In this document: one piece after another, positions 1 to 64,000 of the stretch
Layout: every line of letters begins with the position of its first letter
Position numbering within the stretch: the stretch's first letter is position 1
Origin: Azolla caroliniana
Taxonomy: Eukaryota; Plantae; Polypodiophyta
Assembly (NCBI GenBank): GCA_043228905.1
Contig: JBHGNT010000017.1
Location: forward strand, 9,982,001 to 10,046,000
Direction: 5' to 3'
Length of the DNA stretch: 64,000 bases
Program-made: the position numbers and the translations under genes
The notes under the pieces: generated by a model
Told to the model about the DNA's origin: nothing
The model's database searches: none
Seen by the model: the letters and a program-made list of their open reading frames with translations, nothing else

Positions 1-627
1 AAGTATTCACTTCGTGTGAACAATCCTCTTCTACATGGAGAGTAGAATACCTATTTTGTAAGGGGGGAAATTCCTTTAACTTATTAATTGACACAGGATG
101 AGGCTTGTCATGAGATACATGTGAAGATGTCTTCTTATGCCCTACCTCAGTCCAACCATCAGATCTATCCTTATACAAAACTATAGTTGTATTGGGTACA
201 TGCTCGTCCGTATCTTTATTAAATTTTGGGCAATTTTTTGCCAAATGGCCAAATCCAAAACAACGAAAACATAGATTTGGCAAAAACCCCTACACAAGAT
301 TTTCTGAGAATAAGATTCCTGCCTTGAGGCAAGTAAATTGGGTACCAAGATATTTGAGGGAAAAACTGTAGACTTAGAAATCAAAAGTTTTGTAGATGCA
401 GCTCCTATATACCTATCTTCGATCTAACGAGGCTTATCATAAGTTTCCAAGATCGTACAATAGTGATGGCAATTACATGCACAAAAGGCACCCATTCTTT
501 ACACAACTTGGGAAACACCACCACACATGTATGATATGAATCTAAATCATGAAGTACCTAATTTGCAGAGAAGTTGTGAATCCACTTCAATGTGGAAGAA
601 AACCCATCTTCCCTTGACTGCCACTGC
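1..627 (-). mobile_element. LINE (L1-like) ORF1, downstream part with zinc knuckle; degenerate, runs off window start
   Basis: Minus strand ~225-285 reads NLCFRCFGFGHLAKNCPK (CX2CX4HX4C). Reading joins 14857-15488 across the Gypsy insertion (..ERKEV|AVKGRWVFFH..). Confidence 0.65.
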
Positions 628-1047
628 TATCATGATATGGCAAGACTTGAACCCATGACCTTATGTTATATAGGTCGAGCTCTTGACCATTACACTATCT
701 ATTGTAACACAATATTATTTTTATATAAGTTTTACTATAGAAGATTAATGTATATTCCAGATTTCTCTGGAACATTCTAGAAGCTTCAGGACTACTCCTG
801 AGAACACTATAAAAGGAGGCACAAGGCATTATTTCGAACCAAATTGGTTCAACGCCAGTCTTAAGCCTCATAGCTATTTTGTATTTACTCTTCACATAAT
901 ATATCATCTGTTATCATCTCTCTCTCTCTCTCTCTCTCCTTCTCTCTCTTCCTCTCTCGTGAGTCTTACGCAGTCAGTCCTCTTAGTACTAATAGTACTT
1001 CCCCTCTCTAGTATTGATTCTCTCTCTGTTTAGTACTATTCCTGATA
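628..1047 (+). repeat. 5' LTR of Tcn1-like element
   Basis: Direct repeat of 5819-6210 plus 14808-14856; TATAAAA at 808; (CT)n tract. Confidence 0.9.
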
Positions 1048-1049
1048 GT

Positions 1050-1061
1050 TTGAACCAATTT
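1050..1061 (+). promoter_or_regulatory. Self-priming primer binding site (non-tRNA)
   Basis: ttgaaccaattt is the exact reverse complement of LTR 841-852 aaattggttcaa; no TGG-starting tRNA PBS follows the LTR. Confidence 0.75.
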
Positions 1062-1118
1062 TCTCCCTCTGGTCTTCTTTTCAGTTTCCCTCATCCTCTT
1101 ACCCCTTTTTCCAATACT

Positions 1119-4100
1119 ATGGCTACTATTAGTGCCCAAGAATATCAATCTGTTTTTGTCGAGTTTCAGGATCTAAAAGAAAATTTCGCTGCATTAGAAC
1201 AAGAAAACCAATGATTGTTAGGGGATCTTCAACAAATTGCTTAAGAAAAACGGCAAACGCAGCAACAACATGGGGAGTTAGCGTTAAGTGTGCAACAACT
1301 CGAAGCAACCATCGTAGCATTGCAACAATAGGGATCAAGTCCCCACGGACTTCATAAAGAGCCCAAGATTGGACTTCCTGTGAAATTCAATGGAACACAA
1401 TCACAATTTAGAGGATTCCTTAATTAGGTACGTTTAGTCATTCAGATGCATCCTTCCTGATACCCCACTAATGCGTCCCAAGTAGGCTTAATAGGCACGT
1501 TGCTCAGCGGCTCAGCCTTGGCATGGTTCGCTCCGCTTTAAGAAAAACGATCTCCCTTGTTTAATAACTTTGAAGACTTTATTAGCGAGTTTAAAGCCTA
1601 CTTTGGAGATACCGACAACATTAGGACGGCGATCAACAAGATCCGACAATTGCGTCAAGGCGATCGTCCAGCCTCTGCCTACGCAGCAGATTTCCATATA
1701 CTCGCCTTAGATATCCCCTAGGATGATCAAGCACTAATGGAGTAGTTTCTCTATGGCCTACGAAACAACGTCAAAGATTTACTTTTAACCTTCCCCAAAG
1801 AACCAAAATCTCTTACAGAGGCAATTAGTCGAGCAGTTAGATGCGACAACCACCTTTTTGAACGACGTTCGGAACGACAATTTCAAATACCACGGACTAG
1901 GCCAGAGCCCACATACGCCTCAGTCGCAGCTAAACCATTTGCACGAGATGTATCTCAGGCAAATACGCCGACACCGATGGAAATCGACACCATGCGTCGA
2001 TGTGGCCCGTTATCGGAAGAAGAAAAGCAATGTCGACGTGCAAATCGATTATGTCTTTATTGCGGTGGACCAGGGCATATCGCAATCAATTGTCCCCATA
2101 AGCCAAGAAGACAGGTAAATCAAATCATAGCTTGTACTAAACCCGAGTCAATTCTCATAGGAGTGTTGATAGTATTAATAGTACTGATAGCCCAAGTATC
2201 TCAAACAAATTTGAAATCCTTAGTCAATTAGAGGAAGAGTTAAATGACTAAGTCCAGCCAAAATAGGAGTCGTTTGGTTGGACAGCCCTAGATCTGTGCA
2301 GCCCATTAGTGGTTCCATTCCCTCTAAGCAAGTTAGCAATGTGTTCTTAGCCCAACTCATGGTTAGTACTAAAAGTACCCCTCCAGTACACGTCTTAGCA
2401 CTTTTAGATTCTGGGGCCAATTCCTGTTTCATGGATTGGAATTTTGCCCAAGCTTCTCAGATATCCTTAAGAAAACTTCCTTGCCCCTCATCTGTAGTAG
2501 TCATTGATGGTCGTCCCATTGCTTCTGGGAATATCGTAGAAGAGTGAGAACCCATTCAGGTTGTCCTAGATAGCTTGGTGTGTGTGGTATCATTTAATAT
2601 AATTAGTAGTCCAGAGCATCCCATTGTCCTGGGATTACCTTGGTTTGAATTACATAATCCAGACATAGATTGGAGAACAAGAGAAGTCCGGTATCGACAA
2701 CCCCGAGAATTTACTCATCGAGTTTCGAGCATTTTGCTTCATCAATTATGCAAAGAAGGACGCAAAGAGTCAATGTTTCTATTTGCAATATCAGTACATC
2801 CTTCCAGCACTATTAAGAAGGAATCCTTAGTTCAACTTCCTGCGAAATATCATCCTTATGCCGATGTATTTGACAAGGTAAAAGCCGGTATTCTTCCCCA
2901 TCATCGTCCCTATGATTGTCCCATCGATTTACAACCATGAAAAGAGCCACCGTGGGGACCGATTTACAACTTGTCACCAACAGAGTTGGATGTCCTTCGT
3001 GCCTACATAGAGGAGAATCTGGCTAGTGGGTTTATTCGTCATTCGAAATCTCCGGCCGGTGCACCCATTTTCTTTGTCAAGAAGAAAGATGGATCTCTTC
3101 ATCTTGTCATTGATTACCGCGGCTTGAATAAGGTCACCATCAGGAATAGGTATGCACTTCCTCTTATATCAAGTCTTTTAGAACGTGTAAATGGTGCCAA
3201 GTTTTTTACCAAAATCGACTTATGAGGAGCATATAACCTCGTGCGGATCCAACCGGGAGACGAATGGAAGACCACTTTTCTCACCCGATATGGGCACTTC
3301 AAGTATCTACCGTTATGTTGTTCGGTCTAACCAATGCCCCCGCAGTCTTCCAATACATGGTAAATGATATATTCAAATACCTCTTGGATATTTGTTTGAT
3401 CATCTATCTGGATGATCTATTGATTTATTCGAAGACCCAGGAAGAGCATGATTCTCATGTACTATTAGTACTAAAACGACTTCGAGAGCATCGTCTTTAT
3501 GCCAAACTAGAAAAATGTAGCTTTGACTGCAAGCAAGTGGAATTTCTAGGCTACGTCATCTCCTCAAAAGGCATCTCCATGGATCTAGCTAAAGTCAAAA
3601 CTATGTTAAGAGTGGCAAACTCCACGTTCGTTATGAGATGTGCAATGTTTCCTAGGCTTCGCTAACTTCTACCGCAAGTTTATACAAGATTATTAGAAGA
3701 TTATTTTGCCTCTCATACAGCTTACCAAGAAGGGACGATCATTTCTTTGGTCCAATGAAGCGGACATGGTTTTTATACATCTTAAGAAAGCCTTTACATC
3801 AACTCCTATTCTAGTTCATGTGGATACAAACAAACCATTCATCATGGAGGCCGATGCATCAAATTTCACCCTCAGGAGCATCCTTTCAAAACAAGGAGAT
3901 AAAGTAGAGTTACATCTTGTGCCTTTCCACTCGCGCAAAGTTGATGCAGTGGAAATCAACTATGAGATACATGACAAGGAGTTAGAAGCCATCGTGGATT
4001 CGTTTGTGCAATGGCGGCACTTCTTAAAGGGCTCTCCTCATCAAGTCATCATCTTCAGTGATCACAAAAATCTTGCTTATTTCCCGAACGTTCACGTACT

Positions 4101-5785
4101 AAATCGACGGCAAGCTCGATGAGCCCAATTCGTCACGTGTTTTGACTTCAAAATCACATATTGGTCGAGGAAGCAACAAGGAAAAGCAGATGCACTATCG
4201 CGACGCTCATATCTTGCACCTCGTCTTGGTGATCTAGCATTTGATAATCAAAAGCAAGTAATCTTGGGACCAACACGTTTGCTCACAACACGGATTTTTC
4301 ACACTCCGCTAGATTCCCGGAATATCGATGCCATACATGCCAATTTGAAGACGAACAGTTTTGCTCAAGCCATTCTAGCACAAATAGATGCCTCTCGGGC
4401 ATCCTATTCCCAGTCTCAACAACCAGGTATGGACTACCAAAATTCGAATATCATGATGGTTTATTATTCTTTAAAAAGCTCGTGTATGTTCCCGATTGCT
4501 CATGTCGCCTTCAACTCGTCCAAAATTGTCACGACACCCATACATTTGGACATTTCATTAGTACTAAGACGTTGGATCTAGTCCAACGATCTATTTGGTG
4601 GCCCCATATGCAACATTTTGTCGATGACTACGTTCGTACCTGTGATGCTTGTTGCTGAGCAAAGATGCCACGACATTATCCATATGGCTTGTTGGAATCC
4701 TTACCAATTCCAAGTAAGCCGTGGCAATCCATTTGTCTTGATTTTATCACAGATCTTCCAATCTCCAAGGGCTTGTATGCTATCTTAACCATCGTTGACC
4801 GATATACTAAGATGGCACATTTTGTGCCTTGTACTAAGGCCATCACTAGTGAGGAAACCGCCGCCCTTGTCATGTGTGAGGTTTTCCGGCATCATGGCCT
4901 CCTAGACAATATCATCAATGACCGAGGACTTCAATTCTTCTCCAAATTTTGGAAGCATCTCTTCAAGATGCTCAAGGTCTCTTGCAACCTCTCCTGCGGC
5001 TATCATCCCCAAACTGATGGCCAAGCAGAACGAAAAAACCAAACGTTGGAACAATATCTTCGGTGTTTTCTGAGTTATCAATAGGACGATTGAGTTGATA
5101 TTCTCCACTTTGCTGAGTTTGCTTATAATAACGCTATTCACTCCTCCACTCGGGTCTCCCCATTTTTCGCTTATACCATTCTCATCCTCGTTGGTATGTG
5201 ATCGACACTCTGGAGCTACCTACCAATCCTCGTGCCGAGGATCATTTGGAGAGTCTACGCAAGATTCAAACGCATCTATCTACTCATCTTCGCCATGCTA
5301 AACACACACAGAAGACTTATGCAGATCTTCATCGGCTTCCCTCCTCTTTTGCCATCGGAGATCGAGTATGGCTCTTACGTCATCACATCAAGACTACTCG
5401 ACCATGCGACAAATTGTATTATCGACAACTCGGTCCATTCCGTATTACCTGCAAGATTAATGGTGTCACGTTCCATCTTTATCTTCCTCCGCACCTTCAG
5501 ATACATCTAGTCTTCCATAGTTCTCTTCTCGAACCTTATCAAGCCAAACTATTCTCGATCGTGTTACACCCCCGCTTTAGTTGGACGTCGGCCTGGAGTA
5601 TGAAGTTGTTTTCGTCCTCGACTACAAGTTTGTTCGCAACAAACATTATTATTTGTTCGATTGGCTCGGCTATAGTCCGAGCGAACATACTTGGGAACCT
5701 GTCGAGCATGTCGCCAATTCTTAGGATCTTCTTGTTGATTTCCACTGACAGTATCCGGACAAACCTGGTCCCCAATCAGCATTGA
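1119..5785 (+). pseudogene. Gypsy gag-pol (gag, knuckle, protease, RT, RNaseH, integrase, chromodomain) with many stops and frameshifts
   Basis: CLYCGGPGHIAINCP; LLDSGANSCF; [17 protein letters not shown]; YLDDLLIYS; EADAS..NYEIHDKELEAIV; WQSICLDFITDLP; HPQTDGQAE; GPF; chromodomain EYEV..YLFDWLGYSPSEHTWEP at ~5595-5720. Confidence 0.92.
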
Positions 5786-5818
5786 CTCGTAACACTCGTC
5801 GTTTTAAAGGGGGGATAG

Positions 5819-6109
5819 TGTCATGATATGGCAAAACTCGAACCGATGACCTTAAGTTATATGGGTTGAGCTCCTGACCATTACACTATCTATTGTAATA
5901 CGTCAGATATTATTTTCATTTATGTTTTACTATAGAAGATTAATGTATATTCCATATTTCTCTGGAACATTCTAGAAGCTTCAGGACTACTCCTGAGAAC
6001 ACTATAAAAGGAGGCACAAGGTATTATTTCAACCAAATTGGTTCAACGCCAGTCTTAAGCCTCATAGCTATTTTGTATTTACTCTTCACATAATATATCA
6101 TATGTTATC

Positions 6110-6164
<55 letters not shown>

Positions 6165-6210
6165 TCTCTCGTGAGTCTTACACAGTCAGTCCTCTTAGTA
6201 CTAATAGTAA
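5819..6210 (+). repeat. 3' LTR of Tcn1-like element (left part; remainder at 14808-14856)
   Basis: Starts tgtcatgatatgg right after the PPT and matches 628 onward. Confidence 0.9.
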
Positions 6211-7073
6211 TGTGAAATGTAACGTGTGGAAGCTATACGAAACACATAATATTGACAGAGAAAAACATGTTGACAGGAGAGCTTAAGACACAATGTACGC
6301 GGGAGAGATAGAGAGGGAATGAACACACAGAAAAACTAAATTCAAAATAATGTGTAAAACTTTGTACATAGGATGTGCTCAGGGAGCACTTTTATACAAA
6401 GTCCATACGGACTGACAGAAGTACTGACACGTACTTCAATGCTCATAATTGAGCTCCTACACTAACTCCCAAATATATTCCCTTGTGGAATATCTATTCA
6501 ACGGCCTCCCGGTTTCCGCACCGATCTGGCCTCTTGTTGCGCACCGGTTTATGCACCGGTTTACGCACCAATTCGGACAATGTCGAGCTTGTAACTCAAC
6601 ACTCCCCCTCAAGCTCAACTTGAGGCTCCTTTGGTCCTATGCTCCAGTTTCTCTTGACTTTACGCCTCGCTCGCGCTCCTCGACTCGTTAGATTCCGTGC
6701 GCCCCGACCCTTACGGTCGGCTTGTCTACTCCTGCGGCCTTTTCCAGCTCCCTTGCTGTCACTGTGTTGGCACCTCTTTTGCTGCCCCTACTTCCGCTTG
6801 GCCTTCAGTTGATTCAGTGTCTCTTAATCAAACATCCGAGCTGAATCGGTTGTTTCTAGTTCGTCTCCACTTTTGTCCGAATTGGTTGTCTCCAATTCGT
6901 CCTCAATTTTGGCCTTCTCGCCCTTGTTGGCTTCATCTCCCCCATGTTTGGCTGGCTTCGGCTCTTTCTTTCGGTTGCTGCCCTCTCGTTCGCTTCTGAA
7001 CTCTTCAGCGGATCCGCCTTTGGCTTCTTCAGTTGACATTAAATCGAATTCGTCATTGGATTTGGTGTCTCAG

Positions 7074-10000
7074 TCACTTCCACTCCTTTCCATGGTCTTG
7101 CGGGACTTTTCTCCCCCTCAAGTTCGACACATCGAGGCGCCGCAAACCAAGCGCACCCGAGAATTGCCGCAACTTGTCCAGACCAAGGGGCTTGGTGAAA
7201 ATGTCGGCGTGTTGCCGATCTATCAAAACATACTGAAGTTCAACTTCACCAAAGAGGACACGCTTGCGGACAAAGTGGTAGTGCACCTCAATGTGCTTAT
7301 TCTGGGCGTGGAAGACGGGTTTCTTCGCAAGTTGGATGTTGTTGAGGTTGTCGTAGTAGATCATCGTCGAATCGGAGACCTCCACCTACAGATCCTTAAG
7401 TAGCCGCTTCAGCCATATGGCTTCGCATGTTGCGATAGCCGCTCCTTGATACTCACCCAAGGGAGAACGCGAATCCGGATGTGGATCGGCGATCCCCGGT
7501 GTTTACGGCCCAGTCGGCATCCGTATAGGCGACTAGTTGCGTGACAGTACCAGTCCGATATAGTGGCCCCCAGTCCTTAGTGCCACTGACGTACCTGAGT
7601 ACGCGTTGCACGCACTGAAGGTGCTCCTCAGTTGGTCATGCCATGAACTGACTAATCAAGCCGACTAGGTAATTGCAGTCCGGTCGGGTGATAGTCAAGT
7701 ATATGAGGCTTCCGACAATCTGTCAAAACCTTTTCGGGTCACAGACCTTTCCGGAGTCGGGGTGAAGCTTCACGGTTCTGTCGAGAGGAGTCGAAATGGA
7801 CTTACAGTCCGCCATCCTGAACTTATAGAGCATACTCAGCACGTTGTCGTGAAGATTCACGCGTGCGTGTGCTACTCGAGCGACCACTAGGGTCTTGAAA
7901 TGGGGAGGACATTCGCGGAATTATCGAAGAGATGACGATCAATGTAAGATTAGATGAAATTTGTTCACTTGAGAAGAAGAAAGATTGTACACTTGAGAAG
8001 TAGAAAAATATGAAGAAGAGGAATATAATTATATTGATGATGGTGGTGTTGGTGATATCACATATTGAGCCCCCCTTTACACAAGCTCCACTAGGGTTTT
8101 TATAGCTCTCTTCATGCACAAAACCATGGGTTTAGAACCATGGTTTTGGGGACACGGTTTTGCTTATGACATACACAATCCATGGGTTTAGAACCATGGT
8201 TTTGTGCACATGGTTTTCTATGGCTGTTTCGTCTATAATTCGTATATGAAAAGGAAATACATAAAATCTACACTATATGATAGTTGTTCTAGTGGTAAGG
8301 CAAACATCTTTTATCTTAGAGGTGCAAGGTTCAAACCTTGCTTGCACCCCTCTGTATGAACTCAGCTAAGTGCCACTAGACCTTGGGCTTATTTGCTAAG
8401 TGCATGTGCAATGTTGCATATCCTTGGTTTATTTGTCTCACTCGGTTTCACACTGTAGCTAAAAAATGTCACGACATCCAGCCCCACCAAACCCGCACAT
8501 CCTCCGGTATGTGTCGAGAAAGGTGAAGAGGTGAGATCTTTGGCAACGGTGATCAACCGAGTTCTTCCGCATGCTTGTCAACCTCGTCTGACTTCTTCTT
8601 CCACTTCGAGTATGCCCAATCTTTCCAACCAAACCACTGTAGCCACCCGATCCACCATATGTGGTGCTCACACCTTCTTCCCCGATCGGTTGTAGTAGAT
8701 CTACCAACCGATGTCATCGATCCAACCGCTCTTCCTTCGTCCACCGCGCGTGTCCTTCGATTGGACTCCTGGCCACTCCTCGCACTCACTGTTTTCAACT
8801 AGGTGTTGTGGATCGTTCGTGTCGATCTCTGATTAGGTCGAGTTTGCCTTTGTCCGGATCGGTCTCCGCCAATCTCTTCTCGGCTCGGTTGGCCTTCATC
8901 TGCATTCGCATTTCGCCGAGTCGGGCTCGATCGATTGATTCCGGCCGGGTCTCACATTGGCACACGGGCGCAACCGCCGAAGTCTCTGGAACAAGTATGG
9001 AGAAAGTCTCGATATGGCTATCCGCTGTCAACTCGTCCATAGCCACCTCCGACTCGATGTCGTTTGCCATGGCTACCTCCTCAATCACGTCGGACTCAAA
9101 CACTTTATCTCCCTCGATCACGCAAGCTTTTCTCATGCTTACACCTTCATCACCCAATGTTTCATACACAATGTGTGTTCCGAAACATTTATCCTCCCTC
9201 GAAGTGGCGTTCGCCGTCCTCGAGTCATCGGCCTCCTCCTTGGCGATCATTTCTTCGTAAGACAAGAAGGTGACTTGTTTCGCACCTTCTCTCTCGGTAC
9301 CGTCATACCAAACCTGAGCCTTTGTATCAACCACTTCATTAACCTGCATTTGTTGGGAGGTCTATTCTTCCTCGATCACCATTCGCCTCGGTTTTGTATC
9401 CCTTGTAAGCTTCATTTCTTTTGTTGGTGGCACGTTGCTCCATCTCGTCCCTCTTCGATCGTCCCTCATGGGCCGTCTTGTTGTCGTCGATATTCTCGCT
9501 CGCCTCTTATCGTGTAGACGGCATACACTTTCCACTTTGCTCCAATCCTCAATGAGGCCATTTGCACCATCATCTTCTTCGAGTTTGAGGCCGATAGCCA
9601 TCCTTCCCATTCGATCGATTGACTTCACGAACATAAGGACCTTATCGACCCCCACCAATCTTTGTTCCCGCTCCGAGAGTTGAGAAAAACGATGCTTGAA
9701 GTCTACGAATGCTTGTGTCGCGCCTTGGTGGGCTTCGCCGATGTCACCCATCGGTCAAAGTTGTGTTGATCTCGTCCCTTCAGTCTCTCATAGCCATATT
9801 CCTCCAATAGAGCCTTCTCGAAAGTCACCCACGAATCATGAGCTTCTAGAAGCTCTTTTACATCTTTGAAGATCGGTTGAGACACCACCCGACAAAAGTA
9901 CTCTAGCCTCATAGCTTCGTCCACACCTCTTGAATCCATCTCCACATTGTAGATTTTTAGAAAACTTTGGAGTTTGAACGCGAATCCGGATGTGGATCGG

Positions 10001-13000
10001 CGATCCCCGGCGTTTCCGGTCCAATTGGCATCCGTATAGGCGACTAGTTGCATGACAGTACCGGTCCGATATAGTGGCCCCCGGTCCTTAGTGCCACTGA
10101 CGTACCTGAGTACGTGTTGCACGCACTGAAGGTGCTCCTCAATTGGCCGTGCCATGAACAGACTAATCAAGCCGACTAGGTAATTGCGGTCCGGTCAGGT
10201 GATAGTCAAGTATATGAGGCTTCTGACAATCTGTCGAAACCTTTTCGGGTGACAGACCTTTCCGGAGTCGGGGTGAAGCTTCACGGTTCTGTCGAGAGGA
10301 GTCGAAATGGACTTACAATCCATCATCCTGAACTTGAAGAGCATACTCAGCACGTTGTCGCAAAGATTCACGCGTGCGTGTGCTACTCGAGCGACCACCG
10401 GGGTCTTGGACTGGGGAGGACGTTCGCCGAATTATTGAAGAGATGACGATCAATGTAAGATTAGATGAAATTTGTTCACTTGAGAAGAAGAAAGATTGTA
10501 CACTTGAGAAGTAGAAAAATATGAAGAAGATAAAGACGAATATAATTATATTGATGATGGTGTTGTTGGTGATATCACATATTGAGCTCCCCTTTACACA
10601 AGCTCCACTAGGGTTTTTATAGCTCTCTTCATGCACAAAACCATGGGTTTAGAACCATGGTTTTGTGCACATGGTTTTCTATGGATGTTTTGTCTATAAT
10701 TCGTATATGAAAAGAAAATACATAAAATCTACACTATATGATAGTTGTCCTAGTGGTAAGGCAAATATCTTGTATCTTAGAGGTGCAAGGTTCAAACCTT
10801 GCTTGCACCCCTATTTATGAACTCAAGTGCCACTAGGCCTTAGGCTTATTTGCTAAGTGCATGTGCAATGTTGCACATCCTTGGTTTATTCGTCTCACTT
10901 GATTTCACACCGTAGCCGAAAATCGTCACGACAACGTAATGCCGCTGGCTGATCAGTATGACTTCAGGGGTTCGGATCACTTCGATCCCGAGAATGCAAT
11001 GGAGGTCCCCCAAGTCCTTCATATCAAATGATGCCGCAATCTGGAGCTTTACGTGGTCAATTTCATCTAGGTCGACGCCGGCGATGACCAAGTCAACAAC
11101 AATAAAATACTAACCGGCCCAAGTTGACCTTGCCAAACTAACAATGAAGAGTCTGATTTAGACGTCGCAATTCCCATTCGACGCAATCGATGTGTAATCT
11201 TCGCGTTCTAGGCACGCGGAGCTTGTTTTAGTTCGTAAAGGGACTTCTTCAACCAGCATACCGTCGAAGTGTTCGTTCTGGAGTGAAATCCGGGGGGTTG
11301 TACCATGTACACTTGTTCCTCAACCTGGCCTTGCAGGAACACACTCTTTAAATCCATCTAATGTAAGTGCCACCCCTTCGTCGTAGCTACCGTAAGCAAA
11401 ACACGAATGGTCGTCATCTTCACGACCGACGCAAACGTCTCATCGTAATCGATGTCGTGTTGCTGAGCGTAGCCTTTTGTTACTAACCGGGCCTTGTATC
11501 GGTTGACCGAGCCATCGGTGTTGTACTTGCCCTTGTACACCCACCTGCATCCAATCGGCTTTACACCCTTGGGGGCGTCAACCAAGTCCTAGGTTTCATT
11601 CTCCGCAAGTGCGTTCATCTCTTCCTCCATGGCGGCATGCCAATTCGCGTCCTTTGCCGCTTCTGCATAGCTCTCCGGCTCATGCACTTCTGCCACGCAT
11701 GTCATGTACGCATAGTGATGCGCCATGTACTCGTTGTATCCGAACCGCACAACTGGGTTCTTCTGGCGGGTAGATCGGTGTAATTGCTCATTAACCAATG
11801 TTGAGGTCGTTCTGGCCGACGTGGGCTTCGCTCTTGAAGGCTCGTCATCACTCTTCTCAGAGTCAGATTTGCGTCAATCCGACTCGTCCCTATCCGTCTC
11901 TTCGGCTCCTTACACGGGGAATGCACGGCCAAGTATTCACTACTCGCCGGCTCTTCATATGACTGGTTAAACCAACTCAGTCCCTCATTCGGTCCACTTA
12001 GCCGAAATGAGATCGGACTCTCTTCAAGAGTTCCGACTTCACGTTCATCAGGAGGAATCTCAACCTCGCTAACCTCATCTTCAAAACGCGGATTGGAGTT
12101 GAGGTCCAGAGTCGGAGGCAAATACCAAGCCGCGGACTCATCGAACACAACATTGCGACTTACGCGAGCTTGTTTGGTTCGGGGGTTATAACACTTATAA
12201 CCCTTCTATTCGTCCGAGTAGCCGACCAAGATACACTTCTCAGCTTTCGCATCCAGCTTCTTCCACTTCTCCTTCAGCACATGCACATACGCGATGCTAC
12301 CAAAAACCCTCAAGTGTTGTAGATTCGGCTTCCTTCCGAAATACAGCTCATGTGCCGACACTTTTTCTCCGATCCGATTCTTGATGTAGACCGCTTCGGC
12401 CCAATAGAACTTGGGCATGCTCTTTTCTTCCAACATTACTTGCGCTTCTTCCACAACCGACCGATTCTTCCTTTCGGCTATGCCGTTTTGCTCCGGCATA
12501 TACCTACAACTGAATTCGCGCCGAATTCCCATTTGTTGCAGATAACTATTGAATTGGCCGGAACAGTACTCTTTTCCACCATCCGACCGCAGGCACTTGA
12601 TCTTCCTCCCTGTTTCCCTTTCGGCAAGATTTTTGATTTTCCGAAAACATTCGAAGACTTCACTCTTCTTTTCGATGAGGTAGATCCATGTGTGCCAGGT
12701 GTAGTCGTCGATGAAGGAGATGAAGTATCGACTCCTGCCAAGACTCACGTTCTATGTCGGTCCCCATACATATGAATGTATTAAGTCGAGCTTATTTTGG
12801 TTCCGATTACGCTCGTTGGGGAAAGGAAGTCGGTGTCGCTTCCCTAGCTGGCAAGCTTCACAAATTTGGGCCTTTCGACCACTGAACTTTGGCAATCCGA
12901 ACACAACTTGTTTCGATCGCAAGTCCTGAAGCCTTTGGTAGTTGACGTGGCCTATCCGCTTATGCCACAAGTCGATATCCGACTCAACTTTTTGCCCTTT

Positions 13001-14347
13001 CGCGAACATGGCGGTACCTATGTCATTGGTGTCGAGGATGAACATCCTCCCATCTATGCGCCCTTGTGCAATAACTTGGCCTTCTTCCTCGATGAAGCAC
13101 CCGAGATGCGTGAACTGGACTTGCATCCCCTGGTCGACGATCTTCCGACCGACATCAGATTCTTCGTAATTGTCGGGACGTGTAACACGTTCATTAGCTT
13201 CCCTTTTTGCCTAACGTGGCTGAGGGGAACTTCACCGATATGTACAATCGGATGCAAAGTGTCGACTCCTGTTGCGACTACTCCCGATTGTTCCGGTTTT
13301 TCCATATATGAGAACCACTCTTTATGGTTCGTCATATGGTTTGACGCTCCGGAGTCAACGTGCCACACTTCGTCCAATTTCGGGGTGTTCTTCTTCATTG
13401 AGTTCTCTTTGTGTCTTGTCACGAAGGTTTTCCCCTTTCCGACTTTCTCAGATCCTTCGGCGTAGTGTGTCTGCTGCCGATTTCCTTGTTCGGTCCGTCC
13501 AGATCCGGATCCGGTTTTCTCCGAATCGGCGCGCTTCTTCCAGCACTCGCTCTCCTTGTGGCCTTTCTTGCCACAATACCAGCATTCCGTGACGTGTTTC
13601 CCTTGTCAGTTCTCATCGCCTCCTCGACTCCCCCTGCTTCCGGAGGGTCCAGAATTGTTGTCGGCATCACCACGATGCCTTCTTCCTTGCACCCATCACG
13701 CGCCTCCATTGCGCGCCGATTTGCCTTGTCCACCACGACTACGGGGCCTATCTCCTCTTGCTATCGGCGTGCATACTCGTTAACGCAACCACGTGATTCT
13801 CCTCTACAAGGAGCATCGACTGCAAGTCGAAAAATGACGGTGTATTCTCCCTTGTACAAATAGCAGTTCGGAATGCTCCGAACTTCGACGCCAATCCTCT
13901 GAGGCAAATCTGCACCATTTCGCCCTCCTCAACATTCACATCGATGGAGGCGAGGGAATCGCAAATATCCTTTATCTTGGAGGTGTAGTTAGCCACCGTC
14001 ATGTCACGTTGACGCACATTGCTCAACTCCTATCGGAGTTGGAGCTTCCTTGCTGTGGTGCTTGTGGCGAAAATCTTTTTCAGATTTCCCCAAGCATCCT
14101 TCGGCGTTCTTGCATCCCGAATGTAGCTCAAGAGTTGTTCGCTCACACAGGACGCAAAGCAGTAGAGAACTCTGCTCGCCGACTGTTCCCAGGCCGGGAA
14201 GTCTTTGTGTGTCGATTCGGGTGTTGCATCATTCGCTCCATCGACATAGCTCCAGTATCCATGTCCGAGCAGGTACTGGTGCATCTTGTACGACCAAGAT
14301 GCATAGTTACTTCTGTCGAGCTTCTCAGTTGGAAGCGAACTAGCCAT
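7074..14347 (-). pseudogene. Copia A gag-pol, interrupted at 7845-10933
   Basis: MASSLPTEKLDRSNYASW; WHVDSGASNHM; LWHKRIGH..CEACQLGK; FIDDY..SDGGKEY..QNGIAERKN; RYKARLVTKGY; KHIEVHYHFVR. Confidence 0.9.
7845..10933 (-). mobile_element. Non-autonomous LTR element (gag-like remnant, no pol) nested in the Copia A RT
   Basis: LTRs 7845-8476 and 10356-10933 (tgtcg..cgaca); 4-bp TSD acgt. Purine-rich ggtggggctgga abuts the left LTR on minus. Gag-like text ..SWVTFEKALLEEYG.. at ~9700-9975. Confidence 0.75.
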
Positions 14348-14856
14348 ACCTCTATCCTTTTTTTTTTCCTTTTCGTTCTTAACTGAGATTAGGTTTTTTT
14401 TTTGTTGTTTCGAGCTGAAGTCGGCTGCAGAGGTTCTCAACCCTCGCACTCTGATACCATGTGAAATGTAACGTGCGGAAGCTATACAAAACACAGAATA
14501 CTCACAGAGAAAAACAGGTTTAATGGAGAGCTTAAGACACAATGTACGCGCGAGAGATAGAGAGGGAATGAACACACAGAAAAACTAAATTCAAAATAAT
14601 GTGTAAAACTTTGTACATAGGATGTGCTCAGGGAGCACTTTTATACAAGTCCATACGGACCGACAAAAGTATTGACACATACTTCAATGCTCATAACTAA
14701 GCTACTACACTAACTCCCAAATATATTCCCTCACAGAATATATGTTCAACAGTCTCCCGGTTTCCACACCAATCCAGCCAATGTTGAGCTTGTAACTCAA
14801 CAAGCAATTCCCTTCTCTAGTACTGATTCTCTCTTTGTTTAGTACTATTCCTAACA

Positions 14857-15488
14857 ACTTCTTTCCTCTCCAACAAGATCAATACCATGCATTCGAGCTC
14901 AAACTCCACTCGATAGTAATTCCGACCAAGAATTTGTAAATCCATGATGTTGTCAACATCTTGTTTCAAAGCGGCTTGCAACAGTAAGTGAAGATCAGCA
15001 CATCGAGGAAGAATGCCCAAAACATGCGCAATGATTGTCCTCTTCTCTAGACACTAAATCTCTCTTATGATATGTGCTCGATCCTGTTCTTACAACAGAA
15101 GCTCTACTACGTTGTCCGAAATAGGTGGGATATCCGGGTTAGCTACACGAGAGCCCCGATTAGACTCTTCGTGATAGCGCAACAGTTGCTTCTGGTTCAT
15201 TATTGCATCGAGGAAGACTTGGGTGATGGAGGATGTTGAGAGGCTGATCACGGCAACTGGACTGGCTATAGCAGATAGGCTGATGGAGACAACCGGCTTT
15301 TCCGCAACTATTGTGGAAGAAACAGAAACCCCTAAACATCCCTCAGAAGGGTTTGAACAACCATTGGCTATAACAAGTACGTAGGGCACGACCATCGGTT
15401 GGGTAACGGTAGGTTGATTGGTGAATGTTGAGCAACAAAATGTTGGGTGGTGGCAGGCGATATGGTTGTCTTCATCGTGCAAAGCCAA
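14857..15488 (-). mobile_element. LINE ORF1 N-terminal part (DUF4283-like)
   Basis: DLQILGRNYYRVEFE resembles plant L1 ORF1; contiguous with 1-627 once the Gypsy is removed. Confidence 0.6.
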
Positions 15489-16198
15489 GATTCTCAGTTA
15501 TATTATTATGAAATTTATGTACTTATTATTTGAGCTTTAGCTCATATATTTGCAATTAAATTAGGATAACATAGATTTGTCTTTGAGATATATGACTAGA
15601 AAATATAGCATTTTGTTATGCCTTATATGATCTTGTCGTTACTTTTTTTAGTCTTATCCAACAAATACAAATGTTGGTCTTATCTATAGCCTATTTGGTT
15701 CATACACAACAAGAAAATATGGCATTTTATTTTGTATGGTTTGTTCCTATCATCTATTATGAATTTGCAACGGTTCATTTCTGCTTAACTTTTTTGGCCT
15801 TGTCCAAGCCAAAGCAGTTAAGCCTTAATTGGTCTGGGAGTTTTCAAACTTGAACCTATCCCTAAATCAGTTTGGCCAAACCCATTAAGATTCAATCGGT
15901 TTTGCAAAGCTCAAGACGAACTGAATGGAGCTCAAACAGATTAAGGAAACTCAAACTTGAACCAAGCTAAACCAAACAACCAAACCGTCTAAAAACATTT
16001 TAATGGCTTGGTTTCGACTTGAGCCAAGCCATTGCAGACTCCTCTCTTCTATTTCTCTCGCATTGTCCAACACTTTCCACTAAATAAGTTAATACATGGA
16101 CAACATAGTTATATTGTGTTGGGAACTTTGCCCAACGTCGGGTTTGTCCTTAAAAGCGAAAGTTTAATTTCTCCTCTATTGCAATTGTTCTCAAATGC

Positions 16199-16201
<3 letters not shown>

Positions 16202-16243
<42 letters not shown>

Positions 16244-16471
16244 CAGTTGGTAAGGTTGCCTAATGGAGACCAGGTGGTCATGGGTTCAACCCCTACATTC
16301 CACAGTGGCATCTAGTGAATTAAGAGATATATAAAAAGTATATAATAGAAAGGTGAGGAAGTTGGGTTTTGAACCCACAATGTAGTGCTTGTAGTGCTAA
16401 CAACTTACCACTAGGGTAAGGTAATTACAATAAATATAAAAAAAGAAGAGAGAGAGAGAGAGAGAGAGAGA
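16202..16471. repeat. Convergent pair of tRNA-like (SINE-head-like) motifs between (GA)n tracts
   Basis: Plus 16242-16301 ctcagttggtaag..ggtcatgggttcaacccc; minus 16361-16414 ctagtggtaag..gtgggttcaaaaccc. Confidence 0.4.
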
Positions 16472-17242
16472 GCAATAACAATTTAATGTAAATAGGGCCA
16501 TTGATGAAATATGATCATCGTGTGCTACACATGTTTGAAAATTATTTAAAGAATACTTTGTGAATGTGGAATAACTACCACACACCTAGGCACGATGTAC
16601 ATATAGTGTATATATATAATACATATGGTATTCAAATGAAAAGTATCAATATGCTTTTGAAAATTGTTCCAAGGTAGTTTCAACATCGTGAATTGCATAA
16701 TTGGATTATGGCATGAAATGTCATGCAACATAGCAATCGTAAATATAGTAAATAACTAAAAGGATATACAAAGTACCAAAACAAATTCATAAAAGGCAGG
16801 AATCTAGATTAAGTTAATAATATGTATTACATTGGGTGGGTAGGATGAAAACCACCGTAAATTGTTTGTAATATATAATATGCATTTTGAAAAATATGGA
16901 TGTTAAAAGGATTTGTTAGAGAGGAAATTTATGGTATGTCACTCTTCGATGTCCTTTAAAGCTTGTGTTTAGCACAACTCAAACTTATACGAGCACACAA
17001 ATATTCATTATTAGGATTTGCATACCAAAAACAACCTAGTTTACATGCATCTAATGCGTTGACAAATAATGATCTTCGCGGGTTTGTTGTCTTACAATAA
17101 TGCATGCATGGTATATGCAACATTTTTATGTCATGATGTGAGTTTCAGTGCTGAATAATTTAGAACATGCAAAAGTATTTATGGATATATAAGAAGTGTT
17201 CTGGAACCTAAATTTAACATGATCTTTAAGTGATGGAAGCAT

Positions 17243-20200
17243 TTGACAAATTCAAATATATCTCGCACCTTTACGTCAAAGGATAAAGAGCTAAAAGCAA
17301 ATGCTACACCCATAACCTTACATGTTAAACTAATTTGGCCCAAGCTAAGAAAGGTCAATTCCAATTTCCAAAGGTCTCATGTTATCCAATTATTATCTTA
17401 CACAATGAAAACTTGCCACAAACAGAAATATGAAAATAGTTATTATAGTTGTGGCATAAAATTTGCATCATCTACAACATATGATGTCACATGCTCTATG
17501 GAAAATGGTTGCCTCGTGTATGAAACAATTCTCCTTGAGGTTAAAAATCCAAATGTATTTATGGGTAATTATTCAATGATAATGGGTGAGGTTGAACAAT
17601 TTAAGAAAATGAGAAAAGCGTGTGATGATAAGGTTTGAAAAAGAAAACAAAATGTTCAAACTTGTGGAATGCATTTGCACAATACGATGCAACGCGAAAT
17701 GGATCTTAAATTTTTTTTTGTGCTTTTTACATAAAAAAACAAAACATTGTTGATGTTGAATGCATGGAGGAAAGATAGAGAGGATGTAAGGTAGCTTCAA
17801 ACAAAATAAAGCGAAAGTGACATTTGCTTTAAATTGATATCGATTTTGAAAGCTGGTCATATGATAATCTATTGTATGCAAACATGTATATCTCCATCTA
17901 TCTATTAGCTTACAACATTGCTTTACTTATTTTAGGTGAAATTGTAACTCAACAACTCGAATATCTAATCACATCTATGAAAAATGAATAAATAATCAAT
18001 AAACAAAATGAAAGTAAAAGTAAATCTTATGTGCTAAAAAATGATGTGTCAAAAGAGGGCACAATGATGAAAGGAAGCACAACATGTGAAGGGGTCGATT
18101 CGCAATTAAAGGAAGTTAAAGAGAAGTTAAAAGAGTGTGTGGACAATGCAAAGCATGTGAATGAGGTGTAGAAGGTAGGAGGTGTAAAGGAAAGCATGTG
18201 AAAAGGATGTCTCTCTAAAAGGACTCATAGGGAAAGGTAAATATTTTCATGTGACAATATATAAACTGTATTGAAAATTAAGATACTCAAAGTGTCAAAT
18301 GAGATGATGTATCAATTTGTAACCTTCATTAAAAACTTAGGGGTTATTCAACATGCATTTTGTGTTTGGCTATGCATGCTGGTCGGATTCACATTTGATC
18401 AAACAAAACATTATCAATCCAAAGTTGTCTTCTACTACTATAGGGCATTGCATGTATCAGTAAAAAATTATATGATCGCTTTAATGTGTCCATCTTTTTG
18501 GATTGACTCTATTCTTGAACAACCATCAAAACAAAAAGTCGCACTTCTTCAAGCCAAAAGTCTCTCTTCATGAGGGAACCCCATTGGTCCAAAGCAATGG
18601 AGAAAAGTGTACAGAAACATGGTGAGATATTGCTTCTACTTCCACCTAATGTGAATCGGTGTGAGAAATTTCATTGGACAAGTATATTTCTTTATGATTT
18701 CTTGTCGATATAGCACAAACCCAACGTTGATAGTATATACATATACTTAAAACTAGATACAATCTTTAAGCACATGTTGATTAAATTATTTGTTGTAATT
18801 TCGTCAATCTACCAATCTTGCGCTTTATTTTTTTTGTCTTTATAGGTAGGCCCACAATGGATAATGATTTTTGACATGATATGTTGTTGATTTATACAAA
18901 ACTCGAGATATTGAAGTATGAAAAACATAATAATATTACACACATTTTCCATGCATATTAGGTTGCGTGTGTGTGCTTACGAAATTCCAAGTACAATACA
19001 TATAGTTTAATATAAAAAAGTTTTGACTCAACTATAGCACAATGTGTTGTGAGTGCTGGATAGTGATTAGATTGTTTGTCCCAAAGTTGCTTAAAAAGCA
19101 ATAAGTAAAACATTTATTTCTTGTGATAGGCAGCAAATATCCATGTGGATAATAAAAATACAAAAAATAATTAGTGGGTCTTAAAACTATAAACTTTGGG
19201 TAGCAAAGACAACAAGTACATTTGTGTAGTTACATCATGCTTAGCCACATGTATCTCTCTCGAATCAATGTGGTGAATAAGGCTCCCCTCACTAAGCAAA
19301 TAAAGTGAATTTGCAAATGGGGAGAGGCACATCTGAAGAGGGTGTGAGCAATCAACTTGAACATCGTTGATAAAATGGATGAGAGGATTAGATTGAGATT
19401 GCAATAAATTAGGGCATTTTTAAGTGGTGACTTCAAATGTGCTATTTGTTTCTATGACAACCAAAGAGAGAAATTTGTTGGATTACAATACATACAAGCA
19501 TGAGGCTTTTGTACCCCCCTTGATGAAGTATTTTCTACAATAGAAATGGATATTGAGGAAATCTTACATAATTTTAGTCAACGTGGAGACCTTGGAAAGA
19601 GGATCAATTAACACCTAGCATGTGACATTGTCACTAGGTGGATCTCCATCATTAGTCTCACGTAGTGGCTTCGGGCATGAGATTTATTTCAATGATCACG
19701 AGCATATATTGTCTCTTTCACAAGGGCATTTTAACCACGAGTATTATTTTAATATAGTATTGCCCTAGTTTAAGTAAAAAATAATATATCTGGAAGCAAA
19801 TGTTGAGCTTCTTAGATTTAGCAAGATGATTCCAAAGCTTGTTTACTTTTGTGATTGGTTTTCAGAATATATCCCTCACCAAAATCAACCTTACCTAAAA
19901 GCAAGGAGCATAAAAAAATTTCAACGTTATTATCAAATCCAACTCTTTATGAACTTGCATATTCAAGATGCAAAACAAGACTATACTGCTGAATGATTAT
20001 TATAAAATCATGAGATTCTTGTATTCGTGCCAATACTTTGATTCGCCTCATTAGGGGCATTCAAGACAACATTTAATAAGAAATATTCCAAGTATACGGT
20101 CAATGAAATGCGAAATGAGATGTGAAGATATTTATAGTTATACATTTCATGACATTTGGGAAAGATGGTTGTCGAGTTGACTAAAAAACCAATATAATCT

Positions 20201-20400
20201 AATTTTATGTTTGTTTAATGCAAATTACAACGATAAAAGAGAATATTTGTCGATGTGTCAAAACAACCACTTATTCCATGTGAATGCATGTGCTACCTAT
20301 GCATAGTTCTTTTGCACAGTGATTACTTATTAAGAATACAAACATCCACGTTAGGTCAACATCTACTTGTTTAATACACGATGGCTAGAGATTTCAGTTG
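17243..20400 (+). mobile_element. Possible highly decayed MULE-like transposase relic
   Basis: Broken reading at ~19625-19725 (IVT.G.SPSLVS..ITSIYCLFHK) resembles the MULE D..C(2)H region; Cys-rich fragments at ~17450-17700; no long ORF. Confidence 0.3.
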
Positions 20401-21719
20401 ATTGAATCGGATCTATAGGAAATACTAGGAGCATCAATATAGTTTGATTTGTAGGCCTTTCACGAGCCATAAATGAAAGAGTTAATTATAATATTAACAC
20501 CCCTATTCAAGGGGAAGACAATGCAACATATGTTGCATGTCTTGTGCACGTCGCTTTGTTAATATTATTTCTTCAAGTTTGAAAGCGTGGATGGCTCTAA
20601 GGGATAGACGTGGCCATTTTTTAGATTGCTCATGGATCACAACTTATATGTAAGAGTCACACAACTTTTGTGGCAAGTGTCAACATTACAATTTGTCATT
20701 CACGTTTTTAAAGGAACACACATGCATACACACTTGTACGTGCACACAAAGGAATTTTGGCTGTGAGTAATCTTTTTCAATAGTGGAAGTATATAATCAA
20801 TACGTTAGAAGCTTTACATACATTCCATTTTGCTAAAATTCACATGCTTGGAATGGAAGGCAAAAAAATTTATCAAGAATTTGTGCATTGCAGCTATGTA
20901 ATATAGAAATTTGATGATGTGAAAGCTTGAAGTGTATCAATACAACTAATAAATAGCTAGGGAATCGAGACAAACTTAGAGCTGGTTATATAAAATGCTA
21001 GTTGAGGTACACTCATAATTGATAGAAAACGAGCTAGTAGGAAAAACTGGTTTTTTGAACTTTTTTCTTGAAATAATTCACTTTCCTCAAGAAGGTCATG
21101 CAAATTCAACCCCATGGGTAGGATCCTATTATTGGTAAATGTCCCCCAATTTGAAGACACATTGAATACTTGTAGGTTACTAGTAATTTTCATTATGTTG
21201 TTTGACGTTCACAGATCAAGTGTTGAAGCTGTGTAGGCGTTGTTTGGCATATATCAAAACAAATAGCTTATCTTCCTTTGCCCAATCTTGGGGGTCAAGG
21301 AAAAGGCATCCTCATAACTTGCTTCGACATGTTGATTCCACCATGTGGGATTTATGGACAAAGGGAAGAAAGCAGAAGAGTGAGTAATCAAGAGTCCATG
21401 GGTGATGCGACATCAGACCACAACCTAACTAAGACCAGTAAAACAAAAGAAAAAGAGAAAAGAGGTGAACATGTTAAATGTGAAAAACATTACTGTCACA
21501 TAATATCATGCGATAGTGGGGGGGGGGGGGGGGTCCTATCACGACAACTTTTCTACGAAAGAGTAAAAAAAGCACAATGAAGAGAGGGGTGAGGCGACAA
21601 TCTTACTTACTTAATGCGAAATATGTGGGTGGGTTGTCGTTTTGGGAAAGTACCCTATAACAATGGCAATGTGTGCGTGTAGTTAAAAGAAGAAGAAGCC
21701 ATTCGTAATGATCTCTATC

Positions 21720-22068
21720 ACCATTATTATTATTATTATTATTATCATTATTCATGATCTTCTTCTTCTATGAGACGAGATATGCATGTGAATGTATGTT
21801 ATGTTGTATGGTATGTGGTGACAGGTGTGGTGTGTGGTTTCATACGTACATAGATAGATAGGTAGAGAAGCACACATGTATGTATGTACATATCTGTACG
21901 TATGTATGTATGTATGTATGTATGTATGCACGCATGCATGATGTGTGCTGTTTGTTCATGTTGGGTGGTGGGCCCCCGTCCGTCCTTCGTTGGCTTCATT
22001 CTTTGGGGGGGGGGGGGGGGGGGGGGGGGTAAAAGAAGGAAAAGGTTCGAATCTGCCTCTCTGAAGCC

Positions 22069-22105
<37 letters not shown>

Positions 22106-22480
22106 AGTCTGCATATATACATTATATATATATATATATATGTGGGTATAAATAATCAGACGTTTGTGTTTGCACTCTCTCTTTTCTTCCCCAAATCTCT
22201 CTATCTCTCAAAAGACACGAAAGGCAAAAGAGAAAAACAAACACCTCTCTTTGTTTCTTCCTTTCTGAAGCAGAGCCAGAGCCAGAGCCAGAGCCAGACA
22301 AAGTAGAGTAGAGAGAAATGGGCATGTGGAATTTCTCCCTTGCACCAGATTCCAGGTGGGTTTCTTCTGTTTTGCCCTTCTGTCCACAGAAAGTGGTAAT
22401 TCTCTGAAAGTTAAAGACAGTAAAAGATCTAAACCGAGAAGACGAAGAAGACGAAGAAGAAGAAGAAGAAGAAGAAGAAG
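21720..22480. repeat. Microsatellite cluster upstream of the bHLH gene: (ATT)n, (TATG)n, poly-G, (CT)n, (TA)n, (CAGAGC)n, (GAA)n
   Basis: Directly visible simple repeats. Confidence 0.9.
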
Positions 22481-22507
22481 AGTAACTGCGTTTTCTGGCT
22501 GGGCTAG

Positions 22508-24502
22508 ATGGGTTCGGATGCAGGTAATGGCGGTGGTGTTCCAAGGAATACATGGAGTGATGAAGATCTACTCATGATAAAGCACCTATTGGGCCCTTCT
22601 GCCATAGCTCAGCTCTCATGGAGTTTGCAAGGTTTAACACCTGTAGGGGGAAGGAGACTGAATGAAATAGCTCTTCAGCAGAGGCTCCATAACCTCGTTG
22701 AAGGATCAGCCGTAAATTGGACGTATGCTATCTTCTGGCAACTCTCAAGCTCGGCAAAAGGGGAAGAGGTACTGGGCTGGGGGGATGGTTACTTCAAAGG
22801 TCCTAGAGAGAAGCAAGAAAAGCCAAAAGATGAAGATCAAGGAGGAGGCCCAGGAGAAGAAAAAGGTTTCCATCATTCTATGACAGTTGATGAACGCCTA
22901 AAACGACGAGTCCTTCGCCTCTTACAAACCCAATTCTGTGCAGCGAGTGACGGTGACCTTATGGACATCGCGGAAGGAGACTTTGTTTCTGACACAGAGC
23001 TCTTCTACTTGATCTCTATGTTTTATTCTTTCTCGCGGGGTATGGACGTTCCAGGATTGGCCTTAGAGTCACAAAACCATGTCTGGTTGACTGGGAACAA
23101 CCTCGATAACTCTTCGGTCTGTACCCGATCTTCGATTGTGAGGATGGCTGGGATTCAAACCATCGTTTGTGTCCCGACTCTGAATGGCGTGGCCGAGCTC
23201 GGATCCACCGATCTTATCTTCGAGAACCGTAAACTCATCCATGAGATTAAGGTCTCATTTACAGAAGATGTTTGGGAGAAGCCACAATTAGACGAAACCC
23301 GCCACAGTCATAATAATCACAATCTTTCCTTGGTTAAGGAAGAGGCTTCGGTGTCACCTCCAGAGAGCCCAATTGTTACATTAATGCTCAATTCAGGGAA
23401 GCAAGAGAGTATAAGATCAAGTGTAACTCCAGATCGAGATCAACATTTTCATGGAAGCATGCTGACCACCAAAATTCCTGACCTAAGATCATCGCTCCCA
23501 CTTGCGCCCAATTTTCCGTTGAACCCGTTTTTGGCTGCCCAAAGGGCAGCAGCAGCCAAAGTCTTCCAAGCTCACGGATGGCAACAAAAGCAATCTTTTC
23601 CAGCGAACAACCCACCTGGTTCAGAAATCGCTCATGGAGGAACAAACCACCGCGTGAGCCCAAATGGCACGAATTTGAGCACCAAAATAGGTGGACATCT
23701 GTTCTTTCACAAGAGCGATCCGTCTCCGCAGTACTTGCCCAAATCGGACATGAATGGGCAGATGATCCGGCAGAAGGAACCAACAGTCCAGATGCACTCG
23801 TCGTCAAAAAACGGGGGAGAGAACACCAAGCAACAGTATGAGGGTCTTTCACTTAATAGCAGCATGCCGGCTAGTAGGCCATCATGTATTGTAGAATCGG
23901 AACATTCACAGCATTCAGATTTAGAAGCATCATGCAAGGACACTCTGGAAGAAATGAGGCCTCGAAAGAGGGGACGCAAGCCGGCGAATGGTCGGGAAGA
24001 GCCTTTGAACCACGTAGAGGCCGAAAGGCAAAGGAGAGAGAAACTAAACCAACGGTTTTATGCATTGAGATCGGTGGTCCCCAATATCTCCAAGATGGAT
24101 AAGGCATCTCTTCTCGGGGATGCAGTTTCATACATTCAAGAACTCCAAGGGAAGCTTAGAGAGATGGAGCAAGAGAGAGAAGAGCTTTTACTGGCTAGTG
24201 GCATTGACATAATGGAGATTAGGAAAGATCGGGTTCGTAACTTTTCGGCTAATTCTAGAGGTGCCCCAACAATTGACTTACAAATTCATAATGGTGAGGC
24301 TACAATACAAGTGACTTGTTCTAGGGAATCACACCCTCTCAATAAGGTTATTGAGGGTTTGAAGGAGCTAAACGTTGAGTTCCCGACTGCCAATGTGGCT
24401 CTTGTCGATGAATCATTCCTTCACACATTTAAGCTCGATGTGAAGAGCTCTAGCAACATCACCCAAGATTTGCTACATTCGGTTCTGACGAAAGGCCTAT
24501 GA
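22508..24502 (+). CDS. MYC2: MYC2-like bHLH transcription factor (subgroup IIId/e), 664 aa, intronless
   Basis: bHLH-MYC_N/JID ([45 protein letters not shown]); b[57 protein letters not shown]; ACT-like C-terminus. Symbol is family-level; orthology untested. Confidence 0.93.
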
Positions 24503-26767
24503 GAAGCCATTTCTAGGGAGATGTTAGATCATCTCCCATGATTTTTGCATCACCTTTTTCCTCATCCTCGACATTGTATATTCTAAGAAGCTTAATGGAC
24601 ATATTATGCAAGGTCATGTTTGTAGTATGCAAAAATAAGCCAGTCTACAAACAATGGCATGTTCACACAACAACTTGTACATGCTTCTTTGTCTATCAAA
24701 ATATCTCCATGGCTTCGAGAGTTTTCTAGTTTAGGGTATACTTATATTTAGAAGTCTATTTTGGATGACATGTTGAAGAAATCAGTTTGGAATTTCCATA
24801 CATTGTATAATTACGGCTCAGCAAATTGTAACATTATGATTATCATTGTGTGTATAACCTAAAAGGGTATTGATTGATGGATACATCATAAAAGATGTTG
24901 GAAGTTATAGCCTCGAGAGAAGAAGCATGGATGGCAATGCCATATGAACAAAAGCCCCTCATGTTCAAGTACTTTTATATTGATGAGTAGTTTGAACTCC
25001 TATCTTCCTTAATAATGATCCCCACCCTTACGTAGTAGTGTATTTATTGTGATATGCTGTTCTAATCGTGCCAATGTAGCGTTAAATGGGATACAAGTCA
25101 TTTTTTGATCGATTTCTTCCATTTGTATCCTTTTGCCCACAGTCCACTCATTGTTGAAAGTTATGATAATGGCGGGGTATCTTTGTTTGTTGGGCTCTCT
25201 GCTTGCTTCCTTGATGCTCTGTTCTTACGTAGTGTTTATTTACTTGAGAAATCAGTCATGAGTTTCTAACATTGTACATGTTGTCTTTCAAGATTCCTCG
25301 TAGTATTCCGAAAAGTAACAAAAACATCAATCGAATTAAAAATTGGCTAAACACGCATCAAAGGCTGATTGTGATTTGTTTGGAATCAAGAGTTGTTTAA
25401 ACTAGATAAAATAGCATGCCCAGCGTTAACTAGTTAACTAGTTGATTGGGTTATGTAGTTCATTCGTGTTTTTATTTCATAGTAACTTCAGTAGGGTTTA
25501 AGACATGGGAGGCTAATTAAACTTGGTTTATTAGTTTTTAGTCAATTCCATCATTAGCTTTTATTTGTAAGCATTATATTCCTCTAGTAGTGTTCCAAAC
25601 AACTTCATAATGGAACATGCCACTTGATATATATATATAGAGAGAGTCTAGACAAACACGTGCCTTTCGTTTGCCATTGCATAGTTGATTGTGTTGCTTT
25701 TCATTTGTCGATTGAAAAAGTAGAATAGATGTCATATAGATAATTTTTTTTGGAGCACTATATGTGAGAGAGGCATGCTTTAGAAAAAGAAGTCGAAATT
25801 TCAAGAACATTTTTCTACAACTCTCTTGGAGCACTAAATGTGAGCTAAGGAGTTGCAAATGTGTACACATAGGCCAACTAGGTTATAATTTAGGGGTTGT
25901 ATTAAATATTATATCTTTCATTCCGTATTTGTAAACTTCTACTATTTTGGATTTCACTTTCCTCTTTAGTATTTCTAGTGGGAGAAATGATAACCCTCCA
26001 AAAGAAAGCAAGGTTTTACTAGTGAAACATTATGTTGGCACAACCTTTTCTAGGTGACCAAAAAAGTGAAAATAAAGAAATGGTTAGTAGCATAAATAAC
26101 TTTGTCAAAAATGTGTTGTTTTCATAGGCTTGAACTTGTTTAAAAAGGATTGCATAGAATAGCCCATGTGACTCTCTTTATTTATGTTTGACAAATACTT
26201 TATGAAATTTTGAAAAAAGGTTTTCCAAATTAGGAATCCCAAATCTTATGAACTAAGAAGGTTTAGAACTAATAAGCTTCCATCCCATCTCTTAGGTGCT
26301 CTGTAATTTAAGCGATGGAACTAGCGCTAAACTTTACACAACATTGATATTATGGGACACCATAAGAAATGAGTAAACAAAATAATGTGATAATGTAGAA
26401 AGTTCAGTGATGAAAAACATCATGCCTGAAGCACTTGAACTTCGTGTCTTACTCTACAATGTAAGCCCTTTAGATACTTGTGTCCTACTTGTTGAGACAT
26501 TTGAACATGGGGTTTCACACATTTATTGAACACTTCTTACATGAGATGCCTCAAAAACATATTCTACCAAGGATAAAAATTTTGTACTATAATTCCATTA
26601 CTTTCGAACTCCCTATTGATTTGACTCCTTGCGTTCATATATGTGAATGATGTAATTGATCATACTATGCATCAATTCCCACATTCACTCTTATATGTTT
26701 TTCTCTAGTTTGTATAGTTTGCATTGAAGAGGTATATTATATGCATAACATTAAGTAGGTATGGACA

Positions 26768-27520
26768 CGGTTTGGTTTGGTTTCATGCCTTTGAAACCAA
26801 AGTGAACCAAATCGAACCATTAATACATAAGAAAAACCAAACCAAACCATCTAAGAGCTACCAAGTGATTTAAACCAAACCATTTAAACCCGAACCAATT
26901 AAGTCAAACTTTAAGGGAAAGGTAAAACGAAACTGTTCAAACTATATCATTAAAGGAAAAGTTATTAAAGTCAAACATAAATTAAAGGATAAGGTAGAAA
27001 CCTCAACTAAGGGTAAGGATAATCTTGTTTGTGATGTAGATCTGAATATCAATGAGAATGGCGGTAATGAAACTAGAATCATAGAGAGAAAGTTTGTAGA
27101 CTATTTCAATATTTTGACCAAGCACATCAAGTATGAAGACAAGAAGGTATGTGGAGACTCTAAGTGATGTCATATACATTGGGGATAATTTCGTTGTAAA
27201 TGCAGAAGAAGGAAATTCAGAGGGTGTTGATTTCTACTTATTGAAGTGCACAATGTGTAAGCAAAATATTGTAGATGCTTGGGGAAATTTTGTATCTCCT
27301 AGGACATTCTACATCGAAGGTATTCTTTATGCAATACTGGATGAATACGATTTATGTGTACATACATGCTTTTAAAAGACAAACCAGTAGCCTAGATGTA
27401 CTCCCATTCGGTCAGGTGCATCAAAGTATCGATGTCGCAATACAAGAACTGCATAAATTTATACACAATTAGTGCTAATGTGTATGAATGTATTTACAAC
27501 ACTATGCCATTGAATTTGTA
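26768..27520 (+). mobile_element. DNA-transposon-like relic: AAACC/GGTTT motif cluster plus ORF fragment
   Basis: Motif cluster 26768-26900; fragment GDNFVVNAEEGNSEGVDFYLLKC at 27133-27375; family not assignable. Confidence 0.3.
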
Positions 27521-29255
27521 GCTCACGTGAGATCTTGCAAAATGGACAAACCAGTTGTATTGCAAAATCCTTCTTTAATAATATTATCATTGGAATTGTG
27601 TTTGTTTATTTAGTATTCTTTCTGTTCTTGTTACGTATCTTGAGCATGTAAAGAATCTACTCTCACTGGAATTGTGTTTGTTTATCGTTGGAATTGTGTT
27701 TGGGCAAGACTCTTACTCTCAGCCACATTGCCAAATATATCCTCATTCGTTGCAACGTCATCTCGACCAGACACATCATGCATGTGAGTTATGAACATTA
27801 TGAACACAAAATATTCCGCAACAAAAATACATTGTTATCTCAATATTCATCATAGAGTTCCATGATTACATGATGGGGATCAAGCAACAAACAATAATGG
27901 TTTTACTTGTCCAAACATAACTTATACATTAATTTTTGCAAGGAAAAATAGTTGCATATCTATTCCACTAAACATTGTGTCCCTAGCCCCTCGACCGAGT
28001 AACTGGTCTTGTCCTTGATCGAGCCCACATCTTCAGCCTTTTTCTAGATGGTTGCCCATTTTGCCTCAAGTGCTTCTTTCACCCATTAAGTGTGTCCTCC
28101 TCCGACAACCTATCCATCGCCTCCTCCGATCACGCGTCACCAACTTCTTGAGCTAACGGTTCAAGAAGAATGGGATTTGTTGTGACACCATCAGGTTTTG
28201 GGCTCAGTGGGGTTGATTTAAGGTTTTGGGACTCGAAGAATTGTTGTATCAAGTGTTCAAAAACACTGTTATTATGCACCTCAAATTTACATGTTGGGAC
28301 TATTTCATTATTCTTCATAGACATGCCCAATTAACTACAATCTTCCACAAGAATAGGGTGACGCTGAACTGAAGGAGATATTTGGGCAGGTCTCTTACTC
28401 TCAGCCACATTGCCAAATATATCCTCATCCATTGTGTTAAGAATTAGGTAATTAACTATGGGTTAATTGGTACCTAATTATGTGATTAAGCAACGAAAGA
28501 TTATGTGATGTGTGTGTGTATGTATGTGAGAGTGAGAGGGAGAGAGAAAGAACACTTATGAATAACGAGGCAAGATGGGTGATGATTAACTATATTAAAA
28601 AGCATCATCAAATACAAAAATACCCACAATGAGGTATATATAGATCTCATGTGCAAAGGTGCACATGTGTGAGTAGAATATAGGTACAAACCTATAAGTC
28701 CTATAAATGAACATGGGAGTGGAGGATCTACAATGTATTTCACTCAAGCTCAAAATCCTACTTAAGGCTTTGTTACCGATTAGGAAGACGGTCTTCGGTC
28801 AGTCCTTCGACCTAGACCTCCAAGTGATTGTGGAACAACGAATGGGGCGTCTATGCGTAATGCGTAGGGGAATGCTCCCCGTAACCTATCAGCGTATAAG
28901 GGGGACGGCTACAACCGACTCCTTAGCAATGGTTACACTTACGTTCTTAGACACTCAGATATTCTAGACACACAGTAAATTAGCCGTAGCTATACGCAGA
29001 CTTTCAGAGAAGATAGAATTCTATTACGATACGCTTCTTTACATTCCAAAAATACACGCTCCCTCTATCAGAGGTTTTTTGCCCTTTATATACGCAGGGT
29101 CTATTTAGCTGTTCACGCTTCTTGCGTGAACTGTTACATGCGTTATGATCTTATATTATTTCCTATTCCTACGATCTTGTCCGTCGGTTACTATTCCGGC
29201 GGACAACACCTGGCACGCCTGTGGGACAGTGCCCTAGCACGCCGGACCCATCCAG

Positions 29256-32154
29256 TTAATCTTCTTCCAAAATGGCCCGGATGTTTGGCTCTGCTACGGT
29301 GTCCGCGTCTGGAGGTGACGTAGGGCCCGTAGGTGCATCGTGGTCTGGCTCCCCTGTTTGGTCGGAATGGTTTCTCCTGGTGTTGCAGGTGTCGTGTGGG
29401 GGCAGTCTGGGTTCGGTGGGCTCTTGTTGAGCTGGCGGGTTGGGCTCCGCCGTCGTCGTGCTTGCGGTCGACCGCGGCTCTGTCTCAATCGTTACTTCCT
29501 CCATGGTGTCGGCTGTCTTTGTACGTTCCGGGGAGTGGGGTTGCGATTCCGCCTGGCCCGCACCGTTCTCCGTGTGGTCCGATGATAGCGTGGGCTCCTG
29601 CGGATGGAGCTCCTCTTGGGCAGCGGTTTCGCTGTTTGGTACTGTGGGGGACTCCGCTCGTCGGTCCGCGCTGTTTACCGTCGTTGTAATTTCTGGTGAT
29701 CTGGCATGAGGTTCCTCTTCTTCGACCGTGCCCGGAATTGGCGTCGCGCTGGATTCCTCATTTGTTCGCGTGTTGCCGGCTTGTGTGATCTGGTGAAATA
29801 GCTCCTCCTAGCTTTCACCAAAATCATCCAAGAGTTGCGCGAGTTCTTCGAAATGTTGGTCCGCTAGCGCATGATAGTCTTGCGCTAGGTCCTCGCGTAC
29901 AGCCGCAATGCTCTCCTCATTTAGTTTATTGAAACCTCGACTGCCCTTTTGCCGGTTCTCCCAGTCCGCACGATACGTGTGCAATTCCGTTGCTTGGGTT
30001 GCCCACGCCATCCATCCTTTGTCCAACGCCGTTTTCAATTGCGCTGTGAACCTCTCCCGATTTGTTTGGGGAAGGATACGCACGTTGTCTGTGATGGCCT
30101 GGCAACGGTTGCATGCGTCCTCCATCGACTTCTGGAGGTTTGCAATTTCTTGCTGCCTAACCGCCACCGCTTCTTCGTATGTGGCCTTCAGGCCCGCCCA
30201 TAGCTAGGATTCCTTTGCGTGTTGTTCTTCTAATTTCCCCATTTCATTGTTTAGGCGGATTTCGAGCTGATGCCTTCTTTCCTGTTCGACCACCAGCTGC
30301 TCATCGAACCATACCTTCCTTTTCTCTAATAAGGCCTGGAGTCCCGCAATTGCCGCCTCCGATTTCTTCGCCTCATCCCATTATTGGGCGTTTTCGTCTT
30401 TTGTCCAGATGTGCTGAGCTACCTCCGTAACGAGTTTCTCTTCAAGGGTTTTTACTGCCTTCTGGCCGTTAGCCCAGATCTCCTTTTCTTTGTCTGAGGA
30501 TTGGCGCAGTTCAGCTCGAAGGCGGTCAATTTATGATTCCCCTAGCTGCACGACCCTTTTCTTCCTTCAAAGCGTCGATGGCGTAGTTTGGTGGCAGGGT
30601 TGCGTGTTGCGCCGTAGTCACGTTAGCTTCCAACTCCGCGATACGTTCGTTGGCTTTTTGCAGCTCGGCTTGGGTCATTTTCACCTTCTTCCAGACATTC
30701 TTATTTTTAATGGCCATCTCCTTGGTGCTCGTGCTGACTTTTGCCAGTTACCTATGGACTTCGACTAGGGCTGTGTTTAGTGGGGGTAGCTCCATCCCCA
30801 CTCGGCGTACCCCGGCATTCCTCTGTCTACCAACCCTGGCTAGCCAGTCCTCATCGTCGCTCTCCGCCGTTTGTGTTAGGGCGCGCTCGATCACCTGGCG
30901 CTCCGCGTGCTCCTCATCCATTCGTTGGAAGGCTTTTATCTGTTGTGTTGCCATGAATTCCATGAGCTCAAAAGAGGTTCCGAACTGTAAGAGGGCGCTG
31001 AACTCATGGGCCGTATCCGGGATATCTGGATATGCCAAAACCTCGCTTTCTGCCGTCAATATGGCTTTCCCTCGTTGGGACTGGGTCAATACGGCTTTCC
31101 CTCTGTAGCTGCGGAGCCATCGCCTTTGGTCGTTGTCTCTGCCGCCGTAGGAATGTCTTTGACCAATCCTCGCCCATCTTTCCTGTCCAATCTACGCTGT
31201 TTCGGTCTAGGGCTAACCTACCGTGTTTCGGTGTCTGGCTATGGGGCTGCTTCCACGGAACGTGCCAGCCGTTCCTCCTGCGTTGTCCGTGTGTCTGGTT
31301 GGGCAGGTTGGGGTTCCTCTTCCCACTCTAGGCTGCTATAACTCCGCTAACCTGCGCTTCGCGGATTGAGGCGGGGGCGTGGGTCGGCTGGGCTGCGGTG
31401 CAGGCAGGCCTCGGGATGGGAATAGTACCGTAAGGTACTGTTGTATGATCGGCCAAAGCTTTTTTCCGGCCTGATACGCATGCAGACCTTCCCTTAACGC
31501 TGGCCCTGTGATGACCCCCCAATCGACCGCACGCCCTTCAAAGGTATCGATAATGATGCCCGCCTTCTGTTTGGGCATCCCATATGCGTTGACATGTACG
31601 CAACTGACCTCTAACAGGAACTTGGCAACTTCACGGAAGAAGGGATCCGGGATCTGCTTCGTTCTATAGGCCTTGGCGGAGGAGGAATAGGGCCTGAAAT
31701 ATCGCTGCAGCGCCTCTGCAGGAGGGATTTCGAAATGCCTTTCGCCTAGAGATGACAAGTCCAACTTTTTCCAGATGGAAGAGTTGGTGACCGTGTCGAT
31801 GTTAAGCTTCCTGGCGATGTCTATGGCATCCGAGTGTGGGGGTGCCTCTGCGACCCGGATGTACCCATCCAAGCGTTTCTCCATGAGCCATCGGCGTAAG
31901 GCAGTAGAGATGAAGATCGGCATCGCTAGAGTAGGTTCGTGGGAAGGAGACTGGTGGTTGCGGTGGGCTGGAGCTCTGTGATAGGATGGAGGAGAAGGCG
32001 AGGGGGAGGAGCGATGGGAGCACTGATAGTTAGAGGGTGGGTTTCTGTTTTGTGCAGAAGATCTTCTATTTCCTTCTTTTTGTGGCTTAGGGTTCATTGG
32101 GCGGTGAGCCATCGTGGTGCCGCGTGTTCTTGAACTAGGAGTCTGTGCATGCAT
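29256..32154 (-). pseudogene. Accessory ORF region between integrase and 3' LTR (sense orientation)
   Basis: ORF pieces 31336-32154, 30748-31089, 30526-30717, 29808-30167 and 29256-29504; globular part (..GRAVDWG..) then coiled-coil-like and Pro/Thr-rich parts. Confidence 0.6.
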
Positions 32155-32299
32155 TTAGTCCTTTTAATAGTGTCGCTATCTTCTCTCTCTCTCTCTCTCT
32201 CTCTTTTTTCGTAATGGTTATATACAACCTATTTTTACATTATGGTACAAGTGGGGCCGCCCATTTATGCCGCGGGTTCTCCGGCTCTGTCTTGTTTGG

Positions 32300-34953
32300 C
32301 GGTGAATGGGTTAGGTGGCGTATATCCCAGGTAAGGTTTAAGGCGAAACCCATTCACCTTTTGCCGTACTACTTCCCGGCCAGCGTACCTAGTTGGAACG
32401 TGCCTTGCTCCGCTCCAATTATCCAGTATGGGCCGGTCTAGTGGAATCGTAACTTCCCTGGCATATGGCCCATGCGGGTTTGGAAAACCAGCACCGCTCG
32501 ACCGACGGCGAACTCCTTTTCCCTTGCGTTCCGATGTCGATCCACAAACGCTTTACGCTGTCGCTGTTCCTGCTCCAACACAGCCATGCTGTGTACTGTT
32601 GTTCCTCGAGTTCGAGTAGCTGGTGGAGCCATAGCTCCTCCGACTGGGCTTCCGAAAGTCGGTCCCATACCTGAATCCGCAAACTGGGTACCTGAAATTC
32701 GACCGGCATCACAGCCTCCAGCCCAAACGCTAGTCGAAACGGTGTTGACTGTATGCTTGTTTTGTAGCTGGTTCTGTACGCCCATAACACACTCTGTAAT
32801 TTGGTATCCCAGTCCGTTCTATTTTCATTGACGATTTTCTTCAAGATGGTCTGCAACGTCTTGTTAGTGGATTCCGCTAACCCATTCGCCTGTGGATAAT
32901 ATGGCGTACTCTTCTTATGGACTACAGCGTAATGATGTGTTAGTTCCCGAACCACCGGATTGAGAAAGTGACTCCCCTGGTCATTGATGAGCTCAATCGG
33001 GCAGCCGAACTAGCACCAGATGTGCTCGTAAAGGAATCTGGTTGTGACGGCCGCCGTATTTTCTCGTAGTGCCTTTGCTTCTACCCACTTGGTGCAATAA
33101 TCCGTAGCTACCAATATGTATTTATTGCCCGTACGGGCTGCCGCCGGTGTGAAGGGGCCCACAAAATCCAATCCCCACTTTTGGAAGGGGTCTAGCGGCA
33201 ATATGGGCCCATCCGTTGACACAAATCACACTTTCTACAATACTCGGATGCGTCCTTCTGCGTTGTTGGCCACCATAAGCCCGCTTGCCATATTTTCTGG
33301 GTTGTAACGTCGCCCGCGTAATGGCCGCCTGCCGTGCCGCAGTGCGCCTCCGTAAAATTGCTTCTTTCTCATCCTAACGTACCCCACGTCGCCAAATGCC
33401 GTCACTTCCTTTGTGAGATATAAAACTCCTTCTACGAGGCAGAAGTGACGGCTTCGGACGACTAGTCATTTCTTCTCATCCGTGCGTAATTGCGGTGGAG
33501 GCAGTCCCGTAGTCAAAAAGTATGTCATTTCCATAAGCTACCGGTCCGGAAAGGTCGATTCCGTTCTTTCTGCTAGTACTGCTACCCGCAGGATGTCGGC
33601 ATCCAATAAATCGTCGTCATCTTTCTATATTGTTTCTCCATTCTCGAGTTTGCTCAAAAAATCTGCCACTGCGTGTTGCGTCCCTGGTCGGTGCTTGATT
33701 ACGAAATCGAATTCTTGAAGCAGCAACATCCATCGCGCCAATTTCCTCGTCAGGGCTTGTTTCTCCACCAAATACAACACTGCCGAATGATCCACGTGGA
33801 ACGTGAACTTCCTCCCTAGTAAATAGTGCCGGAATTTATTGATGCTATAGATCATCCCTAGCGCCTCCCGCTTCGTTGTGGTATAATTACGCTCTGCTGT
33901 TGATAATTTGCGACTAGCATAGTACACTGGCCGGTACCAGTTTGGTTCGGTGAGCTGCATTAGCGCACTCCCTATTGCTATGTCCGAGGCGTCGACCAAT
34001 ACGTGGAATGGCTTCGCCCAAACTGGTGGTTGTACGACGGGAGCCTGTGTGAGCATTATCTTAAGTGCCTCATAGGCCTTGTCCTCCGTTGCGGTCCATT
34101 GGAAGGGAGTCTGATGTACGACAGCATGTAACAGCATGGCGAAGTCCGCCAAATATCGTATCATCCGACTATGCCACTATATTTGTCCTAAAAACTGACC
34201 AAGTGATTTTGCGTTTGTCGGAGTTTTGGCTTGCGTAATCGCAGAGATCTTGTTCGGATCGACCGCTATTCCCTCCTTGCTGACTATGTGGCCCAGGAGA
34301 GTCCCGCTGGTCACGCCAAAAGCATATTTCGCGGGATTCAGGCTTAAGCATGTGGTGCGACAACGTTCCAGGCACAGTTGCATGTGCGTAAAATGGTCTA
34401 TTGTTCTCCCATATATTGCAAAGTCGTCTAAGAAAACTTGCATGAACGCTGGAATGTATTCCCCAAAGATCTCCGTAATTGTCCGTTGAAATGTTGCCGG
34501 CGCCATCTTTAGCCCGAACATCATGACGACTGCCACATAGACTCCCCAGTCCGTGACAAATGCCGTCTTTTCTTGGTCCTTAGGATGCATGTGTACCTGG
34601 TTATACCCATTGAAGCCATCTAAAAAACTGTACATCCCATGTCTTGCGACGACGTCTAGTACGCTATCGGTGAAGGGTAAAGGGAATGCGTCCGTAATGG
34701 TTACAACGTTTAATTTTCGGTAATCCACGCATACCCATATTTTGCCGTTTTTCTTTGGAACGACCACTATCGGGCTTAACCATGTGGCTTGTTTAACGGG
34801 CCGTATGAACCCTGCCTTCAGGAGTTTGTCAATTTCTTCTTTTACGCGGGTCGCGTAGTTCGGGTTCATGCGGTAACGGCGCTGCTGGACAGGTTTTGTG
34901 TCGGTTGCTAAATTGATCTTATGCTGATAGAACTTGGGATCTAACCCCTTCAT
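32300..34953 (-). pseudogene. Gypsy pol (RT, RNaseH, integrase)
   Basis: PVQQRRYRMNP..WLSPIVVVPKKNG..VDYRKLN..FLDDF; VDASDIAIG..YYASRKL..ERNY; WGLDFVGP; YYPQANGLAESTNK. Confidence 0.92.
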
Positions 34954-34954
34954 G

Positions 34955-35541
34955 AAATATTATGGATGAAGGACTTCATCGGAGAGCTCGGTATCCGACA
35001 AGATGAATACAGACTCTATTGCGACAGTCAAAGTGCCATCCATCTTGCTAAGAATGCGGCCTACCATTCCCGGACGAAGCATATCCAACGAAGATATCAC
35101 TGGATCCGGGAAAGAGTAGATGACCAGGAGTTCGCACTGACGAAGATCCACACGGTCGAGAACGGGTCAGATATGCTGACCAAAGTGCTGATACCCAACA
35201 AGCTGGATGCATGCCGGAAGAGGATCGGATTAGTAAGACACCCCATGCCGGAGTGAAGGGGGAGTTTGTTGGGAGACAGGTCCCTCCGGATGGGAAGGGA
35301 GAAGAACAATACTGAAACCGGATGAGGAGTACCCGGCTACGGAGAGCCGGATGGTGCAAACCCGGTGAGGAGTGCTCACTGGATGAAGAGACATATTCGT
35401 AAATATGTTTCTGAGAGTCCATCATGGCTATATTTGTAAATAGCCGAAAAGTCATATTAGTATAAATATGACTTAGGGCAAACTTTTAGAAGTAGTTGTT
35501 ATTCTTGTTGATGCAAGAAGAGAGAGAGCGTGTAACCGTGT

Positions 35542-35593
<52 letters not shown>

Positions 35594-35862
35594 GTCGTTG
35601 CCTCTGTTGAAACCGTCGCCTGTGGCGAAGATCGTGAGCACGAGGTCGTTGCCTCCGTGAACTCACCGTTGTACATTCTAACATAGTGATAGTTTGCAGC
35701 CTGTGGGCTGTCGTGGTTTTTCCCTAGTTTGGGGTTTTCCACGTAAACATCCTGTGTACTCTTCTCTTCTTTGTGTCATGCATTTATCTCCCGTTTTCTG
35801 TGTATGATTCTAAGCTTGGTTGAGGCCGAGCGTTGCGTATACGGAGCGTGCAGTTCCTGTCA
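34955..35862 (+). mobile_element. Copia family B 3' fragment: RNaseH end, PPT and LTR (35267-35862)
   Basis: YCDSQSAIHLAKN..RTKHIQRRYHWIRE; PPT gtgaagggggagtt; LTR matches the 53862-54429 solo LTR in reverse. Confidence 0.88.
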
Positions 35863-38800
35863 GCACTTAACCAGTTGCGGTTGTGGGTGTCATCCTTCGC
35901 TTCTTCGAAGCTTTCTGGCTCTCCCTCATCGGTCCGCAACACATGCTCTGCATCGGGAAATCTCTGGGGGGGCCTTCTCTCTTTTAGAGGATATCTCCGT
36001 CTTTGGGCTGTGGTAACCGGCTCCTCCATTTGCTCTTCATCCGAATCCGGTTCGGGGTCTTGGCCGGTTCCGGTTTCGGCTTCCTCTACTTCTTCTTCTG
36101 CCGGTTCGGTATCCTCACCGTAACTGGCTGGTTCCTCGAGTGCTAACCGGTCTCTTGCAGGTTGGGTCTGATCATCATAGAATCGATCCTTACCGGTCGA
36201 CTCAGAGTTCATTATCTTCTTCTCCGACTCCTAGTCGGCGAGCGTCTTGTCCTCCATGAAGATAATATCTCGACTCCGGAATACCTTCTTGTCGGCCACG
36301 TCCCACACTCGGTAGCCGAACTCATCGTCGCCATAACCGAGGAATATGCATGGCTGGGTCTTTGGATCCAACTTTTGTCTCCGGTCCTTAGCAACATGCA
36401 CATACGCAAGACACCCGAATACCTTCAGATGCCGATAGGACACTTCCATACCGGTCTAGACTCTCTGTGGCGTGTCTCCGTCCAAGGGTATTGAGGGTGA
36501 TCTGTTTATCACATATGTCGCCGTCGACAGTGCCTCAGCCCAAAACTTCTTGGGTAGTTTTGCATGCGCGAGCATACTCCGGACCCTCTCCATTATGGTC
36601 CGGTTCATCCTCTCGGCCAACCCGTTTAGTTCCGGCGTCTTCGGCATGGTAAATTCGAGCCGAATTCCTTTCGAGCAACAGTACTCCTCAAACTGCCCCT
36701 GGTATTGACCTTCGTTATCTACTCGAACCGCCTTCAGCTTCCGGCTGGTTTCTCTTTCCACTCTCGCGTGGAGCTCTTTGAAGACGGATAACACCTGATC
36801 CTTCATCTTCAACGATGTGGCCCACAGCTTCCGCCTGTGGTCATCTATGAACGTCACGAAGTACTGGGATCCGGCATGTGACTTCGTGTCCACTTGACAT
36901 ACATTAGTATACACCAACTATAGTGGTGCATTACGTCTCATCGGTGGCCTCGATCGGAAGGAGGTCCGGTTTTGTTTACCGGCTAGACAATCAGTGCACT
37001 TCTCCAAGTGCACGTTCTTCACTGGAATGAGGTTGTTGTCTGCAAGCCTCTTCATCCCCTTCTCGCTCATGTGACACAACCTCTTGTGCCACAGCTCACC
37101 GGCAGTGTCGGATGCCACGTTCACTTTGTCCGGGCATAACCGGGCATTCATCAGGTACAACGTGTTGACCTTCCGGGCCCGAGCCACAATCAGGCTCCCT
37201 TTGCTGAACTTCATCATACCATTGCGGATGCTACCCGTGTAGCCTTCATCATCTATCCGACCAGTTGATATCAGGTTCAGATGAACCTCCGGAACGTGTC
37301 AGACATCCTTCAGCAGCAGCTTGCATCCGGTTGGTGTTGTCAACCACACGTCTCCTATGCCGATAATTCGGCATATACCTTCATTCCCCATCCGGACACA
37401 ACCGTGATCACCGGTTGGGTAGGATGAGAAGCATTTCCGGTCCGGGGTAAGGTGGAACGACGCTCCGGAGTCGACCACCCAGGTCATCTTGTCGCCGGCA
37501 AGGTTTAGCTCACTCTCCTCGGTGATGAGCATCAACTCTTCTTTGCTTGCCGCGATTGCCGTCGTTCCCTTCCGGTTCGGCCCCCTCTGGTCTTTATCGT
37601 TCCGGTCCGGTGTCTGCTTCAAATCGGTACCGTCCGTTTCCTTGTCTTTTCGGAAGTGCCGACAATTCTTCTGGAAGTGTCCCGGCTTGCCGCAATAGAA
37701 GCAAGTAGTCCTCCCCCTGGACTTTGACCGTGTCCCCGACTTTTCCCGGTTCTGGGGGCTACGGTTCCTTTGTCTTCCGTGTTCCGATTCGGTAAGGAGC
37801 GCTTTGGAGTCGGAGCTCGTATCCTTATCTTTCTGACGCGCCTCCTTATCTAGCAAGCTCGACTTCACTCTTGCTAGGGATAACCGTTTTCCTTCCGGCC
37901 CGGCGTTGCACAAAGTGACAACCAACGTCTCCTAGCTATCTGGGAGGGAACCGAGCAGGAGTAGCGCTAGTACCTCATGGGCGAGAGGTACTTCCAATGA
38001 TGTTGCCTAGTGGATCAGCCCCTGGAAGGCATTCATGTGCTCCGCCATGCTGGAGCCATCTTGGTATCGGAGTCTTACTATCTTCCGAAATACCGAAACC
38101 TGATTAACAACATTTTTGTTTTGAAACATAATGCCGATCTTCTCCCAGAGCTCATGAGCCTTGCTCTCTTCATTGAAATTGTATTATAGACTCATGTCGA
38201 TGAAGGACCGTATGTACGCCGTTGTCTTCATGTGCATCACCTCCCATATCGTGGCGTTGATTTTGTCCGGTCTCTTGTCCCCAAACTGAACCGGCAGCCA
38301 AAGATCTTTAACCACGAGCGTATCCCTCATCTTCGACTTCCACACCGAATAGTTGGAGCCGGTGAGCTTGAACATGCCTCCCAACGATTCGTCCATTTTC
38401 TGTGTCGTTTCGCTCTGATACTACTTTGACAAGAACTACGCGCTCCCGATGAACACCGCTCGGCCACAACCAAGCTTAGAATCAAACACAGAAAAAACGG
38501 GAATGAATGCACGACACAATGGAGAGAAGAGTACACAGGATGTTTACGTGGAAAACCCAAACACGGGAAAAAACCACGACAGTCCACAAACTGCTAGCTA
38601 TCACTATGTAACAATATTCAATAGATGAACACAGAGGCAACGACCTCTTGTTCACTGTCTTCGCCACATGCGGCGGTTACAACAGAGATACGAACTCTTC
38701 GTCTCTTTCTCTTTCTCTCTCTCTCTTTGTACACTGTTGCGCTCTAATCTTGCGCCAACAAGAATGACAACACCTTACTAAAGTTTGCCCTAAGTCATAT

Positions 38801-39080
38801 TTATACTAATATGACTTTTCGGCTATTTACAAATATAGCCTCGATGGACTCTCAAAAACATATTTACGAATATGTCCCTTCATCCGGTGAGCACTCATCA
38901 CCGGGCCTGCATCATCCGGCGGTTGCCAGGCACACGTCATCCGGTTCTCACCGGGTCTTCTGTTGCCGGGCACTCCACATCCGGTTCTCACCGGGTCTTC
39001 CGTAGCCGGGTACTTGTCATCCGTTTGCTCATCGACACTGTTCTTCTCACTTCCCATCCGGAGGGACTTGTTTCCTAACA
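35863..39080 (-). mobile_element. Copia family B 5' half (LTR 38427-39080, PBS, gag, protease, integrase)
   Basis: PBS tagtatcagagc at 38412-38423; MDESLGGMFKLTGSNY; CFYCGKPGHFQKNC; WVVDSGASFH; LNGLAERMNRT. Confidence 0.9.
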
Positions 39081-42000
39081 CTTCCAAGGGTGATGAGGGT
39101 GATCTATTTATCACGTACATCATTGTCATTATCGCCTCAGCCCAAAACGTCTTGGGCAGCTTAGCATGTACCAACATGCTCCAGACTCTCTCCATGATGG
39201 TGGTTTCGAATGGAAAGAGGTTTGGTTCTGCTTGCCAGCTAATCAATCAATTGACTTCTCAAGATGCACGTCTTTCACCTCAGGAATGAGGTTATCATCA
39301 GCCAATTATCCCATCCCCTTCTAGCTCATGTGGCATAACCTCTTGTGCCACAACTCACCAGCATTCTCGGATGCCACATTCACTTTGGGCATATTCGGGC
39401 ATGCATCAGGTACAACATGTTCTGAGCTCGAGCCCCGATCAGCTTTCCTTTGCAGAACTTGATGACTCCGTTCCAGATGCTACCCATGTAGCCTTCATCA
39501 TCTAGCTGACTGGCTGATATCAAGTTCAACCGAACCTTCGGAATGTGTCGGACATCTCTTAGCACCAACTTGCACCCAATTCTCGTTGTCAACCACACGT
39601 CTCCCATGCCAGCAATTTGGCATGCACCTTCATTTCCCATTTGGATAGAACCGTGGTCTCCGACACTGTGCGATGAGAAGCACTTCCGGTCGGGGGTAAG
39701 ATGGAACGACGCTCCGGAGTCGACTGCTCATGTCAACTCGTCGCAGACAAGATGAAGCTCACTCTCCTTGGTGATCAGCAACAGTTCTTTCTCACTTGTC
39801 CTGATTGCCAATGTTCCTCTTCTTTCTGACATCTTCTTCGGTTACGGAATGTCGGTTCCCCTTTGGCTTTTCGGAAGTGTCGGTAATTCTTTTGGAAGTG
39901 CCCCGCTTTCCGCAATAAAAGCAAGTGGGCTTCCCCCTCAACTTCGACCTCGTCCCCGATTTGTCCCAGTTTTGCGGACTCCGATTCCGACCTCTTCCCC
40001 GGTTGTGTTCGTCTTTTGTAACCAAGGCCTTCGGATCGGTTTCAAACTCCCAGTCCTTCCGGCGGGCTTCTTCATCCAACAAGCTTGATTTTACCCTTGT
40101 TGGGGATAGATGTTTTCCTTCCGGCCCAACGTTGCCTAAAGTGACAACTAACGTCTCCCAACTATTTGGGAGGGAACCGAGCAGGAGCAATGCGGTACGT
40201 GGTCGGTTAGAGGTACTTCCAATGAGGTTGTTTGATTTATGAGCCCTTGGAAGCATTCATGTGCTCCATCATGCTGGATCCGTCTTGGTACCAGAATCTC
40301 ACTAACTTCTGGAATACCAAAACCCAATTTACGGTGTTCTTGCCCTCCAACATGGTACTTATTTTCTCCCAGAGCACATGTGCCTTACTTTCTTCATTAA
40401 AGTTGTTGTACAGTTTCATGTCGATGAACCACGGGATGTATGTCGTCACCTTAATATGCATCACCTCCCACGTCATGGCATCAATGTTGTCCGGTTTCTT
40501 GTCCCTGAACTGTACCGGCAACCAGAGATCTTTAACCATGAGTTGGTCCCTCATCTTCAACTTCCACATTGGGTAGTTGGAGACGGTGAGCTTGAACATG
40601 CTTCCAAATGATTTTTCCATTTTCTTCTTTCTTTGTTTGAAGTTTAGAACCTCTCTTTGATACTAGTTTGTGAGGATTGGTGCTCGACCATAGTCGAGCC
40701 TTAAACACCCAATGGAAAGAAGCGAGAAATAGATGTAAGATTAATGCACTTACTCAGTATGAGACGACACCCGTGTGTTTGTGTTGAAAACCCTAATATG
40801 GAGAAAAAAAATCGCGGGAGCCCATAGACTCCAACCATCACTATGAGAAGAAAGGTTACAACAAGAGACTTAGAGGCAACGACCTCGAGCTATATACCTT
40901 CGCCAACCAGTGGTTACAACAGAAAAACTTATGTATCTCTCACACTATAATACGACGATAACAACTATGACCTCTCACACTATACAATGATTACCGTAAG
41001 TCATATTTATACTTATATGACTTTCGGGATTGTAGAAGGAGCTAATGACACACAGAGACTTCCCGTCGTGGGAGCAATCGGCGAGCAGGGTATTATACTG
41101 CTTCGCGTCGTGTGTGGGCGAACAGCTATTGAGCTATGTTCGGGATGCAAAGACGCCGAAGGGTGCGTGGGAAAATCTAAAGAAGATTTTCGCTGCGAGC
41201 AGCACAGCCAGGAAGCTTCAGCTTCGACAAGAGTTGAGCAACCTACGACAACGCGACTTGTTGGTGGCGGACTATACCTCAAAGATCAAGGATATCTGCG
41301 ACTCCCTCGCCTCCATAGAGGTGAACACCGAGGAGAGCAAAATGGTCCAGATCTGTCTCGGAGGTTTGGCGTTGAAGTTCAGAGCGTTCCGAATGGCTGT
41401 GTGTACCCAGGAGAATATGCCGTGCTTTTTCGACTTACAGTCAATGCTCCTGGTAGAGGAGAACCACGCGGGTGCGTCTACAAGCACGCACGCCGACAAT
41501 AGAATGTTGTACACGGAGGGAGATAGGCCCCGTGGACGTGGAGGACGAGGCGAGTCGGCGCGCAATGGAGGCGGCCGACGAGATCAAAGAACAAGGCACC
41601 GAAGTGATGCCGACAGCAACTCTGGACCCTCCGGAAACAGGGGGAGTCGAAGCGATGAGAACCGGCAAGGGAAGGCCACCGCGGAGTGCTGGTACTGTGG
41701 CAAGAAAGGCCACATGGAAAGTGAGTGCTGGAAGAAGCGCGCCGATTCGGAGAGAACCGGTTCCGGAAACGGCTCCGGACATACCGACAAGGGAAATCGG
41801 CAGCGATCGCACTACGCCGAAGACTCCGGGAGAGCCGGAGAAGGGTCCGCCTTCGTGACGAGACACGAAGCAAACTCAATAAAATAGACCACCCCGAGAT
41901 CGGACGAGGTGTGGTACGTAGACTCCGGTGCGTCAAACCACATGACGAGCCATAGTGGAGTGGTTCTCGTACCTTGAAAAACCGGTACAACCTGGAGTAG

Positions 42001-45000
42001 TCGCAACTGGAGACGACACATCGCATCCGATCGCGAATGTCGGAGAAGTTCCCCTTAGCCATGTCGGGCAGAAAGGGAAACTCATGAACGTGCTGCACGT
42101 TCAGACAATCACAAAAAACTTGGTCTCGATCGGACAGATCGTCGACCAAGGGATGGAGGTTCGGTTACACACCTCGGGTGCTTCATTGAAGAAGAAGGCC
42201 GTGTGATTGCGCAAGAGCGCAGAGATGGGAGGATGTTCATCCTCGACTCCACTGACGGTGGCACCGCAATGTTCGCGAAGGGACAAAAATCCAAGTTGGA
42301 CATTGATTTGTGGCACAAGCAAATAGGCCACGTCAACCACCAGCGGCTTCAAGATCTGCAATCGAAACAGGTAGTGTTCGGATTGCTCAAATTTAGTGGT
42401 CGAAAGGCACAAATTTGTGAAGCTTGCCAGCTCGGGAAGCAACACTGACTTCCCTTCCCCAACGAGCGAAACCGGAGCCGGAACAAGCTCGATCTTATAC
42501 ACTCCGATGTATGGGGGCCGACACAAAACGTTAGTCTTGGCGGGAGCCGATATTTCGTCTCCTTCATCGACGACCACACGCGGCACACATGGATCTACCT
42601 CATTGAGAGGAAGAGCGAAGTCTTCGACTGTTTCCGAGACCTCAAAGGGTTCGTGGAAATAGAAACGGGATGAAAGATCAAGTGCCTGCGGTCGGATGGC
42701 AGGAAAGAGTACTTTTCCGGTCAATTCAACGGTTACCTACAACAAATGGGAATTCGCCGCGAATTCAGTTGTAGATACATGCCAGAGTAGAACGGCGTGG
42801 CCGAGAGGAAGAATCGGTCAGTTGTGGAAGCGGCACGGGCAATGCTGGAGGAGAAGAGCTTGCCCAAGTTCTACTGGGCCGAGGTGGTAAGGACCGCGGT
42901 ATACATCCAGAACCGGATCGGAGACAAAGTGTCGGCGCACGAGCTATATTTCGGAACGAAGCCGAACTTGCGACACTTGAGGGTGTTCGGTAGCATTGCG
43001 TATGTGCATGTACCGAAGGAGAAAAGGAGGAAGCTGGACGCAAAGGCCGAGAAAGGCATCTTGGTCGGTTACTCGGACGAGCAGAAGGGTTATAAGTGCT
43101 ATAACCCTTGCACCAAACAAGCGCGTGTCAGCCGCGACGTTGTGTTTGACGAGTCCGCGTCCTGGTACCTGGCCTCGACTCCGAACCCTGCCCCCAATCC
43201 GTGTTCTGACGATGAGGTCAGCAAGGCCGAGATGCCTCCGGATGAGCCCGAAATCGAGACCCACGAAGAGAGTCCGATTTCACTCCGGTTAAGTGGACCG
43301 ATTGGACGACTGAGTCGGTACGACCAGTCCGATGAAGAGCCGGCGAGTAGTGGAGACTCGGCCGTGCATTCCCCGCGCAGGAAGCCGAGGAGACGGCTTA
43401 CACGCAAAGAGAAAGGGAAGAAGAGGGTGTCGGATTTCGGCCCGGATAGCAACGAGTCAGACCGACGCGAGTCCGACTCCGAGGGAACCGGTGAAAGTCT
43501 TTAAAAGTGAAGTCCGCGTCGACCGAGAAGGCCTCAACATCGGCTAATGTGAGATTACGCCGATCTACCCATCAGAAGAATCCTGTTTTGCAGTTCGGAT
43601 ACAACGAGTACATGGCGCATCATTATGCGTACATGACCCGTGTAGCGGAAGTGCGTGAGCCGGAGAGCTACGCAGAAGCGGCTAAAGACGCGAATTGGCG
43701 TGCCGCGATGGAGGAAGAGATGCACGCATTGGCAAAGAACGAGACCTGGGACCTGATTGACACACCAAGAGGGGTAAAACCGATCGGGTGTAGATGGGTG
43801 TACAAGGTCAAGTACAACACCGATGGCTCGGTCAACCGGTACAAGGCTCGGCCAGTTGCAAAGGGCTACGCGCAGAAACACGGCATCGACTACGATGAGA
43901 CATTTGCGCCGGTCGCGAAAATGACGACCGTTCGTGTTTTGCTCGCAGTAGCCACGACCAAGGGGTGGCACCTACATCAAATGGATGTAAAGAATGCGTT
44001 CCTGCAAGGTGACCCTGAGGAACAAGTGTACATGGTACAACCCCCCGGATTGTAGTTAGTCGGCTACACCGATGCTGATTGGGTTGGCAATTCCGCCGAT
44101 CACCGATCCACGTCTGGATACGCGTTCTCCCTCGGGAGTGCCGCGATCACGTGGAGCAGTAGGAAGCAGCCGACAGTTGCACTCTCGAGCACCGAAGCTG
44201 AGTACCGAGGAGCGGCTGCCGTGACATGCGAAGCCATATGGTTGAAGCGACTTCTTAAGGATCTGCAAGAGGAGGTGTAAGATCCGATGACGATCTACTG
44301 CGACAACCTCAGCAACATCCAGCTCGCGAAGAACCCCGTTTTCCACGCACGGACCAAGCACATTGAGGTGCACTACCAATTCGTACATGAGCGTGTCCTT
44401 TCCGGTGAAGTCGAACTTCAGTACGTTTCGACGGATCGGCAGACTGTCGACATCTTCACCAAGCCTCTTGGTCTGGACAAGTTGCGGAAATTCTGAGGTG
44501 CGCTCGGATTGCGTCACCTCGACGTGCCGAACTTGAGGGGGAGAACAGTCCCGAACGACCAAGCAAGGCAGCAGGAAAGGAGTGGAGACCGCGACACCGA
44601 GTCGGTTGTCGAGTTCGACTTCGGATCGACTGAAGAAGCCGAGGACGGACCCGCGGAGAAGTCCGGAAGCGGACAAAAGGGGAGCAGCCGAAGGAGAGAG
44701 CCGAAGCCAACCACGCATGGGGAAGATGACGCCACCAAGGGCGAGAAGACCGAAGACGAGTTGGAGACAGCCAACTCGAACGAGAGCGAAAACCGATCGG
44801 AGGTTAGCGAGTCGGTTCGGATGTTTGATTCAGATACGCTGAATCAACCAAGGCCCAAGTGGAAGAAAAGGTAGCAGGAGAAGCGTCAACACCGCAACAG
44901 CAGAAGAGCTGATAAGGGCCACATGAGCAGAAAAGCCGACCGGAAGGGTCGAAGCGCGCGGAGTCGAACAGGTCGAGGAGCGCGAGCGAGGCGTAAAGCC

Positions 45001-45589
45001 AGGAGGAACCGGAGATGTGAGCCCGAAGATCCCGAAGAGCCTCAAGTTGAGCTTGAGGGGGAGTGTTGAGAGACAAGCTCAACATCGGCCGGATCGGCTG
45101 AAGAAACCGAGGACCGGATTGGTTGGGACCAATCGGTTAGGCCGAGTGCGTAAACCGGGAGGTCGTTAGGAAAGATATTCCGTGAGGAATATATTTGGGA
45201 GTTAATGTAGGAGCTCTTAATGAGCATTGAAGTACTGTCAGTACTTTGGTCAGTCCTTCTAGGACTTGTATAAAAGTGTTCATTGAACACACATATGTAT
45301 AGAGTGTGGTGAATAGAGATTGGGTTGTTGTTGAATATAGTTCGTCTGTTTTCTATCTCTCTCTCTCTCACTCTCTCTATCTCTCCCGTGTATACTGTGT
45401 AAGCTCTAGCTCTCCATTAAACCTGAGTTTCCTTCCTCCTGTTCGGTCTTAATACTTGCTTCCGCACGCTACTTTCTAAAGGGATATTTACATATATGGC
45501 CATGATAGACACACTAGAAACATATTTACAAATATGTCCCTGGATCTGGTTCATACCGGATCCCATCCGGAGGGACCGAATTCCCAACA
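39081..45589 (-). mobile_element. Older Copia B-related element; its LTR (40669-41030 plus 45481-45589) is split by a Copia A copy
   Basis: MEKSFGSMFKLTVSNY; protease and integrase remnants; LTR text resumes at 45481 and ends ttcccaaca. Confidence 0.75.
41031..45480 (+). mobile_element. Copia family A copy lacking 5' LTR/PBS and central RT; 3' LTR 45065-45480
   Basis: TSD gggat at 41026-41030 and 45481-45485; gag, protease, integrase, partial RT and RNaseH ORFs; PPT before 45065. Confidence 0.88.
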
Positions 45590-48500
45590 CAAGGAAAGGC
45601 TACGACAGATTGTTGGTACTATGGCCGAAAGGGTCACAGGGGTGGAGCGAGTGCTAGAGAAAGAGGGCAGATTCAAGGAAGAATGAGTGAGCCGAGGCAA
45701 TGCAGATAAGAATTGCCGCAACTTGTCCAGACCAAGAGGCTTGGTGAAGATGTCGGCAGTCTGCCGATCCATTGAAACGTACTGAAGTTCGACTTCACCG
45801 GAAAGGACACGCTCAAGGACAAAATGGTAGTGCACCTCAATGTGCTTGGTCCGTGTGTGGAAAACGGGGTTTTTCCCGAGCTGGATGCTGTTGAGGTTGT
45901 CGCAGTAGATTGTCCTTGGATCGGACACCTCCACCTGCAGATCCTTAAGTAGCCGCTTCAACCATATGGCTTCGCATGTCGCGACAGCCGCTCTTCGGTA
46001 CTCAGCTTCGGTGCTCAACAGTGCAACTGTCGGCTGCTTCTTACTGCTCCATGCGATCGCGATACTCCCGAGGGAGAACGCGTATCTGAACGTGGATCGG
46101 CGATCGGCGGCATTGCCAGCCCAATCAACATCGGTGTAGCCGACTAACTGCGCGGTTGCACCGGTCCGATATAGCAGTCCCCGGTCCTTAGTGTCGTTGA
46201 CATACCGAAGTATGCGTTGCACACACTGGCGGTGCTCCTCGGTAGGTCGCGCCATGAACTGACTGATCACTCCGACCAGATAACTGAGGTCGGGTCGGGT
46301 GATTATCAAGTATATGAGGCTTCCGACAATTTGTTGGAACCTCGTCGGGTTGCATTCCTTTCCTGTATCGGGACGAAGCTTGACGGTTCTGTCCAGAGGA
46401 GTCGAGACGGACTTACAGTCGGCCATCCCGAATTTGAAGAGCATACTCAACACGTAATGATGTTGGCTGATCAATATGCCTTCGGGGATACGGATCACTT
46501 CGATCCCGAGGAAGTAATGAAGGTCCCCCAGATCCTTCATGTCGAACGATGCCGCAAGCTGGAGCTTCACGTGGTCGATTTCACCTAGGTCGGCGCCGGT
46601 GATGACCAAGTCATCAACATATAGGAAAATACTAACCGGTCCGAGTCGACCTTTCCGGATGAACAGGGAAGAGTCCGATTTTGTCGTGACGAAGCCCATC
46701 CGACGCAGTTGTTGCGTGATCTTCGCGTTCCAGGCACGCGGGGCTTGCTTCAGTCCGTAAAGGGACTTCTTCAGTCGGCATACTTCTGAGGAGTTCGTTC
46801 CAGAATGAAATCCGGGGGGCTGTACAATGTACACCTATTCCTCAAGGTCACCTTGTAGGAACGCATTCTTTACATCCATCTGATGTAAGTGCCACCCCTT
46901 CACCACAGCTACTGCGAGCAAAACACGGACGATCGTCATTTTCGCGACCGGCGCAAATGTCTGATCGTAGTCGATGCCGTGTTTCTGCGCGTAGCCCTTT
47001 GCCACTAGCCGAGCCTTGTACCGGTTGATCGAGCCATCGGTGTTGTACTTGACCTTGTACACCCACCTACACCCGATCGGTTTTACCCCTCTTGTTGCGT
47101 CAACCAGGTCCCAGGTCTCGTTCTCCGCCAATGCGTGCATCTCTTCCTCCATCGCGGCACGCCAATTCGCGTCTTTAGCCGCTTCTGCGTAGCTCTCCGG
47201 CTCACGGTCTTCCGCTACACGGGTCATGTACGCATAATGATGCGCCATGTACTCGTTGTATCCGAACCGCAAAACAGGATTCTTCTGGCGGGTAGATCGG
47301 CGTAATCTCACATTAGCCGATGTTGAGGCCTTCTCGGTCAATGCGGTCTTCACCTTTAAAGACCCGTCACCAGTTCCCTCGGAGTCGGACTCGCGTCGGT
47401 CTGACTCGTTCTTATCCGTGCCGGAATCTGACACCTTCTTCTTCCCTTTCTCTTTGCGCGTAAGCCGTCTCCTCGGCTTCCTGCGCGGGGAATGCACGAC
47501 CGAGTTTCCACTACTCGCCGGCTCTTCATCAGACTGATTGTACCGACTCAGTCATCCAATCGGTCCACTTAAGCGGAGTGAAATCGGACTCTCTTCGCGG
47601 GTCTTGATTTCGGGCTCATCCGGAGGCATCTCGGCCTCGTTGACCTCATCGTCAGAACACGGATTGGAGCCGGGGTTCGGAGTCGGGGGCTGGCACCAGG
47701 ACGCGGACTTGTCAACCACAACGTCACGGCTAACACGCGCTTGTTTGGTGCGAGGGTTATAGCACTTATAACCCTTCTGCTCGTCCGAGTAACCGACCAA
47801 GATGCATTTCTCGGCCTTTGCGTCCAGCTTCCTCCTTTTCTCCTTCGGTACATGCACATACGCAATGCTACCGAACACCCTCAAGTGTAGCAAGTTCGGC
47901 TTCGTTCCGAAATACAGCTCGTGTGCCGACACTTTGTCTCCGATCCGGTTCTGGATGTATACTGCGGTCCTTACTGCCTCGGCCCAGTAGAACTTGGGCA
48001 AGCTCTTCTCCTCCAACATTGCCCGTGCCGCTTCCACAACTGACTGATTCTTCCTCTCGGCCACGCCGTTCTGCTCTGGCGTGTATCTACAACTGAATTC
48101 ACGCTGAATTCCCATTTGTTGTAGATAACCGTTGAATTGACCGGAAAAGTACTCTTTCCCGCCATCCAACCGCAGGCACTTGATCTTTCGTCCCGTTTCC
48201 GTTTCCACGAACCCTTTGAAGTCCCGGAAACAGTCGAAGACTTTGCTCTTCCTCTCAATGAGGTAGATCCACGTGTGCCACGTGTGGTTGTCGATGAAGG
48301 AGACGAAATATCGGCTCCCGCCAAGACTAACGTTTTGTGCCGGCCCCCACACATCGGAGTGTATAAGGGCGAGCTTGTTCCGGCTCCGGTTTCGCTCGTT
48401 TGGGAAAGGAAGTCGGTGTTGCTTCCCGAGCTGGCAGGCTTCACAAATTTGTGCCTTTCGGCCACTAAATTTGGGCAATCCGAACACTACCTATTTCGTT

Positions 48501-51500
48501 TGTAGATCTTGAAGCCGCTGGTAGTTGACGTGGCCTATCTGCTTGTGCCACAAGTCGATGTCCAACTCGGATTTTTGTCCTTTCGCGAACATTGCGGTGC
48601 CACCGTCAGTGGAGTCGAGGATGAACATCCTCCTGTCTCTGCGCCCTTGCGCAATCACATGGCCTTCTTCCTCAATGAAGCACCCAAGGTGTGTAAACCG
48701 AACCTCCATCCCTTGGTGGACGATCTGTCCGACCGAGACCAAGTTCTTCGTGATTGTCGGAATGTGCAGCATGTTCACGAGTTTCCCTTTCTGCTCAACA
48801 TGGGTAAGGGGAACTTCTCCGACATTCGCGATCGGATGCGGAGTGTCGTCTCCAGTTGCAACTACTCCAGGTTGTATTGGTTTTTCAAGGTACGAGAACC
48901 ACTCCTTATGGCTCGTCATGTGGTTTGACGCTCTGGAGTCTACGTACCACACCTCGTCCGATCTCGGGGTGGTCTATTTTATTGAGTTTGCTTCGTGTCT
49001 TGTCACGAAGGCAGACCCTTCTCCGGCTCTCCCGGAGTCTTCGGCGTAGTGTGATCGTTGCCGATTTCCCTTGTCGGTATGTCCGTAGCCGTTTTCGGAA
49101 CCGGTTCTCTCCGAATCGGCGCGCTTCTTCCAGCACTCACTTTCCCTGTGGCCTTTCTTGCCACAGTACCAACACTCCGCGATGGCCATCCCTTGCCGGT
49201 TCTCATCGCTTCGACTCCCCCTGTTTCCGGAGGGTCCGGAGTAGCTGTCGGCATCACTTCGGTGCCTTGTTCTTTGATCTCGTCGGCCACCTCCATTGCG
49301 CGCCGACTCGCCTCGTCCTCCACGTCCACGGGGCCTATCTCCCTCTGTGTACAACATTCTGCTGTCGGTGTGCGTGCTTGTAGACGCACCCGCGTGGTTC
49401 CCCTCTGCCAGGAGCATTGACTGTAAGTCGAAAAAGGATGGCGTATTCTCTCGGGTACACACAACCGTTTGGAACGCTCCGAACTTTGACGCCAAACCTC
49501 TGAGACAAATCTAGACCATCTCGCTCTCCTCGATGTTCACCTCTATGGAGGCGAGGGAGTCGCAGATATCCTTGATCTTTGAGGTATAGTCAGCCACCGA
49601 CAAGTCGCGTTGTCGTAGGTTGCTCAACTCCTGTCGGAGCTGAAGCTTCCTGGCTGTGGTGCTCGCGGCAGAAATCTTCTTCAGATTTTCCCACGCACCC
49701 TTCGGCGTCTTTGCATCCCGAACATAGCTCAATAGTTGTTCGCCCACACACGACACGAAGCAGTATAATACCCTGCTCGCCGATTGCTCCCACGACGGGA
49801 AGTCTCTGTGTGTTGATTCGGGTGCCGCGTCATTAGCTCCTTCGACATAACTCCAGTAGCCGTGCCCGAGCAGGTACTGGTGCATCTTGTAGGACCAAGA
49901 CGCGTAGTTGGTTCTGTCGAGCTTCTCTGTTGGATGCGAGCTCGCCATGCCTCTATCCATCGTTGTTCTTGTTCTTCTTCGTCAAGCTGTGTCGGCTGCA
50001 GAGAGGTTCTCAACCCTCGCGCTCTGATACCATGTGAAAAGTAACGTGCGGAAGCAAGTGTGAAGACCGAACAGGAGGAAGAAAACTCAGGTTCAATGGA
50101 GAGCTTGAGCTTATGCAGTATATGCGAGAGAGACAGAGAGAGTGAGAGAGAGAGAGAGAGAAAACACACGAACTATATTGAACAACAACAACAATCTCTA
50201 TTCACCACACTCTGTACATATGTGTGTTCAATGAACACTTTTATACAAGTCCTAGAAGGACGGACCTAAGTATTGACAATACTTCAATACTCATTAAGAG
50301 CTCCTACACTAACTCCCAAATATATTCCTCACGGAATATCTTTCCTATTGGCCTCCCGGTTTACGCACTCGGCCTAACCGATCGGTCCCAACCGATCCGG
50401 TCCTCGGCTTCTTCAACCGATCCGGCTGATGTTGAGCTTGTCTCTCAACAAATGGGCCCAGTTCTTTTAATGAAGTATAAAACCAATCGAATGGGAGTTC
50501 GTAACTCTAAGCTAGAGGAGTTGTGGTATGTGGATTTTGGAGCTTCGAACCACATGAAGAACAATGCAAAATGGTTCTCCTTTTCCATGGAGAAGACGGA
50601 GTAGCCAGGAGTTGTCGAAACCGGTGACAACACCGTGCATCCCATCAAGCATGTGGGTGATGTACCGTTTAGTCATGTTGTACAGAAAGGACTTATGCAG
50701 AATGTGCTGCATGTCCCTACGATTGCAAAGAATTTAGTTTTTGTTGGACAAACCATTGATCAGGGAAGGCAAATACGGTTTAGTGACCATTGCTACTTCA
50801 TTGAGGATGAGGGCTGACTGTTGGTGCATGGGCGTAAAGACGGGAGGATGTTTGTCTTCGAGACAAATGATGTTGGTACTGCATTGTTTGCAAGTGTACA
50901 GAAGGTTGAATCCAACATTAACCTGTGGCACAAGAGGGTCGACCACATCAACTATTCGAAGTTTTAAGAGTTGCAGTAGAAACAGGTGGTAGTCGGACCA
51001 CAACGGTTCATTGGTTGGAAAGGCCAGGTATGTGAACCTTGCTAGCTTGAGAAGCAACATAGGCTTCCATTCCCCAATGAGAAGAATCAGAGCTGGAATC
51101 GGCTCGATCTATTCCACATGGATGCATGGGGATCGGCACAATGTGTGAGCATAAGGAGGGGGGGGGGATACTTCGTCTCTGTCATCGACGATTTTAGCTG
51201 TCACACTTAGGTCTACCTGATTGAGAAGAAGAGTGAAGTCTTCTCATGTTTTTGGGATCGAAAGAGCCTTGTCAAATAGGAAACTAGGAAGAAGATCAAA
51301 TGTTTGAGATCGGATGGTGGAAAAGAATACTTTTCCGGCCAGTTCAAGAGTTATCTACAGAAAAAGGGAATTCGGAGGGAGTTCTCCTATAGATACTTGC
51401 CAGAGTAGAATGGCCTAACCGAATGACGGAACCAGAAGATGATAAAAGTTGTTTGGGCAATGCTGGAAGGGAAGAGCATGCCCAAGTTCTACTAGGCTGA

Positions 51501-51530
51501 AGCAATTTGGACGATCATCTATATTCAGAA
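45590..51530 (+). mobile_element. Old degenerate Copia A-related relic (knuckle 45590-45700; protease/integrase 50451-51530) hosting the 45709-50450 element
   Basis: GKATTDCWYYGRKGH; LWYVDFGASNHM; RSDGGKEYFSGQF. Confidence 0.7.
45709..50450 (-). mobile_element. Copia family A copy, 3'-truncated; 5' LTR 50033-50450
   Basis: PBS tggtatcagagc at 50021-50032; near-continuous gag-pol 49960 to 45709 with few stops (LYVDD, RTKHIEVHYHF). Confidence 0.92.
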
Positions 51531-52100
51531 AACATGTTCGTGTTCAGAAGTGGAAGGATCGTGCACAATTGGAAGGATAGGGAATATTCCGTTACATTTC
51601 AGGTTGTTTTTAACCATCTCACAAAAAATGTGATACCTGTATCACATGCGCTCAAAGACTCAATGGAAAAGCTTAAAATATCACCATGTCATAAAATTGA
51701 AAACTCACAAAATTAGGCAAATGGAAGAATTTTACAACATGTTTTTTACCGTAAAAATAACAACTCATGTTTTTTATAACAAACAATATTCACAATGAGC
51801 AATTGATTTAAAAAAAATTAAGCTTTATATCATTTGAGTTCCTACAAGCTTATATTGTTAAGTGTTCATGCCACAAAATACAATCAAGAGTTATTCCTCC
51901 CATAAGAATCGCTACTATAGAACCTAGTGTACAATAGGGAGTCATGCTCCTCGTCATCAGACGTACCAATCAAAGCATTGTCTTCATCTAAAAGCAAATG
52001 TTGTGACTCCAAATCATGTATAGAAGATCTGGTCTGCCTTGGATTTGAGATTGCTCTTTTATTATGTCTATTGTTGACTTCCTTAAACGTTGAGCTTTTG

Positions 52101-55100
52101 TTAGTGTAAAGTCGTACACAATGATATCGACATCTCATATGTCAAGGGTCGATGTGTTATAGATATTTCTTTTCCTCTTGACGTTGGGCATTCCATCATC
52201 TCTAATGTATACTTGCATGTGAATGCATTCTTTCTTTTAGTATTGTACCAATGCACCTTTGTTGACTTTATCTGATTTTGGCTTTCATGCATCACCATGT
52301 ACAATACTTTATCAATCCAAAATTGGTGACCCATGTCATTGTCATCTGCAGGTGTGGCAATTAACATCCCAACCTTTATTTCTTGTGTGTTTCCTTGCCA
52401 ACGAGCTTCTGCTGCTTTTGTCATCCTCGGTCCCTCTCTGTTGTGGATGGAGCAAGTTGTCAAGATCCACATTAGTTGCACGCGGTGAAGTTTGAGAATT
52501 AGGCATGTGTTGTATAGACCACATAAATGGTATTTGCAAGGGCCACATACCAATGAAGGAATTATCAATAATTCCTCGTTCATCACTAAAGAACATGTCC
52601 CACCATGAGGTATCTTGTGGTCCAACATACTTCTTTGCATTATCAATATGATTCCTTTTGTCCTGTAAGGCTTACATCCAAAAGTTCCTTTGTTCATCTA
52701 CCAAGTCACTGTGCATTTCCTTTTTAGTCTCAATGGGCATTTGTTTTGCACAATGAATAGTAGTTACAAATGTCATTTGAAGCAAGAACTGGCAACCGCC
52801 TTCTGGATCCCACTGTGGGGAAGATGAATATTCCTTTGCATGAAACAATGTACAACCACTTATATCATTTTTCTTTATCAAGACCACGTGATTGAAGCTA
52901 ATATTGTTTAATTGGGCTAACGCTTTCACATTCTCCTCCCCACCATCTGCTATGTATCTCTTAAAGTCGTATATCTCCCTTAAGTGGAGCACATTCGGAC
53001 ATGGAGTATATGCATCACAAATGACATCAAATAACTTTTGTAATGTGAAAGCATCATATTGAGACAATTGTGTAGATAATGTACTGAAGATATAATCAAT
53101 ATGGTCATGTGTGTGACCAACCAGAATGAAGTTAACTTTAACTTTCCCAAACACTCCCTGTTCCACCAACATGCTCAAATATCAGAAGAAAATTGAATTC
53201 TTGTTCTCTCTAGCAGTGTTGTCCAATTCAATGTAGAGAATAAGGGGCAATGGGTGCCCCAATTCATCAGAACACTTTGAATAACAATAATTGCTAGGTT
53301 GGGGTCGTTGTGGACATTCGGGTAAGTAAGGAAGACATGAGGTTTAATTGTTCCATTATAAGCCAAACAACCCACCAAGTGCATCTGAACGAGACATTCA
53401 TCATTGATGTCTTTAGGAAGCCTCCTAAGGTGAGGTACACACGTCTTCTTATTCTGGTTTCTTAAACGACTTCTCTTTGTTGTGCGTTGCTTTTTTCTGC
53501 TCCAGTGCTTGTGTTTCTCGATGGTCCTATAACAATTGTTTATTGATGTCCTTCTCCTTTGTTGTTTTAGCAACTTTAGTCATGCTCTTCAAGTTTGCAC
53601 AAATAGAATAATACCCCGTGCGTACTTTCCGAGGTATGACAACATTAGTGAGTTATGTTGACCACAATCTTGTGAACTGACTGTAGGTGACATATTTATC
53701 ACTTGACGTTAACATATCCGATCTATAGGCATCATATACTTCTCGTCGTGTGTAATTATCTGAAAGATGCAACCTACTAGTACTTGGCATTACTTCACAA
53801 TTAAGGTTGGAGTAGTTCTTCATCCAACAGATTGCATTTCTTCCGGATGCAACCTTCATACTGCCGGGAACTCAAACGCTCCCTATACGCAACGCTCGGC
53901 CACAACCGAGCTTAGAATCATACACAGACAAACGGGAAATAAAACACGACACGAAGAAGAAACCCAAAGAGGGAAAAACCACGGCAGCCCACAGGCTGCA
54001 AACTATTACTATGCTAGAATGTACAACAGTGAGTTCACGGAGGCAACGACCTCGTGCTCACGATCCTCGCCACAGGCGGCGGTTACAATAGAGGCAACGA
54101 CCTCTTTCTCTCTCTCTCTCTCTCTCTGTACACAGTTACGCGCTCTATCTATTCTTGCACCAACAAGAATGACAACAACAACAACAGTCATAAGTTTGCC
54201 CTAAGTCATATTTATACTAATATGACTTTTCGGCTATTTACAAATATAGCCTCGATGGACTCTCAGAAACATATTTACGAATATGTCTCTTCATCCGGTG
54301 AGCATTCGTCACCGGGTCTGCACCATCCGGCTCTCCGTAGCCGGGTACTCCTCATCCGGTTCTCACCGGGCCTGCACCATCCGGCTCTGTTCTTCTCCCT
54401 TCCCATCCGGAGGGACCTGTCTCCCAACACATACTTGGAACGTCGTCGCCATCGACATTGAGATCACCATTGAGAACTCGTTGTTGCACTCTATGTAATC
54501 TCATGTTGCTAACACATAATGAAAACTTGAATGCCACTCTACAACATTGTAATCCATTGACGATATAATACTCAAATGAGATCTTAATGTCTGACAATAT
54601 GTCCTTCACCATCTACATCTTCGTTGCAAGATAGTGTCTTGCTTATCACTAGTGAGTGAGAAATAGTATTGCCTTAATGACCGTAACTTATCCTTCCCAA
54701 TTGTAGACATGCACCCACGTGCACAACAATCTTTGCCGATATCTACTCTAAGTTGGTTCTTAGATGTCACAAGGGCAAACCTATCTCGGTTGTTTTGACA
54801 TGGAACCCTCGTAAAATGCATAGGGCTTGTCGATTGGATTTCTTCTACACATACATTAGTTGGCTCATTTTGTTCATTTACTTCGGAATGTGCAACACCC
54901 ACAATACTTGTGGCAGCTTGATTGTCATTCTCTTCATAGGTTAGATCCTCATTGTTTTTGTACTCATTAATCGAGAACTCATGACTTAGGGCGATAGTTG
55001 ATGGTGACTGAGTATTTGGTGTCCATGCGCAATATTCTTCGACAATAAAAGGTGATCCTATCAAAATAGGATATGTATCCACTAAAAATGGTGAGTTTTC

Positions 55101-55142
55101 GCTCATTCTCTCAAACTCTGAAGATCCTGTCAAACGATTCAC
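52101..55142 (-). pseudogene. Sola1-like DDD DNA transposase, degenerate, split by a solo LTR
   Basis: LYIELDNTARENKN..VKVNFILVGHTHDHIDYIFS; Cys-rich N-terminus (DCCARGC, CCRVAF); YSQFTRLW; reading rejoins across 53862-54429. Confidence 0.65.
53862..54429 (-). mobile_element. Solo LTR, Copia family B
   Basis: TG..CA ends; perfect TSD catac (53857-53861 and 54430-54434). Confidence 0.92.
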
Positions 55143-55549
55143 TATTGTTCAAATGAGGTGCTCTGTACAATATAAGAAAGCATATAACAAATGACTGAAG
55201 GTAAACACATACCTATCAATATAAAAATATAATTTAAAAGAAATCACATTAAATATATATATATATATTGTCGTTTAATACGCAGAATAATCTCCGGCAA
55301 CAACCGAAGGGTAAATCACTTGATACAATCGAACACAGCAGAAATGGGAATGGAGGTAAGTGCACGAACAAACAAAAGAGAATACACAGGATATTAACGT
55401 GGAAAACCCTGAGAAGGAAAAACCACGGGAGTCCACAGACTCCAAACTATCACTATGTAAAGTAATACAATAGGGAGCACAGAGGCAAGGACCTCTTGCT
55501 CACAATCTTCGCCTCGCGGCGGTTACAACAGAGACACAATCTCTGTATG

Positions 55550-55599
<50 letters not shown>

Positions 55600-55770
55600 G
55601 CATTGTATAGAGCTTACACCAAACAACAACTCACATTGAGTTTGCCCTAGGTCATATTTATACTAATATGACTTTCGGGCTATTTACAAATATAGCCCTA
55701 GTGGGCTCTCTGGAACATATTTACATATATGTCCCTTCCATCCGATGAGAGGTTCTCACCGGGCCTGCAA

Positions 55771-55980
55771 CATCCGGTTCTCACCGGCTCTTCCGTTGTC
55801 GGGTACTCCACATTCGGTTCTCACCGGGTCTTCCGTTGCCGGTTACGCCACATCCGGTTCTCACCGTGTCTTCCATTGCCGGGTACGCCACATCCGGTTC
55901 TTACCGGGTCTTCTGTTGCCGGGTACACCACATCTGGTTCTCACCGGGTCTTCCGTTGCCGGGTATGCCACATCCGGATT
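55771..55980. repeat. 40-bp tandem repeat in Copia B LTR (also 60842-61050)
   Basis: Unit catccggttctcaccgggtcttccgttgccgggtacgcca, about 5 copies. Confidence 0.9.
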
Positions 55981-58315
55981 CTTCTCACGGTTCTTCTCAC
56001 TTCCCATCCAGAGGGACCTATTTCCTAACAAACTCCCCCTTCACTCCGGCATGGGATGTCTTACTAGTCCGATCCGCTTCTGACATGCATCCAACTTGTC
56101 GGGCATCAGTACTTTGGTCAGCATATCTGACCCGTCCTCGGCCGTGTGGATCTTCGTCAGCGCGAACTCTTGATCTTCTACTCGCTCCCGGATCCAGTGA
56201 TACCTACGTTGGATGTGCTTCGTCCTAGAATGGTACACTGCGTTCTTAGCAAGGTGGATGACACTTTGACTGTCGCAATAGAGCCGATATTCATCTTGCC
56301 GGATACCGAGCTCTCCGATGAAGTCCTTCATCCATAATATTTCCTTGCCGGCTTCAATAGCCGCCATGTACTCCACCCTCCGCCTCCGTGGTTGACAATG
56401 CTACCGTCTTCTGCAGCCTCGACTGCCACGAAACAGCTCCCCTAGCATATGTCATTACATACCCGGATGTAGTCCGGTTGGTATCCACATCAGCCGACAT
56501 ATGCGAATCGGTAAAAATGTCAAGTTGAGTTTTACCGAAGCCAAATTGGAGACACATATTCAAAGTGCCCTTCAAGTACCGGAGTATCCATTTGACCGCG
56601 TTCCAGTGCTCCTTGCCGGGATTGCTCATAAATCGGCTCACCACTCCGACTGCGTCACCAATATCCGGTCGATTACACACCATTGTGTACATTAAGCTCC
56701 CGACGGCAGAGGCATATGGCACCTTCATCATATCCGCCTTCTCTGCTTTCGTCTTCGGGCTTTGCTTACCAGATAATCTGCAGTTTGCCGGAAGTGTCGG
56801 TCTGACCGGTTTCGCGTCTAACATGTTGAACCACTGAAGCACCTTTGTCACGTACTTCTCCTGTGACAACCATAATTGCTTCTTTGGCCGGTCCCGGATG
56901 ATATACATCCCCAGCATCTGTCTTGCCAGACCCAAGTCTTTCATTGCGAAAGTTCGGTTGAGAGCCTTCTTCAGCATCCGTATTTTGGCTTGGTCCCGTC
57001 CGACGATCAACATGTCGTCCACGTACAGAAGGAGTATCAGGAAGTTGCCTCCTTCGAAATTCTTCACAAACACGGAGTGATCGGCTTGCGTCTTGTGGTA
57101 CCCTTGATTGGTCATGAAGGAGTCGAACTTCCGGTACCATTGTCGGGGAGCTTGCTTCAGTCCGTACATGCTCTTCTTCAACCAGCAAACCAGGTGCTCT
57201 TTCCCTTTCTCCATGAATCCTTCCGGTTGCTGCATGTTGATCTCCTCTTCGAGGTCACTGTGAAGGAATGCCGTCTTCACGTCCAGCTGCTCTACCTCAA
57301 GGTCCATGCTTGCCGCTATACTTAGCACCGTCCGGATGGAGGTCATCTTTACTACCGCGGCAAATATCTCGTCGAAGACCACACCCTTCTTCTGTTGGAA
57401 CCCCTTCACCACGATCCTGGCTTTGTATCTCGGGGGGTTGCCGGCATCTCCCTATTCATCTTGTACACCCACTTGTTTCGGAGTGCCCGCTTTCCTTTCA
57501 GCAACTCCACCAATTCGTACGTATGGTTCTGATGCAGGGAATCCATCTCATCCTGCATGGCACTTAACTATTTGCGGCTATGGGCGTCACTTTTGGCTTC
57601 CTCGAAGCTTTCTAGCTCCCCCTCATCGGTTAGCAACACATGTTTTGCATCTAGAAATCTCTGGGGGGGGGCTTCTCTCTCTGAGAGGATATCTCCGTAT
57701 TTGGCTTTCGGCAACCGGCTCCTCTATTTGTTCTTCATCCAAATCCGATTCGGGGTCTTGGCCGGTTCCGATTTCACCTATTCCTTCTTCTTTGGCCTGT
57801 CTTGTCTCGTTACCGTCACTGGCCGGTTCATCGAGTGCTAACCGGTCTCTTGATGGTTGGGTCTGCTCATCGTAGAATCGATCCTTACGGGTCGACTCAG
57901 AGTTCATTATCTTCTTCTCCGACTCCCAATCGGCGAGCGTCTTGTCCTCCATGAAGATAATATCTCGACTCCGGAATACCTTCTTGTCGGCCAGGTCCCT
58001 CACTCGGTAGCCGAACTCATCCTCGCCGTAACCGAGGAATATGCATGGCCGGGTCTTCGGATCTAATTTTCCTCTCCGGTCCTTAGCTACATGCACATAT
58101 GCAAGACACCCGAATACCTTCAGATGCCGGTAGGACACTTCCTTACCGGTCCAGACTCTCTGTGGCGTGTGTCCGTCCAAGGGTACTGAGGGTGATCTGT
58201 TTATCATATATTTCGCCGTTGACAGTGCCTCAGCCCAAAACTTCTTGGGTAGTTTTGCATGCGGTAGCATACTCTGGACCCTCTCCATTATGGTCCGGTT
58301 CATCCTCTCAGCTAG

Positions 58316-59303
58316 CAAAAGAGAAAATTGTGAAAGGAAAAGAGAAAATTGTGAGATATCCCACATAGGCACGACAAATACGGCTCTCATCATATATAAG
58401 GTAGAGCAAAAGATATTATCTTTGTGTCTATGTGTGGAGCATAGAGAGTTCAAGGTAACTTGAACTAAGAGTGGAGGTGGGCTAGCTACTCGTAAAGGGT
58501 TTTGGCCAACCAAAACCGGACCGGCGATGGAGCCAGTGAGACACTGGCATCCGACGACAATCTGGCGGCAGCATCCGGCAGCAATCCGGTGACGGCGAGG
58601 TGACGGTACCCGGCGACGGCCAGGCGGCGGCATCCAGTGACGGCGAGGCACCGGTATCCGGCGGCAACCGGCGACACACCGGTAACCGACGGCATCCGAC
58701 GAACCGGCGTCCGATGATTAGATAAATAAATATATAAATATATATACATATATACATATACAAGGAGGGCAAGTAAGGATTGGAACCTTGCACCTCTGAG
58801 TTAGGAGTCAATTGGCTTACCATTAAGCCATGCCATTTAGTTGATTTATATTTCTATCATTGTACTTTTACGTGTAAATTCTCATACATTAGAGCTAAAA
58901 TGAGTGACATGGTTATCATGCACCACATGTAATACATAAGCGCCAAATAGCAAGCATGCATTTTATGCATGTCTTGTACCCTCACATGCATCATATGCAT
59001 GAGAGCATCTATAAAAGAAGGAAGGGGGAGGAGAAAAAACGCGTTTTTTCTTTTTTGGTTATGAAATTAAGAAGAAGAAATTCGTTATCAAAATGATCGT
59101 GTAACTTGTTTCTTAAATCCAAAGATAAAAGTTCAATCAATCTCTCTCAATCGTTTAATCTCAACTTCTCTCTTTCCCAATCTATCTTAAATACTTTCTC
59201 GCCAAAGCTTGCGCCAAAGCTTGTACTGACTTTGAATCCTTCCGGTCCAGAACCTCGGCGGTTCCGCCTCACGATCCGCGCGTAGTGATGGATCTTCACG
59301 ACA
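58316..59303 (+). mobile_element. Truncated LTR related to the 7845 family, inserted in Copia B
   Basis: End reads tgtcgtgaagat on minus, identical to the terminus at 7845; TATAAAA at ~59010; adjacent Copia sequence is deleted. Confidence 0.65.
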
Positions 59304-61504
59304 CCGGTTGGTGTTGTCAACCACACGTCTCCTATGCCGACAATTCGGCATATACCTTCATTCCCCATCCAAACACAGCCGTGATCACCGGCTGAGTAGG
59401 ATGAGAAGCATTTCCGGTCCGGGGTAAGGTGGAACGATGCTCCGGAGTCGACCACCTAGGTCATCTCGTCGCCGGCAAGGTTTAGCTCACTCTCCTCGGT
59501 GATGAGCATCAACTCTTCTTCACTTTCCGCGATTGCCGTCGTTCCCTTTTGGTCCGCCCCCCTCCGGTCTTTACCGTTCCGGTCCGATGTCTGCTTCGAA
59601 TCGGTACCATCGGTTTCCTTGTCTTTTCGGAAGTGCCGACAGTTTTTCTGGAAGTGTCCCGGCTTGCCGCAATAGAAGCAGGTAGGCCTCCCCCTTGACT
59701 TTGACCGTGTCCCCAACATTTCCCGGTTCTGGGGACTATGATTCCTTTGTCTTCCGTGTTCTGATTCAGTAAGGAGCGCTTTGGAGTCGAAGCTCGTATC
59801 CTTATCTTTCTGACGCGCCTCCTTATCTAGCAAGCTCAAACTTCACTCTTGCTAGGGATAACCGTTTCCCTTCCGGCCCGGCGTTGCCCAAAGTGACAAC
59901 CAAAGTCTCCCAGCTATCTGGGAGGGAACCGAGTAGGAGTAGTACCTCATTAGCGAGAGGTACTTCCAATGATGTTGCCTGGTGGATCAGCCCCTAGAAG
60001 GCATTCATGTGCTCCGCCATGCTGGAGCCATCTTGGTACCGGAGTCTTACGAGCTTCCGAAATACCGAAACCTGATCTTCTCCCAGAGCTCATGAGCCTT
60101 GCTCTCTTCATTGAAGTTGTTGTATAGACTCATGTCGATGAAGCACCGTATGTACGCCGTTGTCTTCATGTGCATCACCTCCCATGTCGTGGCATCGATT
60201 TTGTCCGGTCTCTTGTCCCCGAACTGAACCGGCAACCAAAGATCTTTAACCACGAGCATGTCCGTCATCTTCGACTTCCACACTGAGTAATTGGAGCCGG
60301 TGAGCTTGAACATGCCTCCCAACGAATCGTCCATTTTTCTGTGTCAGTTCGCTCTGATACCAGTTTGTCGTTTAATACGCGGAATAATCTCCGGCAACAA
60401 CCGAAGGGTAAATCACTTGATACAATTGAACTCAGCAGAAATGGGAATGGAGGTAAGTGCACGAACAAACAAAAGAGAATACACAGGATATTAACGTGGA
60501 AAACCCTGAGAGGGAAAAACCACGGGAGTCCACAGACTCCGAAATATCACTATGTAAAGTAATACAATAGGGAGCACAGAGGCAAAGACCTCTTGCTCAC
60601 AATCTTCGCCTCGCGGCGGTTACAACTGAGACACAATCTCTGTATGTCGCTCTCTCTCTCTCTCCCTTACGCACTGTACAGAGGTTACACCAAACAACAA
60701 CTCACATTGAGTTTGCCCTAGGTCATATTTATACTAATATGACTTCCTGGCTATTTACAAATATAGCCCCAGTGGGCTCTCTGGAACATATTTACATATA
60801 TGTCCCTTCCATCCGATGAGAGGTTCTCACCGGGCCTACAACATCCAATTCTCACCGGGTCTTCCGTTGCCGGGTACTCCACATCCGGTTCTCACCGGGT
60901 TCTTCCGTTGCCGGGTACGCCACATCCGGTTCTCACCGAGTCTTCCGTTGCGGGGTACGCCACATCCGGTTCTCACCGGGTCTTCCGTTGCCGGGTACGC
61001 CACATACGGTTCTCACCGGGTCTTCCGTTGCCGGGTATGCCACATCCGGATTCTTCTCACGGTTCTTCTGACTTCCCATCCGGAGGGACCTATTTCCTAA
61101 CATATATAATCATATATATATATATATATATATAATCACATATATATATTGACATTATAACTAACTATATAACTAACCAAGGTCAAGTTTTAACTAACCT
61201 CACCTAATTTTTTGTGCCGTATATATAGCCGTGCTTTTTCTTTTTTCCCTACAGAGCGTGAGAGATAACACGAGACAAGACAACATGTCAAACCAACGAG
61301 CTAGAGATGAGAGCATACAACCCACGAGCATGACCAATGAGCGAGAGAGGAGACCATCACCGCCGCAACGACCATGCAGAAGACAACAGACACTTAACGA
61401 CCATGTCCTCCAAGAAGATGGCCTGATCGGATTCCATGTATGAAACCCTTATCTATACGGACACCTTCTCATTCATATCATTCTGCTTGTATAGCCATAT
61501 GAGC

Positions 61505-62025
61505 AACTCGATACTTGGTACCAAGTTGCTCCCCTTTTAGACCCCGTGTGGGCCCCAACTCGAACTCGATACCAAGTATCGAGTTGGGGTCTAAAGGGGG
61601 AGCAACTCGATACCAAGTATCCAGTTGGTATCGAGTTGTTCCCCCTTTAGACCCCAACTTGATACCAAGTATCGAGTTGCCACCCCTATGTATACAAACT
61701 CGATACTTGGTATCGAGTTGGGGACCATCTGGATACAAACTTGATATATGTGGAGCAACTCGATACCAAGTATCGAGTTTGTATACATATGGTCCGAAAC
61801 TTGATACCAAGTATCGAGTTTGTATACATATGGGCCCAAACTCGATACTTGGTATCGAGTTGGTACACATATTTGTACTAACTCTATTCTTGGTGTTCAG
61901 TTGGTACACATATGTGCCTCAACTCGATACTTGGTATCGAGTTCAAGCCCATATGTGGAGCAACTCGATACCAAGTATCGAATTTGTATACATATAGGCC
62001 CCAACTTGATACCACGTATCCAGTT
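61505..62025. repeat. Array of 23-bp palindromes separated by 18-bp spacers (41-bp period)
   Basis: aactcgatac-caa/ttg-gtatcgagtt, some copies degenerate, at 61505, 61563, 61604, 61656, 61697, 61757, 61798, 61839, 61880, 61921, 61962 and 62003. Confidence 0.9.
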
Positions 62026-62644
62026 GGTACACATATGTGCTACAATTTACATGTTTATTGTCTTATAATACTACATTGGGCATAAAAATCAAAGATTTTT
62101 AGCTTTAGGTTTTAGATGTTATTTTGGAAAATTTAAGCCAAATGCCCCCTAGTATTAGGCATACAAATAGCCTTATGAAGTCTTTCTACAACTATCAGGG
62201 CCCATTTCTTGAGTTTCCCTATTTTATTATGTGATTAGGTCTGCAGATCCTAAGGATGAGCACCCTAAGAAGATGATTCAACTAAAATTTCAAAGCTCTC
62301 CGATAGAAACCTCTAAAGTCCCCCCTCTCACGTTCACGCAGAAAGGGAATAAATTATTATTTGAAGATGACTTTGTTAGGCAACCATTTGACAAAGTGAG
62401 TCAGGAGAAGAGGGTGGCTCCTCATGGGGGTGAAACTCTGATTGATAGAGACATCATTGAACACGAGTGGGCCATGCAGTATGTTGACTCAAGTAAGAAG
62501 GTTGTACTCATAATGTCTCATAACAAAGGTCAAGGGGAGCTAGCCAAGGACCGACCCTTTGGTTATGGCTAAATATTGAGATTGGACTATGAAGACGCGG
62601 ACTCCAAAACCCTAGTGGTTCTAGTTTAATGCTCGAAGGGAGTT

Positions 62645-64000
62645 TGTTGGCCGGTCAAAAGAGCAAGGACAAGTGGGAAGGCGGATCGGATAATAGGAAG
62701 TAATAGTAGAATTATTATTCGGAGGGACGGATTCGGTACAGTTGTACCGATCCGGATCCGAACTGATTCGGATGTCCGTTGCCTAAGCGCACCGATTGTA
62801 ACCTTGCCGGATGCCTATAAAAGGATCCGATGATTTGTAAAGTGTTTTGACGGAAGTAATACAATAGTAATTATTGTGTATTTATCTGTATCTCGTATTG
62901 TTTGCCGTCCGTGCTTAATTGTAATTATCTTATGCGTGTAACCTAGCATCCAATCCTTACCACCCCTTTGGAGAAGTGTCGGGTAGACACCTGTGTTGAG
63001 GCTAGTTCGGCCAGACAGACAACACTATTTTGGCGACCACGATTCCTGCAAAGTGCAGAGGACAACCGGGGGATGGATATCTAGACCAAACGACGACCAC
63101 ATCACCGAATGAGGGAGACGATACACCGAACGCGAGCAACGACGGGAAGCCCTGCAGCAAGCCGTCGACGAGATCCGGCGGGATCGGTCATTCTCCAAAA
63201 CTCTTCGGAGAGTCGCAGAAGAAGCACTACAGTTCCGGGTTCTGCAAATCCCCGACGAAGGCAGTAGCATAACAAGCCTGCAAGAGGCGGAAACGATACT
63301 GCAGACGCTCGCCGCGGGCGACGGGGACTCGGAAGCATTCGCAACACTTGAGGCGGAGTCGGAAAGCGACGGAAGCGTTGTATCCCGGTATAAAAGCAGC
63401 CACGACACACCAAACGACCGGGAGGACGAGGGGTCGGAAGACTCAGTAACACCGGCGCCAGAGGAAGAAATAACCCTGGAATTCGGTGACCAGCAACCGC
63501 CGAGGAAGGCTGACCGGATACCGACAACAACCGCGAGGGAACCGAAGGAGTGGATACCGACAACAACCGCGGAGGAACCAACGGACCGGACACCGGCAAC
63601 ACCCGCGGAGGAACCAAAGGTTCTCACACCAACGCCAACAGCGGACAGAGAACGGAGGGAACAGGAGAGTCAGTTGGACGACACGATGCCGTACCCATAC
63701 CCAAAGTACCGGGATGAGGCCGACGCGGAGGCACACGTGTACGCATTCCTCCAAACATGGGAAGCCAACCATATCTCCCAAAGACTGACGGAGCCCGAAG
63801 CCGAACGATCCAAAATCGCCGAATTCGGCATAACCTTAGAAGGACCGGCGGCCCAATGGCACGCAAAGCACTTACCAGGCACCTTTGCCACATTCGATGC
63901 CTTGAAGGCCAGATTCCTCAGGTTTTTTCACAGACAATTTGAGCAAAGGGAATTGGTCGGGCAGTTCTACACCACCCGGCAGGAAGAGAACGAGACTATG
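62645..64000 (+). mobile_element. Gypsy 5' end: LTR 62645-63024, tRNA-Arg-type PBS, gag running off the window
   Basis: tgtt..aaca; TATAAAA at ~62816; PBS tggcgaccac at 63031-63040; gag YPKYRDEADAEAHVYAFLQTW..LEGPAAQWH..FDALKARFLRFF. Confidence 0.85.

Follow-up and report, generated by a model that had tools for sequence, protein, structure and literature searches.

Long terminal repeats (LTRs) from two unrelated retrotransposon clades of Azolla caroliniana, Tcn1 and Phygy, carry in their U3 a short module made of tRNA-type A and B boxes, antisense to the element and upstream of its TATA box. The module is real, recurrent and under constraint, and a role in chromatin is plausible from its arrangement. 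Captured Pol III boxes are known from the miniature elements Cassandra and Helenus, and here they are present in pol-coding plant LTR elements. An initial annotation of the 64-kb stretch of DNA analyzed here (the window) had proposed a recurrent captured Pol III promoter or insulator. The tRNA-derived A and B boxes, their recurrence and their retention by selection were borne out, while better conservation of the boxes than of the neighboring U3 was not clearly seen within families; "promoter or insulator" is a role that we infer from sequence.

Five A/B-Box Modules in Nested LTR Retrotransposons

The window lies within a 523-Mb plant genome and is made up of LTR retrotransposons nested in one another, with a single bHLH-MYC gene among them. 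When both strands were scanned, exactly five A/B-box modules came up, all in LTRs and none elsewhere in the 64 kb, and these are the five that had been annotated. The modules and their host features are as follows.

628..1047, plus strand: 5′ LTR of T1 (Tcn1 chromovirus); TATA at 807; self-primer at 842-853, complementary to 1048-1061
644..697, minus strand: A/B module of the T1 5′ LTR; A box 697-686, B box 653-644
5819..6209, plus strand: 3′ LTR of T1; TATA at 6002; a Copia insertion cuts the LTR at 6209
5835..5888, minus strand: A/B module of the T1 3′ LTR; A box 5888-5877, B box 5844-5835
7845..8476, minus strand: 3′ LTR of T2, 632 bp, TG...CA termini, ACGT target duplication; TATA 8105-8098; polypurine tract just beyond 8477
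8285..8337, plus strand: A/B module of this Phygy-type T2 LTR, antisense to the element; A box 8285-8296, AGGT 8320-8323, B box 8328-8337
8477..9975, minus strand: T2 internal region, gag-like remnant only
10356..10933, minus strand: second T2 LTR, solo-LTR-like, ACGT on each side; TATA 10622-10615
10746..10798, plus strand: A/B module of the second T2 LTR; A box 10746-10757, B box 10789-10798
58329..59303, plus strand: T3 (Phygy-type) LTR, 5′-truncated; TATA 59009-59017
58778..58830, minus strand: A/B module of the T3 LTR; A box 58830-58819, B box 58787-58778

All five modules run antisense to their host element. They lie upstream of the TATA of their LTR, at distances of 110, 114, 124, 179 and 180 bp. 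Orientation and distance agree with the annotation, as does the separation of A-box start and B-box start (43 nt in T2 and T3, 44 nt in T1). The A-box-to-TATA distance is variable, at about 110 to 255 bp. The A-to-B spacing is the same in the genome's own tRNA-Trp gene, from which the tRNA position numbering of the modules was taken. The modules share with type 2 Pol III internal promoters both boxes and the tRNA-like distance between them. In the T1 5′ LTR, the end of the B box is ∼16 bp from the start of the LTR.

Some details of sequence required revision. The 5′ Tcn1 copy had been given as GGTTCGAGT, and its actual letters are GGTTCAAGT. The hairpin GCAAGG/CCTTGC noted in T2 exists, with the correction that the loop it closes is 6 nt. 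Being close to a palindrome, the B box of T2 also produces weak matches on the sense strand, and these were counted as one site with it. The B box of the T3 window copy is damaged (GGTTCCAATCC); most of 30 genome copies have GGTTCRAATCC.

The Hosts Are of Tcn1 and Phygy Type

T1 is ∼5.6 kb long, contains pol domains and matches SH3_Tf2-1 (E 4e-15), with the chromodomain frame broken in the window copy. In place of a tRNA primer site, the sequence that follows its 5′ LTR is the complement of one that follows the TATA. This self-priming site resembles that of Tcn1, for which self-priming is known (PMC6317226), and the C-terminus looks chromovirus-like. The self-primer (842-853, site 1048-1061) contains the B-box-like GGTTCAAC. 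Read on the RNA strand, the B box in the U3 of Tcn1 is in turn similar to the primer site, and extra pairing may be possible. Such a complement between the sequences behind the 5′ LTR and behind the TATA was also recognized by eye in Selaginella SM-Tcn1 (PMC2864245 supplement); the paper itself reports no priming site.

The annotation had described T2 and T3 as related, and they have in common the polypurine tract, the tRNA-Trp primer site, the termini and a 4-bp target duplication. The primer site that follows their 5′ LTRs is the complement of the 3′-terminal stretch of tRNA-Trp from this genome, and their target duplications are 4-bp NCGN. T2 and T3 are of Phygy type by these two characters, which mark Phygy in the lineage description (PMC6317226). 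Full LTRs of T3 are ∼1.18 kb and flank RT-RH-INT, which is encoded by T3 and by L290. The T2 family is non-autonomous, ∼3 kb long, with a gag remnant and no RT or integrase match. The solo-like T2 LTR and the 5′-truncated T2 copy (7465-10933) are the outcome of a local duplication after insertion, in which a 380-bp segment of the host Copia (9976-10355) duplicates 7465-7844 and takes the place of the T2 primer site.

In a quick tree of the sequences analyzed, Tcn1 and Phygy formed separate, well-supported RT clades. Elements of both have been reported from mosses and club-mosses (PMC6317226).

The Module Is Abundant but Not Universal

Over the whole genome, the strict A+B pattern gave 10,518 matches and the reversed pattern 4. 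In 80 random 10-kb genome pieces (800 kb), 25 A+B matches with at most one mismatch were found, compared with 0, 2 and 3 in three shuffles, so that the boxes are more frequent than in shuffled sequence. Among the first 30 strict sites listed, 12 were in the U3 of Tcn1 LTRs, 11 in the U3 of Phygy LTRs, 5 in a Helitron-like repeat and 2 elsewhere, with none in tRNA genes; 28 of these 30 thus fall in LTRs or the Helitron-like repeat, the exceptions being L226 and L229. At ∼1500-1560 of L226 and L229 there is a non-LTR A/B module inside an 11-12 bp inverted repeat with an internal 8-bp hairpin. The Helitron-like repeat (L132, L222, L230-L233) owes this label to its end, a hairpin plus CTAY. It carries several A/B modules in tandem; these are antisense relative to the 3′ end of the repeat, and T-runs follow the B box at 14-49 nt.

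Most family members possess the module. Scored over 17 box positions, it is present with at most one mismatch in 25/30 T1, 29/30 T2 and 30/30 T3 copies, although these 90 copies lean toward intact ones because they were chosen as best BLAST hits. LTRs of a random sample plus the window were also located by anchors independent of the boxes, to keep the count from being circular. With TATA plus self-primer as the anchor, the module was present in 12 of 13 cases, and the thirteenth was a false anchor. With Phygy U5 anchors it was present in 10/23 (three of them the window's own), all of long AT-rich U3 types; 9/23 were short-U3 or GC-rich LTRs without the module, and 4/23 were truncated.

Copia LTRs served as a control and showed no module of their own among 45 Met primer sites examined. 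The matches in L013, L030, L037, L075 and L189 belong to nested T1-T3 LTRs, and those in L151, L158 and L192 are weak, with three mismatches (L151 being the one inspected). Nor was an A/B module found on either strand of the third Gypsy lineage of the window. The module was seen neither in Selaginella SM-Tcn1, inspected by eye, nor in P. patens RLG1 over its first 400 nt, which indicates that it is not a clade-wide trait.

Within Phygy, the module-less types are nested among the bearers in the quick RT tree (SH-aLRT 88 and 93; L136, L298 and L305 are marked module-less there because their LTRs are truncated), and this nesting suggests loss. The Phygy branch without the module is successful, and the module is therefore dispensable.

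The Boxes Are Fixed While Their Surroundings Are Scrambled

The modules are not tRNA genes. ARAGORN found none in the window, and the Rfam tRNA model gave 12.1 bits on the best T3 copy, below its cut-off of 29, and no match on T1 or T2; a functional tRNA gene was ruled out on this basis. A cloverleaf with four stems and a fixed anticodon is absent from the modules by ARAGORN, Rfam and stem pairing.

For comparison across families, 14 LTR types (10 Phygy and 4 Tcn1, clustered so that types are less than 78% identical) were aligned with their boxes in register. A14, T16, G18, G19, T20, G52, G53, T54, T55, C56, A58 and C61 are invariant, an invariance partly imposed by the way in which the families were found. 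A44 and G45, required by no search pattern, are each present in 14/14 types, G46 in 13/14, and T47 and T33 in 12/14 each. In most flank columns the top-letter frequency is 0.3-0.6, and little order is left in the flanks on either side or in the anticodon arm. The integrases of module-bearing Phygy families are only 58%-67% identical, and the module is retained. Stem pairing averages 2.9 of 4 in the D stem, 2.7 of 5 in the anticodon stem and 3.6 of 7 in the acceptor stem, versus 3.0, 3.0 and 3.6, respectively, in cross-family chimeras; real tRNAs reach 6.4 in the acceptor stem. The constancy of the boxes, the spacing and A44-G45 amid scrambled flanks, stems and anticodon arm points to purifying selection on a DNA site and not on a folded RNA. 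Captured tRNA-type boxes have very probably been kept by selection at the DNA level. The fixed spacing is tighter than TFIIIC needs.

The annotation had asked whether the boxes are better conserved than the neighboring U3. They are fixed across the 14 types; within families, by contrast, they are not clearly better kept (P = 0.32, 0.24 and 0.019, for 30 close copies per family with context-matched flanks). The within-family comparison is a weak test, since a copy, once inserted, decays without constraint, and only the few copies that transpose are exposed to selection. The CpG of the B box decays at 0.10-0.12 within families, compared with 0.09-0.31 for other CpGs, indicating that most copies have no lasting protection from methylation.

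That boxes decay like flanks within families is nevertheless what would be seen if the modules were neutral relics, left in ancestral LTRs by the insertion of tRNA-headed SINEs or pseudogenes and inherited passively ever since. The loss of the module from one Phygy branch, the traces of an anticodon loop (T33 in 12/14) and the occurrence of tRNA-like pieces in many Repbase LTRs, noted in the available text of Kojima 2024 (PMC10886601), all fit such an origin. It does not explain why ∼15 box positions, A44-G45 and the spacing stay fixed while the positions between them and the flanks randomize, nor why position and orientation of the module agree between two unrelated clades. The neutral-relic reading is disfavored, and we regard it as improbable.

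A different possibility is that the modules are working Pol III promoters and that a short antisense RNA is the selected product, tuning silencing or interfering with neighbors. Both boxes are kept with canonical spacing and strictly antisense orientation, as this would require, and the 45 nt upstream of the modules are 64%-87% AT in the 14 LTR types; an AT-rich upstream flank is also a feature of plant tRNA genes (PMC3082873). Where plant tRNA genes have a TATA followed by a CAA motif, the modules show no invariant motif. The downstream side is at odds with a selected RNA. The first T4 run occurs 11-464 nt past the B box, or not at all, in the LTR types compared, and since its position is not fixed, no defined transcript is conserved; terminator, fold and downstream sequence all lack conservation. 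Moreover, the T1 B box ends so close to the LTR edge (∼16 bp) that a transcript from the 5′ LTR would run into arbitrary flanking DNA. An antisense RNA as the selected product is therefore unlikely, if less so than neutral carriage; selection on the DNA site itself accounts better for what is and is not kept.

The Module Was Likely Captured More than Once

The annotation counted at least two independent lineages, and this count stands: Tcn1 and Phygy are separate RT clades, and the interiors of their modules are no closer to each other (identity 0.29) than to tRNAs in general (0.32). Compared among themselves, Phygy interiors have an identity of 0.49 and Tcn1 interiors one of 0.43; shuffles give 0.26. 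A common origin of the Tcn1 and Phygy modules was considered and gave no signal above generic tRNA likeness, in a comparison of low power. Separate captures by Tcn1 and Phygy are likely, as judged from these identities and the tree. The source may have been a tRNA gene or a tRNA-headed SINE. The best tRNA isotype match varies (Arg, Asn, Asp, Lys and His, out of an incomplete set of 21 tRNA types), and neither a tail nor a target duplication, the traits of tRNA-headed SINEs, was seen around the LTR modules.

The genome also contains large arrays in which one tRNA isotype (Asp, Gly, Trp or Lys) is repeated in tandem, with many copies decaying. These are located in G000 at C3:14.64-15.34 Mb, C9:17.68-17.83 Mb, C8:17.80-17.82 Mb, C16:4.99-5.11 Mb and C5:17.99 Mb.

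A Second Module Downstream of the TATA

Phygy LTRs L161, L127, L138, L290 and L216 have, in addition, a sense A/B module ∼70-140 bp downstream of the TATA, and the LTRs with this sense module sit near the base of the Phygy clade. It is decayed in T3, L179 and L217 and was not seen in T2. In the window, comparison with the intact L161, L127, L138 and L290 points to one remnant:

59086..59138, plus strand: probable decayed sense-module remnant in the T3 LTR

The upstream module points away from the TATA, as does the downstream one where present. With this divergent arrangement, both would load TFIIIB on the TATA side and any Pol III would be sent away from it. Some LTRs have a second antisense copy further upstream.

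A Possible Role as TFIIIC Sites beside a Pol II Promoter

The Pol II TATA is retained in module-bearing LTRs. We give an even chance to the view that the A/B boxes are kept as TFIIIC sites, which would hold the neighboring Pol II promoter open in repeat-rich chromatin. This view is suggested by the geometry of the modules together with precedent in fission yeast and human: tRNA genes in fission yeast are orientation-independent heterochromatin barriers that need TFIIIC and Pol III (PMC2040200), and TFIIIC on Alu opens chromatin in human cells (PMC7014570). TFIIIC would bind the A and B boxes in the LTR, TFIIIB and Pol III may then be loaded on the AT-rich side that faces the TATA, and the resulting barrier or clearing of nucleosomes would favor transcription of young copies. 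Any Pol III transcript from the modules would be a by-product. Several results speak against this view: the Phygy types that do without the module, its absence from the Copia LTRs examined, the third Gypsy lineage, SM-Tcn1 and the RLG1 stretch, boxes that are not clearly better kept than flanks within families, the decayed sense module of T3, L179 and L217, the rigid A-to-B spacing and the variable distance to the TATA. T3 LTR pieces, 90%-99% similar, were present in the assembled contigs of 3/4 runs, contigs that hold no information on strand or start; two of these T3-like contig sets cover the module, with an A-to-G at A-box position 15 among the differences listed.

A broader proposal, which we advance only tentatively, is that several unrelated lineages each equipped their promoters, independently, with the reduced promoter of a tRNA gene, which in the oldest Phygy form stood as a divergent pair on either side of the TATA, and so made the Pol III machinery a portable anti-silencing insulator. 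If this is true, the ∼10,000 intact sites would be more numerous than genuine tRNA genes and would alter where TFIIIC sits throughout the genome; roughly 10,000 candidate TFIIIC sites would be added to the repeat compartment. If real, a cis-acting TFIIIC site would offer a simple and portable solution, without need of a suppressor protein, to the problem of what keeps plant LTR retrotransposons open to transcription when they are embedded in methylated repeats. Captured Pol III modules, known from the miniature Cassandra and Helenus, would then be found to serve autonomous elements too, in a different job.

Two further explanations involve other steps of the retrotransposon cycle. Owing to the antisense orientation, the genomic RNA is complementary to the D and T loops of tRNAs, and the U3 RNA could grip these loops during reverse transcription and bring the RNA ends together, for which the split primer site of yeast Ty3 offers a model. 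T3 also has a TGACTCC stretch in common with the genome's tRNA-Trp, its primer. By duplex energy, however, tRNA-Trp ranked anywhere from 4th to 21st of 21 tRNAs over the 10 Phygy modules, and pairing with the tRNA-Trp primer was rejected on these ranks; furthermore, the module occurs in the self-priming Tcn1 and in the Helitron-like DNA element. We consider a role in reverse transcription very improbable. Ty3 inserts at tRNA genes, and by the precedent of Ty1 and Ty3 the boxes could instead be landing pads, recruiting Pol III factors that tether integrases and steer insertions into old LTRs. LTR-terminus motifs within 300 nt upstream were found for 1/46 modules and 3/174 tRNA genes, with no common distance. 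The landing pad was rejected in this sample and has the least likelihood of all the explanations considered. A TFIIIC site beside the promoter remains the reading that we prefer.

Relation to Known Elements

The closest relatives of these modules are in Helenus (TRIMp3), as characterized in the available text of Kojima 2024 (PMC10886601). There, too, the LTR contains tRNA-derived sequence with conservation centered on boxes A and B, mostly without a functional tRNA; several independent origins were proposed, and promoter function is putative, as it is here. Helenus elements are, however, non-coding TRIMs of 311-1263 bp that are thought to be Pol III-transcribed, whereas the hosts here are pol-coding Tcn1 and Phygy elements of 5.5-8 kb and a 3-kb gag-only derivative, which retain a Pol II TATA and whose main module is antisense, pointing out of the element. 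T1, T2, T3 and L290 thus share with Helenus the tRNA-derived boxes A and B inside the LTR and have neither its miniature non-coding size of under about 1.3 kb nor a Pol III promoter whose transcript would be the element. In the same source, which analyzed only elements under 1 kb, autonomous partners were expected to use Pol II promoters and not to share the Helenus LTR sequence, and the only plant Helenus was from Selaginella (PMC10886601).

Cassandra, also a TRIM of land plants, is similar in having a captured piece of a Pol III gene with conserved boxes in both LTRs (PMC10886601, PMC12786077, as far as available). It differs from the modules described here in that a 5S type-1 promoter drives its own LTR-to-LTR transcript and the element is non-autonomous. 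The tRNA-gene barriers and TFIIIC-bound Alu (PMC2040200, PMC7014570, in the parts available) likewise involve A and B boxes that act on chromatin beside Pol II regions; they are host loci or SINEs of yeast and human, and the sites here are predicted ones in plant LTRs.

No case of a TFIIIC or B-box chromatin barrier in a plant LTR was found in the literature. The A/B-box module is not mentioned in the accessible text of the Tcn1 and Phygy lineage description (Neumann et al., 2019; PMC6317226), and no description of such a module in autonomous plant LTR elements was found in the literature searched, which includes few subscription papers. In passages of two later papers, only Cassandra and Helenus/Ajax are cited.

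Other Features of the Window

The third Gypsy lineage occupies 29000-35863, with LTRs at 38427-38958, 53861-54429, 55268-56030 and 60365-61102; it falls outside Tcn1 and Phygy in the RT tree and has 40-bp repeats in its LTR. At 61503-62080 there is a 41-bp array, the palindromic unit of which gives rise to nested inverted repeats. The bHLH-MYC (MYC2-like) gene at 22508-24502 is intronless, encodes 664 aa and lies in an AT-rich island between repeat blocks.

Follow-up and report, generated by a model that had tools for sequence, protein, structure and literature searches.

A Ty3/gypsy element of Azolla caroliniana with a tRNA-Arg(UCU) copy in place of the PPT, and the possible priming of plus-strand DNA by a host tRNA

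Priming of plus-strand DNA from a PPT is presented as a general feature of retroviruses and of LTR retrotransposons in PMC12789967 and PMC5371799, and a PPT before the 3' LTR is presented as usual rather than universal in PMC6317226, where the wording is "most". The canonical replication scheme, as set out for yeast Ty3 and retroviruses in the relevant parts of PMC5371799 and PMC12789967, shares several features with that considered here, namely the order LTR-gag-pol-LTR, a tRNA at the 5' PBS, an RNA primer ending immediately before U3 and the copying of the tRNA as far as a modified base. It differs in that, canonically, a purine-rich segment of the element's own RNA acts as the plus-strand primer, whereas a tRNA copy occupies that position at the locus described below (PMC5371799, PMC12789967). 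In the HIV-1 primer activation signal, as described in PMC13191261, a second template segment likewise pairs with the T arm of the primer tRNA, but it does so on RNA, at the PBS for the minus strand, whereas the present site would act on DNA at the start of the plus strand. According to PMC5371799, the 3' part of the bipartite PBS of Ty3 is RNA when it pairs with the tRNA, and it is used for the minus strand. Here, the element RNA is identical to the tRNA and, therefore, only minus-strand DNA can pair with it. Hepadnavirus primer translocation is similar in that the plus strand is begun by an RNA annealing to minus-strand DNA, and not by a PPT left in place, although viral RNA supplies that primer and there are no LTRs and no integrase.

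Among Ty3/gypsy lineages, and following the descriptions in PMC6317226, Athila elements resemble those studied here in having a 5-bp target duplication, no aRH and a region of extra ORFs after pol, but they differ in carrying a PBS for tRNA-Asp/Asn/Ala and a conserved PPT junction (PMC6317226; ATHILAfinder preprint). The Tat, Ogre and Retand elements share a tRNA-Arg PBS and a 5-bp target duplication, and Phygy is described as having a 4-bp NCGN target duplication, a tRNA-Trp PBS and no extra ORFs (PMC6317226). No description of a tRNA copy in the PPT position was found in the literature searched, the coverage of which excluded Repbase and most subscription journals.

The element was found in the window, the whole 64,000-nt stretch of A. 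caroliniana DNA that was analysed, with the following features:

28771..29208, minus strand: 3' LTR of 438 bp, TGT...ACA, with its U3 edge at 29208; the sole copy of the LTR within the window
29085-29092, minus strand: TATA-like box inside the 3' LTR
29209..29210, minus strand: spacer of 2 nt between CCA and the LTR, variable among families (GG, TG, AG, CG)
29211..29227, minus strand: 17 nt that reproduce tRNA-Arg(UCU) nt 59-76, CCA included but one base short, where a PPT would be expected
29228..29241, minus strand: 14-nt insert with a 4-bp hairpin, interrupting the tRNA likeness between nt 58 and nt 59
29242..29251, minus strand: segment matching tRNA nt 49-58, the 5' strand and the loop of the T arm
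29256..32154, minus strand: sense extra-ORF region from the integrase to the 3' LTR, fragmented in the window copy and with no Pfam match
32419..33009, minus strand: integrase core piece (Pfam, under the cut-off; above it in a sister copy)
33625..34176, minus strand: RNase H piece (Pfam)
34177..34954, minus strand: reverse transcriptase (RT) piece (Pfam); nested repeats cut the element at 34954

The window copy thus extends from the LTR to 34954, and its 5' half and second LTR are absent from the window. The initial annotation had placed a tRNA-like 17-mer at 29211-29227, two nucleotides from the LTR end, and the same letters and spacing were recovered on the plus strand. Its assignment of a minus-sense 3' LTR with a TATA on that strand also stands, given the TATA-like box and the minus orientation of the RT, RNase H and integrase pieces; LTR polarity was taken from the gag-pol order in complete copies. 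It had further considered the PPT to be missing, and no purine tract occurs in the 17 nt adjoining the 3' LTR, where sister copies carry the same motif instead; the best purine stretch among the 60 nt upstream of the LTR (9/10) lies at the far end, about 50 nt off. The tRNA likeness proved more extensive than the 17-mer first described, since it continues upstream into the T-arm segment, matching at 7/10 positions in the window copy and 8/10 in most family copies, beyond an insert that is shortened to 13 nt in most sister families. On minus-strand cDNA, 29211..29227 is a predicted tRNA-binding site. The sense extra ORFs downstream of the integrase extend over about 3 kb (29256-32154 in the window; also L085, L083 and L031) and show 36-90% identity between families, without Pfam matches.

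Other repeats also occur in the window. At 62645-64000, on the plus strand, an LTR is followed by the other PBS type of the sister families (see below) and gag-like sequence, and this is probably a member of the same clade with its 3' end beyond the window. Palindromic 41-bp units form an array at 61504-62080, inverted 3-kb copies of another retroelement-like repeat, with 94% identity, lie at 41048-44051 and 46809-49813, and 40-bp tandem repeats occur within LTRs of a nested Copia-like family (38882-39026, 55746-56070 and 60826-61142). Amid nested repeats, 22508-24502 on the plus strand encodes a bHLH-MYC transcription factor in a 664-aa stop-to-stop frame, which an atlas search placed only in Streptophyta.

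A genome search listed 1,830 candidates, of which 40 were scored and gave 41 matches. The tRNA motif was present at the same LTR edge in 30/30 family loci examined, 14 of them identical, 11 with one change and five with two to three, and ten of these copies were extended. A PBS for the same tRNA, four bases past the 5' LTR, was present in all five focal copies where the 5' junction was seen, and the arrangement that the initial annotation had suggested looking for in full-length copies, a normal PBS at the 5' LTR and a tRNA copy at the 3' LTR, was therefore found at 5/5 junctions. Both flanks were seen in four focal copies, three with perfect 5-bp target duplications and one with 4/5. Complete sister copies, with two direct LTRs, TG...CA ends and a target duplication, are represented by L031/L032, L040, L042 and L044, and the three LTR pairs measured show 93-97% identity. 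The element thus runs from one LTR through the PBS, gag-pol, the extra ORFs and the tRNA copy to the other LTR, and the domains gag, RT, RNase H and integrase are present and ordered as in Ty3/gypsy elements, while no protease domain was scored by Pfam in the sister-copy ORFs. The window LTR is confirmed as the 3' LTR of a Ty3/gypsy element carrying a tRNA-Arg(UCU) copy in place of the PPT. Two findings that would have undermined this reading had been foreseen by the initial annotation. One, a normal PPT in sister copies, fails because these carry the motif and no PPT. The other, a separate plus-strand element fused to an inverted interior, is ruled out because the complete copies have an LTR at either end, a normal PBS after the 5' one and target duplications of 5 bp.

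Genes for the corresponding tRNA are present in the host. A tRNA pattern search of the genome gave 41 matches, and ARAGORN called tRNA-Arg(TCT) genes in 12/18 loci. Their 3' ends, with CCA added, match the 3' motif except that the element is short of one base; the tRNA-Arg(UCU) end given in the initial annotation thus agrees with real host genes, but the 1-nt deletion in the element had escaped it. CCA is absent from the host tRNA genes. One tRNA-Arg(TCT) variant matches the 5' PBS of the window family over 14 nt. In L068-L070 (C11), C22 and C4, tRNA-Arg(TCT) genes whose acceptor stems vary are arrayed in tandem; one variant fits the 5' PBS of the window family, and the tRNA of these arrays appears to be the same one that the elements use. 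Sister families carry a PBS for another tRNA, the gene for which gave no matches in the genome search and was not called by ARAGORN; this tRNA was seen as three read-through copies at PBSs.

The deleted motif, lacking the one base, followed by 2 nt and TGTT, occurs as 1,892 exact matches in the 523-Mb genome, against none for the reversed control, and chance is thereby discounted. Among the loci collected, 59 distinct sites, falling into 16 LTR clusters, retain the motif while spacer and flanks differ. It lies downstream of pol, in the same sense, in the extended loci L228, L229, L231-L233, L235, L236 and L238; in this orientation check L234 was rearranged, and L226, L227 and L230 carried no pol match. 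Beyond the genome, a metagenome contig (L146) carries motif, LTR, PBS and the start of gag in order, close relatives among the best 80 of 495 matches of the metagenome scan were too short to span to the 3' LTR, and viral contigs gave one distant match. Sequence runs of two other organisms showed deep cover within 28700-29500 solely at the LTR edge and motif, a signal that carries no reading of orientation to pol. Elements of other lineages have purine runs ahead of the 3' LTR (L170, L201 and L220), and nested elements with such runs occur in L226 and L227. A short element, some 2.5 kb long (L277:6742-9440), shows no pol match between its 5' PBS and the 3' tRNA site and is likely to be a non-autonomous derivative that keeps both sites.

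Conservation of this kind could also reflect a role other than priming. The motif might bring the RNA ends together by pairing with the 5' PBS, take part in packaging or act as a decoy for tRNA fragments, with the plus strand starting from a cryptic purine run. The motif is complementary to the 5' PBS in the window's family, and the 9/10 purine stretch about 50 nt upstream would be a candidate start. However, sister families with another PBS tRNA keep the same 3' motif and, therefore, end-to-end pairing is not the conserved feature. Moreover, the purine stretch does not adjoin the LTR, its region differs among families, and the in-register tRNA copies at U3, considered below, would be left unexplained; we regard a non-priming role as very unlikely.

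In an RT-RH tree of 66 rows, the motif-bearing elements constitute one 100/100 clade of 16 rows, which is separate from the rows of Athila and Ogre type and lies close to liverwort and fern sequences, the deeper forks being weakly supported. L236, L231, L233 and L085 were left out of the tree because their RT-RH alignments were broken. The Athila-type rows, labelled by PBS motif from the text of the ATHILAfinder preprint and not by REXdb references, form a separate 100/100 clade, and L220 and L201, with an Ogre-type PBS or purine run, fall in another. No second RNase H (aRH) was detected in the gag-to-RH and RH-to-integrase ORFs of sister copies, the post-integrase stretch being covered via the extra ORFs only, and PF13456 is absent from the closest homologues. 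There was no chromodomain match in the integrase-bearing ORF or the extra ORFs, and the elements were not assigned to the chromoviruses. The "Tat-type" label of the initial annotation has to be abandoned, and with it membership of TatI-III, Ogre or Retand, given the absence of aRH and the position of the Ogre-type rows in another clade. Athila was rejected on its separate clade and on the PBS, which is for tRNA-Arg(UCU) or a second tRNA and not for tRNA-Asp/Asn/Ala. Phygy is set apart by its description in PMC6317226, since the present elements have 5-bp duplications, a tRNA-Arg PBS and extra ORFs.

The site itself shows signs of a conserved structure. Over 20 sequences picked to cover the clusters, 95% of the cells of the insert hairpin are paired and 12 cells are changed on both sides, and none of 500 shuffles reached as high a covariation while slid controls were 30-47% paired; these statistics are inflated by relatedness and refer to a structure drawn from the same sequences. 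When the tRNA is folded with the 45-nt site, a three-way junction is predicted. As a partner of the tRNA, the site outranks all the others among 1,141 windows taken along the minus strand of the element when RNA energies are used as a proxy for RNA:DNA. In the sense RNA, helix 1 is 76% paired and the T-stem and the same hairpin are also foldable.

Copies of the tRNA were also found outside the 5' LTR of some elements of sister families. Searched genome-wide with 2 nt and TGTT after it, the undeleted tRNA end gives nine matches, and of 33 matches to a wider undeleted-end pattern 30 were examined: nine, at six loci, lie at a U3 edge, 12 at sister-family 5' PBSs (seven placed by LTR orientation and five by a shared spacer), four are inner sites carrying an additional A, one of them resembling a variant in the C22 tRNA-like array, and five received no assignment. 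Both element ends were read in three of the U3-edge elements. The first, L270/L236, consists of a partial U3, an exact 18-nt tRNA end, spacer, 5' LTR, a PBS for the other tRNA, gag-pol and a deleted inner site, with a 4/5 target duplication. The second, L238/L273, has three tandem 5' LTRs with two exact 18-mers between them, a degenerate inner site and a perfect 5-bp duplication. In L277 a longer tRNA copy with one change precedes the 5' LTR, which is followed by the other-tRNA PBS, and the inner site is deleted. The footprint is thus exactly 18 nt in two of the three (L270/L236 and L238/L273), and a stop at 18 nt is known from HIV-1 as the m1A58 stop (PMC8599865; PMC13191261). L247-L249, which represent one event, carry 57 nt identical to a host tRNA gene plus CCA. 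As CCA is not present in the tRNA genes, the footprints were copied from mature tRNA. An exact tRNA sequence outside the 5' LTR is what copying of an unremoved plus-strand tRNA primer would leave. The footprints are rare, occurring at six loci compared with 1,892 sites, and a genome pattern with the spacer and LTR start of the window's own family found none.

Two further kinds of site with tRNA sequence were observed. In L074, L075, L079, L261 and L263 an undeleted tRNA end is followed by a G-rich, hairpin-forming stretch. In L084, L086 and L088, and also L287-L289, tRNA read-through at the 5' PBS is followed by a jump to internal sequence, generating deletion derivatives, and in L084 the read-through reaches a near-complete tRNA.

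An alternative explanation for the site is that the element's own tRNA-like RNA resists RNase H and primes as a non-purine PPT, with host tRNA entering solely in rare template switches. The position is identical to that of a PPT, the sense RNA is able to form the T-stem and the hairpin, and L252 carries a chimeric footprint mixing tRNA and element bases, from which it follows that template switching occurs. However, the outer copies have the host tRNA sequence and not that of the element, even where another tRNA is at the PBS. The deleted motif without its usual upstream bases gave three matches, all inner sites, and among them no outer copy, in a test that sees only copies losing two upstream bases. 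Nor does a self-primer need identity to one tRNA that includes the CCA, and we consider this explanation unlikely.

The initial annotation had also raised the possibility that an antisense transcript is the copied genome. In this scheme full-length antisense RNA, or RNA of both polarities, would be reverse transcribed and the 3' site would be an ordinary PBS, although the second strand would still need a tRNA at the other end. The symmetry of the priming sites fits such a scheme, which also predicts tRNA outside the 5' LTR. The two sites nevertheless behave differently. Among the first 100 of 337 5' PBSs, 11 extend to the tRNA 18-mer in a hand count, and the others carry AA (64), AG (14), GG (9) or GA (2) at two positions that vary among host tRNAs; the PBS pattern permitted only purines there, and part of the variation may be mutation. 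Long tRNA read-throughs are also present at the 5' PBS. The inner 3' site, which should also be rewritten if antisense RNA were copied, keeps its deletion, with 1,892 matches against nine undeleted ones, none of the nine with an intact hairpin upstream. As Ty1 and Ty3 do not rewrite their PBS, according to PMC5371799, the argument rests on this contrast within the element: the 5' PBS is rewritten from tRNA whereas the inner site is not, and antisense RNA is disfavoured. TATA-like boxes in the LTRs inspected are also in pol sense, and we consider an antisense genome very unlikely.

The reading that we prefer, and hold to be quite probable, is that host tRNA-Arg(UCU) anneals to exposed minus-strand DNA and that the plus strand is started from its CCA end, two bases ahead of U3. 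The minus strand would be primed as usual, by a tRNA at the 5' PBS, and, after clearance of the RNA by RNase H, the site would be exposed as single-stranded DNA. The tRNA could then pair through nt 59-76 with one bulge, the DNA hairpin looping out opposite A58, and through nt 49-58 beyond it. RT would extend the CCA end across the 2-nt spacer into U3-R-U5. The primer would normally be removed and, if it were kept, the minus strand would copy the tRNA to about A58, placing tRNA sequence outside the 5' LTR. Plus-strand priming by a tRNA, as suggested in the initial annotation, gains support from sister families in which an exact copy of the tRNA is joined to the U3 edge, although this support is at the level of sequence and the footprints could also come from a template switch onto the tRNA from another primer. 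A tRNA:DNA hybrid is expected to be a substrate for RNase H, and the fixed bulge is a candidate for its escape. Host tRNA would then be likely to start both DNA strands. For the group as a whole, we consider it probable that an entire non-seed-plant Ty3/gypsy clade lacks a PPT and that host tRNAs, often two different ones, prime both strands by means of a structured DNA site (an 18-nt arm with a bulge, a hairpin at A58 and a T-arm anchor) that loads tRNA-Arg(UCU) on single-stranded cDNA.

If this is correct, these would be LTR retroelements in which no part of their own RNA serves as a primer, and a clade with a tRNA in the place of the PPT would imply an RT able to load a folded tRNA on DNA. 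Such a high-copy clade would show that primer selection by RNase H can be bypassed, and its replication would have a second control point, through tRNA supply, modification or tRNA fragments. Tools that score the PPT would, moreover, misread or flip such elements.

Follow-up and report, generated by a model that had tools for sequence, protein, structure and literature searches.

A tandem array of short palindromes in the genome of Azolla caroliniana raises the question of what such an array does and why its units are scrambled. The window, by which we mean the whole stretch of 64,000 nucleotides that was analysed, contains 12 palindromic sites of the pattern AACTCGATAC-NNN-GTATCGAGTT, with starts from 61505 to 62003.

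61505..62025, no strand assigned: palindrome array, 12 sites of 23 bp (10+3+10), 41-bp period

Five of the 12 sites are perfect, six have one or two mismatches and one has five. With up to two mismatches allowed, the pattern has 11 matches in the window, every one within the array, and 0 matches in 100 dinucleotide shuffles. The gaps from site to site are, in order, 58, 41, 52, 41 and 60 bp and then six times 41 bp, so that 8 of 11 are 41 bp, confirming the preliminary description of about 12 copies mostly at a 41-bp period; the three irregular gaps contain half-sites. The CAA and TTG cores reported in both orientations are also seen (six CAA, five TTG and one CAC), as are the 18-bp spacers in both orientations, which are quasi-palindromic. 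The array had been given as 61505 to 62043; the start is correct, but the last site ends at 62025, and the remainder is a single spacer-like tail.

The array had been tied to a Sola-like element, and it does lie within the same TIR transposon. The features of this element are as follows.

51531..64000 and a further 12,276 bp beyond the window, no strand assigned: Sola-like TIR DNA transposon, broken copy, recognised by TIR and TSD
51531..51559, plus strand: left TIR, compared over 29 bp and differing from the TIR of the young family at 3 positions
51950..55150 (approximate ends), minus strand: broken Sola-like DDE transposase, Pfam DUF7869, split by a solo-LTR-like insertion
53863..54429, no strand assigned: solo-LTR-like insertion that interrupts the transposase and that two sister copies lack
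55268..61102, minus strand: nested Copia retrotransposon, in a TA run in the interval between the transposase and the cargo-gene promoter
62645..64000 and on to window-equivalent 72696, plus strand: nested Gypsy retrotransposon, TSD GAGTT, LTRs 98.7% alike

The right TIR ends at window-equivalent 76276, the TSD is AGAA, and the element is about 8.3 kb long without its nested insertions. It is homologous to a young family of the same genome, a 9.3-kb element with TIRs and 4-bp TSDs that was defined from eight 20-30-kb regions around 51-bp arrays. A 4-bp TSD is present at 8 of the 13 TIR pairs printed, the window's included, and the five pairs that lack one are one mispaired TIR set and four short old elements. 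The transposase matches Pfam DUF7869 only, and three acidic motifs were located in it; its Sola1 label comes from the preliminary description and is treated here as an assumption. Most TSDs are A/T-rich. The AWWT target preference, which has been termed a hallmark of Sola1 (PMC3845634), fits one of the eight TSDs, and the element is therefore filed as Sola-like and not as strict Sola1.

With the nested Copia removed, the distance between the array and the 5' part of the transposase is about 0.5 kb, in agreement with the preliminary description. The suggestion that the sites are subterminal does not hold: with the nested insertions taken out, the two ends of the element lie about 3.6 and 4.2 kb away from the array, and the arm (at one mismatch or fewer) is not found outside the array in the rest of the window copy or of one young copy. 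The position of the array in the element is thus central. Two other features of the window are recorded here. A 40-bp tandem repeat occurs in Copia LTRs (55770-55982, 60841-61054 and 38922-39031), and an intact, intronless ORF of 664 aa at 22508-24499 (plus strand) encodes a MYC-type plant transcription factor with bHLH-MYC_N, HLH and ACT-like domains. Among members of the Sola-like family elsewhere, elements are often nested or abutting, different subfamilies included (L142-L143, L144-L145, L054-L056); three tandem TIR copies lie 154 bp apart at L224:5655-5963, and nine same-orientation TIR matches fall within 260 kb at G000:C2:21.05-21.30 Mb, perhaps a tandem amplified block.

Opposite the transposase lies a second gene, the cargo gene, which fuses a ParB fold to an N6/N4-methyltransferase, and the array is enclosed by its predicted first intron.

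61403..61437, plus strand: predicted exon 1 of the ParB-methyltransferase gene, 35 nt, phase 2, GT donor
61438..62238, plus strand: predicted intron 1, which encloses the array, in-frame acceptor AG at 62237-62238
62239..62644, plus strand: first part of exon 2 of the ParB-methyltransferase gene, interrupted by two stops and resuming after the Gypsy at window-equivalent 72697

A TATA-like box is located at 61220. The length and phase of exon 1, as read from the sequence, are identical in the young family, and the 35-nt exon and in-frame acceptor bracket the array in both subfamilies, where splicing is predicted. In the window copy, exon 1 contains a TGA, and stops also accompany the ParB core and the methyltransferase motifs DIPY and LDLFSG, which lie at window-equivalent 73.0-75.0 kb; given the stops and the Gypsy in exon 2, this copy of the gene is dead.

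The protein was modelled from a young copy. The predicted structure of the exon-2 core (pLDDT 79.9) resembles those of ParB, Noc and KorB (Foldseek E 2.4e-5; VIA Z 9.5 for PadC and 8.5 for KorB), and in the model a ParB/Srx domain is followed by a helical DNA-binding region. A Pfam search of the ParB exon gives no match, and the ESM Atlas pointed to fungal DUF3723, which serves as a lead only. The later exons match N6_N4_Mtase (PF01555) at 29.2 bits against a Pfam cut-off of 26.7. The catalytic DIPY motif precedes the SAM-binding LDLFSG motif, and both are kept in most copies of both subfamilies; by the motif rule that we assume for DIPY, the target base is probably adenine. Named homologues of the protein occur in a fern (71%), Ginkgo (41-45%) and a liverwort (36%). 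The ORFs of the element yield the transposase and the cargo gene only, with no gene for a ParA partner, and the module is therefore at most like sopC in its working and is not a partition system.

The site is abundant in this genome. A search for the exact 23-bp site, as proposed in the preliminary description, finds 2,757 copies in the 523-Mb genome compared with 0 for a reversed control, and the arrays are linked to full elements. Among the first 100 matches listed, the cores are mostly GCC/GGC at a 51-bp period. In the genome as a whole, the CAA/TTG form accounts for 31 exact sites at 14 places. The arms are identical in two subfamilies that are about 70% identical in DNA, and the array is central and intronic in both. 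At 43 metagenome loci the same arms are found with several core types and with spacers that are often unrelated, and 12 of the 43 arrays contain at least three core types. The exact 23-mer also occurs in prokaryotic sequences. A prokaryotic origin of the site was rejected, since the matches (14 in genome contigs and one in a viral contig) are single, with no second site within 1 kb, and we regard them as unrelated hairpins. In the 14 bacterial contigs (L241-L254), 12 of which are from Flavobacterium, the 23-mer stands between A and T runs and is probably a terminator-like hairpin.

The spacing of the sites is phased. The metagenome search admitted any period from 41 to 51, and the periods found are 41 (85 cases), 50 (16) and 51 (98), while 42-49 never occur; spacings overall fall on a 10.2-bp ladder of 31/41/51/62/71. 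The spacer clusters are in phase in 79 of 99 cases, and the best-fit repeat over 119 clusters is 10.2 bp. The spacer ends, though the spacers are unrelated, are self-complementary, with 3.2 of 6 positions pairing compared with 1.6 after shuffling (91 clusters). These features bear on the explanation that the array acts as RNA, with intron hairpins that would give rise to small RNAs or control splicing of the cargo gene. The array does lie inside a predicted intron, its folding z-score is -17.5 (computed as single-stranded DNA), and an Rfam scan returns 33 matches, many of them weak and miRNA-type. However, none of these matches reaches the gathering score, the fixed arm sequence and the 10.2-bp phase suit double-stranded DNA, and the hairpin content scrambles freely, so we hold a role as RNA to be highly improbable.

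A second clade of elements uses a different site with the same geometry. From 94 loci retrieved with a distant protein query we sampled 20, picked for top score and varied frame length. Although the loci were picked by protein match, sites are present at 19 of the 20, and the site-less locus is truncated. Of these 19, all but one use a different arm, AATCCGATGC, in the same 10+3+10 build and with 41/51 spacing; 644 exact sites of this type were found. The 18 loci belong to a clade with 55-58% identity over the exon. Five of them have a single site only, and a long array is therefore not needed. Some second-clade arrays are long (L256, L258, L260 and L274), with 20-21 sites at mostly alternating 51- and 41-bp spacing; their order is far better kept than in the 51-bp family, and their differences include in-place core flips.

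Short derivatives also keep the array. Among 16 loci picked blind by a single TIR match, all three short, internally deleted elements with two TIRs retain it, two of the three cases being from one family. One non-autonomous family of 1.4-3.0 kb has TIRs, 3' gene stubs and a degenerate array with the arm variant AATTCGATAC (G000:C9:1188220-1190746, L156, L164, L026, L213 and L225), and in the first of these copies a longer inverted repeat brackets the array.

The preliminary description offered transposase-binding sites as one explanation. The sites do look like protein-binding sites, but the transposase as the binder is weakened by the location of the array inside a ParB-fold gene that the preliminary description had not recognised. 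A modified form of that idea, in which the sites are an internal enhancer that binds the transposase and aids assembly of the transposition complex and their intronic position is incidental, fits the retention of TIRs and array by the short elements, the distance of about 0.5 kb to the transposase 5' end and the different sites of clades with different transposases. The second-clade transposase is 40-50% identical and diverges together with the site, so the two clades cannot tell which protein binds. Against an enhancer stand the absence of the arm from the TIRs and subterminal DNA and a TIR that is common to subfamilies with different spacers. In addition, part of a report on red algae describes inverted-repeat arrays that adjoin a ParB gene in EnSpm/Plavaka elements, which have an unrelated transposase (10.1101/2025.02.11.637652). 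We consider a transposase enhancer unlikely.

We think it rather probable that the array serves dimers of the cargo ParB-methyltransferase as a docking platform, helically phased in the manner of sopC/parS, and that homology-driven processes of the host scramble it. This reading is favoured because the arms are fixed while cores and spacers are free, the spacings fall on the 10.2-bp ladder, a second palindrome has the same geometry, and short copies retain the array. Dimers of the cargo protein would dock on the palindromes, and the docked protein would methylate the element's own DNA, probably at adenine. A counterpoint is that the CTPase arginine patch of ParB proteins, with the motif GERR, reads GGSHS in the cargo protein.

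Comparison of copies shows how fast the array changes. We used 75 of the 88 young copies (those on large contigs), of which 70 are complete. The preliminary description called for comparing spacer order and orientation among copies, and the 70 copies have 68 array structures with 2-16 sites each, which supports its proposal of shuffling by inversion in that neither order nor orientation is fixed. A MITE, foldback element or satellite with fixed order and no link to the transposase is thus not what we find. Of 62 copies that have a neighbour at 98.5% identity or more, not one has the same structure as that neighbour, and array length is equal in one of 51 neighbour pairs. The spacers of the young family are of a few related, self-complementary types that are reused and inverted, and the array ends are stable while the middle varies, unlike the one-end addition of a CRISPR array, which the locus had been said to resemble. 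One pair of copies (L125 and L126) has 2 versus 10 sites with flanks 99.9% alike, and was dropped as a case of change without transposition since a 100-N assembly gap separates the two copies; it is included in the counts of 70 arrays and excluded from the neighbour-pair and distance statistics. Some differences in array length may be assembly errors. A 13.8-kb duplication at G000:C16:11.91-11.94 Mb (L208-L211), whose halves are 99.8-99.9% alike and meet at a 100-N gap, is probably an unmerged assembly overlap.

Array distance nevertheless correlates with flank distance (rho 0.33), and the window and its sister L032 have in common a degenerate site and six of six collinear spacers, indicating that the array variation is largely inherited. 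Both results also count against a further explanation, in which the element simply carries along a palindromic minisatellite that has no function, and assembly error accounts for some of its variation. Arms in inserted copies accumulate changes at the neutral rate (CpG 44/2080 compared with 55/2800 in flanks), with no faster homogenisation or protection of the arms seen there, and one pair of copies differs across an assembly gap, both as expected of a minisatellite. Because the arms decay like the flanks in inserted copies, selection is visible between lineages only, and the neutral CpG decay gives no sign that the arms are protected from host methylation. A minisatellite, however, does not account for arms that stay fixed across subfamilies and other assemblies despite spacer turnover, for the phase ladder, or for the homologous site in the second clade (56-58% protein identity), and we judge it very unlikely.

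The changes themselves point to a mechanism. The flank tree requires at least 10 changes of the first core and at least 6 of the last, and in the window's own subfamily the last core is of the CAA type in two copies and of the TTG type in four. Core flips occur beside homologous spacers in 14 of 68 cases and beside divergent sequence in 2 of 66, counted as copies and not as independent events. Six asymmetric arm pairs carry the loop both ways, with exchange points inside spacers, and 25 of the 70 young arrays have irregular gaps, that is, off-register joints. The notion that each jump brings scrambling is contradicted: two second-clade insertions (L256 and L260) are 99.9% alike over 6.7 kb, with five mismatches, one of them the central base of a core, and they keep 21 sites in order with one core different. 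Among the few pairs compared, scrambling is no greater in old sister copies than in young ones, a hint that array change belongs to the active phase.

The preliminary description also proposed recombinase-like sites with an asymmetric core. In a shufflon-like form of this idea, units would be actively inverted by an element-encoded enzyme, either the transposase or the ParB/Srx fold with nuclease activity, that makes its cut in or close to the 3-bp core. The arm-core-arm geometry, the very fast change among nearest neighbours and a change that seems confined to the active phase would all suit such an enzyme. Cores anchored to unique flank flip, however, which a core-conserving recombinase cannot bring about; terminal cores do change orientation, and exchange is not confined to the conserved core. 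Matching cores would be required, yet 12 of the 43 metagenome arrays have at least three core types; precise joints would be expected, yet 25 of 70 arrays are irregular; and a new insertion can retain 21 sites in order. No Pfam match to a serine or tyrosine recombinase was found in 7 ORFs of a young copy and 9 ORFs of the window. We regard an enzyme of this kind as quite unlikely, and the same low estimate includes a variant in which a sloppy enzymatic cut is followed by host repair.

Homology-driven template switching is the likely cause of the shuffling and is favoured over site-specific recombination because anchored cores flip, exchange points lie within spacers, and joints are off register in 25 of the 70 arrays. 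Template-switch mutation produces loop inversion and palindrome perfection, the same spectrum as the array changes, and in yeast a fork barrier promotes inversion between close inverted repeats, as described in parts of the respective papers (PMC10710096, PMC8748988); both are general host processes, likened to the array by their spectrum. Any two sites would match one another as direct and as inverted repeats alike, and host replication and repair, through template switching and conversion within the array, could flip cores and spacer loops and duplicate or delete units. A bound protein could promote switching as the yeast fork barrier does. Selection in active lineages would preserve the arms and phase only, and the scrambling would be a by-product and not stored information.

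Taken more broadly, and tentatively, land-plant Sola-like transposons may carry a self-addressed epigenetic module of bacterial type, in which a ParB-fold methyltransferase loads on a phased, centromere-like array in its own gene with a clade-specific address. Even derivatives without genes would require the array in cis, and the protein, once bound, would turn it into a rearrangement hot spot that leaves nearly every young copy with a barcode of its own. We see this wider proposal as possible though short of probable. If true, it would provide plants with a sequence-addressed 6mA/4mC writer. The scrambled arrays also serve as barcodes of individual insertions and offer a natural assay for template switching.

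Parts of this system have precedents. In the brown alga Ectocarpus, the main text of one paper describes the 21.5-kb element Sola1-1_Ec32, in which a Sola-type transposase is paired with an opposite-strand gene that fuses ParB-like and 4mC/6mA methyltransferase domains, and proposes that the fusion protein binds and modifies its own sequence (PMC12477816). The pairing is like that in Azolla, while the host and length differ; the term 'palindrom' is absent from that main text, and no array, phasing or shuffling was found there. In Bostrychia Plavaka (EnSpm) elements, the ParB accessory gene of PAG2/PAG3 adjoins tandem inverted-repeat arrays, its proposed binding sites, and the cassette contains a DNA methylase (10.1101/2025.02.11.637652). 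This likeness extends across a different transposase superfamily, and there a 2OG oxygenase is the fusion partner of ParB, with the methylase encoded by a gene of its own; an analysis of phasing or rearrangement was not found in the portion of the preprint cited. ParB-linked methyltransferases are also described in phage loci and algae, with no array in the relevant part of that paper (PMC4738411).

The geometry is closest to that of sopC on the F plasmid, where, in the account drawn on here, about 12 tandem units, each with a palindrome, are bound by the ParB-family HTH dimer SopB (PMC3177203). The two have in common a four-helical-turn spacing, a palindrome per unit and a variable unit number. 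In sopC, conserved direct repeats of 43-45 bp each hold a site of 16 bp, and the system has a ParA partner. The Azolla array, in contrast, has 23-bp sites on a 10.2-bp ladder with spacers that vary freely and can invert, and its element encodes a methyltransferase fusion and no ParA. In purpose, the array resembles the anti-silencing system VANDAL/VANC, in which a transposon accessory protein targets fast-evolving tandem repeats within its own element (PMC5735166). VANDAL is a MULE, and VANC removes methylation and is not described in the cited part of that paper as a ParB or methyltransferase; its function is proven, whereas that of the Azolla protein is predicted.

Our literature search found no report from land plants and none on phasing or shuffling of such arrays; the supplements of the algal papers, which lay outside the search, may describe arrays. 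The pairing of a ParB-methyltransferase with Sola in Ectocarpus and the ParB-adjacent inverted-repeat arrays in Bostrychia are thus already published, in the parts of the two sources cited; to these the present analysis adds the fitted 10.2-bp repeat, the second type of site and the account of shuffling. The two algal papers, both from 2025, proposed in those parts that ParB-type transposon proteins bind and chemically mark their own DNA, and the Azolla family gives this proposal exact terms in a land plant: a pair of putative cognate 23-bp sites, a rule for their spacing, young copies that carry open reading frames, and deletion derivatives that arose naturally.
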